From positions 56,709-120,708 of IMG/VR virus record IMGVR_UViG_3300042520_002054: a DNA stretch of 64,000 nt. One strand, written 5' to 3'. A model generated the notes under the pieces. It was not told the origin of the DNA. It made no database searches and saw only the letters and a list, made by a program, of their open reading frames with translations. The number at the start of each line of letters is the position of its first letter. The stretch's first letter is position 1. The DNA is from a virus. Below are positions 1-64,000 of the stretch, piece after piece. A program made the position numbers and the translations under genes.

Positions 1-2
1 AA

Positions 3-428
3 GAACGTTCTGTTACAGATAAACTGTATGGATTAGGTGAAGCTCTTACCGAACTAAAACGAACTTATAACTGCATGTTTATTGTCCTTACTCAGATGAA
101 TAGGGATATTGAAGGTGTAGAACGAAGAAAACCTCGAAGTGCTGGAAACTTTCCAACACCTAGTGATGTGTTTGGTTCAGATGCTTTACTGCAACATGCA
201 GACACCTTAATTGCAATTAACAGACCTGCAGATTTCAACATATTTGAATATGGCGCACCTGGTTTTGTTATTCATGACAAAAACGTAATGGCTGTGCATA
301 TATTAAAATCACGTAACTCTGAAACAGGTATGCTTTGGTTTTTAGGTGAGTTTAAAAAAATGAACTTACTAGAACTAGAAGAAACACACCCTTATTACCC
401 CGTATCCACAGTACCAATTAAAAAGTAA
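3..428 (+). CDS. dnaB: Replicative DnaB-like (SF4) helicase, C-terminal part (5' truncated by window)
   Basis: Frame is open from position 3 (ERSVTDKLYG...). Motifs LTQMNR, P-x-x-SD-x-x-GSDALLQHAD and ILKSRN match DnaB H3/H4 and the arginine finger. Confidence 0.85.
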   Translation, partial: ERSVTDKLYGLGEALTELKRTYNCMFIVLTQMNRDIEGVERRKPRSAGNFPTPSDVFGSDALLQHADTLIAINRPADFNIFEYGAPGFVIHDKNVMAVHILKSRNSETGMLWFLGEFKKMNLLELEETHPYYPVSTVPIKK

Positions 429-431
429 AGT

Positions 432-992
432 ATGTATTCAACACCATTATCTGAAGAAAAACCTACTTACACAAAACCAGATTCTGAAGTAAGAATCGAA
501 AAAACGAAAGCAATTAAAGATTTTTGGAAGGAAGCTTTAGTTGCTACTACATTCAAAGGAATGTATGTTGTCCCAAAAGTATTATACAAACCTTCCGGTA
601 AAAGCTATGATGTAATTAGCTGTTATGCAACCGAGCTATCTAAAGGTGATATGCTTGTAGAGTACGTCAATTTTCAATATGACGTAATTGATGAAGATAG
701 GACACTATACTTGCTAAGGTATAATCCAAACTTCGAGAGTGAATATGAAGATCGTGGTAATGGTAGTTTTACCATTAAAGCGGAAAAATTACAGAAAGTT
801 GTAAGCTACAATGATTTACGTAGTGCTTCTACTGAAAGAACAGAAGAAGAAGTTGCAACTTTTTTAGAACAAGGTGAGCAAGAGGATGCTAATTTTAACA
901 AGCTTACTGTACGTGACTTGTATGCAATTATCCAAAACAAACCTGTTTCTAACAAACCTTGGTTAAATAAGGTCATTTTGAAAAACAAATAG
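432..992 (+). CDS. Hypothetical phage protein
   Basis: 186-aa ORF packed between the helicase and the ATPase; ends in TAG, with the next ATG 1 nt later. Confidence 0.7.
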   Translation: MYSTPLSEEKPTYTKPDSEVRIEKTKAIKDFWKEALVATTFKGMYVVPKVLYKPSGKSYDVISCYATELSKGDMLVEYVNFQYDVIDEDRTLYLLRYNPNFESEYEDRGNGSFTIKAEKLQKVVSYNDLRSASTERTEEEVATFLEQGEQEDANFNKLTVRDLYAIIQNKPVSNKPWLNKVILKNK

Positions 993-993
993 T

Positions 994-1779
994 ATGACAG
1001 CAACGACAGAAGCAAAAAGACCAGCAGCTGTTTCTGCGCCGGGAATTGTACTCCCGACAAAGAAATCACCAGCACTAACTAAAAGTCCTAAGACACTTGT
1101 GATTTTTAGTAAACCAAAAGTTGGTAAGACAAGCTTGCTTGCAGGACTTGAGAACTGTTTAATTCTCGACTTAGAGAATGGAACAGATTACTTAGAAGCT
1201 ATGAAGCTAAAAGTAAGTTCTGCGCAAGACATCAAACCAATTGTATCAGCAATTATTGAAGCGGGTAAACCGTACAAATACATTGCTATTGACACAATCA
1301 CAGCACTAGAAGACATGTGTATTCCGGTAGCTGAGCGATTGTACAGTGATTCACCAATGGGTAAAAATTGGTTTACAGAAGGAAAACCAAAATATGGTTC
1401 TATTCTAAACCTACCCAATGGTGCAGGATATCCCTGGTTGCGTGAAGCATTTACCAGAGCTATTGAACTCATCCGTCACGCTGCGGATAATATCATTCTA
1501 ATAGGTCATATTAAAGACACTCTATTAGAAAAAAATGGAGCTGAATTTTCAGCACTAGACTTAGACTTAACAGGAAAATTGAAACGCATCACAACATCAA
1601 ATGCTGATGCAATAGGTTACCTGTATCGTAAAGGAGACAAAAACTTTTTAAGTTTCAAAACAACAGATGAAATCAGTTGTGGTGCTCGACCTGAGCATTT
1701 GCGTAACAAAGAGTTTGTAATCTCTGAAGTAACAGATAGTGGGCTTGTCACTCACTGGAACGAAATATACATCGACTAA
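994..1779 (+). CDS. Sak4-like/AAA_24 P-loop ATPase (single-strand annealing/recombination)
   Basis: Walker A SKPKVGKT, LDLENG, Walker B IAIDT, IILIGH; sits next to the SSB candidate. Confidence 0.75.
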   Translation: MTATTEAKRPAAVSAPGIVLPTKKSPALTKSPKTLVIFSKPKVGKTSLLAGLENCLILDLENGTDYLEAMKLKVSSAQDIKPIVSAIIEAGKPYKYIAIDTITALEDMCIPVAERLYSDSPMGKNWFTEGKPKYGSILNLPNGAGYPWLREAFTRAIELIRHAADNIILIGHIKDTLLEKNGAEFSALDLDLTGKLKRITTSNADAIGYLYRKGDKNFLSFKTTDEISCGARPEHLRNKEFVISEVTDSGLVTHWNEIYID

Positions 1780-1810
1780 ACTAAACATTTAACTTTAAAT
1801 AATAAAAACC

Positions 1811-2542
1811 ATGAATTTCAGAATTGACGATTTTGACGTAAACAAAGATCTCAACCAGTCAGGTGGAAACAGTAATTCACCACTTCTTGAACCAGGTACT
1901 CACCAAGTTCGTTTGGTAGACATGTACTTGAAAACACCAGGTTATGATGCAAAAAAGGAAAAGTATGAACTTATCCTAGTTCTAGAAGGACCTAATATGG
2001 GACCTGATTTTAAAGGATGGTTGAAAGATCCTATGAATCCTAGTCGTGGAAGCTTTGAAGGTAAAAGTGCAAATGTCAAGCATGACTTCTGGGCATTTAG
2101 TACATACACCAATAAGCGTGGTGAAAATGTAGATCGTGACCAACAGATTTTCCGTTGGGTAAATTCGTTTGCATTTTACATTGGTAAAATGGAAGCATTG
2201 CGTGCAGCAAATATTGATGAAGCTACTATTGAAGACTATGTAGCAGCAGCAAAAAATGTTTTAGCTGATGTAAATCACTGGTTCTACGCAACAGTTGCTG
2301 GACAGCAGTACAAGAACAAAAATGGTTATGACGCATTTACATTGTTCTTTCCTAAACCTACTAAGCTTCAGCAACCTTATGCATACTCACCTGATGGTGA
2401 CATGCCTGGAAATATTCTTGCGTTTAATCCTGAAGAACACATTACTGTTAAAAAAGAGCGTGAAGCTGAACCATTGTCTGATGGTTTTAGCGTAAATGGT
2501 AGTTATGCACCAGCAAATGGTTTTAACGACTTGTCACTCTAA
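1811..2542 (+). CDS. Putative single-stranded DNA-binding protein
   Basis: Directly follows the Sak4-like ATPase; LEPGTH followed by a beta-rich region, aromatic-rich body, flexible tail ending FNDLSL; followed by a terminator. Confidence 0.5.
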   Translation: MNFRIDDFDVNKDLNQSGGNSNSPLLEPGTHQVRLVDMYLKTPGYDAKKEKYELILVLEGPNMGPDFKGWLKDPMNPSRGSFEGKSANVKHDFWAFSTYTNKRGENVDRDQQIFRWVNSFAFYIGKMEALRAANIDEATIEDYVAAAKNVLADVNHWFYATVAGQQYKNKNGYDAFTLFFPKPTKLQQPYAYSPDGDMPGNILAFNPEEHITVKKEREAEPLSDGFSVNGSYAPANGFNDLSL

Positions 2543-2559
2543 TTTTTAACTGATAGTAA

Positions 2560-2595
2560 AATGGGGTGTAGTTAACGCTGCACCCCATTATTTTA
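2560..2595 (+). terminator. Intrinsic terminator
   Basis: AATGGGGTGTAG / CTGCACCCCATT stem followed by ATTTTT. Confidence 0.75.
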
Positions 2596-2602
2596 TAATT
2601 GT

Positions 2603-3613
2603 ATGTTCAGGGTTCGAGATTATGTCCACGATTTTACAGAAGTACCTTCCACATGGATCTTTGAGTACTATCTCAATTTATCTCAACAACTGCACGGACA
2701 AACAGTCTTAATACGCAGTGTGTTTAACAGTAAGGACAAAAATCCTTCGCTGTCTATTTATTACAATCGTCACCTCCAACAGTACAGGTTCAAATGTTTT
2801 TCGACAGGTATAGGAGGTTCGGCGATCGACCTTATGCAACACTTATGGAAGGTTGATTTTCATACTGCAACTAAAAAGATAATTGACGACTATGTTCAAT
2901 TTATTAACAGCGGTAAGAGTTTCAATCGAACTATTTATGAAGGTGCTACATGGAGAGTCAAGGATTACACACCTCGAATCTGGAATACAAACGACGCTAA
3001 ATACTGGACACCTTTCAATATTGACAGTAAACTTTTAGAAAAATACAATGTGGTTCCTTTGGACAACTATGTAATGTTTCGTAAAAAAGGTTCTGAATGT
3101 CAAGATGATGAGTCCTTTATCACTAAAAGTGAATACATATATGGTTTCTTTAACCGAGATGGTAAATTGTATAAAATTTATCGACCGTTAGATAAAGAAC
3201 GCAAATTCTTAAAGATTGGAAACTACTTACAGGGATTGGACCAGTTAGAAATGCTGGATTACCTTGTAATAGTTTCCTCTCTTAAGGATATAATGTGTAT
3301 GAAATCTTTAGGTTTTAAGGTAGATTTAGTTGCGCCAGATAGTGAAAACTCGACATTGTCAGAACAGCAAATAGATGAATTCAAAGCAAACTATAAAGCT
3401 GTTATAACTCTATTTGACAATGATGATGCAGGTATTAAAAACATGAAGAAATACGAGGAGTTGTATAAACTCCCCTTTGTGTATTTACCTATGAGTAAAG
3501 ATGTAAGTGACTCTGTAAAGCAGTTCGGTAAAGAGAAAGTTCTATATGAACTTGCACCAAGGTTGCAACGAGCGATTGAAAAATATGAAGAATATCATCC
3601 TGAAAATACGTGA
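2603..3613 (+). CDS. DNA primase (crAss-type DnaG; degenerate Zn-binding domain plus TOPRIM)
   Basis: N-terminal SVF..KDKNPS...FKCFSTG; TOPRIM motifs SSLKD and LFDNDDAG; KDVSD. Confidence 0.85.
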   Translation: MFRVRDYVHDFTEVPSTWIFEYYLNLSQQLHGQTVLIRSVFNSKDKNPSLSIYYNRHLQQYRFKCFSTGIGGSAIDLMQHLWKVDFHTATKKIIDDYVQFINSGKSFNRTIYEGATWRVKDYTPRIWNTNDAKYWTPFNIDSKLLEKYNVVPLDNYVMFRKKGSECQDDESFITKSEYIYGFFNRDGKLYKIYRPLDKERKFLKIGNYLQGLDQLEMLDYLVIVSSLKDIMCMKSLGFKVDLVAPDSENSTLSEQQIDEFKANYKAVITLFDNDDAGIKNMKKYEELYKLPFVYLPMSKDVSDSVKQFGKEKVLYELAPRLQRAIEKYEEYHPENT

Positions 3614-3644
3614 GTTCTACAAAATAAGTTAAATTTGTAGAAAT
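3613..3644 (+). promoter_or_regulatory. Bacteroidota-like -7 promoter element (TAAATTTG) within inverted TTGTAGAAmT boxes
   Basis: TAnnTTTG at 3630-3637; AGTTCTACAA at 3613-3622 and TTGTAGAAAT at 3635-3644. Confidence 0.5.
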
Positions 3645-3653
3645 CCGTATCCT

Positions 3654-4085
3654 ATGTTGATATTCATACCAGGTGCTGTACCCTCGTCCAAAAACAGCAG
3701 AATCCGTACAAAGTCAGGTTTATTCATTGCATCTAAAGCAACACAAACCTGGAGAAAAAATACAATGCAATACTGGAGTCTGTATCGAAAAGCTTTTGTA
3801 GAACAGTGTATTGGCAAGTCTCAACCTTTCTTTATTGGTTTTCATTTTGTACGGGGTACTAAACACCGTTGGGATTTTATCAATCCTTGTCAAACTATTC
3901 AAGATGAAATGACCCATCATGGGTGGTTAACAGATGACTCTGTTGACGAAATGTTACCCCTACCCTTAAAAGTAGACGGTAATTACTGGTCTTACGATAA
4001 GAACCATGCGGGTGTATATATAAAAGTATTATCTACACCTGAAGAAGCAAATTTTAATTTTTCAAAGACCGCAGTACATGTATAA
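3654..4085 (+). CDS. RusA-like Holliday junction resolvase
   Basis: PGAVPSSKN N-terminus and acidic pattern WD-x-x-N...QD...G-x-x-x-DD. Confidence 0.65.
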   Translation: MLIFIPGAVPSSKNSRIRTKSGLFIASKATQTWRKNTMQYWSLYRKAFVEQCIGKSQPFFIGFHFVRGTKHRWDFINPCQTIQDEMTHHGWLTDDSVDEMLPLPLKVDGNYWSYDKNHAGVYIKVLSTPEEANFNFSKTAVHV

Positions 4086-5118
4086 ATTTAATTCAGACGC
4101 AATCGACGCAGGCACTAGACTTAGACTTGAAGAAGAATTTTTTTCAAATAGGTTTACATTGTCATATAGCGGATTAAACAGATTGCTTTATTCCCCGCAG
4201 TTATTCTACAACGACTATGTGCTTAAAGGTAAGCAGGAGTCTGTTGACAAATATTTGGTTGAAGGTAAGTTGATTCATTGTCTATTACTTACACCACATG
4301 AATTTGACAAACAATTTGCTATTACACCGAAGGATCTTCCATCAGATAGCGCAAAAGCATTATTGCACACTTTGTTTAATCATCACTCTGAGCTTTCAAA
4401 AACAGAGGATTATGATGGTCGTACACAATTGGAAGAATACGGTAACGCAGTATTAGATATTCTTACAGATATGAATCTTCATCAGTCGCTTAAAACTGAT
4501 GCTCAAAGGTTAGAGAAAATCATTATTGATAAGAATATTGAGTATTGGAATTACCTGCTTAATGCTGATGGTAGAAGCATTGTTGATGACAATCAAATGG
4601 AATTTGCTAAACAAGTTGTAGAAACTATTAAAGCAAAATCTAGGATTAATCAATTGATGGGACTTACCGTAGATCCTTTTGATAAAGTTCAGGTCCTGAA
4701 CGAGTTTTATGTACATCTACCAGCTGAACATTTACCTTTTGATCTTAAAGGGTTTATTGACAACTTGGTTATTGATCATAATGCTAAAATTATCAGGATT
4801 AATGATTTGAAAAAGTCTTCAAAAGATATTCAAAACTTCAAAGATTCGATTGATTACTATCGTTATGACTTGCAAGCAGCAATGTATTATACATTGATTG
4901 TCAATACATTAGCTAAAGAGTATGGTTACGATGTAGAGTTTCGATTTATTGTAGTAGACTCTTTGATGCAAGTAGCTCCTTATAAGGTTTCAGCAAAGAC
5001 TATGGAGGAATGGGTCAATAATCTCAACACTAAATTGGAAGAAGCATCTTACCATTTTGAGAAAAGAGATTTCGATCTCCCTTATCTATTTGCAGTAAAC
5101 CAAGAAGTAGAGCTATGA
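4078..5118 (+). CDS. PD-(D/E)xK exonuclease (RecE/Exo VIII-like)
   Basis: LSYS, G-x-x-IH, LKGFID, INDLK and YDLQAAMY motifs. Confidence 0.8.
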   Translation: MYKFNSDAIDAGTRLRLEEEFFSNRFTLSYSGLNRLLYSPQLFYNDYVLKGKQESVDKYLVEGKLIHCLLLTPHEFDKQFAITPKDLPSDSAKALLHTLFNHHSELSKTEDYDGRTQLEEYGNAVLDILTDMNLHQSLKTDAQRLEKIIIDKNIEYWNYLLNADGRSIVDDNQMEFAKQVVETIKAKSRINQLMGLTVDPFDKVQVLNEFYVHLPAEHLPFDLKGFIDNLVIDHNAKIIRINDLKKSSKDIQNFKDSIDYYRYDLQAAMYYTLIVNTLAKEYGYDVEFRFIVVDSLMQVAPYKVSAKTMEEWVNNLNTKLEEASYHFEKRDFDLPYLFAVNQEVEL

Positions 5119-5684
5119 TTCAAGATCTGTATAAGACTTATTTTCAAAAATCCAAGGTATTTCTATATCCTCTCATAGGGATAAGTAGAAAGGCAGCTTA
5201 CCGTCCCAGCAATACTTATATTGCTTGGGATGGTAGGTTCACACCTGAAGACTGCAAACTAATTGCAGTTTACAAGGTTGACGATTCTGATGAGTGGAAG
5301 CAGTTCCATTTAAATATTCTGCTGAAGAATAGGATGTTTAATTCATTCTATACTTCCAAGGATTTGACTGAGAATATCTATGTATTTGATCTGTTTTATC
5401 ATAAAGCTGATTATAAGCATATTATAAGAGGTCAATACTCTAAAATACAATCACATCCTAGAGGTTTAATTCTTAACCATTTCGGACATAATACACCTGA
5501 GTGGGCATATGTAGAAAGTTTCTTAATTCCTAAGAAGCACTTCAAACAATATGCTGAAATGCTAGGTGTCGATCAAGAAGATCTAGAATCTGTAGGTGAA
5601 TTGTGTTCACCACCAGATTTAGAAAAAGAAACTTTATCTCTAGAAACAGTTGATTATTTTGGAGAACTTGTCAAAGAAATTTAA
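5115..5684 (+). CDS. Hypothetical phage protein
   Basis: 189-aa ORF with ATGA overlap to the upstream gene. Confidence 0.7.
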   Translation: MIQDLYKTYFQKSKVFLYPLIGISRKAAYRPSNTYIAWDGRFTPEDCKLIAVYKVDDSDEWKQFHLNILLKNRMFNSFYTSKDLTENIYVFDLFYHKADYKHIIRGQYSKIQSHPRGLILNHFGHNTPEWAYVESFLIPKKHFKQYAEMLGVDQEDLESVGELCSPPDLEKETLSLETVDYFGELVKEI

Positions 5685-5696
5685 TTTTGTAGAACT
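5659..5696 (+). promoter_or_regulatory. Bacteroidota sigmaA-like promoter (TTG-N20-TAATTTTG) with direct-repeat TTG(G/T)AGAACT boxes
   Basis: TTG at 5659 and TAATTTTG at 5682-5689 give the canonical -33/-7 spacing; lies upstream of ORF 5715 and PolB. Confidence 0.6.
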
Positions 5697-5714
5697 CATA
5701 AAAAAACCAATGTC

Positions 5715-6077
5715 ATGGCAGAAAAATCAATGCTTGTAACAACTATGGAATGGAACGGTACACCGACATTCCGAATGATTCCTATTAACATCGACTGTCC
5801 TTATGTAGATGTAATTTTTGATCCTCGTGAAAAAACTCTTGCTGTTATCAGTTCAAGTGTTAAAGAAAAACCTCAAATGTTACCTAAGCTAAACGACAAG
5901 GGACAATTGATGCAATTACGTGGTAATGATTACGCTCAAGAACGTCGTATCATGGAAGCTTATTATGAATACTATATCCAAGATTTGACGGATATTGAAA
6001 CTTTTGTAAAGCACTTTGCTGTAAACTCAGATCACCCAGTGATTAAAACAGCAATCGAAACAGATTATAATAAGTGA
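5715..6077 (+). CDS. Hypothetical phage protein
   Basis: 120-aa ORF with an A-rich leader typical of Bacteroidota translation initiation. Confidence 0.7.
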   Translation: MAEKSMLVTTMEWNGTPTFRMIPINIDCPYVDVIFDPREKTLAVISSSVKEKPQMLPKLNDKGQLMQLRGNDYAQERRIMEAYYEYYIQDLTDIETFVKHFAVNSDHPVIKTAIETDYNK

Positions 6078-6095
6078 TTACAATAGTTTCATCCC

Positions 6096-8069
6096 GTGTC
6101 TATGAATCGTACATTTTGGATAATGGACTATGAAACAATAGTAAATTGTTTTATAGCTGTTTTTGAAGCGTATGACCGGGATGAACGTAAAGTATTTGTA
6201 ATTAATCGTGACAGAAATGACGCTGTTGCATTTATCAAATTTCTTGATGAATGTATTGTAAGTGACAGCTGGCACTTTGGTTACAATAATATTGCTTTTG
6301 ACGCCCAGATTACGCAGTATATACTGGTAAACCGTGAAGCTATACTAAAAGGTAGTAGTGATGAAGTCACTATGATGATCGCTCAGTATGCCGGAACGGT
6401 AATTAATAAATCTAGGAACAATGAGTTCCATGATTTTAGAGAAGAAGACTTTTCTATCAAAGTGATTGACATTTTTAAACTCAATCACTGGGATAATCCT
6501 GCTAAAAGATCAAGCTTAAAGTGGATACAATACTCTTTAGATTGGAATAATGTACAAGAAATGCCGCATAAACACACTAATCCTGTGTTAACGAATGAAG
6601 TACTAAACGATCTGATAGGATATTGTATTAACGACGTTGCTTCTACTAAAAACATTTTTCATTACAAAGATGAGAAAGGTGTAGAAGTAATGAAAGAGCA
6701 AATACGACTGCGTTCTGAACTCAGTAAGCAGTATGGTATAAATCTTTACAGTGCTTCTGAGCCACGCATAAGTAAAGAAATGTTCTTACACTTTTTGAGC
6801 GAGCGTCTAAATCAGGATAAACGCACCATTAGAGGATATCGAACTAGCAGAAATAAGATTCAGATAAGTGATGTTCTATTACCATACATTGATTTCCATA
6901 CGCCGGAATTCAAAGCTATGTTCAACTGGTTTAAAAACCTTTCAATAGAAATCAGAGAAGAAAACACTTCTGACACAGAGAATAAAGGTCCTAAATATAC
7001 AATGCACTATAAAGGTGTAGAAACTGTATATGGTTTAGGTGGATTACATGGTTGTGCTAAACCAGGTATTTACGAAGCCAAAGACGATATGATTCTTGTG
7101 ACAGCAGATGTTACATCTTTTTATCCGAATCTAGCTATACGCAACAAGTGGAGTCCTGCTCACATTAAAAATGATGTATTCTGTGAGCTTTATGAATGGT
7201 TCTTTGAAGAGCGTAAAAAGTATCCTAAAGGTTCTACTCTCAATTATCTTTTTAAGATTATTCTAAACTCAACGTATGGTCTAAGTAAGAATGTTTATTC
7301 ATTCTTGTATGATCCTATGTTTACATTTAGAATTACAATCAACGGACAGTTATTGTTAAGCATGCTTTACGAAATGGTAATCACAAGAATACCTAACGCT
7401 GAAGCTATCATGCAAAACACAGATGGTTGTGAATTTATTATTCCCAAAGAATACAGAGGTATGTTTGAAAACATCTGTAAAGAATGGGAACAAATGACCA
7501 ATCTAGAACTTGAACTTGACGAGTACAAAAAGATGATTATATCAGATGTAAACAATTACATCGCGATGTACAAAAAAGAGGGTAAAGAACCAAAGTGTAA
7601 AGGACGTTTTGAGTTTTCAAATCTAGCACTGCATAAAAACAAATCATACCAGGTTGTCCCTAAAGCTTTGTATGCATACTTTGTTAACGGTATTGATCCT
7701 AAAGAATACATAGAATCTAATCGTAACATTTATGATTATTGTGCAGGTGCAAAAATTAAAGGTGACTGGCATTTCGTAGAGCGAAAAGTCATTGACGGAT
7801 GCTACATAGAAAATCAATTGCAAAATCTTGTGAGATATTATATCAGCAAGCATGGAGTAAAGATTATTAAATGCAGCTCTGACGGTAGAGAAATACAATT
7901 AGAAAGTGGTAAATGGTTACAATCTATTTTCAACGTATTTGACTCTAAAGCTTGGAATGACTATGATATTGATGAGTCATTCTATTTAGATAAAATCTAT
8001 CGTGAAATAGCAAAGATTGAAGAATCTAATCCATTAGTAAATTCTAACAAACAACTTACTTTATTCTAG
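6096..8069 (+). CDS. Family B DNA polymerase with 3'-5' exonuclease
   Basis: Exonuclease motifs DYET, GYNN-x-x-FD and YCIND; polymerase motifs DVTSFYPN, KIILNSTYG and NTDG. The true start may be the ATG at 6102. Confidence 0.93.
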   Translation: MSMNRTFWIMDYETIVNCFIAVFEAYDRDERKVFVINRDRNDAVAFIKFLDECIVSDSWHFGYNNIAFDAQITQYILVNREAILKGSSDEVTMMIAQYAGTVINKSRNNEFHDFREEDFSIKVIDIFKLNHWDNPAKRSSLKWIQYSLDWNNVQEMPHKHTNPVLTNEVLNDLIGYCINDVASTKNIFHYKDEKGVEVMKEQIRLRSELSKQYGINLYSASEPRISKEMFLHFLSERLNQDKRTIRGYRTSRNKIQISDVLLPYIDFHTPEFKAMFNWFKNLSIEIREENTSDTENKGPKYTMHYKGVETVYGLGGLHGCAKPGIYEAKDDMILVTADVTSFYPNLAIRNKWSPAHIKNDVFCELYEWFFEERKKYPKGSTLNYLFKIILNSTYGLSKNVYSFLYDPMFTFRITINGQLLLSMLYEMVITRIPNAEAIMQNTDGCEFIIPKEYRGMFENICKEWEQMTNLELELDEYKKMIISDVNNYIAMYKKEGKEPKCKGRFEFSNLALHKNKSYQVVPKALYAYFVNGIDPKEYIESNRNIYDYCAGAKIKGDWHFVERKVIDGCYIENQLQNLVRYYISKHGVKIIKCSSDGREIQLESGKWLQSIFNVFDSKAWNDYDIDESFYLDKIYREIAKIEESNPLVNSNKQLTLF

Positions 8070-8070
8070 T

Positions 8071-8922
8071 ATGAAAAGAACAGTAAACGGATTCGACGCA
8101 TATAATCGAATCATTACAGCAAGTACCCCAGAGCGTACAGATAGCTATACGCCTATCATGCATTCCAATGTCATTAGTCAAGTACGAAAAGAAATTGGAA
8201 AAGCAGGTTTTATGATTACTGCGGAAGATTACCGCAGTACCAATAACGGTCAAGTCGCTATTGGTAATTACAGGATTAACTATAAGTCAGATCCTGATAT
8301 TGAACTAACAGCTTCCTTTATGAATTCTTACAACAAACAGTTTGCATTTAGATTTACAATCGGTGCAATGGTTCGTGTATGCTTGAATGGAATGTTTGTA
8401 AGTGACGGTAAATTTGGTTTCTTCAAGCGTGTTCATAAAGGTGACGCCGACATCTTGTCAACATCAATTATTAGTGACTATCTCAAATCAGCTGATGATT
8501 ATTGGGGAACATTAGTAGGTGCTAAAGATGAGTTGAAAACTAAATCATTAAGTAAGTCTGACCAGTATAACATTCTTGGTCAACTATTCTTTGATGATAA
8601 GCTTTTGACTACTCTTCAGATGAACATTATCAAAAAAGAATTAGAAAATCCTTCTTTTGAGTATGGTGTTGACAATAGTTCTGCATGGGCTTTATATAAT
8701 CACGTAACTCTAGCATTAAAAGAATCACATCCAGCTAACTGGATGGATGATCATTATGCTATACATGATCGCTTTGCAGAGTATTTAGACTTAGGAACTC
8801 ATCGTACAAAATACATGGCAGAACTTACTGAAAAAGGTAAGACTGAACTTGTATTTGCTGATGAAACTGATGTTGTTAGTGAAGAAGAAATACCAGTTGA
8901 AACAGCTGGTTTCTTTTTATAA
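8071..8922 (+). CDS. DUF932-family protein
   Basis: YTPIMH, NSYNK...F..GA.V.VCLNG, H.G and SAWALYN.VT pattern. Confidence 0.7.
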   Translation: MKRTVNGFDAYNRIITASTPERTDSYTPIMHSNVISQVRKEIGKAGFMITAEDYRSTNNGQVAIGNYRINYKSDPDIELTASFMNSYNKQFAFRFTIGAMVRVCLNGMFVSDGKFGFFKRVHKGDADILSTSIISDYLKSADDYWGTLVGAKDELKTKSLSKSDQYNILGQLFFDDKLLTTLQMNIIKKELENPSFEYGVDNSSAWALYNHVTLALKESHPANWMDDHYAIHDRFAEYLDLGTHRTKYMAELTEKGKTELVFADETDVVSEEEIPVETAGFFL

Positions 8923-8929
8923 ATAATTA

Positions 8930-8964
8930 GAGGGGTCCTAGTGACCCCTCATTATTTTTTTTTT
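8930..8964 (+). terminator. Intrinsic terminator
   Basis: GAGGGGTC-ctagt-GACCCCTC followed by a long T tract. Confidence 0.8.
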
Positions 8965-8968
8965 CATC

Positions 8969-9127
8969 ATGAAAGACGTAATTATTGAAACTATTGAATC
9001 ATTCTTCTCAAAGAAGAGAAACTATTCCTCATTTTATGTCATACGTAGGTATCTAAAAATGAAGTACAGAATTTATGTTTCTAAATCTGTTTTACTATCA
9101 AGATTTAAATCTTATAAAAAATCATGA
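8969..9127 (+). CDS. Small basic hypothetical protein (52 aa, not in the ORF track)
   Basis: MKDVIIETIESFFSKKRNYSSFYVIRRYLKMKYRIYVSKSVLLSRFKSYKKS; fills the gap and has an ATGA overlap with the kinase gene. Confidence 0.55.
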   Translation: MKDVIIETIESFFSKKRNYSSFYVIRRYLKMKYRIYVSKSVLLSRFKSYKKS

Positions 9128-9840
9128 AAACACCTCACATTATAGGCATTTCAGGTAAAATTGGAACAGGTAAAGACACTGTTGCAAAGCTTATAAATAT
9201 TATTTGTAAGTATCCTGATTTTTCAGATGCCACAGTAGAACATTTTTATCATAATGGTAAATTTATTTCAAATACCTGGGACGTAAAAAAGTTTGCAGGT
9301 AAATTAAAACATATAGCATCTATACTGACAGGAATACCTGAGTATAAATTTGAAGATCAAGAATTCAAAAAAGCTCTTCTTGGTCCTGAGTGGGGTAATA
9401 CATCTACAAATACACCACTTAATAGCATTGAACCATTTAAAGATATTGAGTTTAATAATTTAATGAGTGTGCGAGAGTTTTTACAAAAGCTTGGTACAGA
9501 AGCTATGCGTAAGGGTCTACACGACAATACTTGGGTTAATGCATTATTTGCTTCTTATTATTCTGGATCTAGATGGGTTATTACAGATGTCAGGTTTGAA
9601 AATGAGGCTGATGCTATACGTTCTAGAAAAGGATTACTTATCAGAATGGTAAGAGAAAACGCTGAAATAAAATCTGATCACCCTTCTGAAACTGGTTTAG
9701 ATAAATATGAATTTGATGTATACCTCATCAATAATGGCACACTTCAAGATCTTATACCTAAAGTTCGTGAGCTTGTCAATCTATATGAATTAAACAGTAA
9801 TTACGAAGAGTTTCAGTCACATAACGAAGGTTTCTTTTAA
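9124..9840 (+). CDS. Deoxynucleoside monophosphate kinase
   Basis: GISGKIGTGKDT, FAGKLK, REFLQKLGTE, ITDVRFENE and HPSE motifs (T4 gp1-like). Confidence 0.9.
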   Translation: MKTPHIIGISGKIGTGKDTVAKLINIICKYPDFSDATVEHFYHNGKFISNTWDVKKFAGKLKHIASILTGIPEYKFEDQEFKKALLGPEWGNTSTNTPLNSIEPFKDIEFNNLMSVREFLQKLGTEAMRKGLHDNTWVNALFASYYSGSRWVITDVRFENEADAIRSRKGLLIRMVRENAEIKSDHPSETGLDKYEFDVYLINNGTLQDLIPKVRELVNLYELNSNYEEFQSHNEGFF

Positions 9841-9851
9841 TAACATATCCT

Positions 9852-10181
9852 ATGGAAAACAAGACTTATTATGTAATGGGTGGAGAAAATGAACATGATA
9901 TAGAGTATATCATAGAAGTACCACACGATGAGGATGTTATAATCATGAAATATTCAGATTCTGTAACATGGTCTCAGCATGTCAGAAATCAAAAAATCAT
10001 GGAAGTTTTGAATTCAGGAGACGGATACAGAATTAATTGGACAACCAAACCCGGTAAGGTTTTAGACTATGCACAAATCGCTGAGTTAACTATTATGCTA
10101 GATTTTCTAAACCGTTTTGATTATTCACCGATGAAGTACAAAATATTAGAAGCTGTAAAAGAAAAAACCCCTCGTAATTGA
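9852..10181 (+). CDS. Hypothetical protein
   Basis: 109-aa ORF ending inside a terminator hairpin. Confidence 0.65.
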   Translation: MENKTYYVMGGENEHDIEYIIEVPHDEDVIIMKYSDSVTWSQHVRNQKIMEVLNSGDGYRINWTTKPGKVLDYAQIAELTIMLDFLNRFDYSPMKYKILEAVKEKTPRN

Positions 10182-10192
10182 GGGGTTTTCTT
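10162..10192. terminator. Bidirectional intrinsic terminator
   Basis: AAAACCCCTC-gtaatt-GAGGGGTTTT between convergent genes, with A/T tracts on both sides. Confidence 0.85.
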
Positions 10193-10211
10193 CTTATATA
10201 GTGAACATAAA

Positions 10212-10862
10212 CTATAGAGACTTAAGCATCTCTATAAGTTTAGGATGAGGGTAAATATCCACCTTATCTTTTCTTACAGAATTATGAGTATATACTCCAG
10301 GTTCACCTTTTAAAGCTCGTGGTGTAATGTCCCAAATATCTTCGTTATATTCTAAAGGAATTCCATATTTCTCTTTCCAAAGCAGCAAGAGTTCTTTTGT
10401 CGATTCTATTTGAGCATCAGTGTAATTATGAAAATATTTGTATCCTTTAAAAGGTTTTTCCAGTTCACATACTTGATCTGCAGGTACTTCTCTGTTGACA
10501 TAGTTATAAAACTTACCGTCTTTTAAAGTTAATTGTCCCCAGCAGCAGATTTCAATACCAATAGAAATCTTATCAAGACTCTGATAAGGTACTTTATGTT
10601 TGGTAAAGATATCCTGTTTCAAACCTAGGTGATACGCCCAGTACTTAGATGAAAATCCTTGGACAATTTGACCATCAATAGTAGCTGTACCCTTACCAGA
10701 AATAGAAACACAAGTAGCAATACGTTCAGTATTTGCAGCCCATCCTTTAAATACCTGTTCAGCATTTGCATTACCTGCTGTATGGTGTAAATAGATTTGT
10801 TTTTTAGGGAATACATCCTGCATGTACTGACTTGCAGGAAAAGCTATTTGTTTAATGTTCAT
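10212..10862 (-). CDS. Endolysin, N-acetylmuramoyl-L-alanine amidase (Amidase_2-like)
   Basis: IYLHHTAG, WAYHLG, SIGIEI, YTDAQ and THNSVRKDKVD Zn-amidase motifs. Confidence 0.88.
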   Translation of the reverse strand: MNIKQIAFPASQYMQDVFPKKQIYLHHTAGNANAEQVFKGWAANTERIATCVSISGKGTATIDGQIVQGFSSKYWAYHLGLKQDIFTKHKVPYQSLDKISIGIEICCWGQLTLKDGKFYNYVNREVPADQVCELEKPFKGYKYFHNYTDAQIESTKELLLLWKEKYGIPLEYNEDIWDITPRALKGEPGVYTHNSVRKDKVDIYPHPKLIEMLKSL

Positions 10863-11470
10863 TTCTTAGATAATTTGAGTTTCCACTGCGTACCAATTCC
10901 GAAAAAAGGACCTTGATTCGGAATGATCATTCCATTTACATAATAAACTTTGTCAGATTTTGTCTTCAAATACAAATTCAATTCAGCACCCACTGTATTT
11001 AGTTCGGTATTTGTAAAGATTCCACCCCCTACATACACCTGGTTACGGTTTTTGACCACAGTTGTTGTCTCTTTTACAATAGGTAACCTGTACTTATAGT
11101 TGTATATTCTATTCTTTAGCTCATTAAACTGTACAGAATCAACAACAAAGACGTAACCTAAAGAGTCAAGCTTTAGTGTATCAGCGTAAATATTGATTGC
11201 AGTATATTCCTTAACCAAATTCTGAAACTGTTTTTTTAATACAGCATAATTTGTATCAGGTATGTATTTAATTTCTCCAGGTAAATAAGTTGTATCTCTA
11301 ATTATCCTGGGAACTTTACGAACAATCAACGAGTCTTTAGTAATGTATACAGTATCTCTTTTTACTGTAACCTGACCGGGTTCTGTAATCGTACTTGGAC
11401 CAGAACATGATCTTTGTAGTAGTATAATCAATACTAAGACTCCTATAATAATTAAATAAAATCTATTCAT
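10859..11470 (-). CDS. Membrane-anchored lysis protein, putative spanin
   Basis: N-terminal hydrophobic helix followed by Cys, DTxY repeats, C-terminal amphipathic beta strands; overlaps the endolysin start. Confidence 0.5.
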   Translation of the reverse strand: MNRFYLIIIGVLVLIILLQRSCSGPSTITEPGQVTVKRDTVYITKDSLIVRKVPRIIRDTTYLPGEIKYIPDTNYAVLKKQFQNLVKEYTAINIYADTLKLDSLGYVFVVDSVQFNELKNRIYNYKYRLPIVKETTTVVKNRNQVYVGGGIFTNTELNTVGAELNLYLKTKSDKVYYVNGMIIPNQGPFFGIGTQWKLKLSKK

Positions 11471-11488
11471 TTGGTTTTCAATAAGTTA

Positions 11489-11755
11489 TCAAACATCTGG
11501 GTCCTGCTTTTCTTCTTCTTTCTTTGCAGGTCTTTTAATCACTTGACCCAGAGTACCGATACCAAGTGAGGCAGCACATAGTATCAAGAATCCATCAAAT
11601 ACATATTGATGAATGTTTAATGTTTTACCTATAAGACCTGTAATCAAGTCAGCTATCAATATGATTAAGCAAGCAACAAGAGAAACAAGACCCACGAATG
11701 TTTTTTCGCTGATCTCATTATCATCTCTAATTAGCTTTTTAAAAAACTCTATCAT
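11489..11755 (-). CDS. Putative holin (two TM helices)
   Basis: 88 aa with two hydrophobic segments and a charged C-terminal tail; located in the lysis cluster. Confidence 0.55.
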   Translation of the reverse strand: MIEFFKKLIRDDNEISEKTFVGLVSLVACLIILIADLITGLIGKTLNIHQYVFDGFLILCAASLGIGTLGQVIKRPAKKEEEKQDPDV

Positions 11756-11760
11756 AAAAA

Positions 11761-12066
11761 TTATTTTCTCTTGTAATCAATGTCGTTTTCAGGCTTAATA
11801 TAATAAGTCTGTTCTCTTTCTTGAGATTGCGAAGGCAACTCTGAAGAAGCGGGCTTACTTGTAGTAAACACATAGTTCTTTAGCATCGATACATCTGATT
11901 CCAGTTGCTCGATTTTAACTCTGTCCGCACTCTGATTTGTCAGAAGCAATTTTACGTCAGCTCGCATTTCGGTAATATCCCTCCACAACAGGATACCGAC
12001 AAGTCCGATAAGCATAGGACTTGCCCACTCTTTGACAGTGCTGATAACTTTTTCTTTGTCTTGCAT
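11761..12066 (-). CDS. Single-TM coiled-coil protein (holin/antiholin-like)
   Basis: PMLIGLVGILLW TM segment followed by a coiled coil; first gene of the lysis cassette. Confidence 0.45.
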   Translation of the reverse strand: MQDKEKVISTVKEWASPMLIGLVGILLWRDITEMRADVKLLLTNQSADRVKIEQLESDVSMLKNYVFTTSKPASSELPSQSQEREQTYYIKPENDIDYKRK

Positions 12067-12128
12067 GGTAGTATGATCAAAATAGATTGTAAAAAGTTTT
12101 TGATAATTCTACCACCTCCCTCATATAA

Positions 12129-12158
12129 AATATACCCAATAGTTTCGAGTTCTCCAAG
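12129..12158 (-). promoter_or_regulatory. Putative late promoter for the lysis cassette (CTTGGAG-N16-GTATATT)
   Basis: Same two boxes and the same 16-nt spacer as at 17604-17633; a similar arrangement is at 31112-31141. Confidence 0.55.
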
Positions 12159-12333
12159 AAATTCACTTACTTTGTAGAACTCATTAATGAATATTTAATC
12201 AATATGATTTCAAAGTACTGTAAACTAGAAGTTTGTGTGAATTGCATGAATTTTTCCAAAAATTTCATGCACTCTAAGACCAGACTTCCTGTAGAACTTT
12301 GTAAATTATATATGTAACTCCTCATTATTTACT

Positions 12334-12377
12334 GACCATTCATGTCCTTCATTTTTCGGGATATGGGAGGTCTTTTT
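12334..12377 (+). terminator. Terminator-like hairpin in the leader of the RNR genes
   Basis: GACCATTCATGTCC / GGATATGGGAGGTC stem (G-U pairs, one mismatch) followed by TTTTT, 33 nt before nrdB. Confidence 0.45.
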
Positions 12378-12410
12378 GTCTCTATATGCAACACTAACAA
12401 AACATAGAAT

Positions 12411-13385
12411 ATGGGAATTTTTGACAAACGTATCGCATTTAAACCTTACGAACACCCTGAGATTATGAAATACAGGGATGCCATCAAGCATAGTCGCTGG
12501 GACGTTGAAGAATTCAACTTTGACAGTGATGCTTATGATTTTAAACACAAGCTTTCTAACGCAGAAAAGGAAGCTATTAAAAGAACTCTTCTCGCTATTT
12601 CGCAAATTGAGATCAGTGTCAAAACATTCTGGGCTAAATTAGGAGAACACATTCCTAAACCAGAATTCAATGCTGTAGGTATTACGTTTGCTGAAAACGA
12701 AGTAGTACACTCTGAAGCATACTCTAAGCTTTTAGAAGTACTTGGATTTAACAGTGAGTTTGATTTACTACTTCAGAACCCTGTTATAGGTGGACGTGTA
12801 GAGTATCTTACCAAGTATCTTAAAAACAGTGGAGACAATGCAAAGCAGGTATATACCCTGAATCTTGCTTTGTTCTCAATGTTTATTGAGAACGTATCTC
12901 TTTTCAGCCAATTTGCTATTGTAAAATCATTTATTGAAAAGAAAAATCTTTTAAAAGAGGTTGACACAGTAATTGAAGCTACGATGAAAGAAGAAATTAT
13001 CCATGCTCAGTTAGGTATGCATGTCATTAACCTTATAAAAAAAGAGTACCCAGAATGGTTTGACCAGGATTTTTATGAAAAAATCTATAGAGCATGCAAA
13101 AAAGCTTTTGATGCTGAGGTTAAAATCATTGACTGGATATTCGAAGAAGGTGAAATTGACACTGTATCTAAAGAAGCTGTAATTGAATTTATTAAGAATA
13201 GATTTAATAGCTCACTTACTGCTATAGGAGGTGAGGAACTATTCGAAATAAACGAAACAGTTTTATCTGAACTATACTGGATGGTTGAAGCTATCTATGG
13301 ATATGTTCGCAACGATTTCTTCAATACACAAGGAACAAACTACACTAAATTTCAAAAATCAATAACAAGTAAAGATCTTTTTTAA
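12411..13385 (+). CDS. nrdB: Ribonucleotide reductase beta subunit, class Id-like (NrdBi)
   Basis: QIE-x-x-VK, E-x-x-HSEAY, IENVSLFSQF, EE-x-x-H and C-terminal YTK...KSIT..DLF, as in Flavobacterium-type beta subunits. Confidence 0.92.
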   Translation: MGIFDKRIAFKPYEHPEIMKYRDAIKHSRWDVEEFNFDSDAYDFKHKLSNAEKEAIKRTLLAISQIEISVKTFWAKLGEHIPKPEFNAVGITFAENEVVHSEAYSKLLEVLGFNSEFDLLLQNPVIGGRVEYLTKYLKNSGDNAKQVYTLNLALFSMFIENVSLFSQFAIVKSFIEKKNLLKEVDTVIEATMKEEIIHAQLGMHVINLIKKEYPEWFDQDFYEKIYRACKKAFDAEVKIIDWIFEEGEIDTVSKEAVIEFIKNRFNSSLTAIGGEELFEINETVLSELYWMVEAIYGYVRNDFFNTQGTNYTKFQKSITSKDLF

Positions 13386-13386
13386 T

Positions 13387-15039
13387 ATGGCGAAAATGGA
13401 CTGGTATACTCCCCTTAGTGAGGAGTTCATGGGAAGAGGTTATTTTCATAACGATAGTACTATTAACGATAGAATAGACTCAATTGCTAAACTTGTAGGT
13501 GATACTTTTAAAGATGAAGAAATCGCTTTTAAAGTAAAAGAGTATATAGAGAATGGTTATTATGTATTACCATCCCCTGTATGGAGTAATGTCGGAACCG
13601 GTCGTGGTTCCGGTATCTCTTGCTTTAATACACACGTAAGTGACAGCATTGAATCTATCATTCGAGGTAATGCTGAAGTAGGAATGCTTTGTAAAATTGG
13701 AGGTGGTACATCCGGTTATTTTGGTGAAATCAGACCTGCGGGGAGTAAGATTTCTACAGGTGGTGAAACCTACGGTGCTGTGCATTTTATGCAGATGTTT
13801 GACACTACCAAAAACGTAATCTCTCAGAACAATGTTCGTCGAGGTGAATTTGCTGCTTACCTGGATATTACTCATGGTGATATCAAAGATTTCTTGAGAA
13901 TCAATGCTGAAGGTCATAAGCTCCAGCGCTTCCCTTTCGGTGTTTGTGTTTCTGACAAATGGTTGGAAGACATGAAAGCTGGTGATATGGATAAGCGTGA
14001 ACTATGGGCTATGGTTATTGACTCAAGAAACCGTACAGGATTTCCATATATCTTTTATACAGACAACGTAAACAACAATACTGTTGATGTATATAAAGAC
14101 ACAGAAGCAAGGATTAATTCTTCAAATATGTGTACAGAAATTCTTCTACCTTCTACTGAAGAAGAATCATTTGTATGTGATTTGGTTGGTATGAACCTGG
14201 TTAAGTTTGATGAATGGAAAGATACCGACGCTGTAAGAATTGCAGTATATATTGCTGATGCTGTGCTGCAGGAGTTTATTAATCGTTATCGTGAGACACC
14301 ATTTATTTCCAGAGCTATTAAGTTTGCTGAAAGACACCGTGCTATTGGTATTGGTGCATCAGGATATCACTCTTACTTGCAAAGTAAGATGATTCCTTTT
14401 GAGTCTTTGACTGCAAAGTTCACTAATACTTTGATTTTCAAAACAATTCAAGAACAAGCTTGGGAAGCATCTCGTGAGATGGCTAAGAAATATGGTAAAC
14501 CTGAAGCACTTGCTTCTGATAAATACGATAGACGTCATACAACGCTTACAGCTGTTGCACCAAACACGTCTTCGTCATTTATTATGGGTCAACAATCTCA
14601 GTCAATTGAACCATATACTTCTAATTACTACATCAAAAAGACTGCTAAAGTCAAGCATGCTGTAAAAAATCCTTACTTAAAAGAGCTTCTTGCTAGTATG
14701 GGTAAGGATACCATGGAGGTATGGGAGTCAATTCTACAAAGATCTGGTAGTGTTCAACACTTACCGTTCTTGTCAGAAGATGAGAAACTTGTATTTAGAA
14801 CCTTTATGGAAATATCTCAGATGGAGATTGTTATCCAGGCAGGTCAAAGACAAAAGTTTATTGATCAAGGTCAGTCACTGAATCTAATGATTCATCCTGC
14901 AACACCGACTAGAGATGTTAATACACTTCTTCTTAAAGCTCACGAGCTTGGAGTAAAAACATTGTATTATCAGTTAGGTCAAAATGCTGCTCAAGAATTT
15001 GCAAGAGATATTCTTTCTTGTGAGTCATGCGCAGGATAA
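13387..15039 (+). CDS. nrdA: Ribonucleotide reductase alpha subunit (short, no ATP cone)
   Basis: ISCF, SNMCTEI, VCDL, APNTSSS, DQGQSLN, KTLYY and C-terminal CESC. Confidence 0.95.
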   Translation: MAKMDWYTPLSEEFMGRGYFHNDSTINDRIDSIAKLVGDTFKDEEIAFKVKEYIENGYYVLPSPVWSNVGTGRGSGISCFNTHVSDSIESIIRGNAEVGMLCKIGGGTSGYFGEIRPAGSKISTGGETYGAVHFMQMFDTTKNVISQNNVRRGEFAAYLDITHGDIKDFLRINAEGHKLQRFPFGVCVSDKWLEDMKAGDMDKRELWAMVIDSRNRTGFPYIFYTDNVNNNTVDVYKDTEARINSSNMCTEILLPSTEEESFVCDLVGMNLVKFDEWKDTDAVRIAVYIADAVLQEFINRYRETPFISRAIKFAERHRAIGIGASGYHSYLQSKMIPFESLTAKFTNTLIFKTIQEQAWEASREMAKKYGKPEALASDKYDRRHTTLTAVAPNTSSSFIMGQQSQSIEPYTSNYYIKKTAKVKHAVKNPYLKELLASMGKDTMEVWESILQRSGSVQHLPFLSEDEKLVFRTFMEISQMEIVIQAGQRQKFIDQGQSLNLMIHPATPTRDVNTLLLKAHELGVKTLYYQLGQNAAQEFARDILSCESCAG

Positions 15040-15046
15040 AATAATG

Positions 15047-15082
15047 AAGCTTGGGGTCGTAATTTGCGACCTCAAGTTTTTT
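15047..15082 (+). terminator. Intrinsic terminator
   Basis: CTTGGGGTCGTA / TGCGACCTCAAG stem followed by T6. Confidence 0.8.
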
Positions 15083-15104
15083 ATTATAAAAACCAACCAT
15101 CCTT

Positions 15105-15731
15105 ATGAATAGCAAAAACCAAGTCGAACTTATCGGTTATTATGGTTCCGATCTCACACATGCACAATCAGCATGGACCTCAACAGTAAGAGATCTTACC
15201 GAAGAAAAATTAAATCGCATTGAAAAGCTACTTACAATGCTTGCATCAGAAGGTCATTTTACACCTTTTGAAAAATCTAGTTTACACTTTTTAGTTACCG
15301 TTGATCAAGCTACTCACATTCATTTACTAAAACATCGCATAGGTGTAAGTATAAATGGTGAAAGCGCACGATACAAAGAACTAAAAGAAGACAAAGCGTA
15401 TATTCCTGATGACTGGAATGAACGCTGGTCCATCGCACTACGTAACTTTACAGATAGTGCTAACAATCTCTATCATCAATGCTTAGAGGAACTTACACCT
15501 TATCTTGGAAGAAAACGAGCTAAAGAGTCTGCACGATTCTTTAAGACATTTAATTCCCAAATTACAATGGATGTAATGTTCAACTGGAGAAGCTTTTATC
15601 ATTTTCTAAAACTTCGTGATTCAGAACATGCTCAGAAAGAGGTTCGTGAATTAGCGCAGCAGATGCTGCACAAAATTAAAGAAATAGAAGGTAATCCATT
15701 TGAATTAACTATTAAAGCTTTTAAACTATAA
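15105..15731 (+). CDS. thyX: FAD-dependent thymidylate synthase
   Basis: GHFTPFE, KHR-x7-SARY (variant of RHRx7S), N-x-RS-x-x-HF-x-x-LR and HAQ-x-E. Confidence 0.92.
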   Translation: MNSKNQVELIGYYGSDLTHAQSAWTSTVRDLTEEKLNRIEKLLTMLASEGHFTPFEKSSLHFLVTVDQATHIHLLKHRIGVSINGESARYKELKEDKAYIPDDWNERWSIALRNFTDSANNLYHQCLEELTPYLGRKRAKESARFFKTFNSQITMDVMFNWRSFYHFLKLRDSEHAQKEVRELAQQMLHKIKEIEGNPFELTIKAFKL

Positions 15732-15735
15732 CGAA

Positions 15736-16356
15736 ATGGTACTACAAGAAAAGTTATTCAATCACCTGTTTAAATCAGGTATTACACCAAATGCGTGGTG
15801 TGTATTATATTCTATTTATAAAAGTATTTCGTATCGAGCATATCTTCCTGATATGGCTGAGTATAGTAAACTAGTAGATGCAGGATTCATTCGTCAGATA
15901 GAAATCCGTGACGAAGACAATTTTGTACAAGCAAGAAAGTTTGAATTAACTTCTAAAGGTTTAGCGTTTATTGAAGAAATGGAAACAATTCTGAGCGCAA
16001 AACTTAAAAAACAAGCGCTTAATACTTCTCAAAAAGAAGAATGGGCGCAAAAGATATCAGAATTTCAACAGAAGTTTCCTAAAGGTGGGGGTTATAGAGG
16101 TAATGCGCGTGATGTAATGCAGCGATTTGTTTGGTTTTTTAGTGAGTATCCAGAGTTTAACTGGGATACTGTAATGAAAGCAACAGATCTGTATATCAGT
16201 GAGACAAACCCTGCTTATTTAAAGTATTGTCAGTATTTCATTAGTAAATCTGATGCACACAAAATTGTTACTTCAGTTCTTGCAAATTATTGTCAACGAA
16301 TACTTGATGGTGATGAAAGCACTGAAGCAAAACAATTTGCTGTAACTGTATTTTGA
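15736..16356 (+). CDS. Hypothetical protein with a possible N-terminal winged helix (replication initiator or regulator-like)
   Basis: LVDAGFI...FELTSKG winged-helix-like pattern; the C-terminal F...FP...R...F..F region resembles replisome-organiser domains. Confidence 0.45.
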   Translation: MVLQEKLFNHLFKSGITPNAWCVLYSIYKSISYRAYLPDMAEYSKLVDAGFIRQIEIRDEDNFVQARKFELTSKGLAFIEEMETILSAKLKKQALNTSQKEEWAQKISEFQQKFPKGGGYRGNARDVMQRFVWFFSEYPEFNWDTVMKATDLYISETNPAYLKYCQYFISKSDAHKIVTSVLANYCQRILDGDESTEAKQFAVTVF

Positions 16357-16386
16357 TGCTCATGTTTTGTTAGAAAGTAGTGGAAT

Positions 16387-16417
16387 AAAAAAACCCCGGC
16401 AGCATCACCGGGGTTTT
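16387..16417. terminator. Bidirectional terminator at the junction of the replication and virion modules
   Basis: AAAACCCCGG-cagcatca-CCGGGGTTTT between convergent gene blocks. Confidence 0.85.
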
Positions 16418-16443
16418 CCACTTACTAACACATCTACTATGAA

Positions 16444-16863
16444 TCAACCGAACAACTTGAACAGAACTTGAAAGTTCGCTTCAGTTTCAATATTCTTGAA
16501 ATCGTCGATACTAAGTTTTACGTGTTCAATTTCTCTTTCGGTACGCATAAGCTCATCCATTTGCTTACGGAACTCAACGATGTTTGGGTTCACTTGTCCA
16601 TCAATTTCATTTTTGATCTCAAATGATCCTTCTTCAGTTTCTGTTCCTAAAGACTTGATAAGTTCATTACGCTGCTCACCAATATACTTTTTATCCTCTT
16701 GTAGAGTTGTCAAAAGTTTTGTGAGATAATACTTTGTAGAAATTGAAAGCTTGTGTTGCAGCAATCCTTTTGAAACAATTCCTGTTTCGTTTGCTACACC
16801 ACCAATTTCTGCTTCCAGGAAGAGAATCTCTTCCAGAGTTAGACTGGTTTTTACTGTTTCCAT
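16444..16863 (-). CDS. Helical hypothetical protein (tail-fibre-associated, DUF1617-like)
   Basis: 139-aa acidic coiled-coil ORF downstream of the fibre genes; family assignment is from memory. Confidence 0.5.
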   Translation of the reverse strand: METVKTSLTLEEILFLEAEIGGVANETGIVSKGLLQHKLSISTKYYLTKLLTTLQEDKKYIGEQRNELIKSLGTETEEGSFEIKNEIDGQVNPNIVEFRKQMDELMRTEREIEHVKLSIDDFKNIETEANFQVLFKLFG

Positions 16864-16890
16864 ATACGTATTTTGGATTTGTTAACGGTA

Positions 16891-16912
16891 CAAATATAAG
16901 AAAGTTCTACAA
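16891..16912 (-). promoter_or_regulatory. Bacteroidota-like -7 element (TATATTTG) preceded by TTGTAGAACT
   Basis: The minus strand reads TTGTAGAACT-TTCT-TATATTTG, 27 nt before the ATG at 16863. Confidence 0.55.
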
Positions 16913-16913
16913 T

Positions 16914-17051
16914 TTAACGACCTTGACCGCGATAATTTTTTTCTTTACGGTTGTGTTTATTGTAACTCTTAGCATGACTCCCAAGCTTTCTTTTACCGAA
17001 AGTCTGCTTTACACCTTTAGAACCCCCTGCTGAAGATTTCTTTGCTGCCAT
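16914..17051 (-). CDS. Small, very basic protein (45 aa, ends YRGQGR; not in the ORF track)
   Basis: MAAKKSSAGGSKGVSRLSVKRKLGSHAKSYNKHNRKEKNYRGQGR; ATG lies 1 nt after the upstream stop. Confidence 0.75.
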   Translation of the reverse strand: MAAKKSSAGGSKGVKQTFGKRKLGSHAKSYNKHNRKEKNYRGQGR

Positions 17052-17052
17052 C

Positions 17053-17568
17053 TTAGCAATCAACTACATTCTCTGCTCCGAAAAGCTCAGCGAGTTTCTC
17101 CTTAAGCTTGCCGTAAGCAAATTCAAAAATATCCACATCTTCTGCTGCAGAAAGATCAGGAACAACCTTATCAGTAGTAACCTCAACATCTTTCTCTACC
17201 AACTCAGTAACCGTTCTAGTTACAGTGTTTGTGGTAGGTTCACCACCCTCTTCTGCTGGAGGAACAGTGATTTCCTCAGTAATCTGCTTTTCTTCAGGAA
17301 CCATACGCTTTTCAGTAGTAGTCACACTAATCGTCTTTTTCATAGGAACGATAAGGGTGTCACCAATTTGAGCATTTCTTGCAGATCCTGAAACCACAAC
17401 AGACGGTCCATCTGCAGAAGCTGCAGGAACATCTGACTGTGACTGGAACAACTGTAAACCGAAGTAAGCACTGCCGGTTTTGTTAATTTGATACGTACTA
17501 ATACGTACATAAGCTTCGCTTGTAATACCCTGATCGGTACCAATTTGAGCTGTAATTTTTAGTGCCAT
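17053..17568 (-). CDS. Hypothetical tail-fibre-associated protein
   Basis: 171-aa ORF with its own promoter-like element; carries a T/E/V-rich extended insert. Confidence 0.6.
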   Translation of the reverse strand: MALKITAQIGTDQGITSEAYVRISTYQINKTGSAYFGLQLFQSQSDVPAASADGPSVVVSGSARNAQIGDTLIVPMKKTISVTTTEKRMVPEEKQITEEITVPPAEEGGEPTTNTVTRTVTELVEKDVEVTTDKVVPDLSAAEDVDIFEFAYGKLKEKLAELFGAENVVDC

Positions 17569-17589
17569 TTTTTATAAAGTTTTTAGGTA

Positions 17590-17633
17590 AGTTCTACATA
17601 TTTAATATACAAAAATTCAATAAACTCTCCAAG
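17590..17633 (-). promoter_or_regulatory. Putative late promoter (CTTGGAG-N16-GTATATT) plus ATGTAGAACT box
   Basis: Matches 12129-12158 in both boxes and in spacing. Confidence 0.55.
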
Positions 17634-17651
17634 TTTAAATCTGCTAATTCC

Positions 17652-18455
17652 TTAAAATTCACTTGAACTAGCACCACATCCTCCTAAACAAGGACTGTAC
17701 TGATGATCAAGATTAGAATAACCTGCTGCAAAATTTACACAACAGTCAATAGGTTGACCAGCATATCTAGCATATCCTGAAACTGACACGCCGTCACAAG
17801 TATATCCTTCGTAATAACCAGCTGCTTGGGCAAATGCTGTAAAGCATGTTTCAGTAGGTGCACCACATCCACAGTTAGGTGAATTTGATTGTACAAGTAC
17901 CGCATAAACATTACAACTAGCATCATAATATCTTTCATAATAATCACAACCGCTACAATATGTAGACGCTAAAGTACCGCTTGCAGGACAAGTTGTTACA
18001 GTAACTACATTACTATAACTAGAATACTGACCAGTTCCTCCACAAACAATTCTAGCTCTAAAGAGATAGGTTGTTGAAGGAGATAAACTATAAACATATT
18101 TAGTTGTCACACAACCCTGATTAGCTTCTTGAGTCCATGTTTGTCCTCCATTGGAACTGTATTGCACCTCCATTGCGTTACAGTTGGAATGACTTATGTA
18201 AAGAATAGCACTAGTGCTTGTTCTGTCAGTTCCGGTAATAGTAGGAGCATTACACCCTGCTGCTGAGTGGTTATAGCAGTGCCATTCACTCATTGCTGCT
18301 GGATTAGAAGGGTTGGGTCTTGATGCAGAATTAGAATTAATTGCACCATAATCACCATTCTCAGCTGCATCAAGAGAGATTGTTGCAGAAGCAGATCTGT
18401 TTAACTCAGAATTAATCTGAGACATTTTAATTTCTCCTGAACAAGGTAACGCCAT
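17652..18455 (-). CDS. Fibre-tip/adhesin-like protein with FN3 domain and Cys-rich C-terminus
   Basis: MALP.SG.I.MS.IN.EL N-terminus of the type seen after phage fibre genes; FN3 signature LSPSTTYLFRAR...YSNVVTVTT; 18 Cys. Confidence 0.6.
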   Translation of the reverse strand: MALPCSGEIKMSQINSELNRSASATISLDAAENGDYGAINSNSASRPNPSNPAAMSEWHCYNHSAAGCNAPTITGTDRTSTSAILYISHSNCNAMEVQYSSNGGQTWTQEANQGCVTTKYVYSLSPSTTYLFRARIVCGGTGQYSSYSNVVTVTTCPASGTLASTYCSGCDYYERYYDASCNVYAVLVQSNSPNCGCGAPTETCFTAFAQAAGYYEGYTCDGVSVSGYARYAGQPIDCCVNFAAGYSNLDHQYSPCLGGCGASSSEF

Positions 18456-18458
18456 AGC

Positions 18459-21400
18459 TTATACTAACTTAGATTTAAGTTGATCAATTTCTTTTTGTTG
18501 CTCTTTGATTGCTTCAATCAGAAGACCTACTATGTTACCGTATTTTACACCATACTCATCAACATCAGCAGCATAAGTTACAGCTTCAGGTAGTATTTCA
18601 TTTACTTCTTGAGCAATTACACCAACCTGTCTTCCTTTTTCTGACTCATCAATTTTTGTATAGAATACGCCACGCATTGATTTAACTTTTTCAAGAGCAT
18701 CTTCAATTGTTACAATATCTGTTTTCTTTCTTCTATCAGAGTAAGCAACAATGTCTCCTGTTGCATAAAGACTTCCTGTAACATATACTTTGTAAGAACT
18801 AGAAGTAGTAGAATCACCTAATGCCAAAGAGTTATTTCCTCTATGCCAGTACCACGCCCATCTATCGTGTGTTAAAAGACCACCATTACCACTTTCATGC
18901 ATGTAGTAGTGATTGAAACCAGATGGATCTTGTAAGTTTATACCTCCCCAACCATTTCTACTACCTGTAATTTTCCAAGCACCGTATGAATTATCATTAG
19001 CGTAAAAATGAGCACTATTTGTAGGATTATAATGTCCTTGATGACCTGTAGTTCTTAACCAACCATTTGCGTATACTTCTTGGAAAGTTGGTGAAGCATT
19101 GACTGTGACTGCTTGGTTCATGTGGTATCCGTCAACTGTATCAGCATTACCAGCACTGTCTGCGTATGGTCTATATGAATCTGAGTATATTCTAGACCAT
19201 CCTGACCAAGAAGAACCATCATTTGCATATCTATGATAAAGACCTGCAGAACCACCAAAACCAAGTTGTTGTTGTCTGTGAGAACCTGCAAATCCATACC
19301 AAGGTACAACTGTTAATATAGATACCCAGTAGTCAGAACCTGACATACCCACGGTATCTTTGTCATTAAAATGCCAGCTATTTGCTAATCCATGCCATGA
19401 GTCGGGACTTCTATTACTATGTCTGTAATCATTTGTGCTTCTTACAATATATGACTCACTAGCATAAGCTGCGGAACTTGCGTAGTTTACTGACTGAGAA
19501 CCAATGTTTCCTGAGTCAATAACATCATGCCAAGTACCAGATCCTCTGTATTGCTTAAATCTACCTTCAGCCCAGAAGTTACCACCACCATTTGCATAGT
19601 AATCACCATTTGTAATAATTCGGTAGCTAGTATTAATAGCCTGACCAACACTTAAATAATTAAAATGAGCAGCATCTAATCTAGAAGTACTATTCATATC
19701 TAAATAGTATCCCGTATCATTTCTGTCATAAATTATATAAGTTCTAAAATCATTTGCAAAAGTTGTTCCATATAACTCCTGTCCTCTATTCCATGTTCTT
19801 AATACCCAGTTTCCATCTTCACTTAAAATTCCAATTTCATTACTGTTGTTAGCATAAAAATACCCTCTTACGCTACCACCAGATGTTTCCATTCTTAATG
19901 CTGCAGTACCTGAAGAATCTGCTCTCATTCGCAAATCTCCAGTACCTGCAGGATATATATGCCATCCTGTATTTGACCAATAAATACCGTTATTATTTGT
20001 GTGATTTCTGAACCAACCACCTGTTGTATAAATATCATTTGCTGAAACATTTGCAAATGTTACACCATCAGATGTTCTTACATTTTGATTCATGTTGTAA
20101 GCATATGATGCATTACTTGTATGTAGTACCTGAATAGGAGTGATAGATATTTTCTTATCTCCATTAGGTTCACTTGAATTTGATATACCCGTTACTCTAT
20201 TCCATGAACTACCTCCAGCATCTCTAACATGAACCTGAAATGAGTTCCAGTAAGAACCGCGAGGCCACCAGAATGCAATATTACCATTGTATCTCATCAC
20301 CTTAACAGGACCTGGGAAATAAGATCCATAAGACATTGCTGATACGTTGATAATAGTATCTGCATAGAGATAACCCTGCATGATAAGCTTAAATGGAGAG
20401 TTTGATGAATCATAACTCTTACCTGAAACTTCCATTACAAAAGAGTCTCCAGACCAACCATCTGCATAAATATCTGTAGTTACAAGAGTACCGTTAGGAA
20501 AATCACTTCCTGAATGAACACCTCGTGCTTCTTCAACTAAGTTGTATGCGCTATAACCTTGTAGTGTAGTAACATAGTTTGTCCAGTTAGAACTGTCTAA
20601 AACAGCAGCACTAGTACCACCACCATAAGAGTTTTTATTGACATATGCTGTACCATTCTCCCATCTCCATTGCCAACCATAACCTTGACGATAAAAACCT
20701 GTTTCATTAGAATTCATCATCAACGTTGAACCTGAGTCAAAGTAGATACCGTACCAACCATTACGAGTAGATGTAAGTCTCATTGACCCATAACTACCAG
20801 AGTTGTTAGCATAGATATAGTTACCCTGTCCTCCAGTTTCCATGTAAATCTGATTGACATAATTAATGTCATAAGAGTTCATGTGGAAGTGTCTGGTCCA
20901 GTGTACATATGAGTTATCATTTGTAACATAACGCATAATCTGTGTATCACTTCCAGCATTTCTACCATACAGGTATACAGTATATCCAGAATCCCAGTAC
21001 CAGTGTAGACCGTACCAGTTAGAAGAATCTTCACCAAAATACATGTGAGCATCACCTGAATCATTTGCACCTACATATAAAGTGTCATTTACCCAAGTAG
21101 ATCTACCGTTACCTCTACCAAGCTGAATATTTCCACCATTATCTATTCTAAAGAACGTAGAACCATTGTAATCAGCAATACCATTATGAGGATTTCGGTT
21201 TGCAGTATAAGTTGAATATCCTATATCCAGTTGTGTACCTGAACCATTAGAACCAATTACCCACTGTTTATCAGCTGTGTGATGTGTAAATTGAATTGTT
21301 GGTCCATGTGATCCATTGCTAGTTACAGTATGGTTTAATGTGAGTACAGGGTATTGACCATGTAAATAAACAACAGGTCTAATGTTACCATCAATAAGCG

Positions 21401-23936
21401 TATAGTCAGGACTAGTTGTACCTAGCATTAGTGTAGGTCCATAGTTTCCTGTACTTCCTACTAATCGAGCTGTAGTATTATTACCATGTACAAAATCAAT
21501 GTTTCCAGAAGATGTTGATAATGATAAAGTATTTGATGCATAAACACCACCCCTGTTCCAAGCAGCACCTAGTCTAACTTCTCCAGAGTAACTTTCCGGA
21601 TCATTTATAACAAGGTTTCTAGTACCTCCTAAATATGGAATATTGTTAGTGGATGTCCCAACATTAAAACCATCAACAGTATCTGCATCAAGTCCTGAAC
21701 CAGAACCATCATTTCCAGCATGCCAAACAACATTACCATTATAAGACATGTTGCCAGTGTTAGGAATAATAAAATCTGTACCACCGGTTGTAGTAATACG
21801 CATTCTATTTCCAGACTGCATTCTAAACCAAGTGTCTGTACCATCATAGTTAATAAGAACACGACCTATATATGATGCTGCAAGGTTTGATGTACTATTA
21901 GGATCAACATAGTAAGAAGTATCATTAGAGTCGTAGAAAATAGGTGCTCTAAATGATGAGTTTGCCCAAGCATTACCAGACGCATCCCATCTAAGGTTCC
22001 AATCTACCATGGTGCCATAGTTACCGATACCTATTCTCCAATCATTAGAACCATAGTTACCTATAATACCCCAATAAGTACTTGCGTTATTAAAAGCAAT
22101 ATATGCATTAGAGTTATTCAATCCATCTAATTGAATACCACCAGCAACTTCCATAGATTTTCCAGCACTTCCGTCCCAGAAATATGTGTTATTATTATAA
22201 TCATAAAACACAGCAGCATACATACCTGCTGAAGTAATAACATTAGAACTTGTAGTATTACCTCTTCCTGTTACAGTGGCTAAAGTGTCTGACTCTGATG
22301 TTATACCACCGCTAGGAATTGTAACTGAGTTACCTCCACTAATAGAAAGAGTTGAACCTGATATACTTAATGTTTGGTTATCAGAATCTGTTGTTCTATA
22401 ACCTTGAGCTTGAACCCATGCACGAGTTGCTACAGGATTATTATTAATATAAATATCATTATCACCACTATTTCTGATAGGGAATCTTGCCCAAACTTCA
22501 GAATCCATAGTGGTTCCACTATGATCACGTATTGTATAATTTACACCTGCACAAGATGTCCATGCAGACATATTAATTGTATAAGTCTGAGATCTACCCC
22601 CAGGACCATGCAAACGATAATGCGCACCACCAGATCCACCACCACGTAACCATACAACAACACCTTCACAGTGAGCAAGTTGCATACCTGCAACCATTGT
22701 TGTGTATGTTTCACTAAATTCAATTACACGGATTGATTTATCATTACCACCCCATGCAATATCACCAGCCCATTCAAATGTAAATGTCAAACCTCCCTGG
22801 TGAGAACCAGTTCCAATTGGGTCCCAAGGTGCAGTCCATGAATAACCACGGCTGACGGAATAACGTTGCATTCCGTGACCACCATTCCAGTTATGAATAG
22901 TAACAGGGTAGTATTTGTTTTGATCACCATAAATATAGAAATCTACATAACTGTCTGTTACATAAGCTCTAGGTGCTGCATATGATGCCCAGTTACCTGT
23001 ATTTAATGCAGAAGATATAGGTTGTGCCCATGATGAATAGTTACCACTATCAAGAATTGTATATTGAGTACCACCACCATAAGTACTTCTATGTATATAA
23101 CCAGTACCTTGACTCCAGAAAAGCTGCCAACCGTAATCATTATTATGGAATCCAGATTCATTTGAATTCATCATAAGATTGACATTACTTCCTGTAAATC
23201 TTATACCAGACCATCCATTTTTACTACTAGTAATTTGAAGTGTACCATAACTACCAGAGTTTGGTTGAAGATGAGTACCTACACCAGAACCTTCTAAATA
23301 TAATGAACCAACATAATCTACCGACGCTCCATTCATATGTAAACTCTTATTATTATAAGAACGTACATATGAACTATCAGTCATATGCCAGCCACCAGCA
23401 TATGATTCAAAATAAATACCTGTTGTACCATTAACACGAACCCAATCACCTCTAACATGTAATCCATTGTCAGCATATATTCTACCATCAGCTTCAATAC
23501 TACCATCTGTAAATATGCTTGAAAATCTAGATGTAACGCTATTAGTAGTAAAGTTTAAATAAGTACCATCAAAGTACATACCTCTTCTTGAACCCCAACT
23601 ATTATCGCTACTTAATGACCAGAATCCATTATTTTCTCCCGCAATATAACATCCATCAACAAGAATACCCATTTGACTAGTATTTGGTAAATCTCTACCA
23701 AATACAATCTCACCACCATTAACAGCATAACCACCCCAACGCGATCCAGGAAGTCCTGAACCATACCATCCGCCACCAATAGGAAGATATCTATCATCGT
23801 GTGTATGAGAAGGTAAATCCGCTGATGTCATTGGTGAAGAAGATATGGTACCGTTAGCACTTGTACGTACCATACCCGCTCCGTGACTACTTAGTCTCAG
23901 AGAACCTGCAATTACCGTATTCTGTAAATTTGCCAT
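18459..23936 (-). CDS. Long tail fibre with C-terminal intramolecular chaperone (Peptidase S74)
   Basis: G/S/N/W-rich repeats, HTHDDRY, GWFR-type modules, YSDRRKKTDI...GVIAQEV...Y..IVGLLIEAIKE. Confidence 0.9.
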   Translation of the reverse strand: MANLQNTVIAGSLRLSSHGAGMVRTSANGTISSSPMTSADLPSHTHDDRYLPIGGGWYGSGLPGSRWGGYAVNGGEIVFGRDLPNTSQMGILVDGCYIAGENNGFWSLSSDNSWGSRRGMYFDGTYLNFTTNSVTSRFSSIFTDGSIEADGRIYADNGLHVRGDWVRVNGTTGIYFESYAGGWHMTDSSYVRSYNNKSLHMNGASVDYVGSLYLEGSGVGTHLQPNSGSYGTLQITSSKNGWSGIRFTGSNVNLMMNSNESGFHNNDYGWQLFWSQGTGYIHRSTYGGGTQYTILDSGNYSSWAQPISSALNTGNWASYAAPRAYVTDSYVDFYIYGDQNKYYPVTIHNWNGGHGMQRYSVSRGYSWTAPWDPIGTGSHQGGLTFTFEWAGDIAWGGNDKSIRVIEFSETYTTMVAGMQLAHCEGVVVWLRGGGSGGAHYRLHGPGGRSQTYTINMSAWTSCAGVNYTIRDHSGTTMDSEVWARFPIRNSGDNDIYINNNPVATRAWVQAQGYRTTDSDNQTLSISGSTLSISGGNSVTIPSGGITSESDTLATVTGRGNTTSSNVITSAGMYAAVFYDYNNNTYFWDGSAGKSMEVAGGIQLDGLNNSNAYIAFNNASTYWGIIGNYGSNDWRIGIGNYGTMVDWNLRWDASGNAWANSSFRAPIFYDSNDTSYYVDPNSTSNLAASYIGRVLINYDGTDTWFRMQSGNRMRITTTGGTDFIIPNTGNMSYNGNVVWHAGNDGSGSGLDADTVDGFNVGTSTNNIPYLGGTRNLVINDPESYSGEVRLGAAWNRGGVYASNTLSLSTSSGNIDFVHGNNTTARLVGSTGNYGPTLMLGTTSPDYTLIDGNIRPVVYLHGQYPVLTLNHTVTSNGSHGPTIQFTHHTADKQWVIGSNGSGTQLDIGYSTYTANRNPHNGIADYNGSTFFRIDNGGNIQLGRGNGRSTWVNDTLYVGANDSGDAHMYFGEDSSNWYGLHWYWDSGYTVYLYGRNAGSDTQIMRYVTNDNSYVHWTRHFHMNSYDINYVNQIYMETGGQGNYIYANNSGSYGSMRLTSTRNGWYGIYFDSGSTLMMNSNETGFYRQGYGWQWRWENGTAYVNKNSYGGGTSAAVLDSSNWTNYVTTLQGYSAYNLVEEARGVHSGSDFPNGTLVTTDIYADGWSGDSFVMEVSGKSYDSSNSPFKLIMQGYLYADTIINVSAMSYGSYFPGPVKVMRYNGNIAFWWPRGSYWNSFQVHVRDAGGSSWNRVTGISNSSEPNGDKKISITPIQVLHTSNASYAYNMNQNVRTSDGVTFANVSANDIYTTGGWFRNHTNNNGIYWSNTGWHIYPAGTGDLRMRADSSGTAALRMETSGGSVRGYFYANNSNEIGILSEDGNWVLRTWNRGQELYGTTFANDFRTYIIYDRNDTGYYLDMNSTSRLDAAHFNYLSVGQAINTSYRIITNGDYYANGGGNFWAEGRFKQYRGSGTWHDVIDSGNIGSQSVNYASSAAYASESYIVRSTNDYRHSNRSPDSWHGLANSWHFNDKDTVGMSGSDYWVSILTVVPWYGFAGSHRQQQLGFGGSAGLYHRYANDGSSWSGWSRIYSDSYRPYADSAGNADTVDGYHMNQAVTVNASPTFQEVYANGWLRTTGHQGHYNPTNSAHFYANDNSYGAWKITGSRNGWGGINLQDPSGFNHYYMHESGNGGLLTHDRWAWYWHRGNNSLALGDSTTSSSYKVYVTGSLYATGDIVAYSDRRKKTDIVTIEDALEKVKSMRGVFYTKIDESEKGRQVGVIAQEVNEILPEAVTYAADVDEYGVKYGNIVGLLIEAIKEQQKEIDQLKSKLV

Positions 23937-23939
23937 ATC

Positions 23940-26900
23940 TTATGCGTTCTTTTCTAGTTGGTTAACTTTATCTGTTAATTCTTGTACAGCTTTAATAAGG
24001 ATAGCTGATAACCTTGTGTAGTTGACACCATCAGGATTACCGTCTTTGTCATACTTAACAACTTCCGGATAAAGTGCTGCCACATCTTCTGCTATAAGTC
24101 CAATCTCTTCGATACCGCTTCCTTTTTTATTATATCTTACAGGATTAAGTTTTGCAAAAGCTTCTGAAGAATATTCCAATGACTTAACGTTTTCCTTGTA
24201 TCGAATAGATGAGTTTTCTGTGATAGTACCACCAGCAGTAAAGTTTCCATTGTTATCAAAGACAAATTCATTTGATGTATTAAATCCGAAATCAATAACA
24301 ACTCGATCAGAAGATCCTTCAGGTTTTCCAAAAAATGCCCAATCAAGATTTCCTTCTGTTTGCATCCTCAAACCAACCCAACTATTAGATGTTGTTTCTA
24401 TAGAAACAAGAGCTGGATCAGAAGATTTAATTTTTAAAATACCATATCCACCTTGATGAGCACCATCAAGTGTTAAATAATTTGAAATTGTATCACCTGA
24501 TGTATTTACAAATCTAGAATCAGACTCTGACTCCGTATAGTATCTGTCATCGTGAGTATGACCAGTATTAGATTTTCCTGCAAGAGCTGTACTTAACCAA
24601 CCATTTGTTGTTGAGTAAAAGTCACCACCATTACTAAAGTAAAACTTATCACCATCACCATTTCTATGTAGACCTAATTGTCCGGCATCAGTAGTTACCC
24701 ACCAGTATGCGCCAGTAGTAGAGTTATACCATGACTGAGCGTATCTGTCAGTGTTATATCTAAATGTTACACGAGCATAGTTATGTTGTTCGATATATAC
24801 ATTGTAGTTAGAACCATCTAAGTATAACCAGTTACTAGTTCCATCAGCTCTTCTTAAGTAAAAATGACCTGCATCTAAATACATTCCTCCACCGCTGTTA
24901 ATCTGCATGTGGAGATTATTCCATGGATCTCTGAGGTTTAAGAAGTTACTACCTTTAGTAAATCTGTTATTATCAGTACCATCAGTAATAAGAATATTAG
25001 CATTAACTCTCAGAGCATGTGATGAGTACATTTGACCACCACTTTCATAAAAGTGCGGTCCTGAATCATAAAATAAACCAGTTCCATTAGCAGGATGAAT
25101 CCAGTTATTTACATATAAGTAACCATTAGATGCATATTGTGCAATACGATCTCCTCCACCTGTAGCTGATCTTTCAAATCCATCAAGTAAATCTGCATCA
25201 AGACCAGAACCTGCTCCGTCATTTCCTGAATGCCAAATAGTATTTCCTCTCCAGTATGCTGCTGATGCATTAACCTGGAAGTATAATTCGTTTATTGAAC
25301 CATTGGTTCTGTAAAATCTAAAGTCACCGCTGTGCTGAATTAAAGAAGTTACATCTGTAACAGTAACATTACCTGCAGCATCATTAGGGATACCACGAAG
25401 AATCATTCCATGGTAATTGTCAGCATATGCTATACGACCGTAACCTCCTTCATTAAATCTAAGTGGACCAGTCATTGTGTCTCCAGATGTATTTACCCAT
25501 ACATCAGAAACTGAAGTAATGTAACCTTGACTCTGTACCCAACTTTGAGTTGCAACAAGGTTTCCGGTCATATAAATGTTACCAGAGCGTTCAACGCGGA
25601 ATACTTCACTACTACCGGTTACACCTTGGAAAAGATAATATCCACTTGAAGAATCTTGCTGAATAGCTTTTATAATAGGTGTTCCCTGCGTACTTGCAGA
25701 AAATGAAACCCATCCTGTAGCATTAACATTTGCAGACAAAGGAATATATAATCCAGCATGATTACCCCATCCGTAAGCTGTATTCCAATTGGAGATAGTA
25801 GTTGAAGTAAAGTTTTCAGATGTCCATATTTGTCTTGAATTCCAACTAGAACTATCAACATTTACATGGACATACATTGCACCATAGTAAGTTGCTTCAA
25901 TTGCAATATTACCAACACTACCACCAGTGTCGTGAGAGACTATCACCTGACCACTGTGACCTGTATAATTTCTAGTATAAGTACCTGCTGCTAAATTATT
26001 TGCCCAACCAGTTGTATTTCCGACGTCTGAAGAAGTTCCTAGCCCACCTCTTGATAAAGAATACCTTGCATCTGATTCAGATTCAGTGTAATACCTGTCA
26101 TCATGATTGTGAGAAGGAAGACTAGTAAGATATCCTTGAGCAGTTACCCAAGATTGTGTAGCAACATTAGCACCACCAATACGCAGATATCCATTATGAT
26201 CAAAACCTCCGTGTCCAACTGTCACAAGTGTATTGACATCTGTACCAGCACGATGTTGAATTGTATTACTAGTAGTATCATCAAATACAAGTGAACCTGT
26301 AAGACGAATTGCGCCTGCTACGTTGAATTTATAACTTGCATGTATATCACCAATACCTACTACTCCACGATCATCAGCAAGATATATATTACCGTATTCA
26401 GAACGAATATGTAATCCTGTTTCATCACCTAAGCCTCTAATATAACCATTTGCTCCATCAGAATAAATAGTAACTCCATCCCAGTTATTTCCTGTATGTA
26501 CTCTGAATGATCCGGCTACTTCAACTCTATCTCCAGTAGAAGGTACTACACCAAAACCTACGTTACCATCAAATACAACATTTTTATTAGCATACCATCT
26601 AAATGTTGGTGTGTTATATGCTGATCCTAAATAACCATAAGTCATGGTATTATTACTACCATAACCACCAATTTGGAAAAGAGATGTTGTATCGTATTCT
26701 TGAAAGTTTAATAATGTTCTTGCCCATCCACCACTAGAGTAATTGGGTTTTCTAAGTACTACATTATCACCATCAAGAATAGTGCTTGCCCATCCTCCTT
26801 GAATTGTTAAAGCACCTGTCATTGTATCACCGCTGGTATTTACCCAGACGTCTGATACAGATGTTAAATATCCCTGAGACTGAACCCAGGTTTGGGTAGC

Positions 26901-29102
26901 TACTTGTGATCCATTTGTATATAGTCTACCGGCTGTATCAAGTGTTAATCTCTTAGTATAGTCACCTTTATATACAATTTGAAAATTACCTGATGAATTA
27001 CTATTGTCATCAGGTGCATCACAGAGTATCCAGTTTTCCCATTCAACACCTTCTCCAAATCCAGAATCAGACATTATAATGTGACCAACACCTGTAATGT
27101 TATCATTCTGCATTTGCAGTTGTCCAACTAACGCAATGCTACCTGATATAGTTGCGCCACCAGACAAATTCAAAGCTCCTGCAAATAGATTATTCCATCT
27201 ATATCCAGAAGTACCTAAAGATGCATTATTTGCTGTAGTTGTACTATTAGGAATAATTGCAGTTCCCTGAAAATGAAAATGGTTCTGATCACCAGAAGGA
27301 TTCAAATAAGCGTTACCTAATCTTAAACCACCTACCTGAATAATATTAGTAGTTGTAGCATTTCTATCTGTTACTGAATCTAATGTATCAGTTTCTGAAT
27401 AAGATGTTAAGTAACCCGCACTTGCGTGGTTACCCCATGAATACGCTGTATTCCAGTTAGATACATTAGTAGATGTAAAGTCACCACTATGCCAGATTCT
27501 TCTAGAAGTATTCCATGTAGTATTATTACCAGAACGCAAATAAAAATCTTCAACTGCTGAAGATGCAGGACCTATAATTTGCCATGCAGCATATCCGTCA
27601 TGCCATCCTTGAATAGTCATTGCTGACCACCAAGTACTACCTCCAGAGTTTAATCCTGGTATTTGGTTAGTAAATTCCCAACTTACACGGTAATCATCAT
27701 AGTCTGTAGGAGTTCTTTGACCACCACGAGTATCTTCAACAATACCTCTAAGTGTAGTTGTAGAAGAACCAGCACTGTTAGCATAGTTAACACTCTGAGA
27801 ACCAATATTACTTGTAGTAATAGCAGTAGACGCTGGCTGATATCCAGCTGTAGCGTGATTACCCCAAGAGTATGCAGTGTTCCAATTTGACTTTTCTGTA
27901 GTTGTAATTGACTTTACATGGGCTGGAACAGTGGGATCAGTTTCTGTAAAACTTGTTAAGTACCCTAACTGATTAAGATCAATATTACCATTAAATGCTG
28001 AACCTATACCTGTAAATTCAAGTATAGAACCAGTAAGTCTAACATTAGAAATATAACCATCCGCTGTAGAAATAGTCCAAGATCTGTTAGCTGACAAATC
28101 ATAACTTACACCATTAATTGTGAGAGTGCGAGTTTGCGGAACTTTTGAAGCAATTGAGTTTGTTACAGTAGTAGCAAAATTAGGATCGTCTCCAAGTGCT
28201 GCTGCTAATTCATTAAGTGTATCAAGAGTTCCTGGGGCAGAGTCTACAAGATTTGCTACTTGTGTATTTACGTAAGTCTGTGTAGCATAACCATTAAGAG
28301 CTGCTGCAGTAATGTATCCAGAATCATTAGTGAACATAGATATGTTACCACTAACATTCTGAAGATTTCTACCGTTAGTAATTACTTGTGTTCCACGGAT
28401 AAAAAGACTTGAGTCTACAAGATCAAACTCAGTACCACCTCTAATGATAAGAGGGTATTTGTCATACGCTGCACCACGCCATTCTTGAACCCAGAATACG
28501 AATCTGTCATTTGTAGTTGCATTATCACGCAACTGAAAAACAAAATCAATTGTGTCAGAAGATGGTTGAATTGCATAGATTCTTGCACCATCATTATTCA
28601 AGGTCCAATCAAATCCTTTTCCTGTTGTAGGAAATACTCCAGCTAAATCCTGGAAAATAAGATCAGCGTTGTTACCAAGTGTAACATTTCCATTAAATGT
28701 AACAGGTGTACTTGTAGAAGCACCTCTAGAAGTTACTGTAGCAAGCGTGTCGCTTTCAGTAGGGATAATTGTAGACAAATCTACACTACCGCCAAAACCG
28801 TTACCTACACCTGTGAACTTTAAACTATTCCCAAGTAATTGAACATTGGAAACATAACTGTCAGAAGTAAGGTAACCCTGTGCTTGCACCCATGCACGGG
28901 TAGCAATTGTATTTGTATCAATAGCAAGCGTAACATCACCAGTACCAGAATCAGCACCAGTGTAAGAAGAAATAGTAATTCCCGTAGAAGGGGTGACAAT
29001 TAATTTACGGATGAGTGCTTTACCCGCTGCGGAAATATTAATATCCGAGCGTTCAATGCTACCATCAGCAATTTGTCTTCCTGTTATTTGTGTACTTGCC
29101 AT
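23940..29102 (-). CDS. Long tail fibre with C-terminal Peptidase S74 chaperone
   Basis: LVDSAPGTLDTLNELAAALGDDPNFATT fibre motif, two HxHDDRYYTESE motifs, three NWNTAYxWGNHA motifs, SSIRYKENV...GLIAEDV. Confidence 0.9.
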   Translation of the reverse strand: MASTQITGRQIADGSIERSDINISAAGKALIRKLIVTPSTGITISSYTGADSGTGDVTLAIDTNTIATRAWVQAQGYLTSDSYVSNVQLLGNSLKFTGVGNGFGGSVDLSTIIPTESDTLATVTSRGASTSTPVTFNGNVTLGNNADLIFQDLAGVFPTTGKGFDWTLNNDGARIYAIQPSSDTIDFVFQLRDNATTNDRFVFWVQEWRGAAYDKYPLIIRGGTEFDLVDSSLFIRGTQVITNGRNLQNVSGNISMFTNDSGYITAAALNGYATQTYVNTQVANLVDSAPGTLDTLNELAAALGDDPNFATTVTNSIASKVPQTRTLTINGVSYDLSANRSWTISTADGYISNVRLTGSILEFTGIGSAFNGNIDLNQLGYLTSFTETDPTVPAHVKSITTTEKSNWNTAYSWGNHATAGYQPASTAITTSNIGSQSVNYANSAGSSTTTLRGIVEDTRGGQRTPTDYDDYRVSWEFTNQIPGLNSGGSTWWSAMTIQGWHDGYAAWQIIGPASSAVEDFYLRSGNNTTWNTSRRIWHSGDFTSTNVSNWNTAYSWGNHASAGYLTSYSETDTLDSVTDRNATTTNIIQVGGLRLGNAYLNPSGDQNHFHFQGTAIIPNSTTTANNASLGTSGYRWNNLFAGALNLSGGATISGSIALVGQLQMQNDNITGVGHIIMSDSGFGEGVEWENWILCDAPDDNSNSSGNFQIVYKGDYTKRLTLDTAGRLYTNGSQVATQTWVQSQGYLTSVSDVWVNTSGDTMTGALTIQGGWASTILDGDNVVLRKPNYSSGGWARTLLNFQEYDTTSLFQIGGYGSNNTMTYGYLGSAYNTPTFRWYANKNVVFDGNVGFGVVPSTGDRVEVAGSFRVHTGNNWDGVTIYSDGANGYIRGLGDETGLHIRSEYGNIYLADDRGVVGIGDIHASYKFNVAGAIRLTGSLVFDDTTSNTIQHRAGTDVNTLVTVGHGGFDHNGYLRIGGANVATQSWVTAQGYLTSLPSHNHDDRYYTESESDARYSLSRGGLGTSSDVGNTTGWANNLAAGTYTRNYTGHSGQVIVSHDTGGSVGNIAIEATYYGAMYVHVNVDSSSWNSRQIWTSENFTSTTISNWNTAYGWGNHAGLYIPLSANVNATGWVSFSASTQGTPIIKAIQQDSSSGYYLFQGVTGSSEVFRVERSGNIYMTGNLVATQSWVQSQGYITSVSDVWVNTSGDTMTGPLRFNEGGYGRIAYADNYHGMILRGIPNDAAGNVTVTDVTSLIQHSGDFRFYRTNGSINELYFQVNASAAYWRGNTIWHSGNDGAGSGLDADLLDGFERSATGGGDRIAQYASNGYLYVNNWIHPANGTGLFYDSGPHFYESGGQMYSSHALRVNANILITDGTDNNRFTKGSNFLNLRDPWNNLHMQINSGGGMYLDAGHFYLRRADGTSNWLYLDGSNYNVYIEQHNYARVTFRYNTDRYAQSWYNSTTGAYWWVTTDAGQLGLHRNGDGDKFYFSNGGDFYSTTNGWLSTALAGKSNTGHTHDDRYYTESESDSRFVNTSGDTISNYLTLDGAHQGGYGILKIKSSDPALVSIETTSNSWVGLRMQTEGNLDWAFFGKPEGSSDRVVIDFGFNTSNEFVFDNNGNFTAGGTITENSSIRYKENVKSLEYSSEAFAKLNPVRYNKKGSGIEEIGLIAEDVAALYPEVVKYDKDGNPDGVNYTRLSAILIKAVQELTDKVNQLEKNA

Positions 29103-29146
29103 CTTTGACCTTAAAATTAACTTTTGACTAAATCAGTCAGAAGCAA

Positions 29147-29713
29147 TTAGAGCTGTATCTTGTAATCTACAGTAATAAGATCTGACGCAAGTGGGGGGTC
29201 GTAGATTGTCAAGATATTAGCTCCAGATTCTGAATAATCATATCCAATGCCCTCAGTCATTCTGATACCATTTATATACAGTTTGGTGGAACCGGATATG
29301 TAGGGCACTTGTGTTCTAAACACTTGGTTAATACCATTTCTGGTACCAATTATATTATAATCATAGTCTGTTTCGTCAACTACACTGGTTGCATCAGAAT
29401 ATACAACACCTGTATGATCAACTTTTAAAGTACCTACTCCTAAAGAGCTTAGTACAAATTGACCTGTTACAGTATGACTACCTACTTGTAAGTGTCTTGT
29501 TGTTGTATTTCCGTTTGCTAAGACCTGATCAATATTAATTGTGACAGGTGCTGCGTCAATGTCGTCTAAAATTTGTGTAGAAGTACGATACTTGATTTCT
29601 CCAGAACCCGGCTCCACTACGGCAAACCTAGTTGCAGAAGCACTCAGATTACTAATCTGGTTGATCTGCAACTTACCACCTATGAAAACATCAGATTCAG
29701 TTCTTCTTGCCAT
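29147..29713 (-). CDS. Tail/fibre-associated structural protein
   Basis: GTRNGINQVF...LYINGIR...DY.E beta-sandwich motif common in phage tail proteins. Confidence 0.6.
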   Translation of the reverse strand: MARRTESDVFIGGKLQINQISNLSASATRFAVVEPGSGEIKYRTSTQILDDIDAAPVTINIDQVLANGNTTTRHLQVGSHTVTGQFVLSSLGVGTLKVDHTGVVYSDATSVVDETDYDYNIIGTRNGINQVFRTQVPYISGSTKLYINGIRMTEGIGYDYSESGANILTIYDPPLASDLITVDYKIQL

Positions 29714-29726
29714 TACAAGAATATTT

Positions 29727-31052
29727 TTAGATTACTACTACAGTAAATTCTCCCGGTGCTGGCGCATCTACAAAGCGCAAAAGAACCTGGTTTGCATTAA
29801 TTAATACTACTTCACACTCAACTTGTTCTGAAGGTAGAGCTGTTGTATACAATTGAACAATTACATGCTCTTCCCCTTTATTGTGGTCAACAGTAAATGC
29901 TACGTTAGAACCATCACCAATAAGTCCAGTATGTTTAAGAGCTACACTGCTAACAGTTTGTACGTGACCAAAAGTGTCAAAAGTTAAATTTTGAATTACT
30001 CTTGTACTAGAGTTAGCTGTATTTGCTACACTAGAAGTATCTGCATGTTTAACTTCAAGAGTATTACTTGCGTCGTTATAAGTAACGACAATACCAACAC
30101 CCGCTGTAATAGCACCTAACGCAGAGTCTTGAATAAACTCTACAGAAGCAGGATTAGTGCTAAGAATATCGTGATACTCAGAACCATCTTCAGTTAAAGT
30201 CCATTTGTCTGAAGCTTCATTCCAAAGGATTTGAACATTTGCTGCAGTACCTCTTTCAATTTCAATACCAGCATTTTCTGTTGGTGCTCCTGTAACATTG
30301 CTGTTCAACAACATAATGTTATCAGCAATTGTAACAGTTTCTGAGTTTACAGTAGTAACTGTACCATCTACTTGAAGGTTTCCAATTACACGGAGATTAC
30401 CACCAACTTGGGTATTACCTGTAATGTTTGCAGTACTATTAACTTGTAAAGCACCATTAACTGTTGCTCCACCATCGGTAGATAAAGCACCTCTTACAGA
30501 AGCAGTAGTTCCATCATCATCAATAATTGAATCAACTACTTGCTGAGCAGCTCCGTCCCATTTAATTAATTTGTCAGGAGTTAGAGTATCTGCACCACGA
30601 AGTTTAACACTTGGTGTAGATCCTTCACCACCACTACCCAATACATCGATACCAGTATCAGAAGAAATTCCTGCTACATAATCACCTGTAGTATCAGTTC
30701 CAAGAGCTACACTATTTGGTTGTACAGTAGCTTGAATTTCAAGTCTACCAGTAGTACTGTTATAAGCAGCTGTTCCTGCAACATCACCTACTAACGCAAT
30801 GGAATTCAGAGACTTCTGAAGTTTAGCTAAAGAAGTAAGAACTGTATCAGTACTTACAATAGCAGTAGCTGTTGCTGGGATAGTTAAGTTTGTGAGAACT
30901 CTGTCAAGTACAAGGTCTCTCTGCACACCTGCAGAGTCCATAATTTTTGCAAATCCATCTTTGAGATAGATTTTCTTAAAGCCTGCTCCAGGTGACGAGG
31001 GTGTACCCTGAATTTCGGGTAACTGTACTGGAACTAGAAATTTTGATGCCAT
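29727..31052 (-). CDS. Tail fibre/spike structural protein
   Basis: VALGTDTTGDYV, GNLQVDGTVTTVNS...IADN...AGIEIERG and F.V.HN.G motifs typical of phage fibres. Confidence 0.7.
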   Translation of the reverse strand: MASKFLVPVQLPEIQGTPSSPGAGFKKIYLKDGFAKIMDSAGVQRDLVLDRVLTNLTIPATATAIVSTDTVLTSLAKLQKSLNSIALVGDVAGTAAYNSTTGRLEIQATVQPNSVALGTDTTGDYVAGISSDTGIDVLGSGGEGSTPSVKLRGADTLTPDKLIKWDGAAQQVVDSIIDDDGTTASVRGALSTDGGATVNGALQVNSTANITGNTQVGGNLRVIGNLQVDGTVTTVNSETVTIADNIMLLNSNVTGAPTENAGIEIERGTAANVQILWNEASDKWTLTEDGSEYHDILSTNPASVEFIQDSALGAITAGVGIVVTYNDASNTLEVKHADTSSVANTANSSTRVIQNLTFDTFGHVQTVSSVALKHTGLIGDGSNVAFTVDHNKGEEHVIVQLYTTALPSEQVECEVVLINANQVLLRFVDAPAPGEFTVVVI

Positions 31053-31111
31053 AATATAAAAGATTTAGATTGTCGACAATAGATATCTTTCAGGAGGTAT
31101 CTCCTAATAAT

Positions 31112-31141
31112 AATATACCGAATTCCTGCGAAACTTCTATG
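31112..31141 (-). promoter_or_regulatory. Putative late promoter for the tail-fibre operon (CATAGAA-N16-GTATATT)
   Basis: Same GTATATT box and spacer; the upstream box is degenerate. Confidence 0.45.
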
Positions 31142-31163
31142 AGAAGCTTTAACTTTTTAAGGC

Positions 31164-31192
31164 ATAAGGGGATGATTGCTCATCCCACTTAT
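31164..31192 (-). terminator. Hairpin after the ejection-protein operon (no canonical U tract)
   Basis: ATAAG-G-GGGATGA-ttgc-TCATCCC-A-CTTAT, 11 nt past the stop codon. Confidence 0.5.
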
Positions 31193-31203
31193 ACCCATCC
31201 GTA

Positions 31204-34200
31204 TTATTGACTCTTCTGCATTATGCTAATCCGGTAATTAGGATCAAAAAAGTCACGGACATTTTTATAACCTGTAAGGTCTGCAATATCTTTATAAAGT
31301 TTAGGAGTATCCTTTTCATAGAACCCGACACGTCTTTGATATGTACCCCTTCTAAATATACCTGCCATAATTGAATCATCATCTGGATCAGGTCTATCTG
31401 CACCTACCAGATCATAAGAACCCATTAACATATAAGCAGCCAGATGTTCTGATGTTTTGTATAATTTTAGTCCGTCATTAACCAAGTTTGTAACCTGACT
31501 AAAGTTTCTCAGATACTCGTCAAAACTTCCGATTCCGGGTAGAGGAGTAAGTGATGCAGTTTCTTGCTTAAGACCCCAAATAAGTCTAATAGCATTACCT
31601 TCCCACATTCCCAATTCTTCATCATCATCTTTTTTACGACGTACATAACTTAACAAAAGCAATGACAACGCTGTTAACATGATACCGGCGTAAAATTCTT
31701 TACTAGCTTGAGCTGCTTTTCTACTGTAAAATGCATTAACAGGAGAATTTTTAGTAAGTCTTGGACTAAAACCACCAAGAAGAAGGTGCTTACCCATCTC
31801 TTTATAAGAGTACAGATTACCAATTGCAAGTAATGCACGCCAGTAACCCATTGCAGCTTCTTCACCTTCCCAGTTTGCACGCAAGTTTCCAAGTCTGTTA
31901 ATAGCTTGCGGAACCAAGTATTTCTTAAAGAAGTACATCATTTTACCCACAAGTGTCTGTTCAACAGAAGTCATGTCGCTTTTTGCATAAGCACCCTGTG
32001 CTCTACGAGATTCTGAGTAAACAATTCTTCTCAAACGTTTTTCATCATCCTTAGTGAAGTTTACATCAGAACGTATAATTAATTTACCATCAGGGGTTTG
32101 CGTATAAGCTTCATAGGCGCTTACCATTATAGTATCACCATTCTCATCTTTCTGTTCTTCACCTGTAATAGGATCAATAACAGCAAACTTATAGCTATTC
32201 ATTACGGCTAACCATACAGTCATACTCACTTCAGTATCACCCTTATCTTGAAGAGCATAAGCGAGTTCTTGAATAGAACTAAATTTTTCAGCTACTCTTC
32301 TTGATTTAGAACCTGTTGTTAAGTTTAAGTACTTGATATAATCTTTTTGTGCTGGATTATACATTCTATACATCATGGTTTCAACAGAAAGATTACCGAG
32401 TTTTCCCCAGTCACTTAAATACTTTCTGAAAAATCCGTTATATCCGTATATCTGAGACTTTGCCCATCTGTAATCCTGCACACCATAGTGTCCAGAATTA
32501 TGTGTTGCAAGAAATGCTTGGATGTTACCAGACATAAAGTTTTTAAACTGAGCAGCTACGTCAAAACCTAAACGACCAAAAGATGCAATCTTAAATAATC
32601 CATTTAGTGCTTTCTTTGCTCTACGGTTAGTGTCTTCTTCATACTGACCAGAAATAAATTTGCGTTTCTCAAATTGCAAAAGCTCTTCCAACTTAGATAA
32701 ATCCTGAATACGTTTTTTATCTGCAGCGGTATTAGAGTTCCTAATCTCTAGTTCTCGACGAAAATCACCAACAAGATTGAGAATGTGCTCTGCTGTAGGC
32801 TGCACATCTGTCATTGCTTGGTTAATGTAAGATTCAAATAACCATTTTGCACCAGCATTAATAGCATCAACTGTCTGAAGATTTGTGTTATACTGATCAT
32901 TAAATCTAAATCTAATTGCATCAGGACCCATATCTCCATACAAGTTTGTTACAGCATCTTCTTCACTAACTCTTACAGCAAAGAAATTATCACGCATCTT
33001 AGATAACTCACCAGAGATACCTTTTCCAAAACCTTTAGCTACAATATTTTCAATAAGTGTTGCTTTTGATGCAGGCACTTTATAACCCAATACTTTACCA
33101 GTGGTCTTTTTCTGCATATCAAAGAACATTTTCATGAACGCATTATAGTAATCAAATGCTGCCTTGTCTTTGCTCAGATTTACATATTTACTGTTAATGT
33201 TATCAGAGTTCTCATACCCAGGGATAATCTCAACAACCCCATTTACTAACTTTAATCCTTTAGGTAATGGTGTACCATCTGCAAGTTCTTGATAATCTTT
33301 GTTATATGCTTCTTCACTAAGTTTTCTAATAGTGTATTTGCTACTAGGTCGTTTCTCCATATACTGAGGATCTCCAGGAACTCTGTCGTATAAGAACAGT
33401 TTAGTTGCAGCAAATTGTAAGTCTTGTTCTACAATAGATACATAAGGAGTGTAATGGTGTTGATTATACCATTTAGCAAATAACTTTTCTTCAGCTTGGA
33501 ATTGAACTTCTGCAAAAGCTAGATCAGTACTTGATGTCTCAATTCTTATGTTATCATTTGCAGCTATAGCGTCTTCCAGTCTAGTTCTGGCTTCATCCAT
33601 TGCGGACTTAGCACGTAGAAGATTATTCTTACGCTCTTCTCTTTCCTGCTCATAGAATTTATTAAGTCTTTGTGTAGAAATATTACGAAGCTCCGCACTT
33701 AAGTCTCTAAGTCTTTGACTTTCTTCATCAGTCAAAAATCTAAATATGTTAAATGATTTATTAGCTTCTTTAAGATTTTCTATTTCCTGAGTTATAGCAT
33801 CTAAATCATTTCTGTCTTTCTCGGATAAATATCTTGGATCAAACTGACCGTCCCTTTTGTAAGGAGACATGATTTGTCTACGACGCTCAAATAAATTTTT
33901 TAGTTCTGGGTTTGACAATCCTTCAGTAATACTTTCAATCTCACTATAAATAGATTCAAGTGCTTCAAAATATGCTGTATTGGGTACAGTAACCATATTT
34001 TCTTCTTCCCACTTGCGAAGCATTTCAGGATTATTTGCATACTCAAGTTTCTTTCTGTTATAGACACGATCAAACAAATTCTGATTTATGTCATAAACAA
34101 ACAAGGTATTTAACGCATCAATGTATTCCTGATATTGTGCATCTTGTTTAGCAGCATCATTTCTCAACTTTTTGATTTCAATGTCGATTTCTCGCATTCT

Positions 34201-37200
34201 ATCAAAGTCTTCCTCATCAATTAATTCTTCATTACCAAAACCTACACTATCAAGAATAACTTCTCGTTCCATATATAGAAGCTCAAGCTTTTCTTTAATT
34301 TCAGGAGAAAGTTTAGACAGATACTCATAGTAAACATCAATATAGGGTAGCGACGAGTTTTCTCTCATCCAGTTTGTATGATCACGAGTAATATTCTCTT
34401 TCTCACGAATTAGAGATGCTACTTCTAGTTTTAACTTTTCGTATGCTTCTTTATTCTTTTCTTGAGCTGCTTTATCCCGTTCTTTTTTTACCTCATCAAT
34501 CTTAGTACGAATTGCTTTAAGCTGCTGTCTGTAAACATTAAACTTATTATCATAAGACTCACTGCTTGGTTTAACATAGGTAGCAACCTGGTACGAAGCA
34601 GGTTCTCCGTTTTCATTGTAAGACTGAATTGTTCTGATTTCACTTACAAGTGCATTCATTGATTCAACAGATCTTCCTCTTCTGAAATTTTCCAGTAAGG
34701 TTTGTAGTTCAGATTGCTGAATATCATTAATAAATGACGCCTGAGCTTCAGCTTGAGAATCTTTTAAGAAATTTGTAAATGCAGCAATAGCAAGATCACT
34801 GTTACCTGCAGATGAAATAAATTGATCTGGTGAGATTCCCAAAAAGCTAATCAATTTCGGATTACTTGCACCGATATAAAGAATACTGTCAGGATCAGTT
34901 GTTCCCTCAATTACTTTTTTGATACTTTCTGTATCATAGTTAAACCCGGTTTCATAGATAAGTTTTAATCTTTTCAGCTCAAGTTGTTTTACTTCAATAG
35001 CATTTACAATCCCTTTTTTACTAGGATCTAACTTATCCATTACTTCATTGTAAGCTTCCTTATTTAAATATTTTAGAGCTTTAAGTTTTAGTTTATCTAA
35101 ACCTTTAAGTGGTACACCGTTGATAAGATTTTGAATTTCTTCTTCTAGCTTTTTAATTTTTGGTTCTAGAGCTAGTCGCATATCTTCACCAACAGCTTCA
35201 AATGTCTTTTCTGAAAATGTACTTTGAATCATCTTAACAAAAAGAGGTACAGCATATTCTCTGTAATCTGCTTGCATGATATCAATCTTTGCAGAAAGAT
35301 CTTTAACCACCTGGTACATATAACCAGTTTTTTCAATCTTACCGTCAAACTCAGCTCTATTAATTTGGTTTTCAACCAAACGCATGATCTCTCTGGTATT
35401 ATCAAGCATCTTCTTGTAAACAAGAATCTTTCTTGATTTTGCAACTTCATCTGATATTGTCAGAGCATCTTTAAAATTCTTGAGCATATTGTTGATATCG
35501 ATATCCATCTGTTCAACAACACGAGCAAATTTTAATGATGCAGTTACGTCACCACCTTTTTCAATAATATCCCTGAATGTTTTTAAGGTTTCAATTCTTT
35601 TATTGATTGTATCAATCTCTTCTTCGTAACCTTCTTTAGACTTAAGACTAGAACGCTCTGCATACAACGCATCAATATTATCAGATACTGCTTTTTTCAA
35701 AGAATTGGTAAAAGCATTGTATTGATCAGGTGTCATATCAAAAGCCATTCGCTCTTCATTAACTTGCTGACCACTTTCTTCTGACTCACCAATCTCAACA
35801 TACTTTGATACAACTTTCTTAATCTTATCGTATTCTCTTGCACCAATTTCAGAAAATGCTGCACTACGGTTATCCCCTTCAATGTTAACCATACCTGCAT
35901 ATTCGTAGAAGTTTCCTTCAAACTTCTGAACTGCAAATCCCTGGTAAATTTTATTAATGTCAGCTTGATATATAAGTGCAATGATTTCTTTCTTACCTAC
36001 ATTGATACCATTCTGTCTAAGCATATATTCATATGCAAGTAACTGCGCATTCCAAGTATCATATGTAGATCTCTTTTGACCTTGGAATTCAACAGCAGTT
36101 CCATTTGTAGAATTGATTTTTATCTTGTTATTTGCAAGCTCTTTATAGACTCTGTTAATATTAAAGTCTGTTGTCCCGTCTTTTTGAGGTACTACAAGTT
36201 GTTTAACCTTTTTTGTTTTAAAGTCAACAATATGAAGTTGTCCAGTAATATCAATGACAACCATATCCAATCTTCCCAGCATCATAGTTCTGCCGGTTTC
36301 TGATGTAGTCACACTAGCACCAACAGTAAGCTCTGGAAGAATAATATTACTTGCAGAAACATTAGATCCCAAAACATCAATAACCTGAAGAGCCATTTCA
36401 AACATCTCTTCATCTTTAAGGTTTTGTATTTGGAATGGATTCTTCTTACGGTATTTTTCTAAAACTTCTTCAAACTTTTCCTTAGACAAAATCTCTCTCA
36501 AACGCTTGTTTTCTTTTGTTGCAGCTTCTTGTACCTCTTCTAGAATACTGTGCATAAATGTTCCAAACTCTTTAAAGTCTGTATAGTCTTGCACTGTTGT
36601 AAATTCAGATGAACCAATAAATCCACTAACGCTTACAGACTCTAAGGGTTTTCTACCTTGTGCTTCAGCTTCTAAGCTATCTCTAAAAAACTTTGCATTC
36701 TTTTCAGCATTGTCTAAAAGTTTTTGAATAGTCTCTACTTGTTTAGCATTTTGCTTAACTCTAGAATTTGACAATACATTCTTTAGTGTATCAATCTGAG
36801 AGTTTATTCTATCCAGTTTAAACTGCGTATTACTTCTGCGAAGGTTTTCGTCAGGCTGACTATTAAATAAATCATTAACCTGTTTTGCTTCATCTAAGTT
36901 ATATGCAGTTCCAGATTGATTATAGTTTATATAAAACTCAACTTCAGCTGTATTAATAAGTACAGCTAAGTTTTCAAAAGTCATCTTTTCAGGAAGCTTT
37001 GAAATATCAATTACTCTGTTTCCTCTGCTGTTAACTAAATAAACAATTTCAGAAATAAGATTTTTTAACCAACCAAAGAATTGCTCCATCAATTGTGTAA
37101 ATTGATTAGCGGGTCTGGTTTCATTTTCTTTAAACTCTTGCTTTACAGCACGTTGTAACATCTGAGTTACAAATTCTTTATTGATATCGAGTGCTGTATA

Positions 37201-37902
37201 TCCTGTACCATTCTTATAACGGTTTGCAATGGTATTGTAAAAATCAATGTCAAGTTGCTTACCTGTACGAAGTAATTGATCAAACAGTGAACGATTTTCA
37301 CTGTAGAGAGCATTTACAAATGGGTGAAGTACTTCTTCAATTGCAATAGATGTATTAGCTCTACCATTTACTAAATAAACAGTACCATTCTTAAAGAATC
37401 CATTAATGCGATCTACATTAACACCATGCTCTGACTGAACCAAATCCTGAGGATTAACAAAAGAAACCTTTAATCCAGGAAATACCTCAGACATTCTATC
37501 AAGAGTTTTCTGAATAGTCTCTTGTTGTTCTGATTCTCTTAATTGTTTTGCACGAATTTGCGGTGTAACAATCCCGGTTATATTTGCTTGAGGAGAACTA
37601 AAGCTAACTTCATATAGAGATTCACCATAAGTATAATATGGTTTATAGTACAAGCCAACTCCTTTAACTTCAGGAGAAGTTGTCCATTTTCTCAAACCAT
37701 CTAATTGTTTTGGTGTAGCAAGATAACGTCCAGGAGATAACTGATTCAGTCTAAATGCTTTAGCAATATTAACATCTCTATTACTGATTTTGTAGTCTGT
37801 CAAATTATATTGTGCAGACTCAATCACCTCATTTTCAAGAAGATCTTTAATATCGTTCTCGTTGTATTCTTGTCCGTTATATATGAATTTACAAGTGCTC
37901 AT
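31204..37902 (-). CDS. Giant virion ejection/cargo protein with PD-(D/E)xK nuclease domain and degenerate zincin-like domain
   Basis: GTFMH...E...GRLD...IVDFKT...QL..Y; IEEVLHPF; long coiled coil; hydrophobic segment near the C-terminus; adjacent to the vRNAP gene. Confidence 0.75.
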   Translation of the reverse strand: MSTCKFIYNGQEYNENDIKDLLENEVIESAQYNLTDYKISNRDVNIAKAFRLNQLSPGRYLATPKQLDGLRKWTTSPEVKGVGLYYKPYYTYGESLYEVSFSSPQANITGIVTPQIRAKQLRESEQQETIQKTLDRMSEVFPGLKVSFVNPQDLVQSEHGVNVDRINGFFKNGTVYLVNGRANTSIAIEEVLHPFVNALYSENRSLFDQLLRTGKQLDIDFYNTIANRYKNGTGYTALDINKEFVTQMLQRAVKQEFKENETRPANQFTQLMEQFFGWLKNLISEIVYLVNSRGNRVIDISKLPEKMTFENLAVLINTAEVEFYINYNQSGTAYNLDEAKQVNDLFNSQPDENLRRSNTQFKLDRINSQIDTLKNVLSNSRVKQNAKQVETIQKLLDNAEKNAKFFRDSLEAEAQGRKPLESVSVSGFIGSSEFTTVQDYTDFKEFGTFMHSILEEVQEAATKENKRLREILSKEKFEEVLEKYRKKNPFQIQNLKDEEMFEMALQVIDVLGSNVSASNIILPELTVGASVTTSETGRTMMLGRLDMVVIDITGQLHIVDFKTKKVKQLVVPQKDGTTDFNINRVYKELANNKIKINSTNGTAVEFQGQKRSTYDTWNAQLLAYEYMLRQNGINVGKKEIIALIYQADINKIYQGFAVQKFEGNFYEYAGMVNIEGDNRSAAFSEIGAREYDKIKKVVSKYVEIGESEESGQQVNEERMAFDMTPDQYNAFTNSLKKAVSDNIDALYAERSSLKSKEGYEEEIDTINKRIETLKTFRDIIEKGGDVTASLKFARVVEQMDIDINNMLKNFKDALTISDEVAKSRKILVYKKMLDNTREIMRLVENQINRAEFDGKIEKTGYMYQVVKDLSAKIDIMQADYREYAVPLFVKMIQSTFSEKTFEAVGEDMRLALEPKIKKLEEEIQNLINGVPLKGLDKLKLKALKYLNKEAYNEVMDKLDPSKKGIVNAIEVKQLELKRLKLIYETGFNYDTESIKKVIEGTTDPDSILYIGASNPKLISFLGISPDQFISSAGNSDLAIAAFTNFLKDSQAEAQASFINDIQQSELQTLLENFRRGRSVESMNALVSEIRTIQSYNENGEPASYQVATYVKPSSESYDNKFNVYRQQLKAIRTKIDEVKKERDKAAQEKNKEAYEKLKLEVASLIREKENITRDHTNWMRENSSLPYIDVYYEYLSKLSPEIKEKLELLYMEREVILDSVGFGNEELIDEEDFDRMREIDIEIKKLRNDAAKQDAQYQEYIDALNTLFVYDINQNLFDRVYNRKKLEYANNPEMLRKWEEENMVTVPNTAYFEALESIYSEIESITEGLSNPELKNLFERRRQIMSPYKRDGQFDPRYLSEKDRNDLDAITQEIENLKEANKSFNIFRFLTDEESQRLRDLSAELRNISTQRLNKFYEQEREERKNNLLRAKSAMDEARTRLEDAIAANDNIRIETSSTDLAFAEVQFQAEEKLFAKWYNQHHYTPYVSIVEQDLQFAATKLFLYDRVPGDPQYMEKRPSSKYTIRKLSEEAYNKDYQELADGTPLPKGLKLVNGVVEIIPGYENSDNINSKYVNLSKDKAAFDYYNAFMKMFFDMQKKTTGKVLGYKVPASKATLIENIVAKGFGKGISGELSKMRDNFFAVRVSEEDAVTNLYGDMGPDAIRFRFNDQYNTNLQTVDAINAGAKWLFESYINQAMTDVQPTAEHILNLVGDFRRELEIRNSNTAADKKRIQDLSKLEELLQFEKRKFISGQYEEDTNRRAKKALNGLFKIASFGRLGFDVAAQFKNFMSGNIQAFLATHNSGHYGVQDYRWAKSQIYGYNGFFRKYLSDWGKLGNLSVETMMYRMYNPAQKDYIKYLNLTTGSKSRRVAEKFSSIQELAYALQDKGDTEVSMTVWLAVMNSYKFAVIDPITGEEQKDENGDTIMVSAYEAYTQTPDGKLIIRSDVNFTKDDEKRLRRIVYSESRRAQGAYAKSDMTSVEQTLVGKMMYFFKKYLVPQAINRLGNLRANWEGEEAAMGYWRALLAIGNLYSYKEMGKHLLLGGFSPRLTKNSPVNAFYSRKAAQASKEFYAGIMLTALSLLLLSYVRRKKDDDEELGMWEGNAIRLIWGLKQETASLTPLPGIGSFDEYLRNFSQVTNLVNDGLKLYKTSEHLAAYMLMGSYDLVGADRPDPDDDSIMAGIFRRGTYQRRVGFYEKDTPKLYKDIADLTGYKNVRDFFDPNYRISIMQKSQ

Positions 37903-37911
37903 AGGATAACA

Positions 37912-40900
37912 TTAGCATTTAGTTTCAATTTCACCATTATTGGTTTTGTCAGTCAACTCTTTAGAAGCAATATCTGGTGTCTTTGCTTCTGGTGTTACGC
38001 TTGCAGGTAAATCTTTTGTACCCTGCGCATATCCAATAAAGGAATTAATCTCTTGTCTGGTAAATCCAGATAGACTCATTCCATCAATAGATACAGGTTG
38101 GTATAACTGATACTCAGCTTGCACACCTAATACAGCTCCAGCAGTATCAATAGTTTGACTTAATAGCTCAGAAATAGGTGTAATATCAGATTTATCAGTT
38201 GTTCTAAGCTTAGTTAAAACAAATATTTCTCCATTATTATTTCTCATCATTGCAGGGAACTCATAGCGATTAGATGTATAATCTTCCATACGAACTCCTA
38301 AAGGTGCAACCTGAGCGTTCATTAAATTTCGGTTTTCACCTTCATAAGAACGCATATCTAAAGAAATAACATATTTACCTTCGCCAAGATCTTTGATAAT
38401 ATTGTCTGAAAAAGCAAAACCTTTTTTGTTAGTTCTGATATTATCTACACCAAATATCTTCTTTGCCATTACAGCATCCTGAATATATAGTGCATTAAGT
38501 GCAGGTATTTTTGTTGACTTACTTACTGAAGCAGCATCAATCATTTTTACATACAACTGATACATTACATCTTTAACAGTGCGTTTACCGTCAAAGAACT
38601 TTTCAAAACCAGCTCTACTTGAAATAGATTCAATTAATTGTTCTGTATAAGTATTAAGATTTTTGTACAGGTCAGTATTAATATACTGTCCAAAGTTACT
38701 AGCTTTTCTACCCATACCATTACGAATAATTTCATGGAAGAAAAGTTTTACTGCAATTTTTCTTGCTCTTGGGTCAACACTCTTAAGTAATGCGTTATAT
38801 CCATCAATGATATCTTCTTTTATTTCTGGTACAAGTTTTGCTTTTGTATTCATCTGTAAGATGTAGTAAGATCTACTCGTACCCGCATCTTCTTTAGAAC
38901 GAATGCTAATTGTTCTGACAAATGGGTTTGTAGAATATTGATCATTCAAGTATTCCAAATCTTCTTCAAGAGTTGTAAACTTAGATGTATCTGATACACT
39001 GCCAAACCAAAACTCAGGTCTGAACATTTCCTTCATAGTGTCTTTCAAGAATTGCTCATCAGCTGTAGCTCCTGGATTTTCTGCTTCAACACGCATTTTA
39101 TCCAAAATAAGAGTACCTATAATGACATCTGCCATTTCCTCTTGTTCTTGGAATATGTTACCGAATAAGTTTCTTAAAGATGTCAGCGGATTGCTTCTTG
39201 ACAACATGATTCTTGACAATTGTGCATTCATGTCGCTTACAGCTTGTGCTAAAGGGTTCCAAACAGTTTCACCTTTAAACAACTCAGAACTATTCTGGAA
39301 GATACCTGTATTGTTTTTTAATCTACTAATAGACTTACTAAATCTATCAACCATTGCTGCACTTGGCTTAATACGCTTAAACAAGTTAACAATTCTGCCA
39401 GCATCCATGATACCAAAAGACTGTGCTGCTTGTTTAGCATATAGATCCAAAAGAATGTATTTCTGAGCTTCTAAACTTAAAGGTTCACCAGACTTGGTAG
39501 TAATTGAGTATCCAAGTTCTGCAGGTGTAAGAAGCTTTGCGTCAAGTCTTTCACTACTAATAGATTCCGGTGTTGTATACTTAATGCTAATATTTCCAAA
39601 AGATATATTTCTAGCATTTGCAGACAAAATCTTAGCGGCAGTCAAATCTTTGACAACCTGATCCGTAAGTAACTTTCTCTTCTCGCTGTTAACCTCTTTA
39701 TAGAACATCTTAGTATATGTGCCATTAATCTCTGAGTCTTTAACAGAATCAACTGCGTTAATAACTTCGGGAAGCATATTTGTAAACACCGCCATTTCAA
39801 GTGGTAGACCTAAACCGATCATTGCAAGTGTAACATTCAAGTTAACATCATTAAGTTGCAATAAGGCAGGAATAGGATCTTTTGCACCGTCAGCAAACAT
39901 ACCCAAAGCGTTACCTACTAGTTGAATTGCTCTGTAAGATTCATTACCTCCAAAAGAATCGTAAAACTTAGAACTTCCAGATTCGTCTGTCAAGAACCAA
40001 ATTCTTTCATCAGATTTTAATCTAAGTTTATTAGCACCTACAAGAGCTAAAAACTTGTTGAAGTTTGCAGTAATACCAATTCCATCCTTATTTACAGCAT
40101 TAAGTCTGTTAACATTAATAACACCATCAATACTGAAGGCATTGTACTTTGCAGCAATTGTTTCTGGTGAAAGACCTAATATATTAACAGCCAAGTTTTT
40201 AAACATACTTGGATCAGATCTTTCTTCAGAATATAAACTTTCAAATACAATTTTATTACTAATGATACCCAGCTTAGCATCAAGATTTTGATTCTGATAT
40301 GTTTCTACGGGAATCTGAGGATTTTCTCTAAACATATCAACTGTATAGGGTAATCCATTTGCTGCAAGAACTAGCTGAACTGCATTAATGTAATTGTAAA
40401 GTTTTACAAATGCTTTTTTATCTAAATCACTGAACTGTGATTCAAGTAATTCAGTTTGTCGTTTTGCTTGTCTAAGTCTTGATGAAAGTTCTCCTTGTAG
40501 TTTCCAGTCAGCAACCTCTTCGTTCGACTCATTTGTTGTTCTTACTGCAAGGTATTCTTCAAAAGCCTGTTTCTGAATGTTCTCGGCTTCCCATACTTTT
40601 GCAACATCTGTCATTGTAGGAAGACCCATCAATTCCATTACACGTTCAGTGTCCTCGTCATAAACAACTTCGTTATCCTTTCTTGCTTCAAATGTCTCCT
40701 GCATTAGCTCTCTGTGAGCTTTGGAAACTTCATTGCGGAATACTGAATTACTTCCAATAGAATTAATAAGTTCAAGGAACTGGGCTTCTGTTCTATTTAC
40801 TTCAGTATATCCTGTATAATCTCCGTACACATGTTTTTTACCAGTTGCATCATTGTAAGAAGCATAACCATGTGCATATAGTGAGTCAATGTCAAGGTCA

Positions 40901-43900
40901 GAACCGGCGAGCAAGTGAACGAGCTGAGGTACTATAATAGTATTTTTATAAGATGCATCAATGAAGTCTACAATTTTAAATGCTATCATTGAACGCTTAT
41001 CTTCTGTAGGAATACGTGTAGCAAATGCTTTTGTCATCTTTTCTTTGAAGAGATTGTATTCTTCAAAAGATTTAAACTCCGGCATTGGTACAATTACTTC
41101 TACAAAATATGTAGTATTACCATTTGCATCTACTTCAGTTGTAATTCCAGGGTACCTTGTTCCGTATCTAGACTCATCTAAATACTGCATGTACTGACCA
41201 TTACTTTCAGCAATATCTTGCTCTAAGGAATCAATAACACGTCCTGTTTCTCTATCAAAGAGTAATTTATATCCAAAACTAGTTGCATGGAAATACTTAC
41301 CACCTTTTACTTTTTCGTCAAATACTTTATTACTGTAGTGACTAAAGAAGTAATATTGGAATGTTTTTCTTATAACTGGAAGGTTAACATTAAACTTAGG
41401 TTTACCATCCTGAGTCTCAAAGAATTTCAACATGTTACTGTCAGCTCCCTGATCTACAAGTGCTTCACGAATTGTATCTACTAACTCACCAACATTAATG
41501 TTACCATTTTCGTCACGCAGTGCTTTTAGCATAAACTGCAAACGTGAGTTTGTAGATCTAGCTAATGTAGTATTGTACTTAGAAAGTATTTCAGCTAGTT
41601 GAGTAGTTTCATTAGTAACCCTTTCTCTATCTTCTACTGAAGACTCTGCAAGCATTCTATCAATTGTGTGCTGTATGTCAGCTGGTAATAGAATTTTAGC
41701 TTGAACTGAGGCTTTAGAATCTTCAGAAATACCACTTGTTTCTACCTGGTTAAACTTAAATCTTGCATCAACACGGTAACTACTTCTGTTTAAAGAAATA
41801 TAATTACCATTTCTTTCCTCCATGCTTACAGGAAGACTGGTGACTTTTTTAGAAGCTGTGGTATCCATCAACATATCTATTTGATGGTACTCCATTGCAT
41901 TTAACAAGTCATGAAGTTTCTGACGATGAGGTCTAGGAATCCAGAATCCGTGTATTGTATTATACAGTTCTCTAATCTGATTTTGAATTAGTTCATATTC
42001 TGTATTACCGGGTTCAATCATTCTAGCTCTTTGACGCAAATCATAAATTGAACGATAAGCATTTTCTAAAGTAGCTCGTTCTTCTTCACTAGTTACGTTA
42101 AGTACACTAACATCTGTCCTATTAATAATATGCTCTGACTGCTTGAAATAGTTTTCACGACCGGCATGAACTGTTTTAAATGAGTTTAATACAATTCGAT
42201 TATCTTCTAAATAATTTATTTCAGTAGGAGTGAGCTTTCTGTAATTCGCTTGAATAAGAAGATTACGTGCTTTCTCAGGTAATCTACCAGTCTCCTGATA
42301 AAAGTCAATTCTATGCATTAGTAATGTCAAAGACTGACCATCAAATACTTTTTCTCTACCTCTTTCTTCTTGAATAATACCTTCTTCGTTAGTAAGGTTT
42401 TCAAACAACTGTCTTACAGAGTCATCTTCTATTTCATCTATACTATCATATTGACCAGCAAGAATATTATTTCTGTCTAGCAACATAGTAATATCATCAA
42501 CGTGAGCTACATTATACCACCCACGTTTCATTGTACTACCTGCAGCAAGAAGAGACTTATTACGTTTAAAGTAGTCAATAGTATTTTTAATACCCATTGC
42601 TCTATCACCGTCAATTAATTGATTTACAAATAAGCTGTTAATCAAGTAATTGAAATAATAGTCTTTTAAGAATTGCTCGTCACCATTAATACCCAAATCT
42701 TTATTTGTAAAGTATACGGATTGAAAAGCAGCACCTCTAGTTGATACCTTGGTTTGCTTAACATCACTGTTGTTAATGGTTCCATTTTTTATTTCTCTAG
42801 GTCTTGAACCACCTTTAAGTACAATAGAACCTTTTTCGTCTTTCTTAATAATATCGTTTGTGAGAAGATTGTTTAAGTATTTGTTAAAAGACTCTTCAGC
42901 ATATAAAGCAAGTTGTTTATCTAATCTACTTTTTACTTCAGCGTCTAAATTCTTAAAGTCAATCTTATCCTCACCCTGACGTTTTGCTATTTCGATAAGT
43001 TCATTTCTTAATGAAGCTCTTTCATATTCATTAGATCCTTCTTCAAAGTTTGTGATAGCTTGACCTGTTAAAAAGAAATCATCAAGATTATTAAACTGAA
43101 ATGCACGTAATTTTTTTGCTTCAGCTAAAGAAGTATCATTCGTGATTATTTCACCATTCTGACCTTTTTTAGCATTGAAATTATTCAAGTAAGTATTTTG
43201 TCCTTGCTCGTATAATGATTCTCTTAAAGATCTTGCTGACCATTCTCTTTGAATCCTATTAAACTCTTGCTGTACAGCAATTCGTAAATACTGAACAGGA
43301 GTATTCTCATAAGACACTTTACCAGCAACAATCTTTGGAGCAAAGTTTATATACATCGCACTAACTAAAAAGTTAGTTTGAGAAGCTTCAAGCTGAGTCA
43401 AATTTCTGTTGAAAACAGTTACCTCGCCAGTTAACGATACTCTTTCATCATTATTAGTTGTCATCTGATGTTCAGATTTCAACTGTGTACGTTGAGAGAA
43501 ATTCATCAACTCTTGCAAATACTGAGATCTTGCATTTAAACCTTTATAATTAGCTGATCTTACTTTCTGACCATTAACTATTTGTTCAACACCAGCATTA
43601 ACACTAACAGAAAGGTTTTCAAAAAATGTTTTAAGAGCAAGTCTTCTTTCAACAGTTTTCTTTTCACCTTCCGCGCTATTCTTTAAAGCAGATGCAATAA
43701 AGAAGTTATCTTCAAACCATGGTTTCAAGTAATCATTGTAATAAATACTTGTTGATAAAGCTTCTTCCAAACCTTTATTTCTAATGTCCTGAAGAAGCAA
43801 GACAGCAGGTGTATATTTTACATATCTGTATACAGGCTTGCCTTCTGCATTAGTAACAACTGATGGAAGTTCTTTTGGGTCCATTTTCAGAACATACTTC

Positions 43901-46900
43901 ATTGCTCTGCGCAAAGAAGCATAGAAACTATCATTTCCAGCTGTTCTAGAACTACTCAACAAGTCTAACTTCTGACCTTGAGTAGTATTAAATCTGACAC
44001 CTTTAGACATGTTTTTAGACATGTCACTAAGATTCTTAAAGAAGTTCTTAGACAGGTATTCGTCACCGTGAGCAAAACTTTCAAAAGCATAGTAATGTCT
44101 AAACACTGTTTCTTCAGTTCTTGGAAGAACTCCATTCTCTTTAACATCAATTGAAAGTAGTGAGAAACGTAATAGTGATTTAGGAATATTAATTCCTAAC
44201 ACCTGCATATTTTTATAAATAGAATTTACTAGCTGCTCTAGTTTTACTTCTTGATTACTCACAATAAGATCTGTGACACGTCCTGTGTTCTGATAAATAC
44301 TTAATGCAAGATTGGAAAGCGTTTCTGCAGCTTTCTTATACTCTTCGTCAGATGCCGACTTAGTATTTGTAGATTTAAGTTTTGCTTCAAGAGCATCCAT
44401 CTTAGACTGCACATCAGCTCTTGTTAACTTTTCAATCTGATTAGATGAAGTAGAAGAAGATATCAATTGATTCTGGTCATCTCTTTCTTCTTTTGTAATC
44501 AATCTGGTAAGTAATGAATCCATTTCAGCATTGTGAAAAGTATCAATTACCTGACTATACAAGAGCAAATCTCCACCAATAGGTTCAAAGTTTTCATTGA
44601 AACGAATATTCTTTTGTAAGACGTTAAACACAGCGTCTAAAGAACGAGCTTCGTCAATGTTTTCATCATATCTATACTGCTCTCCAGCAAGTGCTATTCT
44701 TGGAATAATTTCTTCAGGCATAGCATTAGCTGTAATCTTCATCAATAGATTAAAGATGTTTGATCCATCTACCATTCTAGAATACTTCACACCATTCTCA
44801 TCTTCAGTCTCATATTTAACTAAAGACAAGAATCTTCTCATTTCTCTAGGAAGACCTTCTAGTGGATTAATGTTAAAGAAAGATGCGTCAAGATCAGCAG
44901 ATGAACCAATTTCATCTTCTGTGATATCGAAATCATTTTCATTGAACTCTTCTTGAGTTGTTACATCCTCTTCTTCTCTATGTGCAGGAGTAGTACCATA
45001 GTTGATATGCTTAAGAATACCTTTTACTTGATTGAATAAAACATCAACAGCTTTATCATAAGTTTGAGCTACACCTGTATCATCAATATTATCATACGCC
45101 GGATTACCGGTCATGTTTTCAGCTTTAGCTTGAAAAGGTACTTGCTGACCATCAATGTTGAATTGTAAAACACCATGTGCTAAAACAGCACGCATATCAT
45201 CAAGTCTTGTTTTCCAGTTTGCTAAAATCTGCGAATCTTTTCCAGGATTGTTTACCATCCATGTATCAAGATTAAAGTCAGACATTGCTAAAAGCTTTCT
45301 CTGCAAATCAAACTTATCCTTGAGCGTAAGTTTTATCTCTGGATTAATTTCCGAAAACTCACGAGGATCAAAGTTCATTATTTCATATGCTATTCTATAA
45401 GCAAGCTGCTTTTGATCTTCTACTGGAAGAAAACTAGTTACACGTTTTACAGAACCATCTTCTTTCTGTACAATTCTATGACGAGTTGGTGCAAGTTCAA
45501 ATGCAACAGAACCTGTTTCATAATTACTAATTACGGCTGCATTCTTGTAATATCCTGTAGAAATTCTACCATAAACCTTGTCAATTGTATTAGCATTAGC
45601 TGTAAAGAACTTAATTAAGCCTTTCAACAAACTAAATAATTTAGCAAGGAGACCTACAGGTTTAGATGCTTTAGGTTTTGTCATATAAGATTTAAAACCT
45701 TCAGCTAAAATCTCTTCTGCAATTAAATTTTCTATACGCTCTTTGCTACCAACAACTTTACGACGTTCCGCAAATTTTTTTCTATATTCTTCGCTAAAGT
45801 ACTTTGAATTTTTAGGGTCAGCTTTAACCTGCTTTAAAAGTTTTGATCTTTCTTCAGATGTCATTAATCTTCTGAAGACATGGTGAAAAGCTTCGTGATA
45901 AATTGTACCACCTGATTTAATTGTCTTATTAAGATAGATTACACTATCCTTATACATACCCAAGATAGTACCGTTTGCTTCCACCATTTCAAGAAGTTCT
46001 TGAACTTCTTTTTCTTCTAGAGAAACAGACTTCAAGTTTTCTTGTAACCAAGCTTTTTCAGATTGAAGTCTTTCTTCACTGAAAGGTTCGGTATAGTTAT
46101 CTGAGAAATCTTCTTGTACAGAAAGGATGCTATCCTCAACAGGTATATCTAACCCATTGCTCTGTACCGAAGGAGTATTTGTAATGTTTTCTGATCCAGT
46201 GTTTGTGACTTCTTGAACCGGTGAAACAGAAGTCGTAGAATTCTGGTATGTCGCTTCAAATGCGACTCTACTTGGTTTAGGAGTAAGTACTTGATAGTAC
46301 TTTGTGTTGAATTTACCAATTTTAACATCATTGACACGTAAAGAGTAGTTGAGACCTTCTCCAGGTAAGCCTGGACTAGTTTGAGCAATAATTAGAAAAG
46401 GATTCTTTTTTAAACCGCTTTTCTCGTAAGTTGCTTTAAGTTCGTCACTTCCAGCATTGATTACACCCTCTAAAGTATTTACTAGCGAGTCTACAATGCT
46501 TTTGCTAATTCTTTGTACACTGCTAGAAACTCTTGAGTTATAATTTCTAAGATCAGAATCTTCAGGATGTCTTGCTTGCAGTTTAACTAAATCCGCATAA
46601 AAATCAATTATACCATCAGGAGTATTTACATCGTGAATACCTAGAGATGTATACTTGGATTTTAATTTTTCAGTGACACTATTAGATTTAAATCTATCTA
46701 AACTTTCTTTAATTGTATCAATAGGAAACTCAATGCTAATAGGTGCAATCAAATTACCATAGACTCTCTGCATTGGTTTTACACTGAATACTAATACAGG
46801 TTCATTTTCTTGATTTTTACGAACATTAATATTAATAGCAATACCACCACGAGGATCTATCTGAATACTTTTGGTATTGAACTCAAAGTTTAAATCATTA

Positions 46901-48858
46901 ATCTGTTCATCACTTAAACCCTCAGCAGTACTTAATGCTTGAGCAATACTATCAAAGTGCTCAGATATACGTGCATAAAAACCAATAAACTTGGCGTTAT
47001 TAAACATGGTAGAGGTAACAGAATTTGATGTTACCAATCCTGAAGAAGTCTTTGTTAATAGATATTTTTTGTTATAGGGTATTGATCTGGAATTCATTGA
47101 ATTAATCCAGCGACCCAAATTTGACTTACCAAAATAATCAATTGCAAATTCTGATACAGAGCTATATGAATTACCATTGAATTGAATTATTTCATTAGCG
47201 TTCAACTGAGATTCAAAAGACCAGTTAGTTGCATCAATATCAAATTCTTCAGGATTAACCTGTATACTAGAACGATTAGTATTTGTATAAAGAATCAAAG
47301 GAATTTGTGCAGTCCTTCTTTCTAATTCCAAACCAGTTCTTTCATCAAGTTTTACAACTTCAACAGTAGGGGTAGTATCAGGATTGTTTGCTATATAGTC
47401 TTCTAAAGATTGACTTGTTACAGCTGAACCTGAACTGTAAGAGAATAGATTGTAACTATTCTGGAAAATATTTGTTACATCAGTAACAGGTCCACCAGAC
47501 TCTACAACAGGTAAAACTTGAGCTTCAAACTGTTTGTACAGTTCATAAGCCTTAGCTAGTTCCTGAAGATCTGCTTGACTAAGCTTCGAATACTTACCAT
47601 TTCTGTTTACCACTGAAGTGTTTTGAACCCTTTTAAGATGTTCAGGATTACTAAAATCTACTATAGTAGTATTGTTATTATTATCTACAAAACTGTAGTT
47701 ATTGAGGGTAAATATTTCAAATGTTTCACCCGTACCTTCTACAACCCCAACTAAAATAAAACCTTGTTCTTGCTTAGGTCTTGCTACAGTTAATACTTCA
47801 CTAAATCCTACTGATCGTTCAAGCTTCTGAATTTGTGCTTCACTTTCAAATGTCTCATGTGTACGATTTGCAAGTCCTGCAATTGATGGATTAGATGATG
47901 CTTCAGAATACATTCTAGAAATACGATCATCTGCAATATTTCCAACCTTTACAGCAAATACTTTAAATGAAGAATTAATAGCTTCTTTAGATTTTGAAGC
48001 AAGAATTTCAGATGCCGGCTTTTGACCTTCTAGAATTACATCGCGCATTCTTAATCCTGAACGCATATTAACATCAAAGAAAATTGTTTCCCCGTTGTTA
48101 AATGACTCACTAGGAGCTGGGAGGGCAGGTCTTGCAAAAAGATAATCGGTTATTACAGTTCCGTCTAATGAAACATATTGATCACCTTCTTTGTAAGCTT
48201 CAACAACTACAAATCCTGGCAGACTTACTATATATGTTTGAAGATCTTCTGACAAGTTCTTCAATCTTACGTAAGGTGATTTACCAATTAATTTTTTACG
48301 AGCTGCTGATGTACGATTAAGTAAAAAGGTCTGGTTCTCAAGACTTAAATTCTTCAAAGTAGAATCTAAAAAATCCATGAACTTATTTATATCCTGAAGT
48401 TTTTCGTCTTGATTTTTATACGAAAAAGCTGATATATAAGCATTTACGTCTTTAAGAATTATGTCTAGTTGTACCTGAGTAATAGATTTTAATGACTCAA
48501 GGTTCTTAATGGAATCAAGAATACTTTCCGGTTTAATTGTAGATGTCTTAGACTTGACACCATACATTTCAGCAATCTTGTCTACAAATTGCTCAGGGTT
48601 TGATTCAATAAGATCTTTTAAACCAATAACACCAGATGCACTACCAAGCTCATAGAAAGACGAATCTAACCCATGCAGAGCTTGAAAAAGTTCTGCAAAA
48701 GAATAAATAGCGGTTGCTTTATTAAATGGGATTAGGGAACCGTTAGAGATTACTGCTTTTGCTACATTATCAAAGTTAGTATATCGCTGTGGGTCCGCCT
48801 GCACCAGCTTCTTTAAAATGGGAAGGAAGTCCGCAGGTGTTACCTTACAGTTTGTCAT
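37912..48858 (-). CDS. Virion-packaged RNA polymerase (crAss-like two-barrel vRNAP) with N-terminal zincin domain
   Basis: RIPTEDKRSM...AGSDLDID (DxDxD at 40885-40899), FDGQS, YHEAFH...EEILAE; 3648 aa; canonical position among three giant genes. Confidence 0.9.
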   Translation of the reverse strand: MTNCKVTPADFLPILKKLVQADPQRYTNFDNVAKAVISNGSLIPFNKATAIYSFAELFQALHGLDSSFYELGSASGVIGLKDLIESNPEQFVDKIAEMYGVKSKTSTIKPESILDSIKNLESLKSITQVQLDIILKDVNAYISAFSYKNQDEKLQDINKFMDFLDSTLKNLSLENQTFLLNRTSAARKKLIGKSPYVRLKNLSEDLQTYIVSLPGFVVVEAYKEGDQYVSLDGTVITDYLFARPALPAPSESFNNGETIFFDVNMRSGLRMRDVILEGQKPASEILASKSKEAINSSFKVFAVKVGNIADDRISRMYSEASSNPSIAGLANRTHETFESEAQIQKLERSVGFSEVLTVARPKQEQGFILVGVVEGTGETFEIFTLNNYSFVDNNNNTTIVDFSNPEHLKRVQNTSVVNRNGKYSKLSQADLQELAKAYELYKQFEAQVLPVVESGGPVTDVTNIFQNSYNLFSYSSGSAVTSQSLEDYIANNPDTTPTVEVVKLDERTGLELERRTAQIPLILYTNTNRSSIQVNPEEFDIDATNWSFESQLNANEIIQFNGNSYSSVSEFAIDYFGKSNLGRWINSMNSRSIPYNKKYLLTKTSSGLVTSNSVTSTMFNNAKFIGFYARISEHFDSIAQALSTAEGLSDEQINDLNFEFNTKSIQIDPRGGIAININVRKNQENEPVLVFSVKPMQRVYGNLIAPISIEFPIDTIKESLDRFKSNSVTEKLKSKYTSLGIHDVNTPDGIIDFYADLVKLQARHPEDSDLRNYNSRVSSSVQRISKSIVDSLVNTLEGVINAGSDELKATYEKSGLKKNPFLIIAQTSPGLPGEGLNYSLRVNDVKIGKFNTKYYQVLTPKPSRVAFEATYQNSTTSVSPVQEVTNTGSENITNTPSVQSNGLDIPVEDSILSVQEDFSDNYTEPFSEERLQSEKAWLQENLKSVSLEEKEVQELLEMVEANGTILGMYKDSVIYLNKTIKSGGTIYHEAFHHVFRRLMTSEERSKLLKQVKADPKNSKYFSEEYRKKFAERRKVVGSKERIENLIAEEILAEGFKSYMTKPKASKPVGLLAKLFSLLKGLIKFFTANANTIDKVYGRISTGYYKNAAVISNYETGSVAFELAPTRHRIVQKEDGSVKRVTSFLPVEDQKQLAYRIAYEIMNFDPREFSEINPEIKLTLKDKFDLQRKLLAMSDFNLDTWMVNNPGKDSQILANWKTRLDDMRAVLAHGVLQFNIDGQQVPFQAKAENMTGNPAYDNIDDTGVAQTYDKAVDVLFNQVKGILKHINYGTTPAHREEEDVTTQEEFNENDFDITEDEIGSSADLDASFFNINPLEGLPREMRRFLSLVKYETEDENGVKYSRMVDGSNIFNLLMKITANAMPEEIIPRIALAGEQYRYDENIDEARSLDAVFNVLQKNIRFNENFEPIGGDLLLYSQVIDTFHNAEMDSLLTRLITKEERDDQNQLISSSTSSNQIEKLTRADVQSKMDALEAKLKSTNTKSASDEEYKKAAETLSNLALSIYQNTGRVTDLIVSNQEVKLEQLVNSIYKNMQVLGINIPKSLLRFSLLSIDVKENGVLPRTEETVFRHYYAFESFAHGDEYLSKNFFKNLSDMSKNMSKGVRFNTTQGQKLDLLSSSRTAGNDSFYASLRRAMKYVLKMDPKELPSVVTNAEGKPVYRYVKYTPAVLLLQDIRNKGLEEALSTSIYYNDYLKPWFEDNFFIASALKNSAEGEKKTVERRLALKTFFENLSVSVNAGVEQIVNGQKVRSANYKGLNARSQYLQELMNFSQRTQLKSEHQMTTNNDERVSLTGEVTVFNRNLTQLEASQTNFLVSAMYINFAPKIVAGKVSYENTPVQYLRIAVQQEFNRIQREWSARSLRESLYEQGQNTYLNNFNAKKGQNGEIITNDTSLAEAKKLRAFQFNNLDDFFLTGQAITNFEEGSNEYERASLRNELIEIAKRQGEDKIDFKNLDAEVKSRLDKQLALYAEESFNKYLNNLLTNDIIKKDEKGSIVLKGGSRPREIKNGTINNSDVKQTKVSTRGAAFQSVYFTNKDLGINGDEQFLKDYYFNYLINSLFVNQLIDGDRAMGIKNTIDYFKRNKSLLAAGSTMKRGWYNVAHVDDITMLLDRNNILAGQYDSIDEIEDDSVRQLFENLTNEEGIIQEERGREKVFDGQSLTLLMHRIDFYQETGRLPEKARNLLIQANYRKLTPTEINYLEDNRIVLNSFKTVHAGRENYFKQSEHIINRTDVSVLNVTSEEERATLENAYRSIYDLRQRARMIEPGNTEYELIQNQIRELYNTIHGFWIPRPHRQKLHDLLNAMEYHQIDMLMDTTASKKVTSLPVSMEERNGNYISLNRSSYRVDARFKFNQVETSGISEDSKASVQAKILLPADIQHTIDRMLAESSVEDRERVTNETTQLAEILSKYNTTLARSTNSRLQFMLKALRDENGNINVGELVDTIREALVDQGADSNMLKFFETQDGKPKFNVNLPVIRKTFQYYFFSHYSNKVFDEKVKGGKYFHATSFGYKLLFDRETGRVIDSLEQDIAESNGQYMQYLDESRYGTRYPGITTEVDANGNTTYFVEVIVPMPEFKSFEEYNLFKEKMTKAFATRIPTEDKRSMIAFKIVDFIDASYKNTIIVPQLVHLLAGSDLDIDSLYAHGYASYNDATGKKHVYGDYTGYTEVNRTEAQFLELINSIGSNSVFRNEVSKAHRELMQETFEARKDNEVVYDEDTERVMELMGLPTMTDVAKVWEAENIQKQAFEEYLAVRTTNESNEEVADWKLQGELSSRLRQAKRQTELLESQFSDLDKKAFVKLYNYINAVQLVLAANGLPYTVDMFRENPQIPVETYQNQNLDAKLGIISNKIVFESLYSEERSDPSMFKNLAVNILGLSPETIAAKYNAFSIDGVINVNRLNAVNKDGIGITANFNKFLALVGANKLRLKSDERIWFLTDESGSSKFYDSFGGNESYRAIQLVGNALGMFADGAKDPIPALLQLNDVNLNVTLAMIGLGLPLEMAVFTNMLPEVINAVDSVKDSEINGTYTKMFYKEVNSEKRKLLTDQVVKDLTAAKILSANARNISFGNISIKYTTPESISSERLDAKLLTPAELGYSITTKSGEPLSLEAQKYILLDLYAKQAAQSFGIMDAGRIVNLFKRIKPSAAMVDRFSKSISRLKNNTGIFQNSSELFKGETVWNPLAQAVSDMNAQLSRIMLSRSNPLTSLRNLFGNIFQEQEEMADVIIGTLILDKMRVEAENPGATADEQFLKDTMKEMFRPEFWFGSVSDTSKFTTLEEDLEYLNDQYSTNPFVRTISIRSKEDAGTSRSYYILQMNTKAKLVPEIKEDIIDGYNALLKSVDPRARKIAVKLFFHEIIRNGMGRKASNFGQYINTDLYKNLNTYTEQLIESISSRAGFEKFFDGKRTVKDVMYQLYVKMIDAASVSKSTKIPALNALYIQDAVMAKKIFGVDNIRTNKKGFAFSDNIIKDLGEGKYVISLDMRSYEGENRNLMNAQVAPLGVRMEDYTSNRYEFPAMMRNNNGEIFVLTKLRTTDKSDITPISELLSQTIDTAGAVLGVQAEYQLYQPVSIDGMSLSGFTRQEINSFIGYAQGTKDLPASVTPEAKTPDIASKELTDKTNNGEIETKC

Positions 48859-48879
48859 AGTTTACCGGATTAGCTAATT

Positions 48880-51800
48880 TTACAAGAGACAAGTAAGCGC
48901 ATCATTGATGTCCGAAGCCAAGTCCCTCTCTATATCAAAGTTAACACTTTTTTCCTTATTTTGTAGAGCTTTTTGTTTAAACTCTACAAGTTCAGAATGG
49001 ATATTTTTTAAATCTTTCGAGTTTAAATTTTCTTCTTGAGTAAGCGTAGTAACATCAATATTTGGCGAAGATGTTTCTTTGTCGCTTATTACGGGTTCTG
49101 TAAAAGGTAGTTCTGCTTGTCCTTCAGCTGATTTTGCTTTAAGATCTTTTACAGCTTTTTTACCAGCTACCGTATTAACATAGTCCTTAATACTGGACAA
49201 TTTGTTTTTAGCTCTCTTATTATATTTATTAAACTTGTCTGTCAGATCTTTAATAAACTGTTCTTGTTTAACCCAAGTTTCTCCAGGCAAATTTTCAATA
49301 GCAAAGTCTACTAAAAATCTATCTTCTACTGCAGGTTCAACTTCTACTGGAGCAGTTTCTGTAGAAGTAGGTAAAGATTCTTCTTGAGTAACAGGGTTGT
49401 TTGAAGCATTATCAAAAGCATCTAAAACGGATAAGTCATCCATTTCACTGCTAGTAACAGGTAAAGGTTGAGAAGAAGATTCAATTTCAGCATTATTATC
49501 TTCTAAATCTAACCCAGTTTCAATAGTGGCAGATGGTGCGCTAGATGGTGGTAATTCATCATCATCGTCATTAACAGGAGTAGTAGGTGCTGGTTCTGGT
49601 GTTACATTGTCCTGATTATCTTGAACATCTGGTGCTTTAGTTTTATCAATACTATATTTATCTTTTATAGCATCTACTAGTTTAGTCAATTCTTGCTGAA
49701 CATACTCCTGTTCTTCTACACCTCTTGTAGGTGAAACATATACCGCAAAGATGTTTTTATATGACTCTTGACTTTTAATAAACTCTTTTACTTCTTTAGA
49801 AATACGATCATAGTTTTCGACCATGAACTGCATAAACTCCATAGAGTTTATTTGATCTTGATTACCAAAGCGTTCAGCAAGCTCTTTCCTAGTAATGCTC
49901 AATGCAAGCTCGTTTTCTAGATATGTTAAAGCATCAGAAATTCTTGCTTTAAATTCACCATCTGCAAAACGCAAATGTGCTTTTCTAAAATTCTTAGGGT
50001 CTAATAGAATATCTACTGCATTAATATAATCCTTTGCGTTTTTATCAAGTCTTATAAAGTCAACAAGTTTGTCAATACTTTGTCTAATTGTTTCATCTGA
50101 TACTGTAGTATTTAATCCAGCTTGTTTGTTTTTTAGATTTACAATCTTTTTAAATAACTGTTGAACAGTATCATTTTTGATCATCGAGTTAAACTCTTCT
50201 TTTGTAAGAGTTCCATCTTGATATGCTTTTTTATTTGCAGTACCAATAAATGTGTATTGAAGATCTTTAGGAAGTTTTTTATTCTTCTCTCTTTCATCAC
50301 CACTCAGTTCTTCTTGACCGTCTAATTCTTCTTCTTCAACGGTGTTTTCAAACAACCAGAATTGTTTCCAGCTATTAAGTAACTCTAACTCTTCTACTTT
50401 ATTGTCTATAGATTGCTTAACAGCAGGATCTTTTGTTTGCTCATACGATTCACGCAGATTTGCTAATTCACTTTGAACAATACCCAGTTCACTTTCAAGA
50501 TTTCTAGGATTACTCAAAATACGCATTGCGTAGTCTGCACTGTTTGCAATTTCACTTATACCTCTCAATTCATTAGCAAGAGTTCTAGATCTTTCGCCAG
50601 CTAACTTACCCTTGATACTATTCACAGCTACAACATCAATTGCACCATATAGTGCATTTTGCAAATACATTGCTCTTCTAAAATCTTTACTGTCTTTAGG
50701 AAATATGTAAGGATCTACTAATGGACCATATTTGCGGACAAGACTTTTGTATGTATCAGTGTAAGTATTAATATCATCTGCTATTTTATTGGTAAACTCT
50801 TTTACAGAATTATAACCAGTTTCTTTGATATCAACACCATAAGCTTCTTTAAATTCTTCTTCTGAAAACTGCTCACCAGTTTGACGAAGTCCTGTTATAA
50901 ATGCATCAGTAGAATTTGTCATCATAGCTGCACGAACTGCAGATACTAATGCATCCTCTTTAGCATTATTAAATTCATAAACATTTCCGGTAGTGGCTGC
51001 TTCAGTCATATTCTCAGAAGCTACAGCTTGTTCTCTAGCGTTGCGCATGTAGTGAGAAGTACCGTTTCGTTTATTGTCAAAAAATAGATTAAGCTGATTA
51101 ACAGCATCTGTTACTTTTTGATCTTGATTTTTCATTGACTCTAGATTACCCTGCATAGCAGCATAACCGTACTCACTTGCTTTGCCACCAACATAAGTAA
51201 CAGGAGCAACCAGTCTACCTGTAAGTGCGCCGATTAAAAATGTCTTGAAACCTTCTTGACCAGCTTGAGAACGTGCACCCCTGGTAATAGATTCTTCTAA
51301 GGAAATAGGGTTACCATTATATATAGATTCATAGTAATCTTTTACTCCAACAGCACTACCTTCTTGTAGTAGTTCTTGTACACCTTCGGTAAGTTCAAAC
51401 TTACCCATACCTCTACCCATAGACTTTGTAGCTTCCCAAGCAGCTCGTTTTTTACCAAAGTCTTCAGCAATTTCACCTAGGTTACCAAAGGTTCCAAAAA
51501 ATCCTTGTTTGTAGAACTTGGTTTTAACATCATTTGCAACAGCTCTTGTAAGAACTCTGTCTTCAGCATTATTGATAACCATTTCACGCATGAACTTATT
51601 AGTAGGTCCAAATCGACTAAATAGATTACCAAACTGAATTTTATTCATTGTCAGAAGAATGCCCATGTTAATATCAAACACAGATCCTCCAACATTCATT
51701 GCTGTTTCTCTAATTGCTTTTTCTTCTTCACTAGTAGGAACTCTATCGTACTGTTCCCTGAATTGATTATGTAAAGCAGTATAAGTATCACCGTATGCAT

Positions 51801-52884
51801 TAGCACTTTCAAATGCAGACTCAGATGTAGCAAGTGTCATTTCATTAAGGCTTCTTCTAAAACCATTGAAACCCACACCAGCCAACTTAAGCATATCTGC
51901 ACCATTAGCACCCGCTAAAGCTATTTCTTTACCTGTACGCATCAAGTTACCAGCAACAGGTATAAAGTTTTCACCAGCAGCCCATATTTTACCATAAAGA
52001 CTTTCAGCTTTTGCAATATCAGCAAAGTTCATTCCTACAGCTCTAAAAGTTTCATTGACAACTCTGTTACCAAATTCACCCACTCGACCCATAGTACTAA
52101 GATTAGCAGCTGCCTCAGCGTGTGTCATACCTGCACGTGCAACATCATCTGCTGCACTTCTACCAGCTGCAGCAGCTGTTTCTAGTATTCTTGTAGAAGC
52201 ACTCAAACCTTCAGCTGCAGATTCAGCGGTAATAGCTCCAGCACCTAAAGTCGCAGCTCTTGCTGTAAGACCTACACCTTTTAATCCTGCAGATACCGCT
52301 GCACCAACACCAAAGGTCAACGCAGTTTCAGCTGCAATTTCTGTTAGAGTTCCTAAAGTGTAACCAGCATTACCAATAAAATCTTTGACAAATTTTTTAT
52401 TAAAAAAACTGTCCTGCTCTTCAGGAGTCATGAATATTGTATTTCTCAACTCATTATCCTGATCTTGATAGTATTGTTTTAAAAGATCGTCTTCATCTTT
52501 ATTAATACCATAGGCACCTAAAGTAAATATTGATCTCAGTAATCTTCCGGTACTGTAAGCTCCTTCTACAAAAGAGTTTCCAAATTTGTAACCAAAATCA
52601 TCAAACGCCTTACCAAAAGTACTACCCCAAGTTTCTGCTGCTGCATAACCTGCATAGTTTTGAGAATAATCTGAAGGATTAAAACCCTGTTGCTGAAAAA
52701 AATCTTGTGCACGAAAAGGTGCTACTGAAGACTCAGGAAAGTATTGAGTACCATAACCACCAGTATTTACAGCATTAACAGCTGTCTGAAATGGATTATC
52801 TGGTACTTTATTTTGATCCTGATATACGTCAGTTGCAACAGATCCAAAAGCTGAATCAAAAGGGTTATTTTCAAACTCCGCCAT
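48880..52884 (-). CDS. Giant ejection/cargo protein with Gly/Ala-rich membrane-insertion segments
   Basis: G/A-rich hydrophobic stretches, TEGVQELLQ motif, acidic Pro-rich linker; first of the three giant genes. Confidence 0.7.
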   Translation of the reverse strand: MAEFENNPFDSAFGSVATDVYQDQNKVPDNPFQTAVNAVNTGGYGTQYFPESSVAPFRAQDFFQQQGFNPSDYSQNYAGYAAAETWGSTFGKAFDDFGYKFGNSFVEGAYSTGRLLRSIFTLGAYGINKDEDDLLKQYYQDQDNELRNTIFMTPEEQDSFFNKKFVKDFIGNAGYTLGTLTEIAAETALTFGVGAAVSAGLKGVGLTARAATLGAGAITAESAAEGLSASTRILETAAAAGRSAADDVARAGMTHAEAAANLSTMGRVGEFGNRVVNETFRAVGMNFADIAKAESLYGKIWAAGENFIPVAGNLMRTGKEIALAGANGADMLKLAGVGFNGFRRSLNEMTLATSESAFESANAYGDTYTALHNQFREQYDRVPTSEEEKAIRETAMNVGGSVFDINMGILLTMNKIQFGNLFSRFGPTNKFMREMVINNAEDRVLTRAVANDVKTKFYKQGFFGTFGNLGEIAEDFGKKRAAWEATKSMGRGMGKFELTEGVQELLQEGSAVGVKDYYESIYNGNPISLEESITRGARSQAGQEGFKTFLIGALTGRLVAPVTYVGGKASEYGYAAMQGNLESMKNQDQKVTDAVNQLNLFFDNKRNGTSHYMRNAREQAVASENMTEAATTGNVYEFNNAKEDALVSAVRAAMMTNSTDAFITGLRQTGEQFSEEEFKEAYGVDIKETGYNSVKEFTNKIADDINTYTDTYKSLVRKYGPLVDPYIFPKDSKDFRRAMYLQNALYGAIDVVAVNSIKGKLAGERSRTLANELRGISEIANSADYAMRILSNPRNLESELGIVQSELANLRESYEQTKDPAVKQSIDNKVEELELLNSWKQFWLFENTVEEEELDGQEELSGDEREKNKKLPKDLQYTFIGTANKKAYQDGTLTKEEFNSMIKNDTVQQLFKKIVNLKNKQAGLNTTVSDETIRQSIDKLVDFIRLDKNAKDYINAVDILLDPKNFRKAHLRFADGEFKARISDALTYLENELALSITRKELAERFGNQDQINSMEFMQFMVENYDRISKEVKEFIKSQESYKNIFAVYVSPTRGVEEQEYVQQELTKLVDAIKDKYSIDKTKAPDVQDNQDNVTPEPAPTTPVNDDDDELPPSSAPSATIETGLDLEDNNAEIESSSQPLPVTSSEMDDLSVLDAFDNASNNPVTQEESLPTSTETAPVEVEPAVEDRFLVDFAIENLPGETWVKQEQFIKDLTDKFNKYNKRAKNKLSSIKDYVNTVAGKKAVKDLKAKSAEGQAELPFTEPVISDKETSSPNIDVTTLTQEENLNSKDLKNIHSELVEFKQKALQNKEKSVNFDIERDLASDINDALTCLL

Positions 52885-52886
52885 TA

Positions 52887-55505
52887 TTAATTACTTTGGT
52901 CTAAGTATTTTTGAAATTCTTGTTCGAGAATTGTTTCTACAGCATTTAAAGCATTAGCATCACCAGGCATAATGTTTTGGGTAACAGGATATTTAAAAGG
53001 AACATCTTTACCATTTACTCTCTTTGTACCCTGGATTATTAATGCATAACCACCATCTCCAGAAACTTGTCCACTGATAGTTCCTTTAAATCCTGCACTT
53101 TCCATATAAGATGGAAATTCTACAACACTAAATGGTTCTGTAGCAAACTTATCTAAGTTTACAAGAGACTGAGGACTAAAAGTGTTTGCTCCCAAATAGG
53201 GTTGTGTTCTTGGCATAATTCTACCAAGCTGTGAGTAAGGAACAGTAATTTTAACTTCATTACCTGCAAAACCATCTTTTTTATAATTAACTCCACTAGC
53301 AGCTTTAGATGAAGGAGATACTCTAAAAGTAATATCAGCTGTTTTTGAAACAGGGTTAAAAGCAATTTCAGCATTATTACCATAAAGCTCAGCAAGGTCG
53401 TTTATGTTAACACCTTTAATAGCTTCATTAAAATCAGATTCTCCACGCTTATAATCACTTGTCACATCTTTACCGTCAATAACAACTTTCTGTACATTGT
53501 TTTGATTAAACAATTGACCCACATCTGCACCAGTTACCCTGTTGAACTGAACCATGTCCCCACTAGTAGTAGTTATATTCTGATAACGCTGAGGAAGAGT
53601 TGCTGAGATTTTTCTTTCTACTGCTTCTTCAAAAGGTTTAATAACACTTATAATAGGTCTTCCATTTCTGTCAGTTCCTATTACAGACACTTTATCAGCG
53701 TACTCTGATTTTACTCTATTACCTGACATTACTTCTAAACGTAAAGCTGCCTGGTAATCATCTTGAGCTGTTGTAGTTTCTGTCCATGAATTATTTAATG
53801 CACGAACTAGTGCAGATGCATTTCTAATTGCATCTTTTGTATGACGAATTCCACCAGCTTCTTCATTAATTGCACCACTTGCAAGTGTAGCTCTCTGATA
53901 TACACCAGTAGAAATATTTGCAATCATTAGTCCTGCTTTTTGCGGACTATCAGGAGCATAAAAGCTCACACCCATTGACTGTGTCAATTCACGTAAAGCT
54001 GATAACTCTTGTTGTGAGTATGTAATTTTACCCCCACTTTTTGCGTGAGACGCCATTTTACTTACAAGACTACTATACACAGCGCCTTTTTCACTTCCTG
54101 CAACAAAGTTTAGTAGTCCTCCTTTAGGATCAACAAGGTAAGAAGCCATTTGCTGCACCCCTTGACTATTTAAAGTATTAGCAGCTGTAAGAGCACTAAC
54201 AGACTGAATATCTGTATTTCTACCAAGTGGGACTTCTGTCGGCACAATATCTCCTTTTGCTACACCAATTTTATAATCATAAGTAAATTTTAGATAGTCT
54301 CTTTCTTTAGCTAACTCATGATCAAGAAGTTTCATACTTCTATCATGCGCCATCTGAGCAAACTTAAGTTTCACATCATCAGGTTTCATAGTCATTGACT
54401 GTGTAGCCATAGCTCTATTAGTACCCCATTGAATAGCAGCATTTTGTTTTTTAGATGAAAACAAATGATTTACAATAGCATTAGAAAGTCTAATGTCATC
54501 AGCATTTGCAATTTCAGAAGCAACATTCAGATTGTTTTTAGTTTGCTCATCTAGTGCAGTCTTTGCAGCTTTAAGTTGCTCATAACGCTCCTTGAATTGA
54601 GGAGGAATGTCATTACCGTAAGTATCATTAAAAAATCTAAGCTTAGCATCTACCTCGGTCATTCTATCTGTACTATTAGACGCAGCTTCTACAAATGTAT
54701 TTACAAGATCAGGTTGAACTTGTTTTGCATAAGCTTTCAAAGCGTCTTGATAACTCATACCTTGCTGCTGAAATGCTTTAACACCATTGTACTTATCTAC
54801 TTCTGCAAGAACAGCAAATTGTCTATCAAAGCGATTTCCTAAATGACCTAAAGCCCAGCTGCTAAAAGGTAGTATTGCTTCTTTACCATTTTCAATATCT
54901 ACAAGATAGTATCCTTTCTGTGCAGTATACTTGATCTGAAGTTTTTCTTTATTAGCTGCTTCATCCAAATATTTCACATAATCTTCAAATGGTACAAAGT
55001 CTCTAGACTGAACCGCTTGAATAGATCCATCACCACGTTTAGCATTTTGCAATTCCTCTACACCAATCTGGATATATTGCATTGCTGCAGGATTTGCCTG
55101 AGCACGAATATTAGGATCAGTACTTTGAGCGTATTGCTGATACTGTTGAAATGCTTGTTGTGCTCTCTGTGTTTTGACCAAGTCACTTTGCAAATCATTA
55201 TCCTGTAGCAATGGGTTAAAAACAGTCATTGCTGAAGAGACATTTTGAGGTAGAGCTAAATCTAAATTAGCAATACCCGCAATCTCTTGATCCATCTTCT
55301 TAAGCATCAAATTTCTAAACTCAATATTATCAGAGTTAGATAATGCTTTATTGAATTGAGAGTTATACAAACTTTTAACTCGCATAAAATTAGCGTCGTA
55401 ACGCTGCTGCTGCGTAGTTAAAACTTTTGTCAAAAAAGAGAAATCCGGAGTAAAAGAAGGTCTTTCCGGAAATACTGCTTGTACATTAGGTAAGTATGTA
55501 GCCAT
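52887..55505 (-). CDS. Virion structural/cargo protein
   Basis: MATYL...FTPDFSFL...QQRYD N-terminus of a type recalled from crAss-like structural genes; 872 aa. Confidence 0.6.
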   Translation of the reverse strand: MATYLPNVQAVFPERPSFTPDFSFLTKVLTTQQQRYDANFMRVKSLYNSQFNKALSNSDNIEFRNLMLKKMDQEIAGIANLDLALPQNVSSAMTVFNPLLQDNDLQSDLVKTQRAQQAFQQYQQYAQSTDPNIRAQANPAAMQYIQIGVEELQNAKRGDGSIQAVQSRDFVPFEDYVKYLDEAANKEKLQIKYTAQKGYYLVDIENGKEAILPFSSWALGHLGNRFDRQFAVLAEVDKYNGVKAFQQQGMSYQDALKAYAKQVQPDLVNTFVEAASNSTDRMTEVDAKLRFFNDTYGNDIPPQFKERYEQLKAAKTALDEQTKNNLNVASEIANADDIRLSNAIVNHLFSSKKQNAAIQWGTNRAMATQSMTMKPDDVKLKFAQMAHDRSMKLLDHELAKERDYLKFTYDYKIGVAKGDIVPTEVPLGRNTDIQSVSALTAANTLNSQGVQQMASYLVDPKGGLLNFVAGSEKGAVYSSLVSKMASHAKSGGKITYSQQELSALRELTQSMGVSFYAPDSPQKAGLMIANISTGVYQRATLASGAINEEAGGIRHTKDAIRNASALVRALNNSWTETTTAQDDYQAALRLEVMSGNRVKSEYADKVSVIGTDRNGRPIISVIKPFEEAVERKISATLPQRYQNITTTSGDMVQFNRVTGADVGQLFNQNNVQKVVIDGKDVTSDYKRGESDFNEAIKGVNINDLAELYGNNAEIAFNPVSKTADITFRVSPSSKAASGVNYKKDGFAGNEVKITVPYSQLGRIMPRTQPYLGANTFSPQSLVNLDKFATEPFSVVEFPSYMESAGFKGTISGQVSGDGGYALIIQGTKRVNGKDVPFKYPVTQNIMPGDANALNAVETILEQEFQKYLDQSN

Positions 55506-55527
55506 TACTGTTCTCTTTTATCTTTTA

Positions 55528-58500
55528 TTATTCTTGCATACCGTTAAGTGCATTCCACAACATTTGCTGCTGATTCATACCTGGTGACATTACTGCACCA
55601 TTTGTACCGATACCAAGATTCTGATTATTTAAACGCATTTGTACAGCACGGGCTGCAGCTGCTCCTGCTTGTTTTGCAGCTTCTTCTCCTTTACTGATAT
55701 TAGCTCTATAACCTTCATCATAAGCAGTAGCAACAGATGAAGCTATTTGACTAGGATCGTATAAACCAGGATTAGTTCCGACAATGGCTCCTGTATACAT
55801 ATCGCGAGGATCATATCCTTGAGCAAAATTAATAGAACCATCAAGAGCATTTACTCTATAAGAAGGTGTAAGAAGTGGAAGCCATTCATTAGTCTTCTGA
55901 GCATTTGTAACACCTTCCATCCAGTTTGCTAAGTTACGATATTTAATTTGTCTTCTCTCATTCTCAGCAGCTTGACCTTTAATAGCAAGTGCATCATTGT
56001 AAGCTCCACGTAACTTAGTGTTCTCTAACATTCCTTGACGCAACGCTTGAGCATTTCTTGCATTTGTATTATTAACAATACCAACATTACCTTGCTCATA
56101 TTGTGAAATAACATTTGCAATATCTTCAGCAGATTGACCAGAGTATCCCATAACATTAGCACGTGCAACTTGACCATCGCTGGTGTTTTCTACTAAGTCT
56201 ACACCTTTGTTAAATTGTTCTTGTCTAGCAGCAATTTGCCTAGCAGGATCAAGTAATACATAGTCTTCTTCGACAATAGGTACTTGATAAAGTACAGGAT
56301 CAAATTCTGTAACTTTATCTGTAAGACCTACCGCAAATTTTCCAATATCTTGTAACCACCAGTTTTTAGGAACATCTTTTGGAATTTTACCTTTTGTTTT
56401 CGTTATTCCAGTACAGGCAGCATCTCTTTCTGCAACAGTATTGTAAAATACAGCACCCGCTGGAGCTTCTTCTTTTTTACCTTGACCCGATTGACCATTT
56501 TCTCCTTCTACAGAAGAAGGAACACACCAATACACTATTTCAGGAGTTGGTATTTTTCCCGGAGTACTAAAATCAGGAATAGCATCATAGTGTTCAAGAC
56601 CCCATTTAGTGTCATTTTTCATGACTTCTCTAAACTTGTCCGTAGGTAATACTTTTTGGAAAGCCGGGTAATAAGTTTTTTCCATAAACTCTTTATTGTT
56701 ATAAAGAGCTTTCGGATCTTTTAATTGATCATCAGTTACACCAGTAATACCAAGTAATTCAAAATATTTTTTACGAGTAGCAAGCTCATCTAATTTACCA
56801 GCTTCTTCAGCGCCAATAAACTTTCTTACAAACTTTGATTCAAAGTCTTGTGGTTTTAATCCTGCATAAAAGTAATTATAGTCTTTAGCAGAACCGCTTA
56901 CTCGAGCTGCACCACTTTGAACAACATCTTTAAAACCATAAGATGTAAGAACACTAGCAACTTGATCTCTTACTTCAGGTGTAGTACCATCAGGTAGTTG
57001 CACTCTCCACTGCTTTCTATTATTATCCCAAGTAACGTATTGTTTTACACTTTCTAATTCTTTTGGTAATCCTGGTTTAGTATTAGAATTGTTATTAGAA
57101 TCACTATTAGAGTTATTTGCTGGTGCAGAAGCATTTGTTCTTGCTGCTTTGGCTTCTTCTAATGTATTATAGTAAGTACCCTTATATTCATAAACTGTTT
57201 TACCAGCTGAATTTTTAGCTTCATATATTTTGTCATCTTCGCTACCACCAGCTTGAAATACAGGAATTAATCCACCTTTTTCAAATGTTCTACCAGTTCT
57301 AGTATACTGAGGTTGAGCATTCATATTACCTTCTAGACCACCTTGAACATTTGCTGAAGAACCAACAGCTCCAGAACCGACAAATACAGGTTTACCACCA
57401 ACATCTACAAATTTATTTCCTTTTCTGGCAGCTAGAATATCCTCATCAGTTAAATAAGTCAATGGTGCTTTATCATTTCTTTGATATACAACATTACCTT
57501 GTTGATCATATGTAATGTTTAAAGGTCTAACTACAACAGCGGGACCGGCTTTTTCATGTGTAACATTTACAGCAACACCTGGTGTACTACTACCTACTGA
57601 CTCACTCCAACCTTGAGTATATGCGAAAGGATCTACAATTTCATAATAACTTTTACCATCAAGAGAAAACTGTTGACCTTGTTCATATTCTCTTTTTTCT
57701 ACATTGCTCAGAATTCGTTTATTTCCCGGACCTACAGGTTGAGGAACCGCATCTTCAGGTCTGGTACCGTAATTCAAATATTCAACGCCTCTAATTCGAT
57801 TAGGTAAACCTTTACCATAAACATTATCATATGTAGGTAACCATTCTTTTTTAGATAAAGTTTCATATCTGTCTTTATCCATCTTAAGCTCTTTTCCGTT
57901 TTGAGGATTTACTAGAATTACAGTATCTCCAGTACCCCAACCCGGCTTATCTTCAGTAGCTTTCCAATAGTACTTTACACCATTGATATAAATAGGTGTT
58001 GTTTTATTGTAAATAGGATCACCAGCTGTTTCAAATTTTGTAAGACCACCATGCTTTGCTTGATTAAGCTCAGCACCCATAAGTGGAGCAGCAATAGAAG
58101 GAACACCATTAGGAAATCCTTTCATTGATTCTTGTACTAATGCAAGTTCAGCAAGTTTTTGTGAATTCTTTTTAACCATGTCACCTGCTGTTCTTTTTGT
58201 AATTGCGTCGGCGTCATCGCTCTTCATTAATTGCATGTACTTATTAATGTCATATTGCTTAGCAATTTCCGCAGGTGTGTAACCACCTTTCTTAAACGAT
58301 TTTCCAAATCTTGCTAAAACTTCTTCATCTTTAATTGCAAGTTTTCGAGTATCAGAAAATATAAAAGATCCACCCGGAACATTGAGAGGTACACCACCTT
58401 TAGAGTGACGTTTACCAGTAATTTTAAAATGCTCTAAGAACCCATCATTATTAAGATCTCCCACAATAGTTTCCCCACCTTCAGCTTCAATATTAGCTTC

Positions 58501-58641
58501 AGATCTAGGTACTGCACCCATTGTATCGGAAATAGGGGTGTTACCCTTATTCTCATAAGGATCAAACGCACTGCCTCTAACCAATCCGTAGTTTCGTTGG
58601 TCTCCTGTGCTTCCAGGTTTTTTAGTGATTCTTACTTTCAT
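55528..58641 (-). CDS. Virion structural/cargo protein with conserved EAEGGE...H..GG domain and variable inserts
   Basis: ANIEAEGGET...RHSKGGVP...FIFSD domain; internal xxGG motifs; Q/N/A-rich C-terminus. Confidence 0.65.
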   Translation of the reverse strand: MKVRITKKPGSTGDQRNYGLVRGSAFDPYENKGNTPISDTMGAVPRSEANIEAEGGETIVGDLNNDGFLEHFKITGKRHSKGGVPLNVPGGSFIFSDTRKLAIKDEEVLARFGKSFKKGGYTPAEIAKQYDINKYMQLMKSDDADAITKRTAGDMVKKNSQKLAELALVQESMKGFPNGVPSIAAPLMGAELNQAKHGGLTKFETAGDPIYNKTTPIYINGVKYYWKATEDKPGWGTGDTVILVNPQNGKELKMDKDRYETLSKKEWLPTYDNVYGKGLPNRIRGVEYLNYGTRPEDAVPQPVGPGNKRILSNVEKREYEQGQQFSLDGKSYYEIVDPFAYTQGWSESVGSSTPGVAVNVTHEKAGPAVVVRPLNITYDQQGNVVYQRNDKAPLTYLTDEDILAARKGNKFVDVGGKPVFVGSGAVGSSANVQGGLEGNMNAQPQYTRTGRTFEKGGLIPVFQAGGSEDDKIYEAKNSAGKTVYEYKGTYYNTLEEAKAARTNASAPANNSNSDSNNNSNTKPGLPKELESVKQYVTWDNNRKQWRVQLPDGTTPEVRDQVASVLTSYGFKDVVQSGAARVSGSAKDYNYFYAGLKPQDFESKFVRKFIGAEEAGKLDELATRKKYFELLGITGVTDDQLKDPKALYNNKEFMEKTYYPAFQKVLPTDKFREVMKNDTKWGLEHYDAIPDFSTPGKIPTPEIVYWCVPSSVEGENGQSGQGKKEEAPAGAVFYNTVAERDAACTGITKTKGKIPKDVPKNWWLQDIGKFAVGLTDKVTEFDPVLYQVPIVEEDYVLLDPARQIAARQEQFNKGVDLVENTSDGQVARANVMGYSGQSAEDIANVISQYEQGNVGIVNNTNARNAQALRQGMLENTKLRGAYNDALAIKGQAAENERRQIKYRNLANWMEGVTNAQKTNEWLPLLTPSYRVNALDGSINFAQGYDPRDMYTGAIVGTNPGLYDPSQIASSVATAYDEGYRANISKGEEAAKQAGAAAARAVQMRLNNQNLGIGTNGAVMSPGMNQQQMLWNALNGMQE

Positions 58642-58698
58642 AAACTTTTAAAGTTTAAAAATGTAAACGGATTTAAATCCCCTACATTTAGAATTTAC
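58641..58698 (-). promoter_or_regulatory. Leader with two palindromes and a GTAAATT promoter-like box
   Basis: TAAACTTT-T-AAAGTTTA at 58641-58657, GGATTTAAATCC at 58669-58680, minus-strand GTAAATT at 58692-58698. Confidence 0.45.
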
Positions 58699-58724
58699 AA
58701 TATTTTACGCAGATTACCATAGGA

Positions 58725-61700
58725 TTAATCAAGAAACTCAATCTCTCCACCAGCTGCCATGATTGCAGCAATCTGCTGAGGTGTTAAATCATACTCACCA
58801 CCTTCTTCAAATCCAGGACCAAATCCATAATTAAATTGGTTTCCTTGATCTTGCGCATAAGTAGTTTTATTTGCAATAAAATTCTGTCCTTGTGCACGGT
58901 TTGTAGTATACTGACCAAACATGTCTCTATTCACGTAGTTGTTATCAAATCTAAAATCTGTGTTACCATATTTCTGAAGATTTGCTTCATATTCTTTTAG
59001 AGTATCTTTTCTATTCTTACGATTTGCAATTGTACTAATTGCTGAGATAGTTCCGTATGCTAGTGCTTGTCCTTCAGGATCAAGCTCCATAGATCGTGTT
59101 TTAACAGTAGGAGCAGCTGCAGTATTAGTCTGCCCTGTTGTACCTGTCTGTTGTTGTGCAGGAGCTGCTTGTTGTTGAGAGTTTGCAAGTTTCCATGATT
59201 CAACATATGCTTGATAGTCTTTTTCATCTTGAAGTTCTTGACCCATCAAACCTCTACCATTTTGCGCCATCCACTCATCTTTAGTAAGCATTGGTTCTCC
59301 ACCAACATCAAACTTCTGCATATAGTAACCACCGTATTTTGCCATGTTAGAAAAGTCTGTAGAACCTGCAGGAATATAGTCTACACCCATTGGGGGTACA
59401 CTAAGTTGCATTTGCTGCTTTCTACGCAGTTCCTCTTGAATAGGTTCTTGATACATACCTGGTTGTTTCCACTGATTCATTAATTCTTTCTGATCTTTTC
59501 TCTGCTGAACAACATCGGTAGTTCTGGTTTCACCAGTCTTGGTATTAGTTTCTGTAACATTTTTTGAAGCAGGACCAAACAATTTTCTGTACCCTAATGC
59601 AACGTTGTTAATTGCACCTGCACCTAACGCAATAGCTGCAAGATCACCAAAGAAACCTTTATCATCCATTCCTTCAATAGCATACAAAGAAGGGTTTAAT
59701 GTAGTGTTTGCACCAAAATTCACCATTGTTCTTGTAGGTTTATCTTGGTAAGCTGCAATATTCCTGTTTGTAACTGTTTTTGTTTTAGTCCAGTCACCTT
59801 CTTCACCACCACCAATCATTCTTTTCAAAATTTTATCTTGTACTTCTTCAGGAAGAGATTGGAATCCCTCATTCTGTGGTTCACCACCTTCTGCCCAAGT
59901 ACCAAAACGTTTGTGCCAGTACAGAGGTGAAAATGGATCTTTTGCTTTAGCAGAATCCTTACCACCCATACGGTCCCAAAAACGATCTCTACGTTTTTCT
60001 GATCCATGCTGTGTATAATCTTTCATACCATCATATCCACCATGAACTACTTTATAATCATCACCTTTCTTTGCAAGTACCATCCATTTTTTACCAGGAC
60101 GTGTGCTATTTTTTTTGACACCAACCTTTGAAAAACCCATGTTTTTGTAACGCTCCGGGATACCACCTTCTCTCATTTCTTCAGGCTCTTCTTGTTCTCC
60201 ATATTGCATGTAATCATTGATTGCAGTAGCAGAATGATTCATTACAGATATTTTATCACTAACCCATGGATCTAAATCCGATTCTGGAGTAATGAAATTC
60301 TTAAGATTATTTAATCTGTCAATCATAGCATTTACTTGTGTAAGCGCCATTCCTCCATCAGCTTCACCACCATCTTCAGCAAACATCATAGCTAATTTTG
60401 CTAACTGAAGTTTATCTTTCATATCCATATTTTGAATTTGCTTTAAAGGATTTGACATACCACCAAACTGATAAAAATTTGTTGGGACAAACACGGGTTG
60501 GTTTAACATGTCGTTATAATTTACACCACCCATTTCTTTTACATAGAATCCTCCTTCTGGTGCTGGTGCCCATGATTGACCACTAGCAATAAATTCCTGA
60601 TAGTTTTGTGGATTATCAGATGCTATTGGTTTTCTTACTTGTGCTGCAACTTCTTGTTTTTTTCTTGCTAACATTCCTTGATCAAATGCTTGTCTTTGCT
60701 CATTTGTTGCATCATTATAACTTACGTATTTTCTAAGATTTTCACGTGAAGCAAAGTTTTTATTTGCTGATGCAAAATCAGAACCATAATCAGTTCTTAC
60801 GCCATTAATATCAGTACTGACTTTAGGAACCATTTGATTAAGAGTCTTTAGTCCTATAAATCCATCTACTCTTGATATTCCGTTTTTAAAACTATTTGCT
60901 GTTCTTACACCTAATTGTCCTGAGTCTGTATTACCAGCAGCCATGTTTAAGAAATAAGATTGATAATCTTTAACTCTGTTTTTATCAATTGAAGAATTAG
61001 GATTTTCTTGGTTGTACTTCTTAATTAGTTCATATCCTAATTTTTTATCATGGTTATATCTTTCATCTGAAGCAGCACCAGATCTTTTTGCATACTTAAC
61101 AAACTCATTCCAATTGTTAAGATCTTGAGGTGATAGTGAATTTACTTCAGGTTGTCCACCGTCTTCCAATTGTCCTCCGCATTCAAAGCATCCACCTTCA
61201 GCAGCCTTTTTCCAGCTACCTCCGCGCTGTTTATACCATTTAGCAGCAAAACCATTTGCGTATGCAGAAGGATACACATCATATTTAGCTTTAGCAGCAG
61301 CTTTTGCTCTACTCCATAGTGAAGGATTTGTCGGTACATTACCACCTGATTTCATATCAGATAGTTCACCACCGTTCTCATATCCAAGCTTTTTCATATA
61401 TGCTTTTAATTTAGGGTCAGATTGTAATAATTTCATGTCTTGATTAACCATTGAAGAATAATTAGGATCTCCAGGGTTATAGTTCTGAATACCTTTTTTC
61501 TTAATTCTTTGTGCGGCAAGATGAAAGCTATCTAATGAACCAAGATCAGGTGTGGATTCTATTTTCTTATAATAATTAGCTATAAGTTGTGGATTCTTAT
61601 TTAAATAATTATCTATAGCTTTTACATCTACCACTTCATAGTTCCATCCATGATTATCTTTATGTACTTTAACACCTGGAACTTGTTTATCAGCTAAAAA

Positions 61701-62669
61701 TCTAGTAAAATCATAAGGCATATATTCTTCTGCTACATCCCATCCTGAAACTAAATTTTGTTTACTGCCAGATCTTAATTTATTTTGCCATGCACCAGAA
61801 CCAAAAGTAGATTCTCTACCCACAAGAGATAACATAACCCATGGGTCTACATTATTGTCCTTTGCAGCTTTCACAATATCATTTATCATTTCAGGATCAA
61901 CATTAGCTCCTGCAAAACGACCTGATGATAAACTTATTGATTCAGGACTATCATATTTTTTATGATCATTATCTTTTAACTTATCATAAACTTCTTGCGA
62001 TCTATCATAGTACTGTTGATAAGTATCTTTATATCCATAAGTACGTACTGGTGCAACTGGTACCTTAACTGGTGCAGAATTTGAAGTAGTTTTACTAGGT
62101 TCATCGCTAAACAAATAGTTATACAATTTTGATGCTCCGAGCATAAGATTAAATCCAGCGGGTGGTATCATATATCCATATTGAGCTAATTCAAGCTCAC
62201 CACCTTCTTCTTTCTTGTGGTTATATGAAATTCTTTTACTAGATGTTTTTTCTCTTTTAAATCTTGCTTTTTCAGCAGAAGATAATTCTGAAGCTGTTTT
62301 CGGAGTATCAGTAGATACTCTTTTAGAAGGACGACATGCAGGATAACCTTTACGTTTTTGACCTTCTTGTCTACCACATTCTTTACCTGTCTTAACATCT
62401 ACCCACTTTTCAGCAAACCATCTGTCGAGACCGCCATGCTGACCACCATTACCCATTACAGGTATTTCTAAAACACTACTACCCCCAAACTGATACTCTT
62501 CTCCGGGATACATTATTTGACTATTACCCATATTGTCTATTCCTAAAACAGGGAAATCAACATTCTTCATGGAAATTCTACCACTAGGAATAACATTGAA
62601 AGGTCTATTACGATCAACACTATTGCGTTCGTAACCGTACAAAGAAATATATTTATCTAAGTCTTTCAT
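58725..62669 (-). CDS. Mosaic virion protein (candidate polyprotein) including a lytic transglycosylase-like domain
   Basis: Unrelated small domains separated by recurring xxGG motifs; SLT-like AAKDNNVDPWVMLSLVGRESTFG...YN. Confidence 0.7.
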   Translation of the reverse strand: MKDLDKYISLYGYERNSVDRNRPFNVIPSGRISMKNVDFPVLGIDNMGNSQIMYPGEEYQFGGSSVLEIPVMGNGGQHGGLDRWFAEKWVDVKTGKECGRQEGQKRKGYPACRPSKRVSTDTPKTASELSSAEKARFKREKTSSKRISYNHKKEEGGELELAQYGYMIPPAGFNLMLGASKLYNYLFSDEPSKTTSNSAPVKVPVAPVRTYGYKDTYQQYYDRSQEVYDKLKDNDHKKYDSPESISLSSGRFAGANVDPEMINDIVKAAKDNNVDPWVMLSLVGRESTFGSGAWQNKLRSGSKQNLVSGWDVAEEYMPYDFTRFLADKQVPGVKVHKDNHGWNYEVVDVKAIDNYLNKNPQLIANYYKKIESTPDLGSLDSFHLAAQRIKKKGIQNYNPGDPNYSSMVNQDMKLLQSDPKLKAYMKKLGYENGGELSDMKSGGNVPTNPSLWSRAKAAAKAKYDVYPSAYANGFAAKWYKQRGGSWKKAAEGGCFECGGQLEDGGQPEVNSLSPQDLNNWNEFVKYAKRSGAASDERYNHDKKLGYELIKKYNQENPNSSIDKNRVKDYQSYFLNMAAGNTDSGQLGVRTANSFKNGISRVDGFIGLKTLNQMVPKVSTDINGVRTDYGSDFASANKNFASRENLRKYVSYNDATNEQRQAFDQGMLARKKQEVAAQVRKPIASDNPQNYQEFIASGQSWAPAPEGGFYVKEMGGVNYNDMLNQPVFVPTNFYQFGGMSNPLKQIQNMDMKDKLQLAKLAMMFAEDGGEADGGMALTQVNAMIDRLNNLKNFITPESDLDPWVSDKISVMNHSATAINDYMQYGEQEEPEEMREGGIPERYKNMGFSKVGVKKNSTRPGKKWMVLAKKGDDYKVVHGGYDGMKDYTQHGSEKRRDRFWDRMGGKDSAKAKDPFSPLYWHKRFGTWAEGGEPQNEGFQSLPEEVQDKILKRMIGGGEEGDWTKTKTVTNRNIAAYQDKPTRTMVNFGANTTLNPSLYAIEGMDDKGFFGDLAAIALGAGAINNVALGYRKLFGPASKNVTETNTKTGETRTTDVVQQRKDQKELMNQWKQPGMYQEPIQEELRRKQQMQLSVPPMGVDYIPAGSTDFSNMAKYGGYYMQKFDVGGEPMLTKDEWMAQNGRGLMGQELQDEKDYQAYVESWKLANSQQQAAPAQQQTGTTGQTNTAAAPTVKTRSMELDPEGQALAYGTISAISTIANRKNRKDTLKEYEANLQKYGNTDFRFDNNYVNRDMFGQYTTNRAQGQNFIANKTTYAQDQGNQFNYGFGPGFEEGGEYDLTPQQIAAIMAAGGEIEFLD

Positions 62670-64000
62670 TATCTAAAACTCAATAATTGTTTTGTCGTAA
62701 ATAATTTCAATAGCATTTTAATCTCACCGCTTACATTACGTCTCAGCAATAAACGATTACCATAATGACGGAATTTCTTACGCTCAAGAGGTGGTTTTGC
62801 ATAATCAACATAAGTGGGGTTAATCCTCTTCTTGTATCCATTTGCTTCAGTAATCCACATTGGTGTTGCACCTGCAGCAAACTCAAATCTATTTCTAGTT
62901 ACATCCCAGAATTGATTAAACCTATACTTATTTTCTTCTTTTGAAAAATGAATATCAATTGAGTTTGTACCGACAATCGGATATTGTAACAATGCAACAG
63001 GATTATTTTTGGGTTTTATTTGCATATTCAAATTACCAGAAATCTGTTCATTGTTAAATATTACAGCTCGATCAAAATTGTGATCTAGAGGAGAGAAGCT
63101 ATCTTGACAATCATTATAATACTTGTAGTTTTCAAGTAAGTACTCTACACTTCTAGTTGTAGTAACATTGTTTCCACTAGTAACTGGAAATTCAACTTCC
63201 CATGGATAATCTATACCATAGTAATTAGAGTATAAATCACATCTGTCGTTGTGCTTCCAAAACTCAGCACCCTTAATTGTTAAGAAATGCTCATATGCAG
63301 GTAATGTCAAACTAGGATGCCAATCGTGAAAACTAACCCATACTTTAGACTTAGGATCATAACTGATTGTCCAGCTGCAGTCTTCAAAATATTTAGGATT
63401 TGTAAGTTCAACATAGCATCTGCTACCAACCGGTGTTAAAGGTTGGTTTTCTATTAGATTGTAATTACAAGGAACATAAAACTTCTTAGCTTCTATGTCA
63501 TATTTAATTTCTGGTAGTAATGGTTTAAAATCTCTTTTTGTAAAATAGATCAAATCATACTGACCATCATATATTGTCTGGCAACCAATTCCTTCAACAG
63601 GATTATCATAGAGATCATAATCAGGAAATGCTTGCAATAACTTAGATGGTAAGTACTCAGCAAACCAGAGACGCATACCGTTACGAGATATTTCTTCTAA
63701 ACCTCCGCCACCATATTGAACCACTTTACCAATTTTCTGAGAAATGTAAAACAATCCATAAGGAGTATTAACAGCAGATCTATGACTTTGACAGCTTCCA
63801 TATTCAAGAATATCGTCAGCATTTACAAGTGACTGCATATTTTGTTGGAAAAGTCCACCATCACCAATAGTTATCTTAGTACCACCTTGAGTCTGTAGTG
63901 TATCTACACCAACAAATCTTGTAGGTTCAGAATCTTCATATAGAATAACAGCTCCGTTTTCATTAAGCGATTTGATGTTATTCACCTTACCGCCAAAATC
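62669..64000 (-). CDS. Tail stabilization/muzzle protein (crAss-like, P22 gp10-like), C-terminal part
   Basis: Frame is open to the window end (DFGGKVNNIKS...); beta-propeller-like YGSCQS...TPYGLFY, WTISYD...WVSFHDW.P and KKFRH motifs. Confidence 0.75.
   Translation of the reverse strand, partial: DFGGKVNNIKSLNENGAVILYEDSEPTRFVGVDTLQTQGGTKITIGDGGLFQQNMQSLVNADDILEYGSCQSHRSAVNTPYGLFYISQKIGKVVQYGGGGLEEISRNGMRLWFAEYLPSKLLQAFPDYDLYDNPVEGIGCQTIYDGQYDLIYFTKRDFKPLLPEIKYDIEAKKFYVPCNYNLIENQPLTPVGSRCYVELTNPKYFEDCSWTISYDPKSKVWVSFHDWHPSLTLPAYEHFLTIKGAEFWKHNDRCDLYSNYYGIDYPWEVEFPVTSGNNVTTTRSVEYLLENYKYYNDCQDSFSPLDHNFDRAVIFNNEQISGNLNMQIKPKNNPVALLQYPIVGTNSIDIHFSKEENKYRFNQFWDVTRNRFEFAAGATPMWITEANGYKKRINPTYVDYAKPPLERKKFRHYGNRLLLRRNVSGEIKMLLKLFTTKQLLSFR

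What the first reader, a model, noticed from the sequence alone, without database searches (positions are those of the whole stretch)
58725..62669. Candidate GG-delimited virion polyprotein carrying a cassette of small mobile domains
Seen: the 1314-aa ORF has more than 20 GG dipeptides. Most fit [M/F/Y/A/K]-x-x-GG (MGNGG, KEEGG, YENGG, MKSGG, AAEGG, LEDGG, KEMGG, YQFGG, AEDGG, MREGG, WAEGG, AKYGG, FDVGG, FEEGG) and fall at sharp compositional boundaries. Between them lie self-contained modules: a basic Cys/Trp module (GLDRWFAEKWVD..CGR..YPACRP, ~62435-62205), an SLT-like domain, a basic PTNPSLW..YPSAYAN..YK.RGG module (~61340-61200), a helical MALTQ..LDPWVSDKI..DYM module (~60350-60200) and a STRPGKKWMV..VH.G..DYTQH..R..F..R..SP.YW module (~60115-59895). 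From memory, several of these occur as standalone small proteins or in Glu-punctuated proteins of unrelated T4-like phages, and the T4 prohead protease cleaves after Glu. Inference: the GG motif is a protease-cleavage or capsid-loading tag that lets the phage collect, package and release many small effectors from one gene.
Basis: partly seen in the sequence, partly recalled or inferred. Interest (0 to 1): 0.85.

Follow-up and report, generated by a model that had tools for sequence, protein, structure and literature searches.

The report
Modular crassvirus cargo protein with Gly-Gly seams
This is the large virion cargo (ejection) protein encoded next to the tail "muzzle" gene of a crAss-like phage; it is a string of small swappable modules joined by a conserved Gly-Gly seam, and nothing yet shows that the seam is cut by a protease.

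Summary
The 1314-aa ORF (58725-62669, minus strand) has 25 GG dipeptides against 11.9 expected; 27 of 200,000 shuffles reach 25. Across relatives the motif is [M/Y/F]-x-x-G-G-[E/Q].

The GGs mark module borders:
- 7 of the 8 largest homology breakpoints lie within 4 residues of a GG.
- Orthologue insertions start and end exactly at GG.
- AlphaFold confidence collapses at the GG junctions of residues 1-700.
- A standalone 86-aa cyanophage ORF matches one GG-to-GG unit.

The genome is a 120.7-kb crassvirus. The ORF follows the muzzle gene, the position of the ΦcrAss001 cargo protein gp45. Modules include the two halves of DUF5872 (separated and in reversed order), DUF5754, a lysozyme-like domain and a possible peptidoglycan-binding domain. 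Orthologues swap in SET, YkuD, glucosaminidase and LysM.

Cleavage at GG is neither shown nor excluded, but several results weigh against it:
- No clan-CE or C39 protease or prohead protease was found.
- Seams are often tandem 6-9-residue GG units.
- The solved gp45 range spans three GGs, apparently uncut.
- The fused RNA-polymerase giant protein has no such motif.

Best reading: an uncut beads-on-a-string ejection protein. The cassette idea is supported; the protease-tag idea is open (about 0.2).

The parts
58725..62669 (-). 1314-aa ORF (P0001): modular cargo/ejection protein with 25 GG dipeptides
62454..62642 (-). N-terminal beta-rich domain, aa ~10-72. Shared with 86-95 of 119 homologues and with the MS-confirmed virion protein gp040 of Cellulophaga phage phi4:1 (37% identity over aa 8-76)
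62430..62453 (-). Seam 1 (aa 73-80; GG75, GG79). pLDDT below 50. Orthologue P0003 carries a 226-aa insertion exactly between two GGs here
62199..62429 (-). Basic module B, aa 81-157 (net charge +10 over aa 80-157). Matches DUF5872 profile positions 56-112. Equals the standalone 86-aa ORF of Prochlorococcus phage P-SCSP2 (53.5% identity). Ends at KKEEGG
62043..62198 (-). Low-confidence spacer, aa 158-209, with a short predicted helix at 175-187
61374..62042 (-). Confidently folded, mostly helical domain, aa 210-432 (pLDDT ~85-96). Probably lysozyme/lytic-transglycosylase-like. E286 (in the GRES motif) conserved in 90% or more of 38 aligned sequences. No Pfam hit
61341..61373 (-). Seam (aa 433-443; GG433, GG442). 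pLDDT below 50. Homologue coverage steps from 33 to 80
61200..61340 (-). Basic module A, aa 444-490 (net charge +7 over aa 443-493). Matches DUF5872 profile positions 1-39 and phrog_27331. Standalone 57-aa ORF in phage C72C1
61155..61199 (-). Seam with three GG units 6 aa apart, including a CxxC-GG unit (aa 491-505). pLDDT below 50
60555..61154 (-). Very highly conserved module, aa 506-705, present in 10 homologues. Possible peptidoglycan-binding domain (language-model lead only, score 0.79-0.81)
60354..60554 (-). Seam zone, aa 706-772 (GG706, 714, 736, 767, 772)
60168..60353 (-). Acidic helical module, aa 773-834 (net charge -8 over aa 773-836)
59883..60161 (-). Basic DUF5754 module, aa 837-929 (net +11). 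The most widely shared part (102 of 119 homologues). Bounded by MREGG and WAEGG
58728..59882 (-). C-terminal region, aa 930-1314. Low AlphaFold confidence. Gly/Ala-rich hydrophobic helix at aa ~1005-1027 (window 59589-59657; Kyte-Doolittle maximum 1.39). Conserved tail ending GGEIEFLD
62669..64000 (-). Upstream gene: C-terminal part of the crassvirus muzzle protein. The ORF runs off the record end
55528..58641 (-). Downstream 1037-aa ORF, probably a second cargo protein. GG not enriched (9 against 10.2 expected), with 3 [MYWF]xxGG sites
45883..45897 (-). HEAFH (HExxH) motif at aa 988 of the 3648-aa virion ORF (37912-48858). The only protease-like candidate found. The region is similar to ΦcrAss001 gp47 aa 2100-2293

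Best explanation
P0001 is the crassvirus tail/capsid cargo (ejection) protein encoded directly after the muzzle gene. That is the genomic position of ΦcrAss001 gp45 (cargo protein C1).

It is a beads-on-a-string chain made of:
- an N-terminal beta domain;
- three small basic modules (the two halves of DUF5872, and DUF5754);
- a lysozyme-like domain and a probable peptidoglycan-binding domain;
- an acidic helical module;
- a long, poorly ordered C-terminal part with a Gly/Ala-rich hydrophobic helix and a conserved C-terminal tail.

The modules are joined by short, acidic, Met/Tyr-rich low-complexity seams built from one to five units of the form [M/Y/F]-x-x-G-G-[E/Q].

Shown: the seams are conserved, they coincide with module borders, and they are the points at which modules are inserted, deleted and exchanged between phages.

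Inferred: the chain stays in one piece in the virion. The seams act as turn-forming, flexible and possibly mildly self-adhesive linkers. These would let small modules fold independently, be stored extended, thread through the portal and tail one after another, and refold in the host envelope. There the wall-active domains would open the peptidoglycan, the hydrophobic helix would enter the membrane, and the basic modules would accompany the DNA.
For: Position and virus type:
- Upstream ORF hits crAss_MUZ and phrog_37948.
- Crass_capsid, CrAss_Ring_1 and CrAss_Ring_2 occur in the same record.
- The gene order muzzle, then orthologue, then 1146-aa ORF recurs in an independent 123.7-kb viral contig.
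- In ΦcrAss001 the gene after the muzzle gene gp44 is cargo protein gp45.

gp45 shares the style: GG 21 against 13.3 expected. A[FY]GG or AEGG at residues 209, 263, 332, 427 and 562 flank its ordered segments 214-245 and 425-552. It has a Gly-rich predicted TM helix.

Seams equal module borders.

Seams are tandem low-complexity units: 25.1% of 3965 GG-to-GG gaps are 10 aa or less, against 7.9% in shuffles. Arrays of 3-5 units are common.

gp45 range 425-552, given in the paper as one ordered portal-bound domain, contains GG427, GG434 and GG447.

No maturation protease or GG-specific protease family was detected.

Podovirus ejection proteins are known to be mosaic, about 1300 aa long, to carry a peptidoglycan hydrolase and TM segments, and to be ejected partly unfolded (passages of PMC8954989).

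Orthologues place other wall-active domains in the chain (glucosaminidase, YkuD, LysM).
Against: - Both glycines of most seams are invariant across orthologues that share only 40-50% identity, while neighbouring residues vary. Such conservation goes beyond what a merely flexible linker needs and suggests recognition by a partner or enzyme.
- The standalone P-SCSP2 ORF coincides almost exactly with one GG-to-GG unit, as expected if free modules are the functional form.
- No significant sequence homology to gp45 was found. BLAST found nothing. hhalign gave only probability 9% (E=0.0036), and that was for a mini-module absent from P0001 itself.
- There are no proteomic data for this phage.
- The continuity of the gp45 model was taken from a residue range in the text, not from coordinates.
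- The lysozyme-like and peptidoglycan-binding assignments rest on weak leads.
Confidence: 0.5

Rival explanations
1. GG-delimited polyprotein. The [M/Y/F]xxGG seams are processing sites, cut inside the particle or after ejection by a phage protease (for example the HExxH domain of the 3648-aa virion protein) or by a host protease. Cutting would release small basic proteins, the wall hydrolase and a membrane-active C-terminal piece. This would parallel ASFV pp220/pp62 or the adenovirus core precursors.
For: - Strict conservation of both Gly residues with a hydrophobic residue upstream.
- Seams coincide with module borders and with the ends of a standalone homologue.
- Module position in the chain is free: the same module sits at three different positions in P0012, P0008 and P0013/P0014.
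- A virion-packaged zincin-like motif exists, and the literature already suspects cleavage of fused crass virion proteins (passage of bioRxiv 10.1101/2020.03.07.982082).
- Gly-Gly-X processing of virion polyproteins is established in ASFV (passage of PMC10308890).
- Cyanophage fusions of the same modules show a mild excess of [LIVM]xE, 21 against 12.6 expected. That is the T4 prohead-protease type of site (specificity recalled, not tested).
Against: - No clan-CE or C39 family and no prohead protease in a record rated 100% complete.
- The fused 3648-aa protein that would most need processing has 0 [MYWF]xxGG and no GG excess, 7 against 9.0 expected.
- Tandem arrays of 3-5 GG units 6-9 aa apart would yield many useless tiny peptides.
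- The last 'GG' of the conserved C-terminal tail is replaced by GA, GF or GY in distant family members.
- GGs in motif context lie inside folded modules (GG62 in a predicted beta-turn; gp45 I-N-E-G-G inside an ordered domain).
- ΦcrAss001 virion gels show bands at 85, 100, 150, 270 and >300 kDa, compatible with unprocessed large cargo proteins. The band assignments are in a figure I could not see.
Confidence: 0.22
2. Multivalent docking or loading motif. The repeated hydrophobic-x-x-GG units, and in some seams CxxC-GG units, are short linear motifs. They would bind a repeated site in the procapsid, portal wing or tail rings, or bind each other (sticker-and-spacer, possibly zinc-bridged). This would load and hold about a dozen extended chains in the cargo zones.
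For: - Motif conservation inside otherwise disordered seams.
- Tandem repetition that would give avidity.
- In gp45 the portal-bound ordered domain begins with A-F-G-G and contains two further GGs.
- The strongly conserved C-terminal tail.
- The modules' relatives sit in, or next to, portal genes in other phages: the CL131 portal fusion, and the gene after the portal gene in Vibrio phages qdvp001 and P018-4.
Against: - No partner was identified and no complex was modelled.
- The motif coincides with module borders rather than being spread along disordered regions.
- The long C-terminal disordered part has few GGs.
Confidence: 0.18
3. Chance or compositional artefact: the GG excess simply reflects a Gly-rich, low-complexity protein.
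For: - Gly is 9.5% of residues.
- Some other ORFs of the genome also show GG excess without the motif, for example 9 against 3.5 and 8 against 3.3.
Against: - 27 of 200,000 composition-preserving shuffles reach the observed count.
- There is a specific sequence context.
- The motif is conserved across more than 100 homologues.
- It coincides with independent markers of module borders.
Confidence: 0.02

Closest known systems
ΦcrAss001 gp45, cargo protein C1 (Bayfield et al. 2023, PMC10172136; passages read)
   Same: - Encoded right after the muzzle gene.
- Large and mostly poorly ordered.
- GG-enriched, with hydrophobic-GG units flanking its ordered segments.
- Gly-rich hydrophobic helix.
- Orthologues of P0001 carry a mini-module resembling gp45 aa 370-421.
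   Different: - No significant overall sequence similarity.
- P0001 is 1314 aa against 842 aa.
- P0001 carries DUF5872 halves, DUF5754 and a lysozyme-like domain that gp45 lacks.
- Portal or tail binding has not been tested for P0001.
T7 gp16-type podovirus ejection proteins (review PMC8954989; passages read)
   Same: About 1300 aa, with a peptidoglycan-hydrolase domain towards the N-terminus, hydrophobic segments, mosaic domain swapping between phages, and ejection in a partly unfolded state.
   Different: No homology test was made. A conserved GG seam motif and strings of 40-90-aa mobile mini-modules are not mentioned in the passages I read ('glycine' occurs 0 times in that paper).
ASFV polyproteins pp220/pp62, cut at Gly-Gly-X by pS273R, and the adenovirus precursors cut by adenain (PMC10308890 passages read; adenain consensus recalled)
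   Same: A virion-internal multi-product protein with GG at the product borders. Some products are small and basic.
   Different: - No SUMO-protease-like (clan CE) enzyme in this genome.
- The hydrophobic residue is at -3 from the first Gly, not at the adenain P4 position.
- Seams are tandem arrays.
- Cleavage has not been shown.
Cellulophaga phage phi4:1 gp040 (KC821632), a virion structural protein annotated from MS/MS
   Same: Shares the N-terminal domain (37% identity, E=1.2e-8). GG 14 against 7.1 expected, with F-Q-x-G-G and Y-Q-N-G-G type seams. It lies in a block of large structural genes.
   Different: It belongs to a non-crass 146-kb phage, is 895 aa long, and carries different internal modules.
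Multi-module small-domain proteins of T4-like cyanophages (for example S-BM3 SBM3_00185, gene cluster T4-GC 119) and the tiny standalone ORFs of P-SCSP2 and C72C1
   Same: They carry the same mini-modules (DUF5872 halves and others) and are encoded in head-morphogenesis neighbourhoods.
   Different: The modules are joined by acidic, Glu-containing linkers or encoded as separate genes. There are no GG seams: GG 4 against 3.9, 1 against 1.1 and 3 against 3.1 in three of four proteins.

Membership tests
Crassvirus cargo protein C1 (ΦcrAss001 gp45-like) | Gene immediately downstream of the muzzle gene in the virion block | tested here: met
Crassvirus cargo protein C1 (ΦcrAss001 gp45-like) | Detectable sequence homology to gp45 | tested here: not met
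   No BLASTP hit at E<=0.01. hhalign of A2 gave E=0.43. hhalign of A3 gave E=0.0036, probability 9%, for a module that P0001 itself lacks.
Crassvirus cargo protein C1 (ΦcrAss001 gp45-like) | Present in virions, with parts bound to the tail barrel and the portal wing | not testable with these tools
   No virion data exist for this metagenomic phage. The relative phi4:1 gp040 is annotated as MS/MS-confirmed.
Crassvirus cargo protein C1 (ΦcrAss001 gp45-like) | Predicted membrane helix | tested here: inconclusive
   The best 19-residue Kyte-Doolittle window scores 1.39, at aa 1007-1025 (Gly/Ala-rich). No TM predictor was available.
Gly-Gly-X processed virion polyproteins (ASFV pp220/pp62; adenovirus precursors) | Conserved GG at product or module borders | tested here: met
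Gly-Gly-X processed virion polyproteins (ASFV pp220/pp62; adenovirus precursors) | Cognate clan-CE cysteine protease encoded by the virus | tested here: not met
   PF02902 and PF00770 gave no match at E<=1 in the complete record. No protease was found among the Pfam or PHROG hits of the virion ORFs.
Gly-Gly-X processed virion polyproteins (ASFV pp220/pp62; adenovirus precursors) | Mature products with termini at GG | not testable with these tools
   Needs virion N-terminomics.
Double-glycine leader / C39 peptidase systems | C39 peptidase domain present | tested here: not met
   PF03412 gave no match at E<=1.
DUF5872 (PF19197) | Score above the Pfam gathering cut-off (27.5 bits) | tested here: met
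   71.5 bits for the whole protein. The C-half alone scores 56.3 bits. The N-half alone scores 24.7 bits, below the cut-off. The two halves are about 300 aa apart and in reversed order.
DUF5754 (PF19058) | Score above the Pfam gathering cut-off (27.4 bits) | tested here: met
   34.7 bits and 40.1 bits for the isolated piece.
Family-1 lytic transglycosylase (SLT, PF01464) | Match to the SLT profile | tested here: not met
   No Pfam hit for aa 158-434 at E<=5. No PDB sequence or profile hit.
Family-1 lytic transglycosylase (SLT, PF01464) | Lysozyme-like fold with a catalytic Glu-Ser | tested here: inconclusive
   aa 210-432 fold with pLDDT ~85-96. E286 is conserved in 90% or more of 38 sequences. 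Foldseek gives only MltF at E=1.1 and PRD1 transglycosylase at E=0.17. The Atlas lead 'Lysozyme g / SLT 26%' scores 0.88. The SLT motif pattern is recalled, not tested.

The most novel reading that the evidence does not exclude
Crass-like and other Flavobacteria-type phages may have a so far unrecognised Gly-Gly-directed maturation system. In this reading the cargo gene is a true polyprotein, and its [M/Y/F]xxGG seams are cut inside the particle or on ejection by a non-clan-CE enzyme, perhaps the conserved virion HExxH domain. One gene would then deliver a changeable set of free small effectors: DNA-binding mini-proteins, wall enzymes, even a SET methyltransferase. It would be a phage counterpart of ASFV and adenovirus GG processing. 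The same mini-modules in T4-like cyanophages would be released at Glu sites by the prohead protease.
Probability: 0.2. Interest if true: 0.8.

Novelty: new variant of a known kind. Interest (0 to 1): 0.55.

Why it matters
Crassviruses are among the most abundant phages known, and their cargo (ejection) proteins are the least understood part of the virion. The 2026 N4 paper says their structures still need resolving.

This finding gives those proteins a simple grammar. They are small autonomous modules, shared with cyanophages and other phages (and, per the paper titles listed, giant and polinton-like viruses), stitched together by one conserved Gly-Gly seam at which evolution swaps cassettes.

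That grammar has three practical uses:
- It allows automatic parsing of hundreds of otherwise unannotatable giant ORFs.
- It identifies DUF5872 as two independent mini-domains.
- It links DUF5872 and DUF5754 to capsid-internal or portal-adjacent roles.

It also poses a sharp, cheap experiment: are the seams cut? If they are, it would reveal a new phage maturation protease specificity and a one-gene delivery system for many effectors.

Tried and rejected
- Shine-Dalgarno or internal-start idea. GG seams are encoded mostly as GGT-GGT. GGAGG occurs only 4 times in the CDS. Rejected.
- Clan-CE, adenain and C39 proteases in the genome: no hits.
- Prohead protease. PHROGs on 20 morphogenesis ORFs and Pfam on 33 virion-module ORFs (13 families, all shown) found none. 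In the Pfam run on 99 ORFs, only 25 of 52 matched families were displayed, so 27 families were not seen.
- Pfam on the three largest neighbouring ORFs found only a PD-(D/E)XK nuclease domain in the 2232-aa ORF.
- PDB sequence and profile searches with P0001 and A2: no match. The 1037-aa neighbour gave only chance-level SlyD hits.
- Foldseek against PDB with the 700-residue multi-domain model: nothing at E<=0.001. The model could not be cut into domains.
- AlphaFold of aa 690-1314: mean pLDDT 38.7, uninformative.
- hhalign to gp45: no convincing homology.
- My by-eye impression that the P0001 N-terminal domain and the 1037-aa N-terminus resemble the portal-bound part of gp45 got no statistical support. 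I do not claim it.
- Pairwise indel analysis on alignment A1 is noisy, because MAFFT forces unrelated modules together. 44 of 218 boundaries lie within 3 aa of a GG (null mean 26.3, maximum 46 in 2000). 69 of 218 lie within 6 aa (null mean 44.9, maximum 63). The clean cases were read.
- The search for related loci returned only 1 locus.
- P0153 and P0192 look like a natural split of the gene into two ORFs.
- Literature searches for a described GG-delimited phage cargo protein or for the DUFs found none in the held library. Subscription papers are not covered. The supplements and figures of PMC10172136 and PMC6235969 (gp45 peptide map, gel band assignments) could not be seen and may bear on cleavage.

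Full report
**What is there.** The window is the right-hand 64 kb of a 120,708-bp viral record rated 100% complete. Its 127-bp exact end repeat looks like an assembly overlap. The record is a crassvirus. Pfam finds Crass_capsid, CrAss_Ring_1, CrAss_Ring_2 and crAss_MUZ among 33 virion-module ORFs. PHROGs find crass-type portal, terminase and major head protein.

The finding's ORF (58725-62669, minus strand, 1314 aa) starts where the muzzle ORF ends. It is followed by ORFs of 1037, 872, 1334, 3648 and 2232 aa. An independent 123.7-kb viral contig has the same order: muzzle (1559 aa), a 47%-identical orthologue (1510 aa), then a 1146-aa ORF. In ΦcrAss001 the gene after the muzzle gene gp44 is gp45, cargo protein C1. 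[quoted passage not shown]

**The GG observation.** There are 25 GG dipeptides against 11.9 expected, and 27 of 200,000 shuffles reach 25. Among the 121 ORFs I called in the genome, this one has by far the most [MYWF]xxGG sites: 12, against 6 and 5 in the 1720- and 1825-aa ORFs, whose GG counts are as expected. Three smaller Gly-rich ORFs also have a GG excess, but with at most one such site each.

A search of the 5.8-billion-protein collection gave 413 relatives of 722-2300 aa (120 listed) and 313 shorter ones (120 listed). Over 121 sequences GG totals 2655 against 1331 expected. After collapsing 1302 distinct 12-residue contexts to 542 dissimilar ones, the motif is clear:
- Position -3 is M 22%, Y 20% or F 10% (hydrophobic 61% against 28% background).
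- Position -2 is polar (Q, K, A, E).
- Position -1 is often acidic or Y.
- Position +1 is E 20% or Q 11%.
- Position +2 is hydrophobic in 45%.

**GG seams are module borders.** Four independent lines agree.
1. BLASTP of P0001 against 119 homologues gives step-like coverage. The eight largest clusters of internal HSP ends are at aa 27, 76, 158, 431, 508, 763, 831 and 930, and seven of these lie within 4 residues of a GG. Over the 20 clusters with n>=3 the median distance is 8 against a null of 27.9, P=0.005.
2. In an alignment of ten co-linear orthologues, insertions and swaps start and end at GG.
   - P0003 has a 226-aa insertion lying exactly between ...YGG and ...SGG.
   - P0012 has a 59-aa module lying exactly between two GGs.
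   - P0008 replaces the DUF5872 N-half module by two other modules, each closed by GG.
   - A roughly 60-aa module bounded by KYGG and ELGG is present in eight orthologues and absent from P0001 and P0003.
   - P0013 and P0014 have an extra module after WAEGG.
   - P0014 begins with a SET domain closed by KTGG.
   - A crude automatic count on the same alignment is noisier but agrees: 69 of 218 boundaries lie within 6 aa of a GG, against a null mean of 44.9 and a maximum of 63 in 2000 trials.
3. AlphaFold2 on aa 1-700 (38-sequence alignment, mean pLDDT 63.9) folds aa ~10-72, 210-432 (pLDDT ~85-96) and 444-489. Confidence drops below 50 at aa 73-89, 433-443 and 490-511, which are the seams.
4. 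Pfam on the GG-cut pieces maps DUF5872 profile positions 56-112 to aa 81-144 and positions 1-39 to aa 446-485. DUF5872 is therefore really two mini-modules, here 300 residues apart and in reversed order. DUF5754 maps to aa 854-901.

Not all GGs are seams. GG62 sits in a predicted beta-turn of the N-terminal domain. GG483, GG877 and GG902 lie inside modules.

**The modules are mobile and capsid-associated.** The basic Cys/Trp module (aa 80-176) is 53.5% identical to a region of Prochlorococcus podophage P-SCSP2. There it is an 86-aa ORF that starts at the residue equivalent to the one after GG79 and ends about ten residues past the equivalent of GG156. It sits among other tiny ORFs between the scaffold and capsid genes, and a 56-aa neighbour is the other DUF5872 half. 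Phage C72C1 encodes the two halves as adjacent 57- and 77-aa ORFs close to its portal gene.

A 337-aa protein of the T4-like cyanophage S-BM3 strings several such modules together next to the small terminase gene. Relatives of it occur in 497 phage records, mostly cyanomyoviruses. Their linkers are acidic, with a modest excess of [LIVM]xE: 21 against 12.6 expected in four proteins. That this resembles the T4 prohead-protease site is recalled knowledge, not tested here.

DUF5754 lies inside the 1393-aa portal fusion protein of Aphanizomenon phage CL131. It also lies in the gene just after the portal gene of Vibrio phages qdvp001 and P018-4.

The N-terminal domain of P0001 is shared (37% identity, E=1.2e-8) with gp040 of Cellulophaga phage phi4:1. 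That protein is annotated as a virion protein from MS/MS, and it also has GG 14 against 7.1 expected with similar seams.

**What the parts probably do.**
- Residues 210-432 form a confident, mostly helical domain with a conserved Glu-Ser (E286 conserved in 90% or more of 38 sequences).
- It has no Pfam or PDB sequence match. The only fold or feature leads are weak ones to lysozyme-like enzymes: MltF at E=1.1, PRD1 transglycosylase at E=0.17, and 'Lysozyme g' at 0.88.
- Orthologues carry glucosaminidase, YkuD or LysM domains elsewhere in the chain, which fits a wall-active role.
- Residues 506-705 are almost invariant among orthologues. They have only a low-score lead to peptidoglycan-binding domains.
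- The three small modules are strongly basic, with net charges of +10, +7 and +11.
- The C-terminal 385 residues are predicted poorly. They contain a Gly/Ala-rich hydrophobic stretch, reminiscent of the Gly-rich predicted TM helix of gp45, and a conserved tail.

Together this is the profile of a podovirus ejection protein of the T7 gp16 kind. Such proteins are known to be mosaic (passages of PMC8954989).

**Is the seam a cleavage site?**

Points in favour:
- Both glycines are invariant at most seams across 40-50%-identical orthologues.
- The context is specific.
- Standalone homologues match GG-to-GG units.
- Module order is free.
- GG-X processing of virion polyproteins is established in ASFV (passage of PMC10308890).
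- A virion zincin-like motif exists: HEAFH at aa 988 of the 3648-aa ORF. That region is 31% identical to ΦcrAss001 gp47 aa 2100-2293. The literature has suggested this motif may process fused crass virion proteins (passage).

Points against:
- No clan-CE or C39 peptidase and no prohead protease was found.
- The 3648-aa fusion protein lacks the motif entirely.
- Seams are frequently tandem arrays of three to five 6-9-residue GG units, often including a CxxC-GG unit. 25.1% of 3965 GG-GG gaps are 10 aa or less, against 7.9% in shuffles.
- The last GG of the C-terminal tail is replaced by GA, GF or GY in distant members.
- ΦcrAss001 gp45 shows the same style, with GG 21 against 13.3 expected and hydrophobic-GG units flanking its ordered pieces. 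Its ordered range 425-552, as stated in the paper, runs through three GGs, one in an I-N-E-G-G context.
- The words 'cleav' and 'proteoly' do not occur in that paper.
- ΦcrAss001 virion gels show bands up to more than 300 kDa. The figure with band assignments and the supplements were not visible to me.

**Verdict.** The 'cassette of small mobile domains in a virion protein' reading is supported. The 'GG is a protease or loading tag' reading is untested and, on balance, less likely than an uncut chain with conserved linker units. My estimates are:
- 0.5 for the uncut modular ejection protein;
- 0.22 for GG-site processing;
- 0.18 for a docking or self-association motif;
- 0.02 for chance;
- the remainder for something else.

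I found no description of this seam grammar in the held literature.

Noticed in passing
window 62669-64000 and genome ends (G000:C1:1-127 and 120582-120708): The record's 'direct terminal repeat' is an exact 127-bp overlap, which looks like assembler circularisation (my recollection of common k-mer sizes). The muzzle ORF runs off the record end, so it presumably continues across the junction. Only its last 438 aa are in the window, whereas the orthologous contig L015 has a 1559-aa muzzle.
   Followed up: partly
window 37912-48858 (-): The 3648-aa ORF looks like a fusion of parts that are separate in ΦcrAss001. Its aa 932-1107 (with HEAFH at 988) match the gp47 C-terminus. Its aa 2482-2661 and 2927-3423 match the RNA polymerase gp50. 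It has no Pfam hit.
   Followed up: partly
window 31204-37902 (-): The 2232-aa virion-block ORF carries a PD-(D/E)XK nuclease domain at aa 444-567 (E=1.3e-7). It also has weak similarity to ΦcrAss001 gp49.
   Followed up: no
P0001 aa 494-499 (window ~61173-61190) and seams of many homologues: A recurrent C-x-x-C-G-G unit sits in the seams. P0001 has only four Cys in all: this pair plus two in the DUF5872 C-half module. This suggests a zinc site formed between distant segments or between chains. The zinc-hook analogy is recalled and untested.
   Followed up: no
homologues P0014, P0045 (SET, PF00856); P0061, P0065, P0066 (YkuD); P0066, P0075, P0085, P0113 (glucosaminidase); P0192 (HEFSH motif): Orthologous cargo proteins carry enzyme passengers, including a SET methyltransferase domain at the N-terminus and, in P0192, an HExxH-containing module.
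   Followed up: partly
homologues P0153 (593 aa) and P0192 (533 aa): Together these look like a natural split of the cargo gene into an N-part and a C-part. Both are listed with a longest contig of 98,909 bp. The C-part starts with a ~40-aa module closed by MKQGG, which also heads P0224. Adjacency was not verified.
   Followed up: partly
window 55528-58641 (-): [quoted passage not shown] Neither BLAST nor a PDB search supports this.
   Followed up: partly
whole record G000 (one of the 99 ORFs scanned; position not determined): There are a Phage_integrase hit (E=2.6e-16) and a Phage_int_SAM_5 hit, which is unusual for a crass-like genome. The record also has spore photoproduct lyase, PhoH, ribonucleotide reductase, ThyX, and TSP1/spondin and fn3 domains. 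Peptidase_S74 chaperone domains occur in two members.
   Followed up: no
genome 7717-12296 (-), outside the window: Three ORFs (168, 560 and 594 aa) have a GG excess with at most one [MYWF]xxGG site each: 9 against 4.0, 9 against 3.5 and 8 against 3.3. None has a PHROG hit. They are Gly-rich proteins of unknown role.
   Followed up: no
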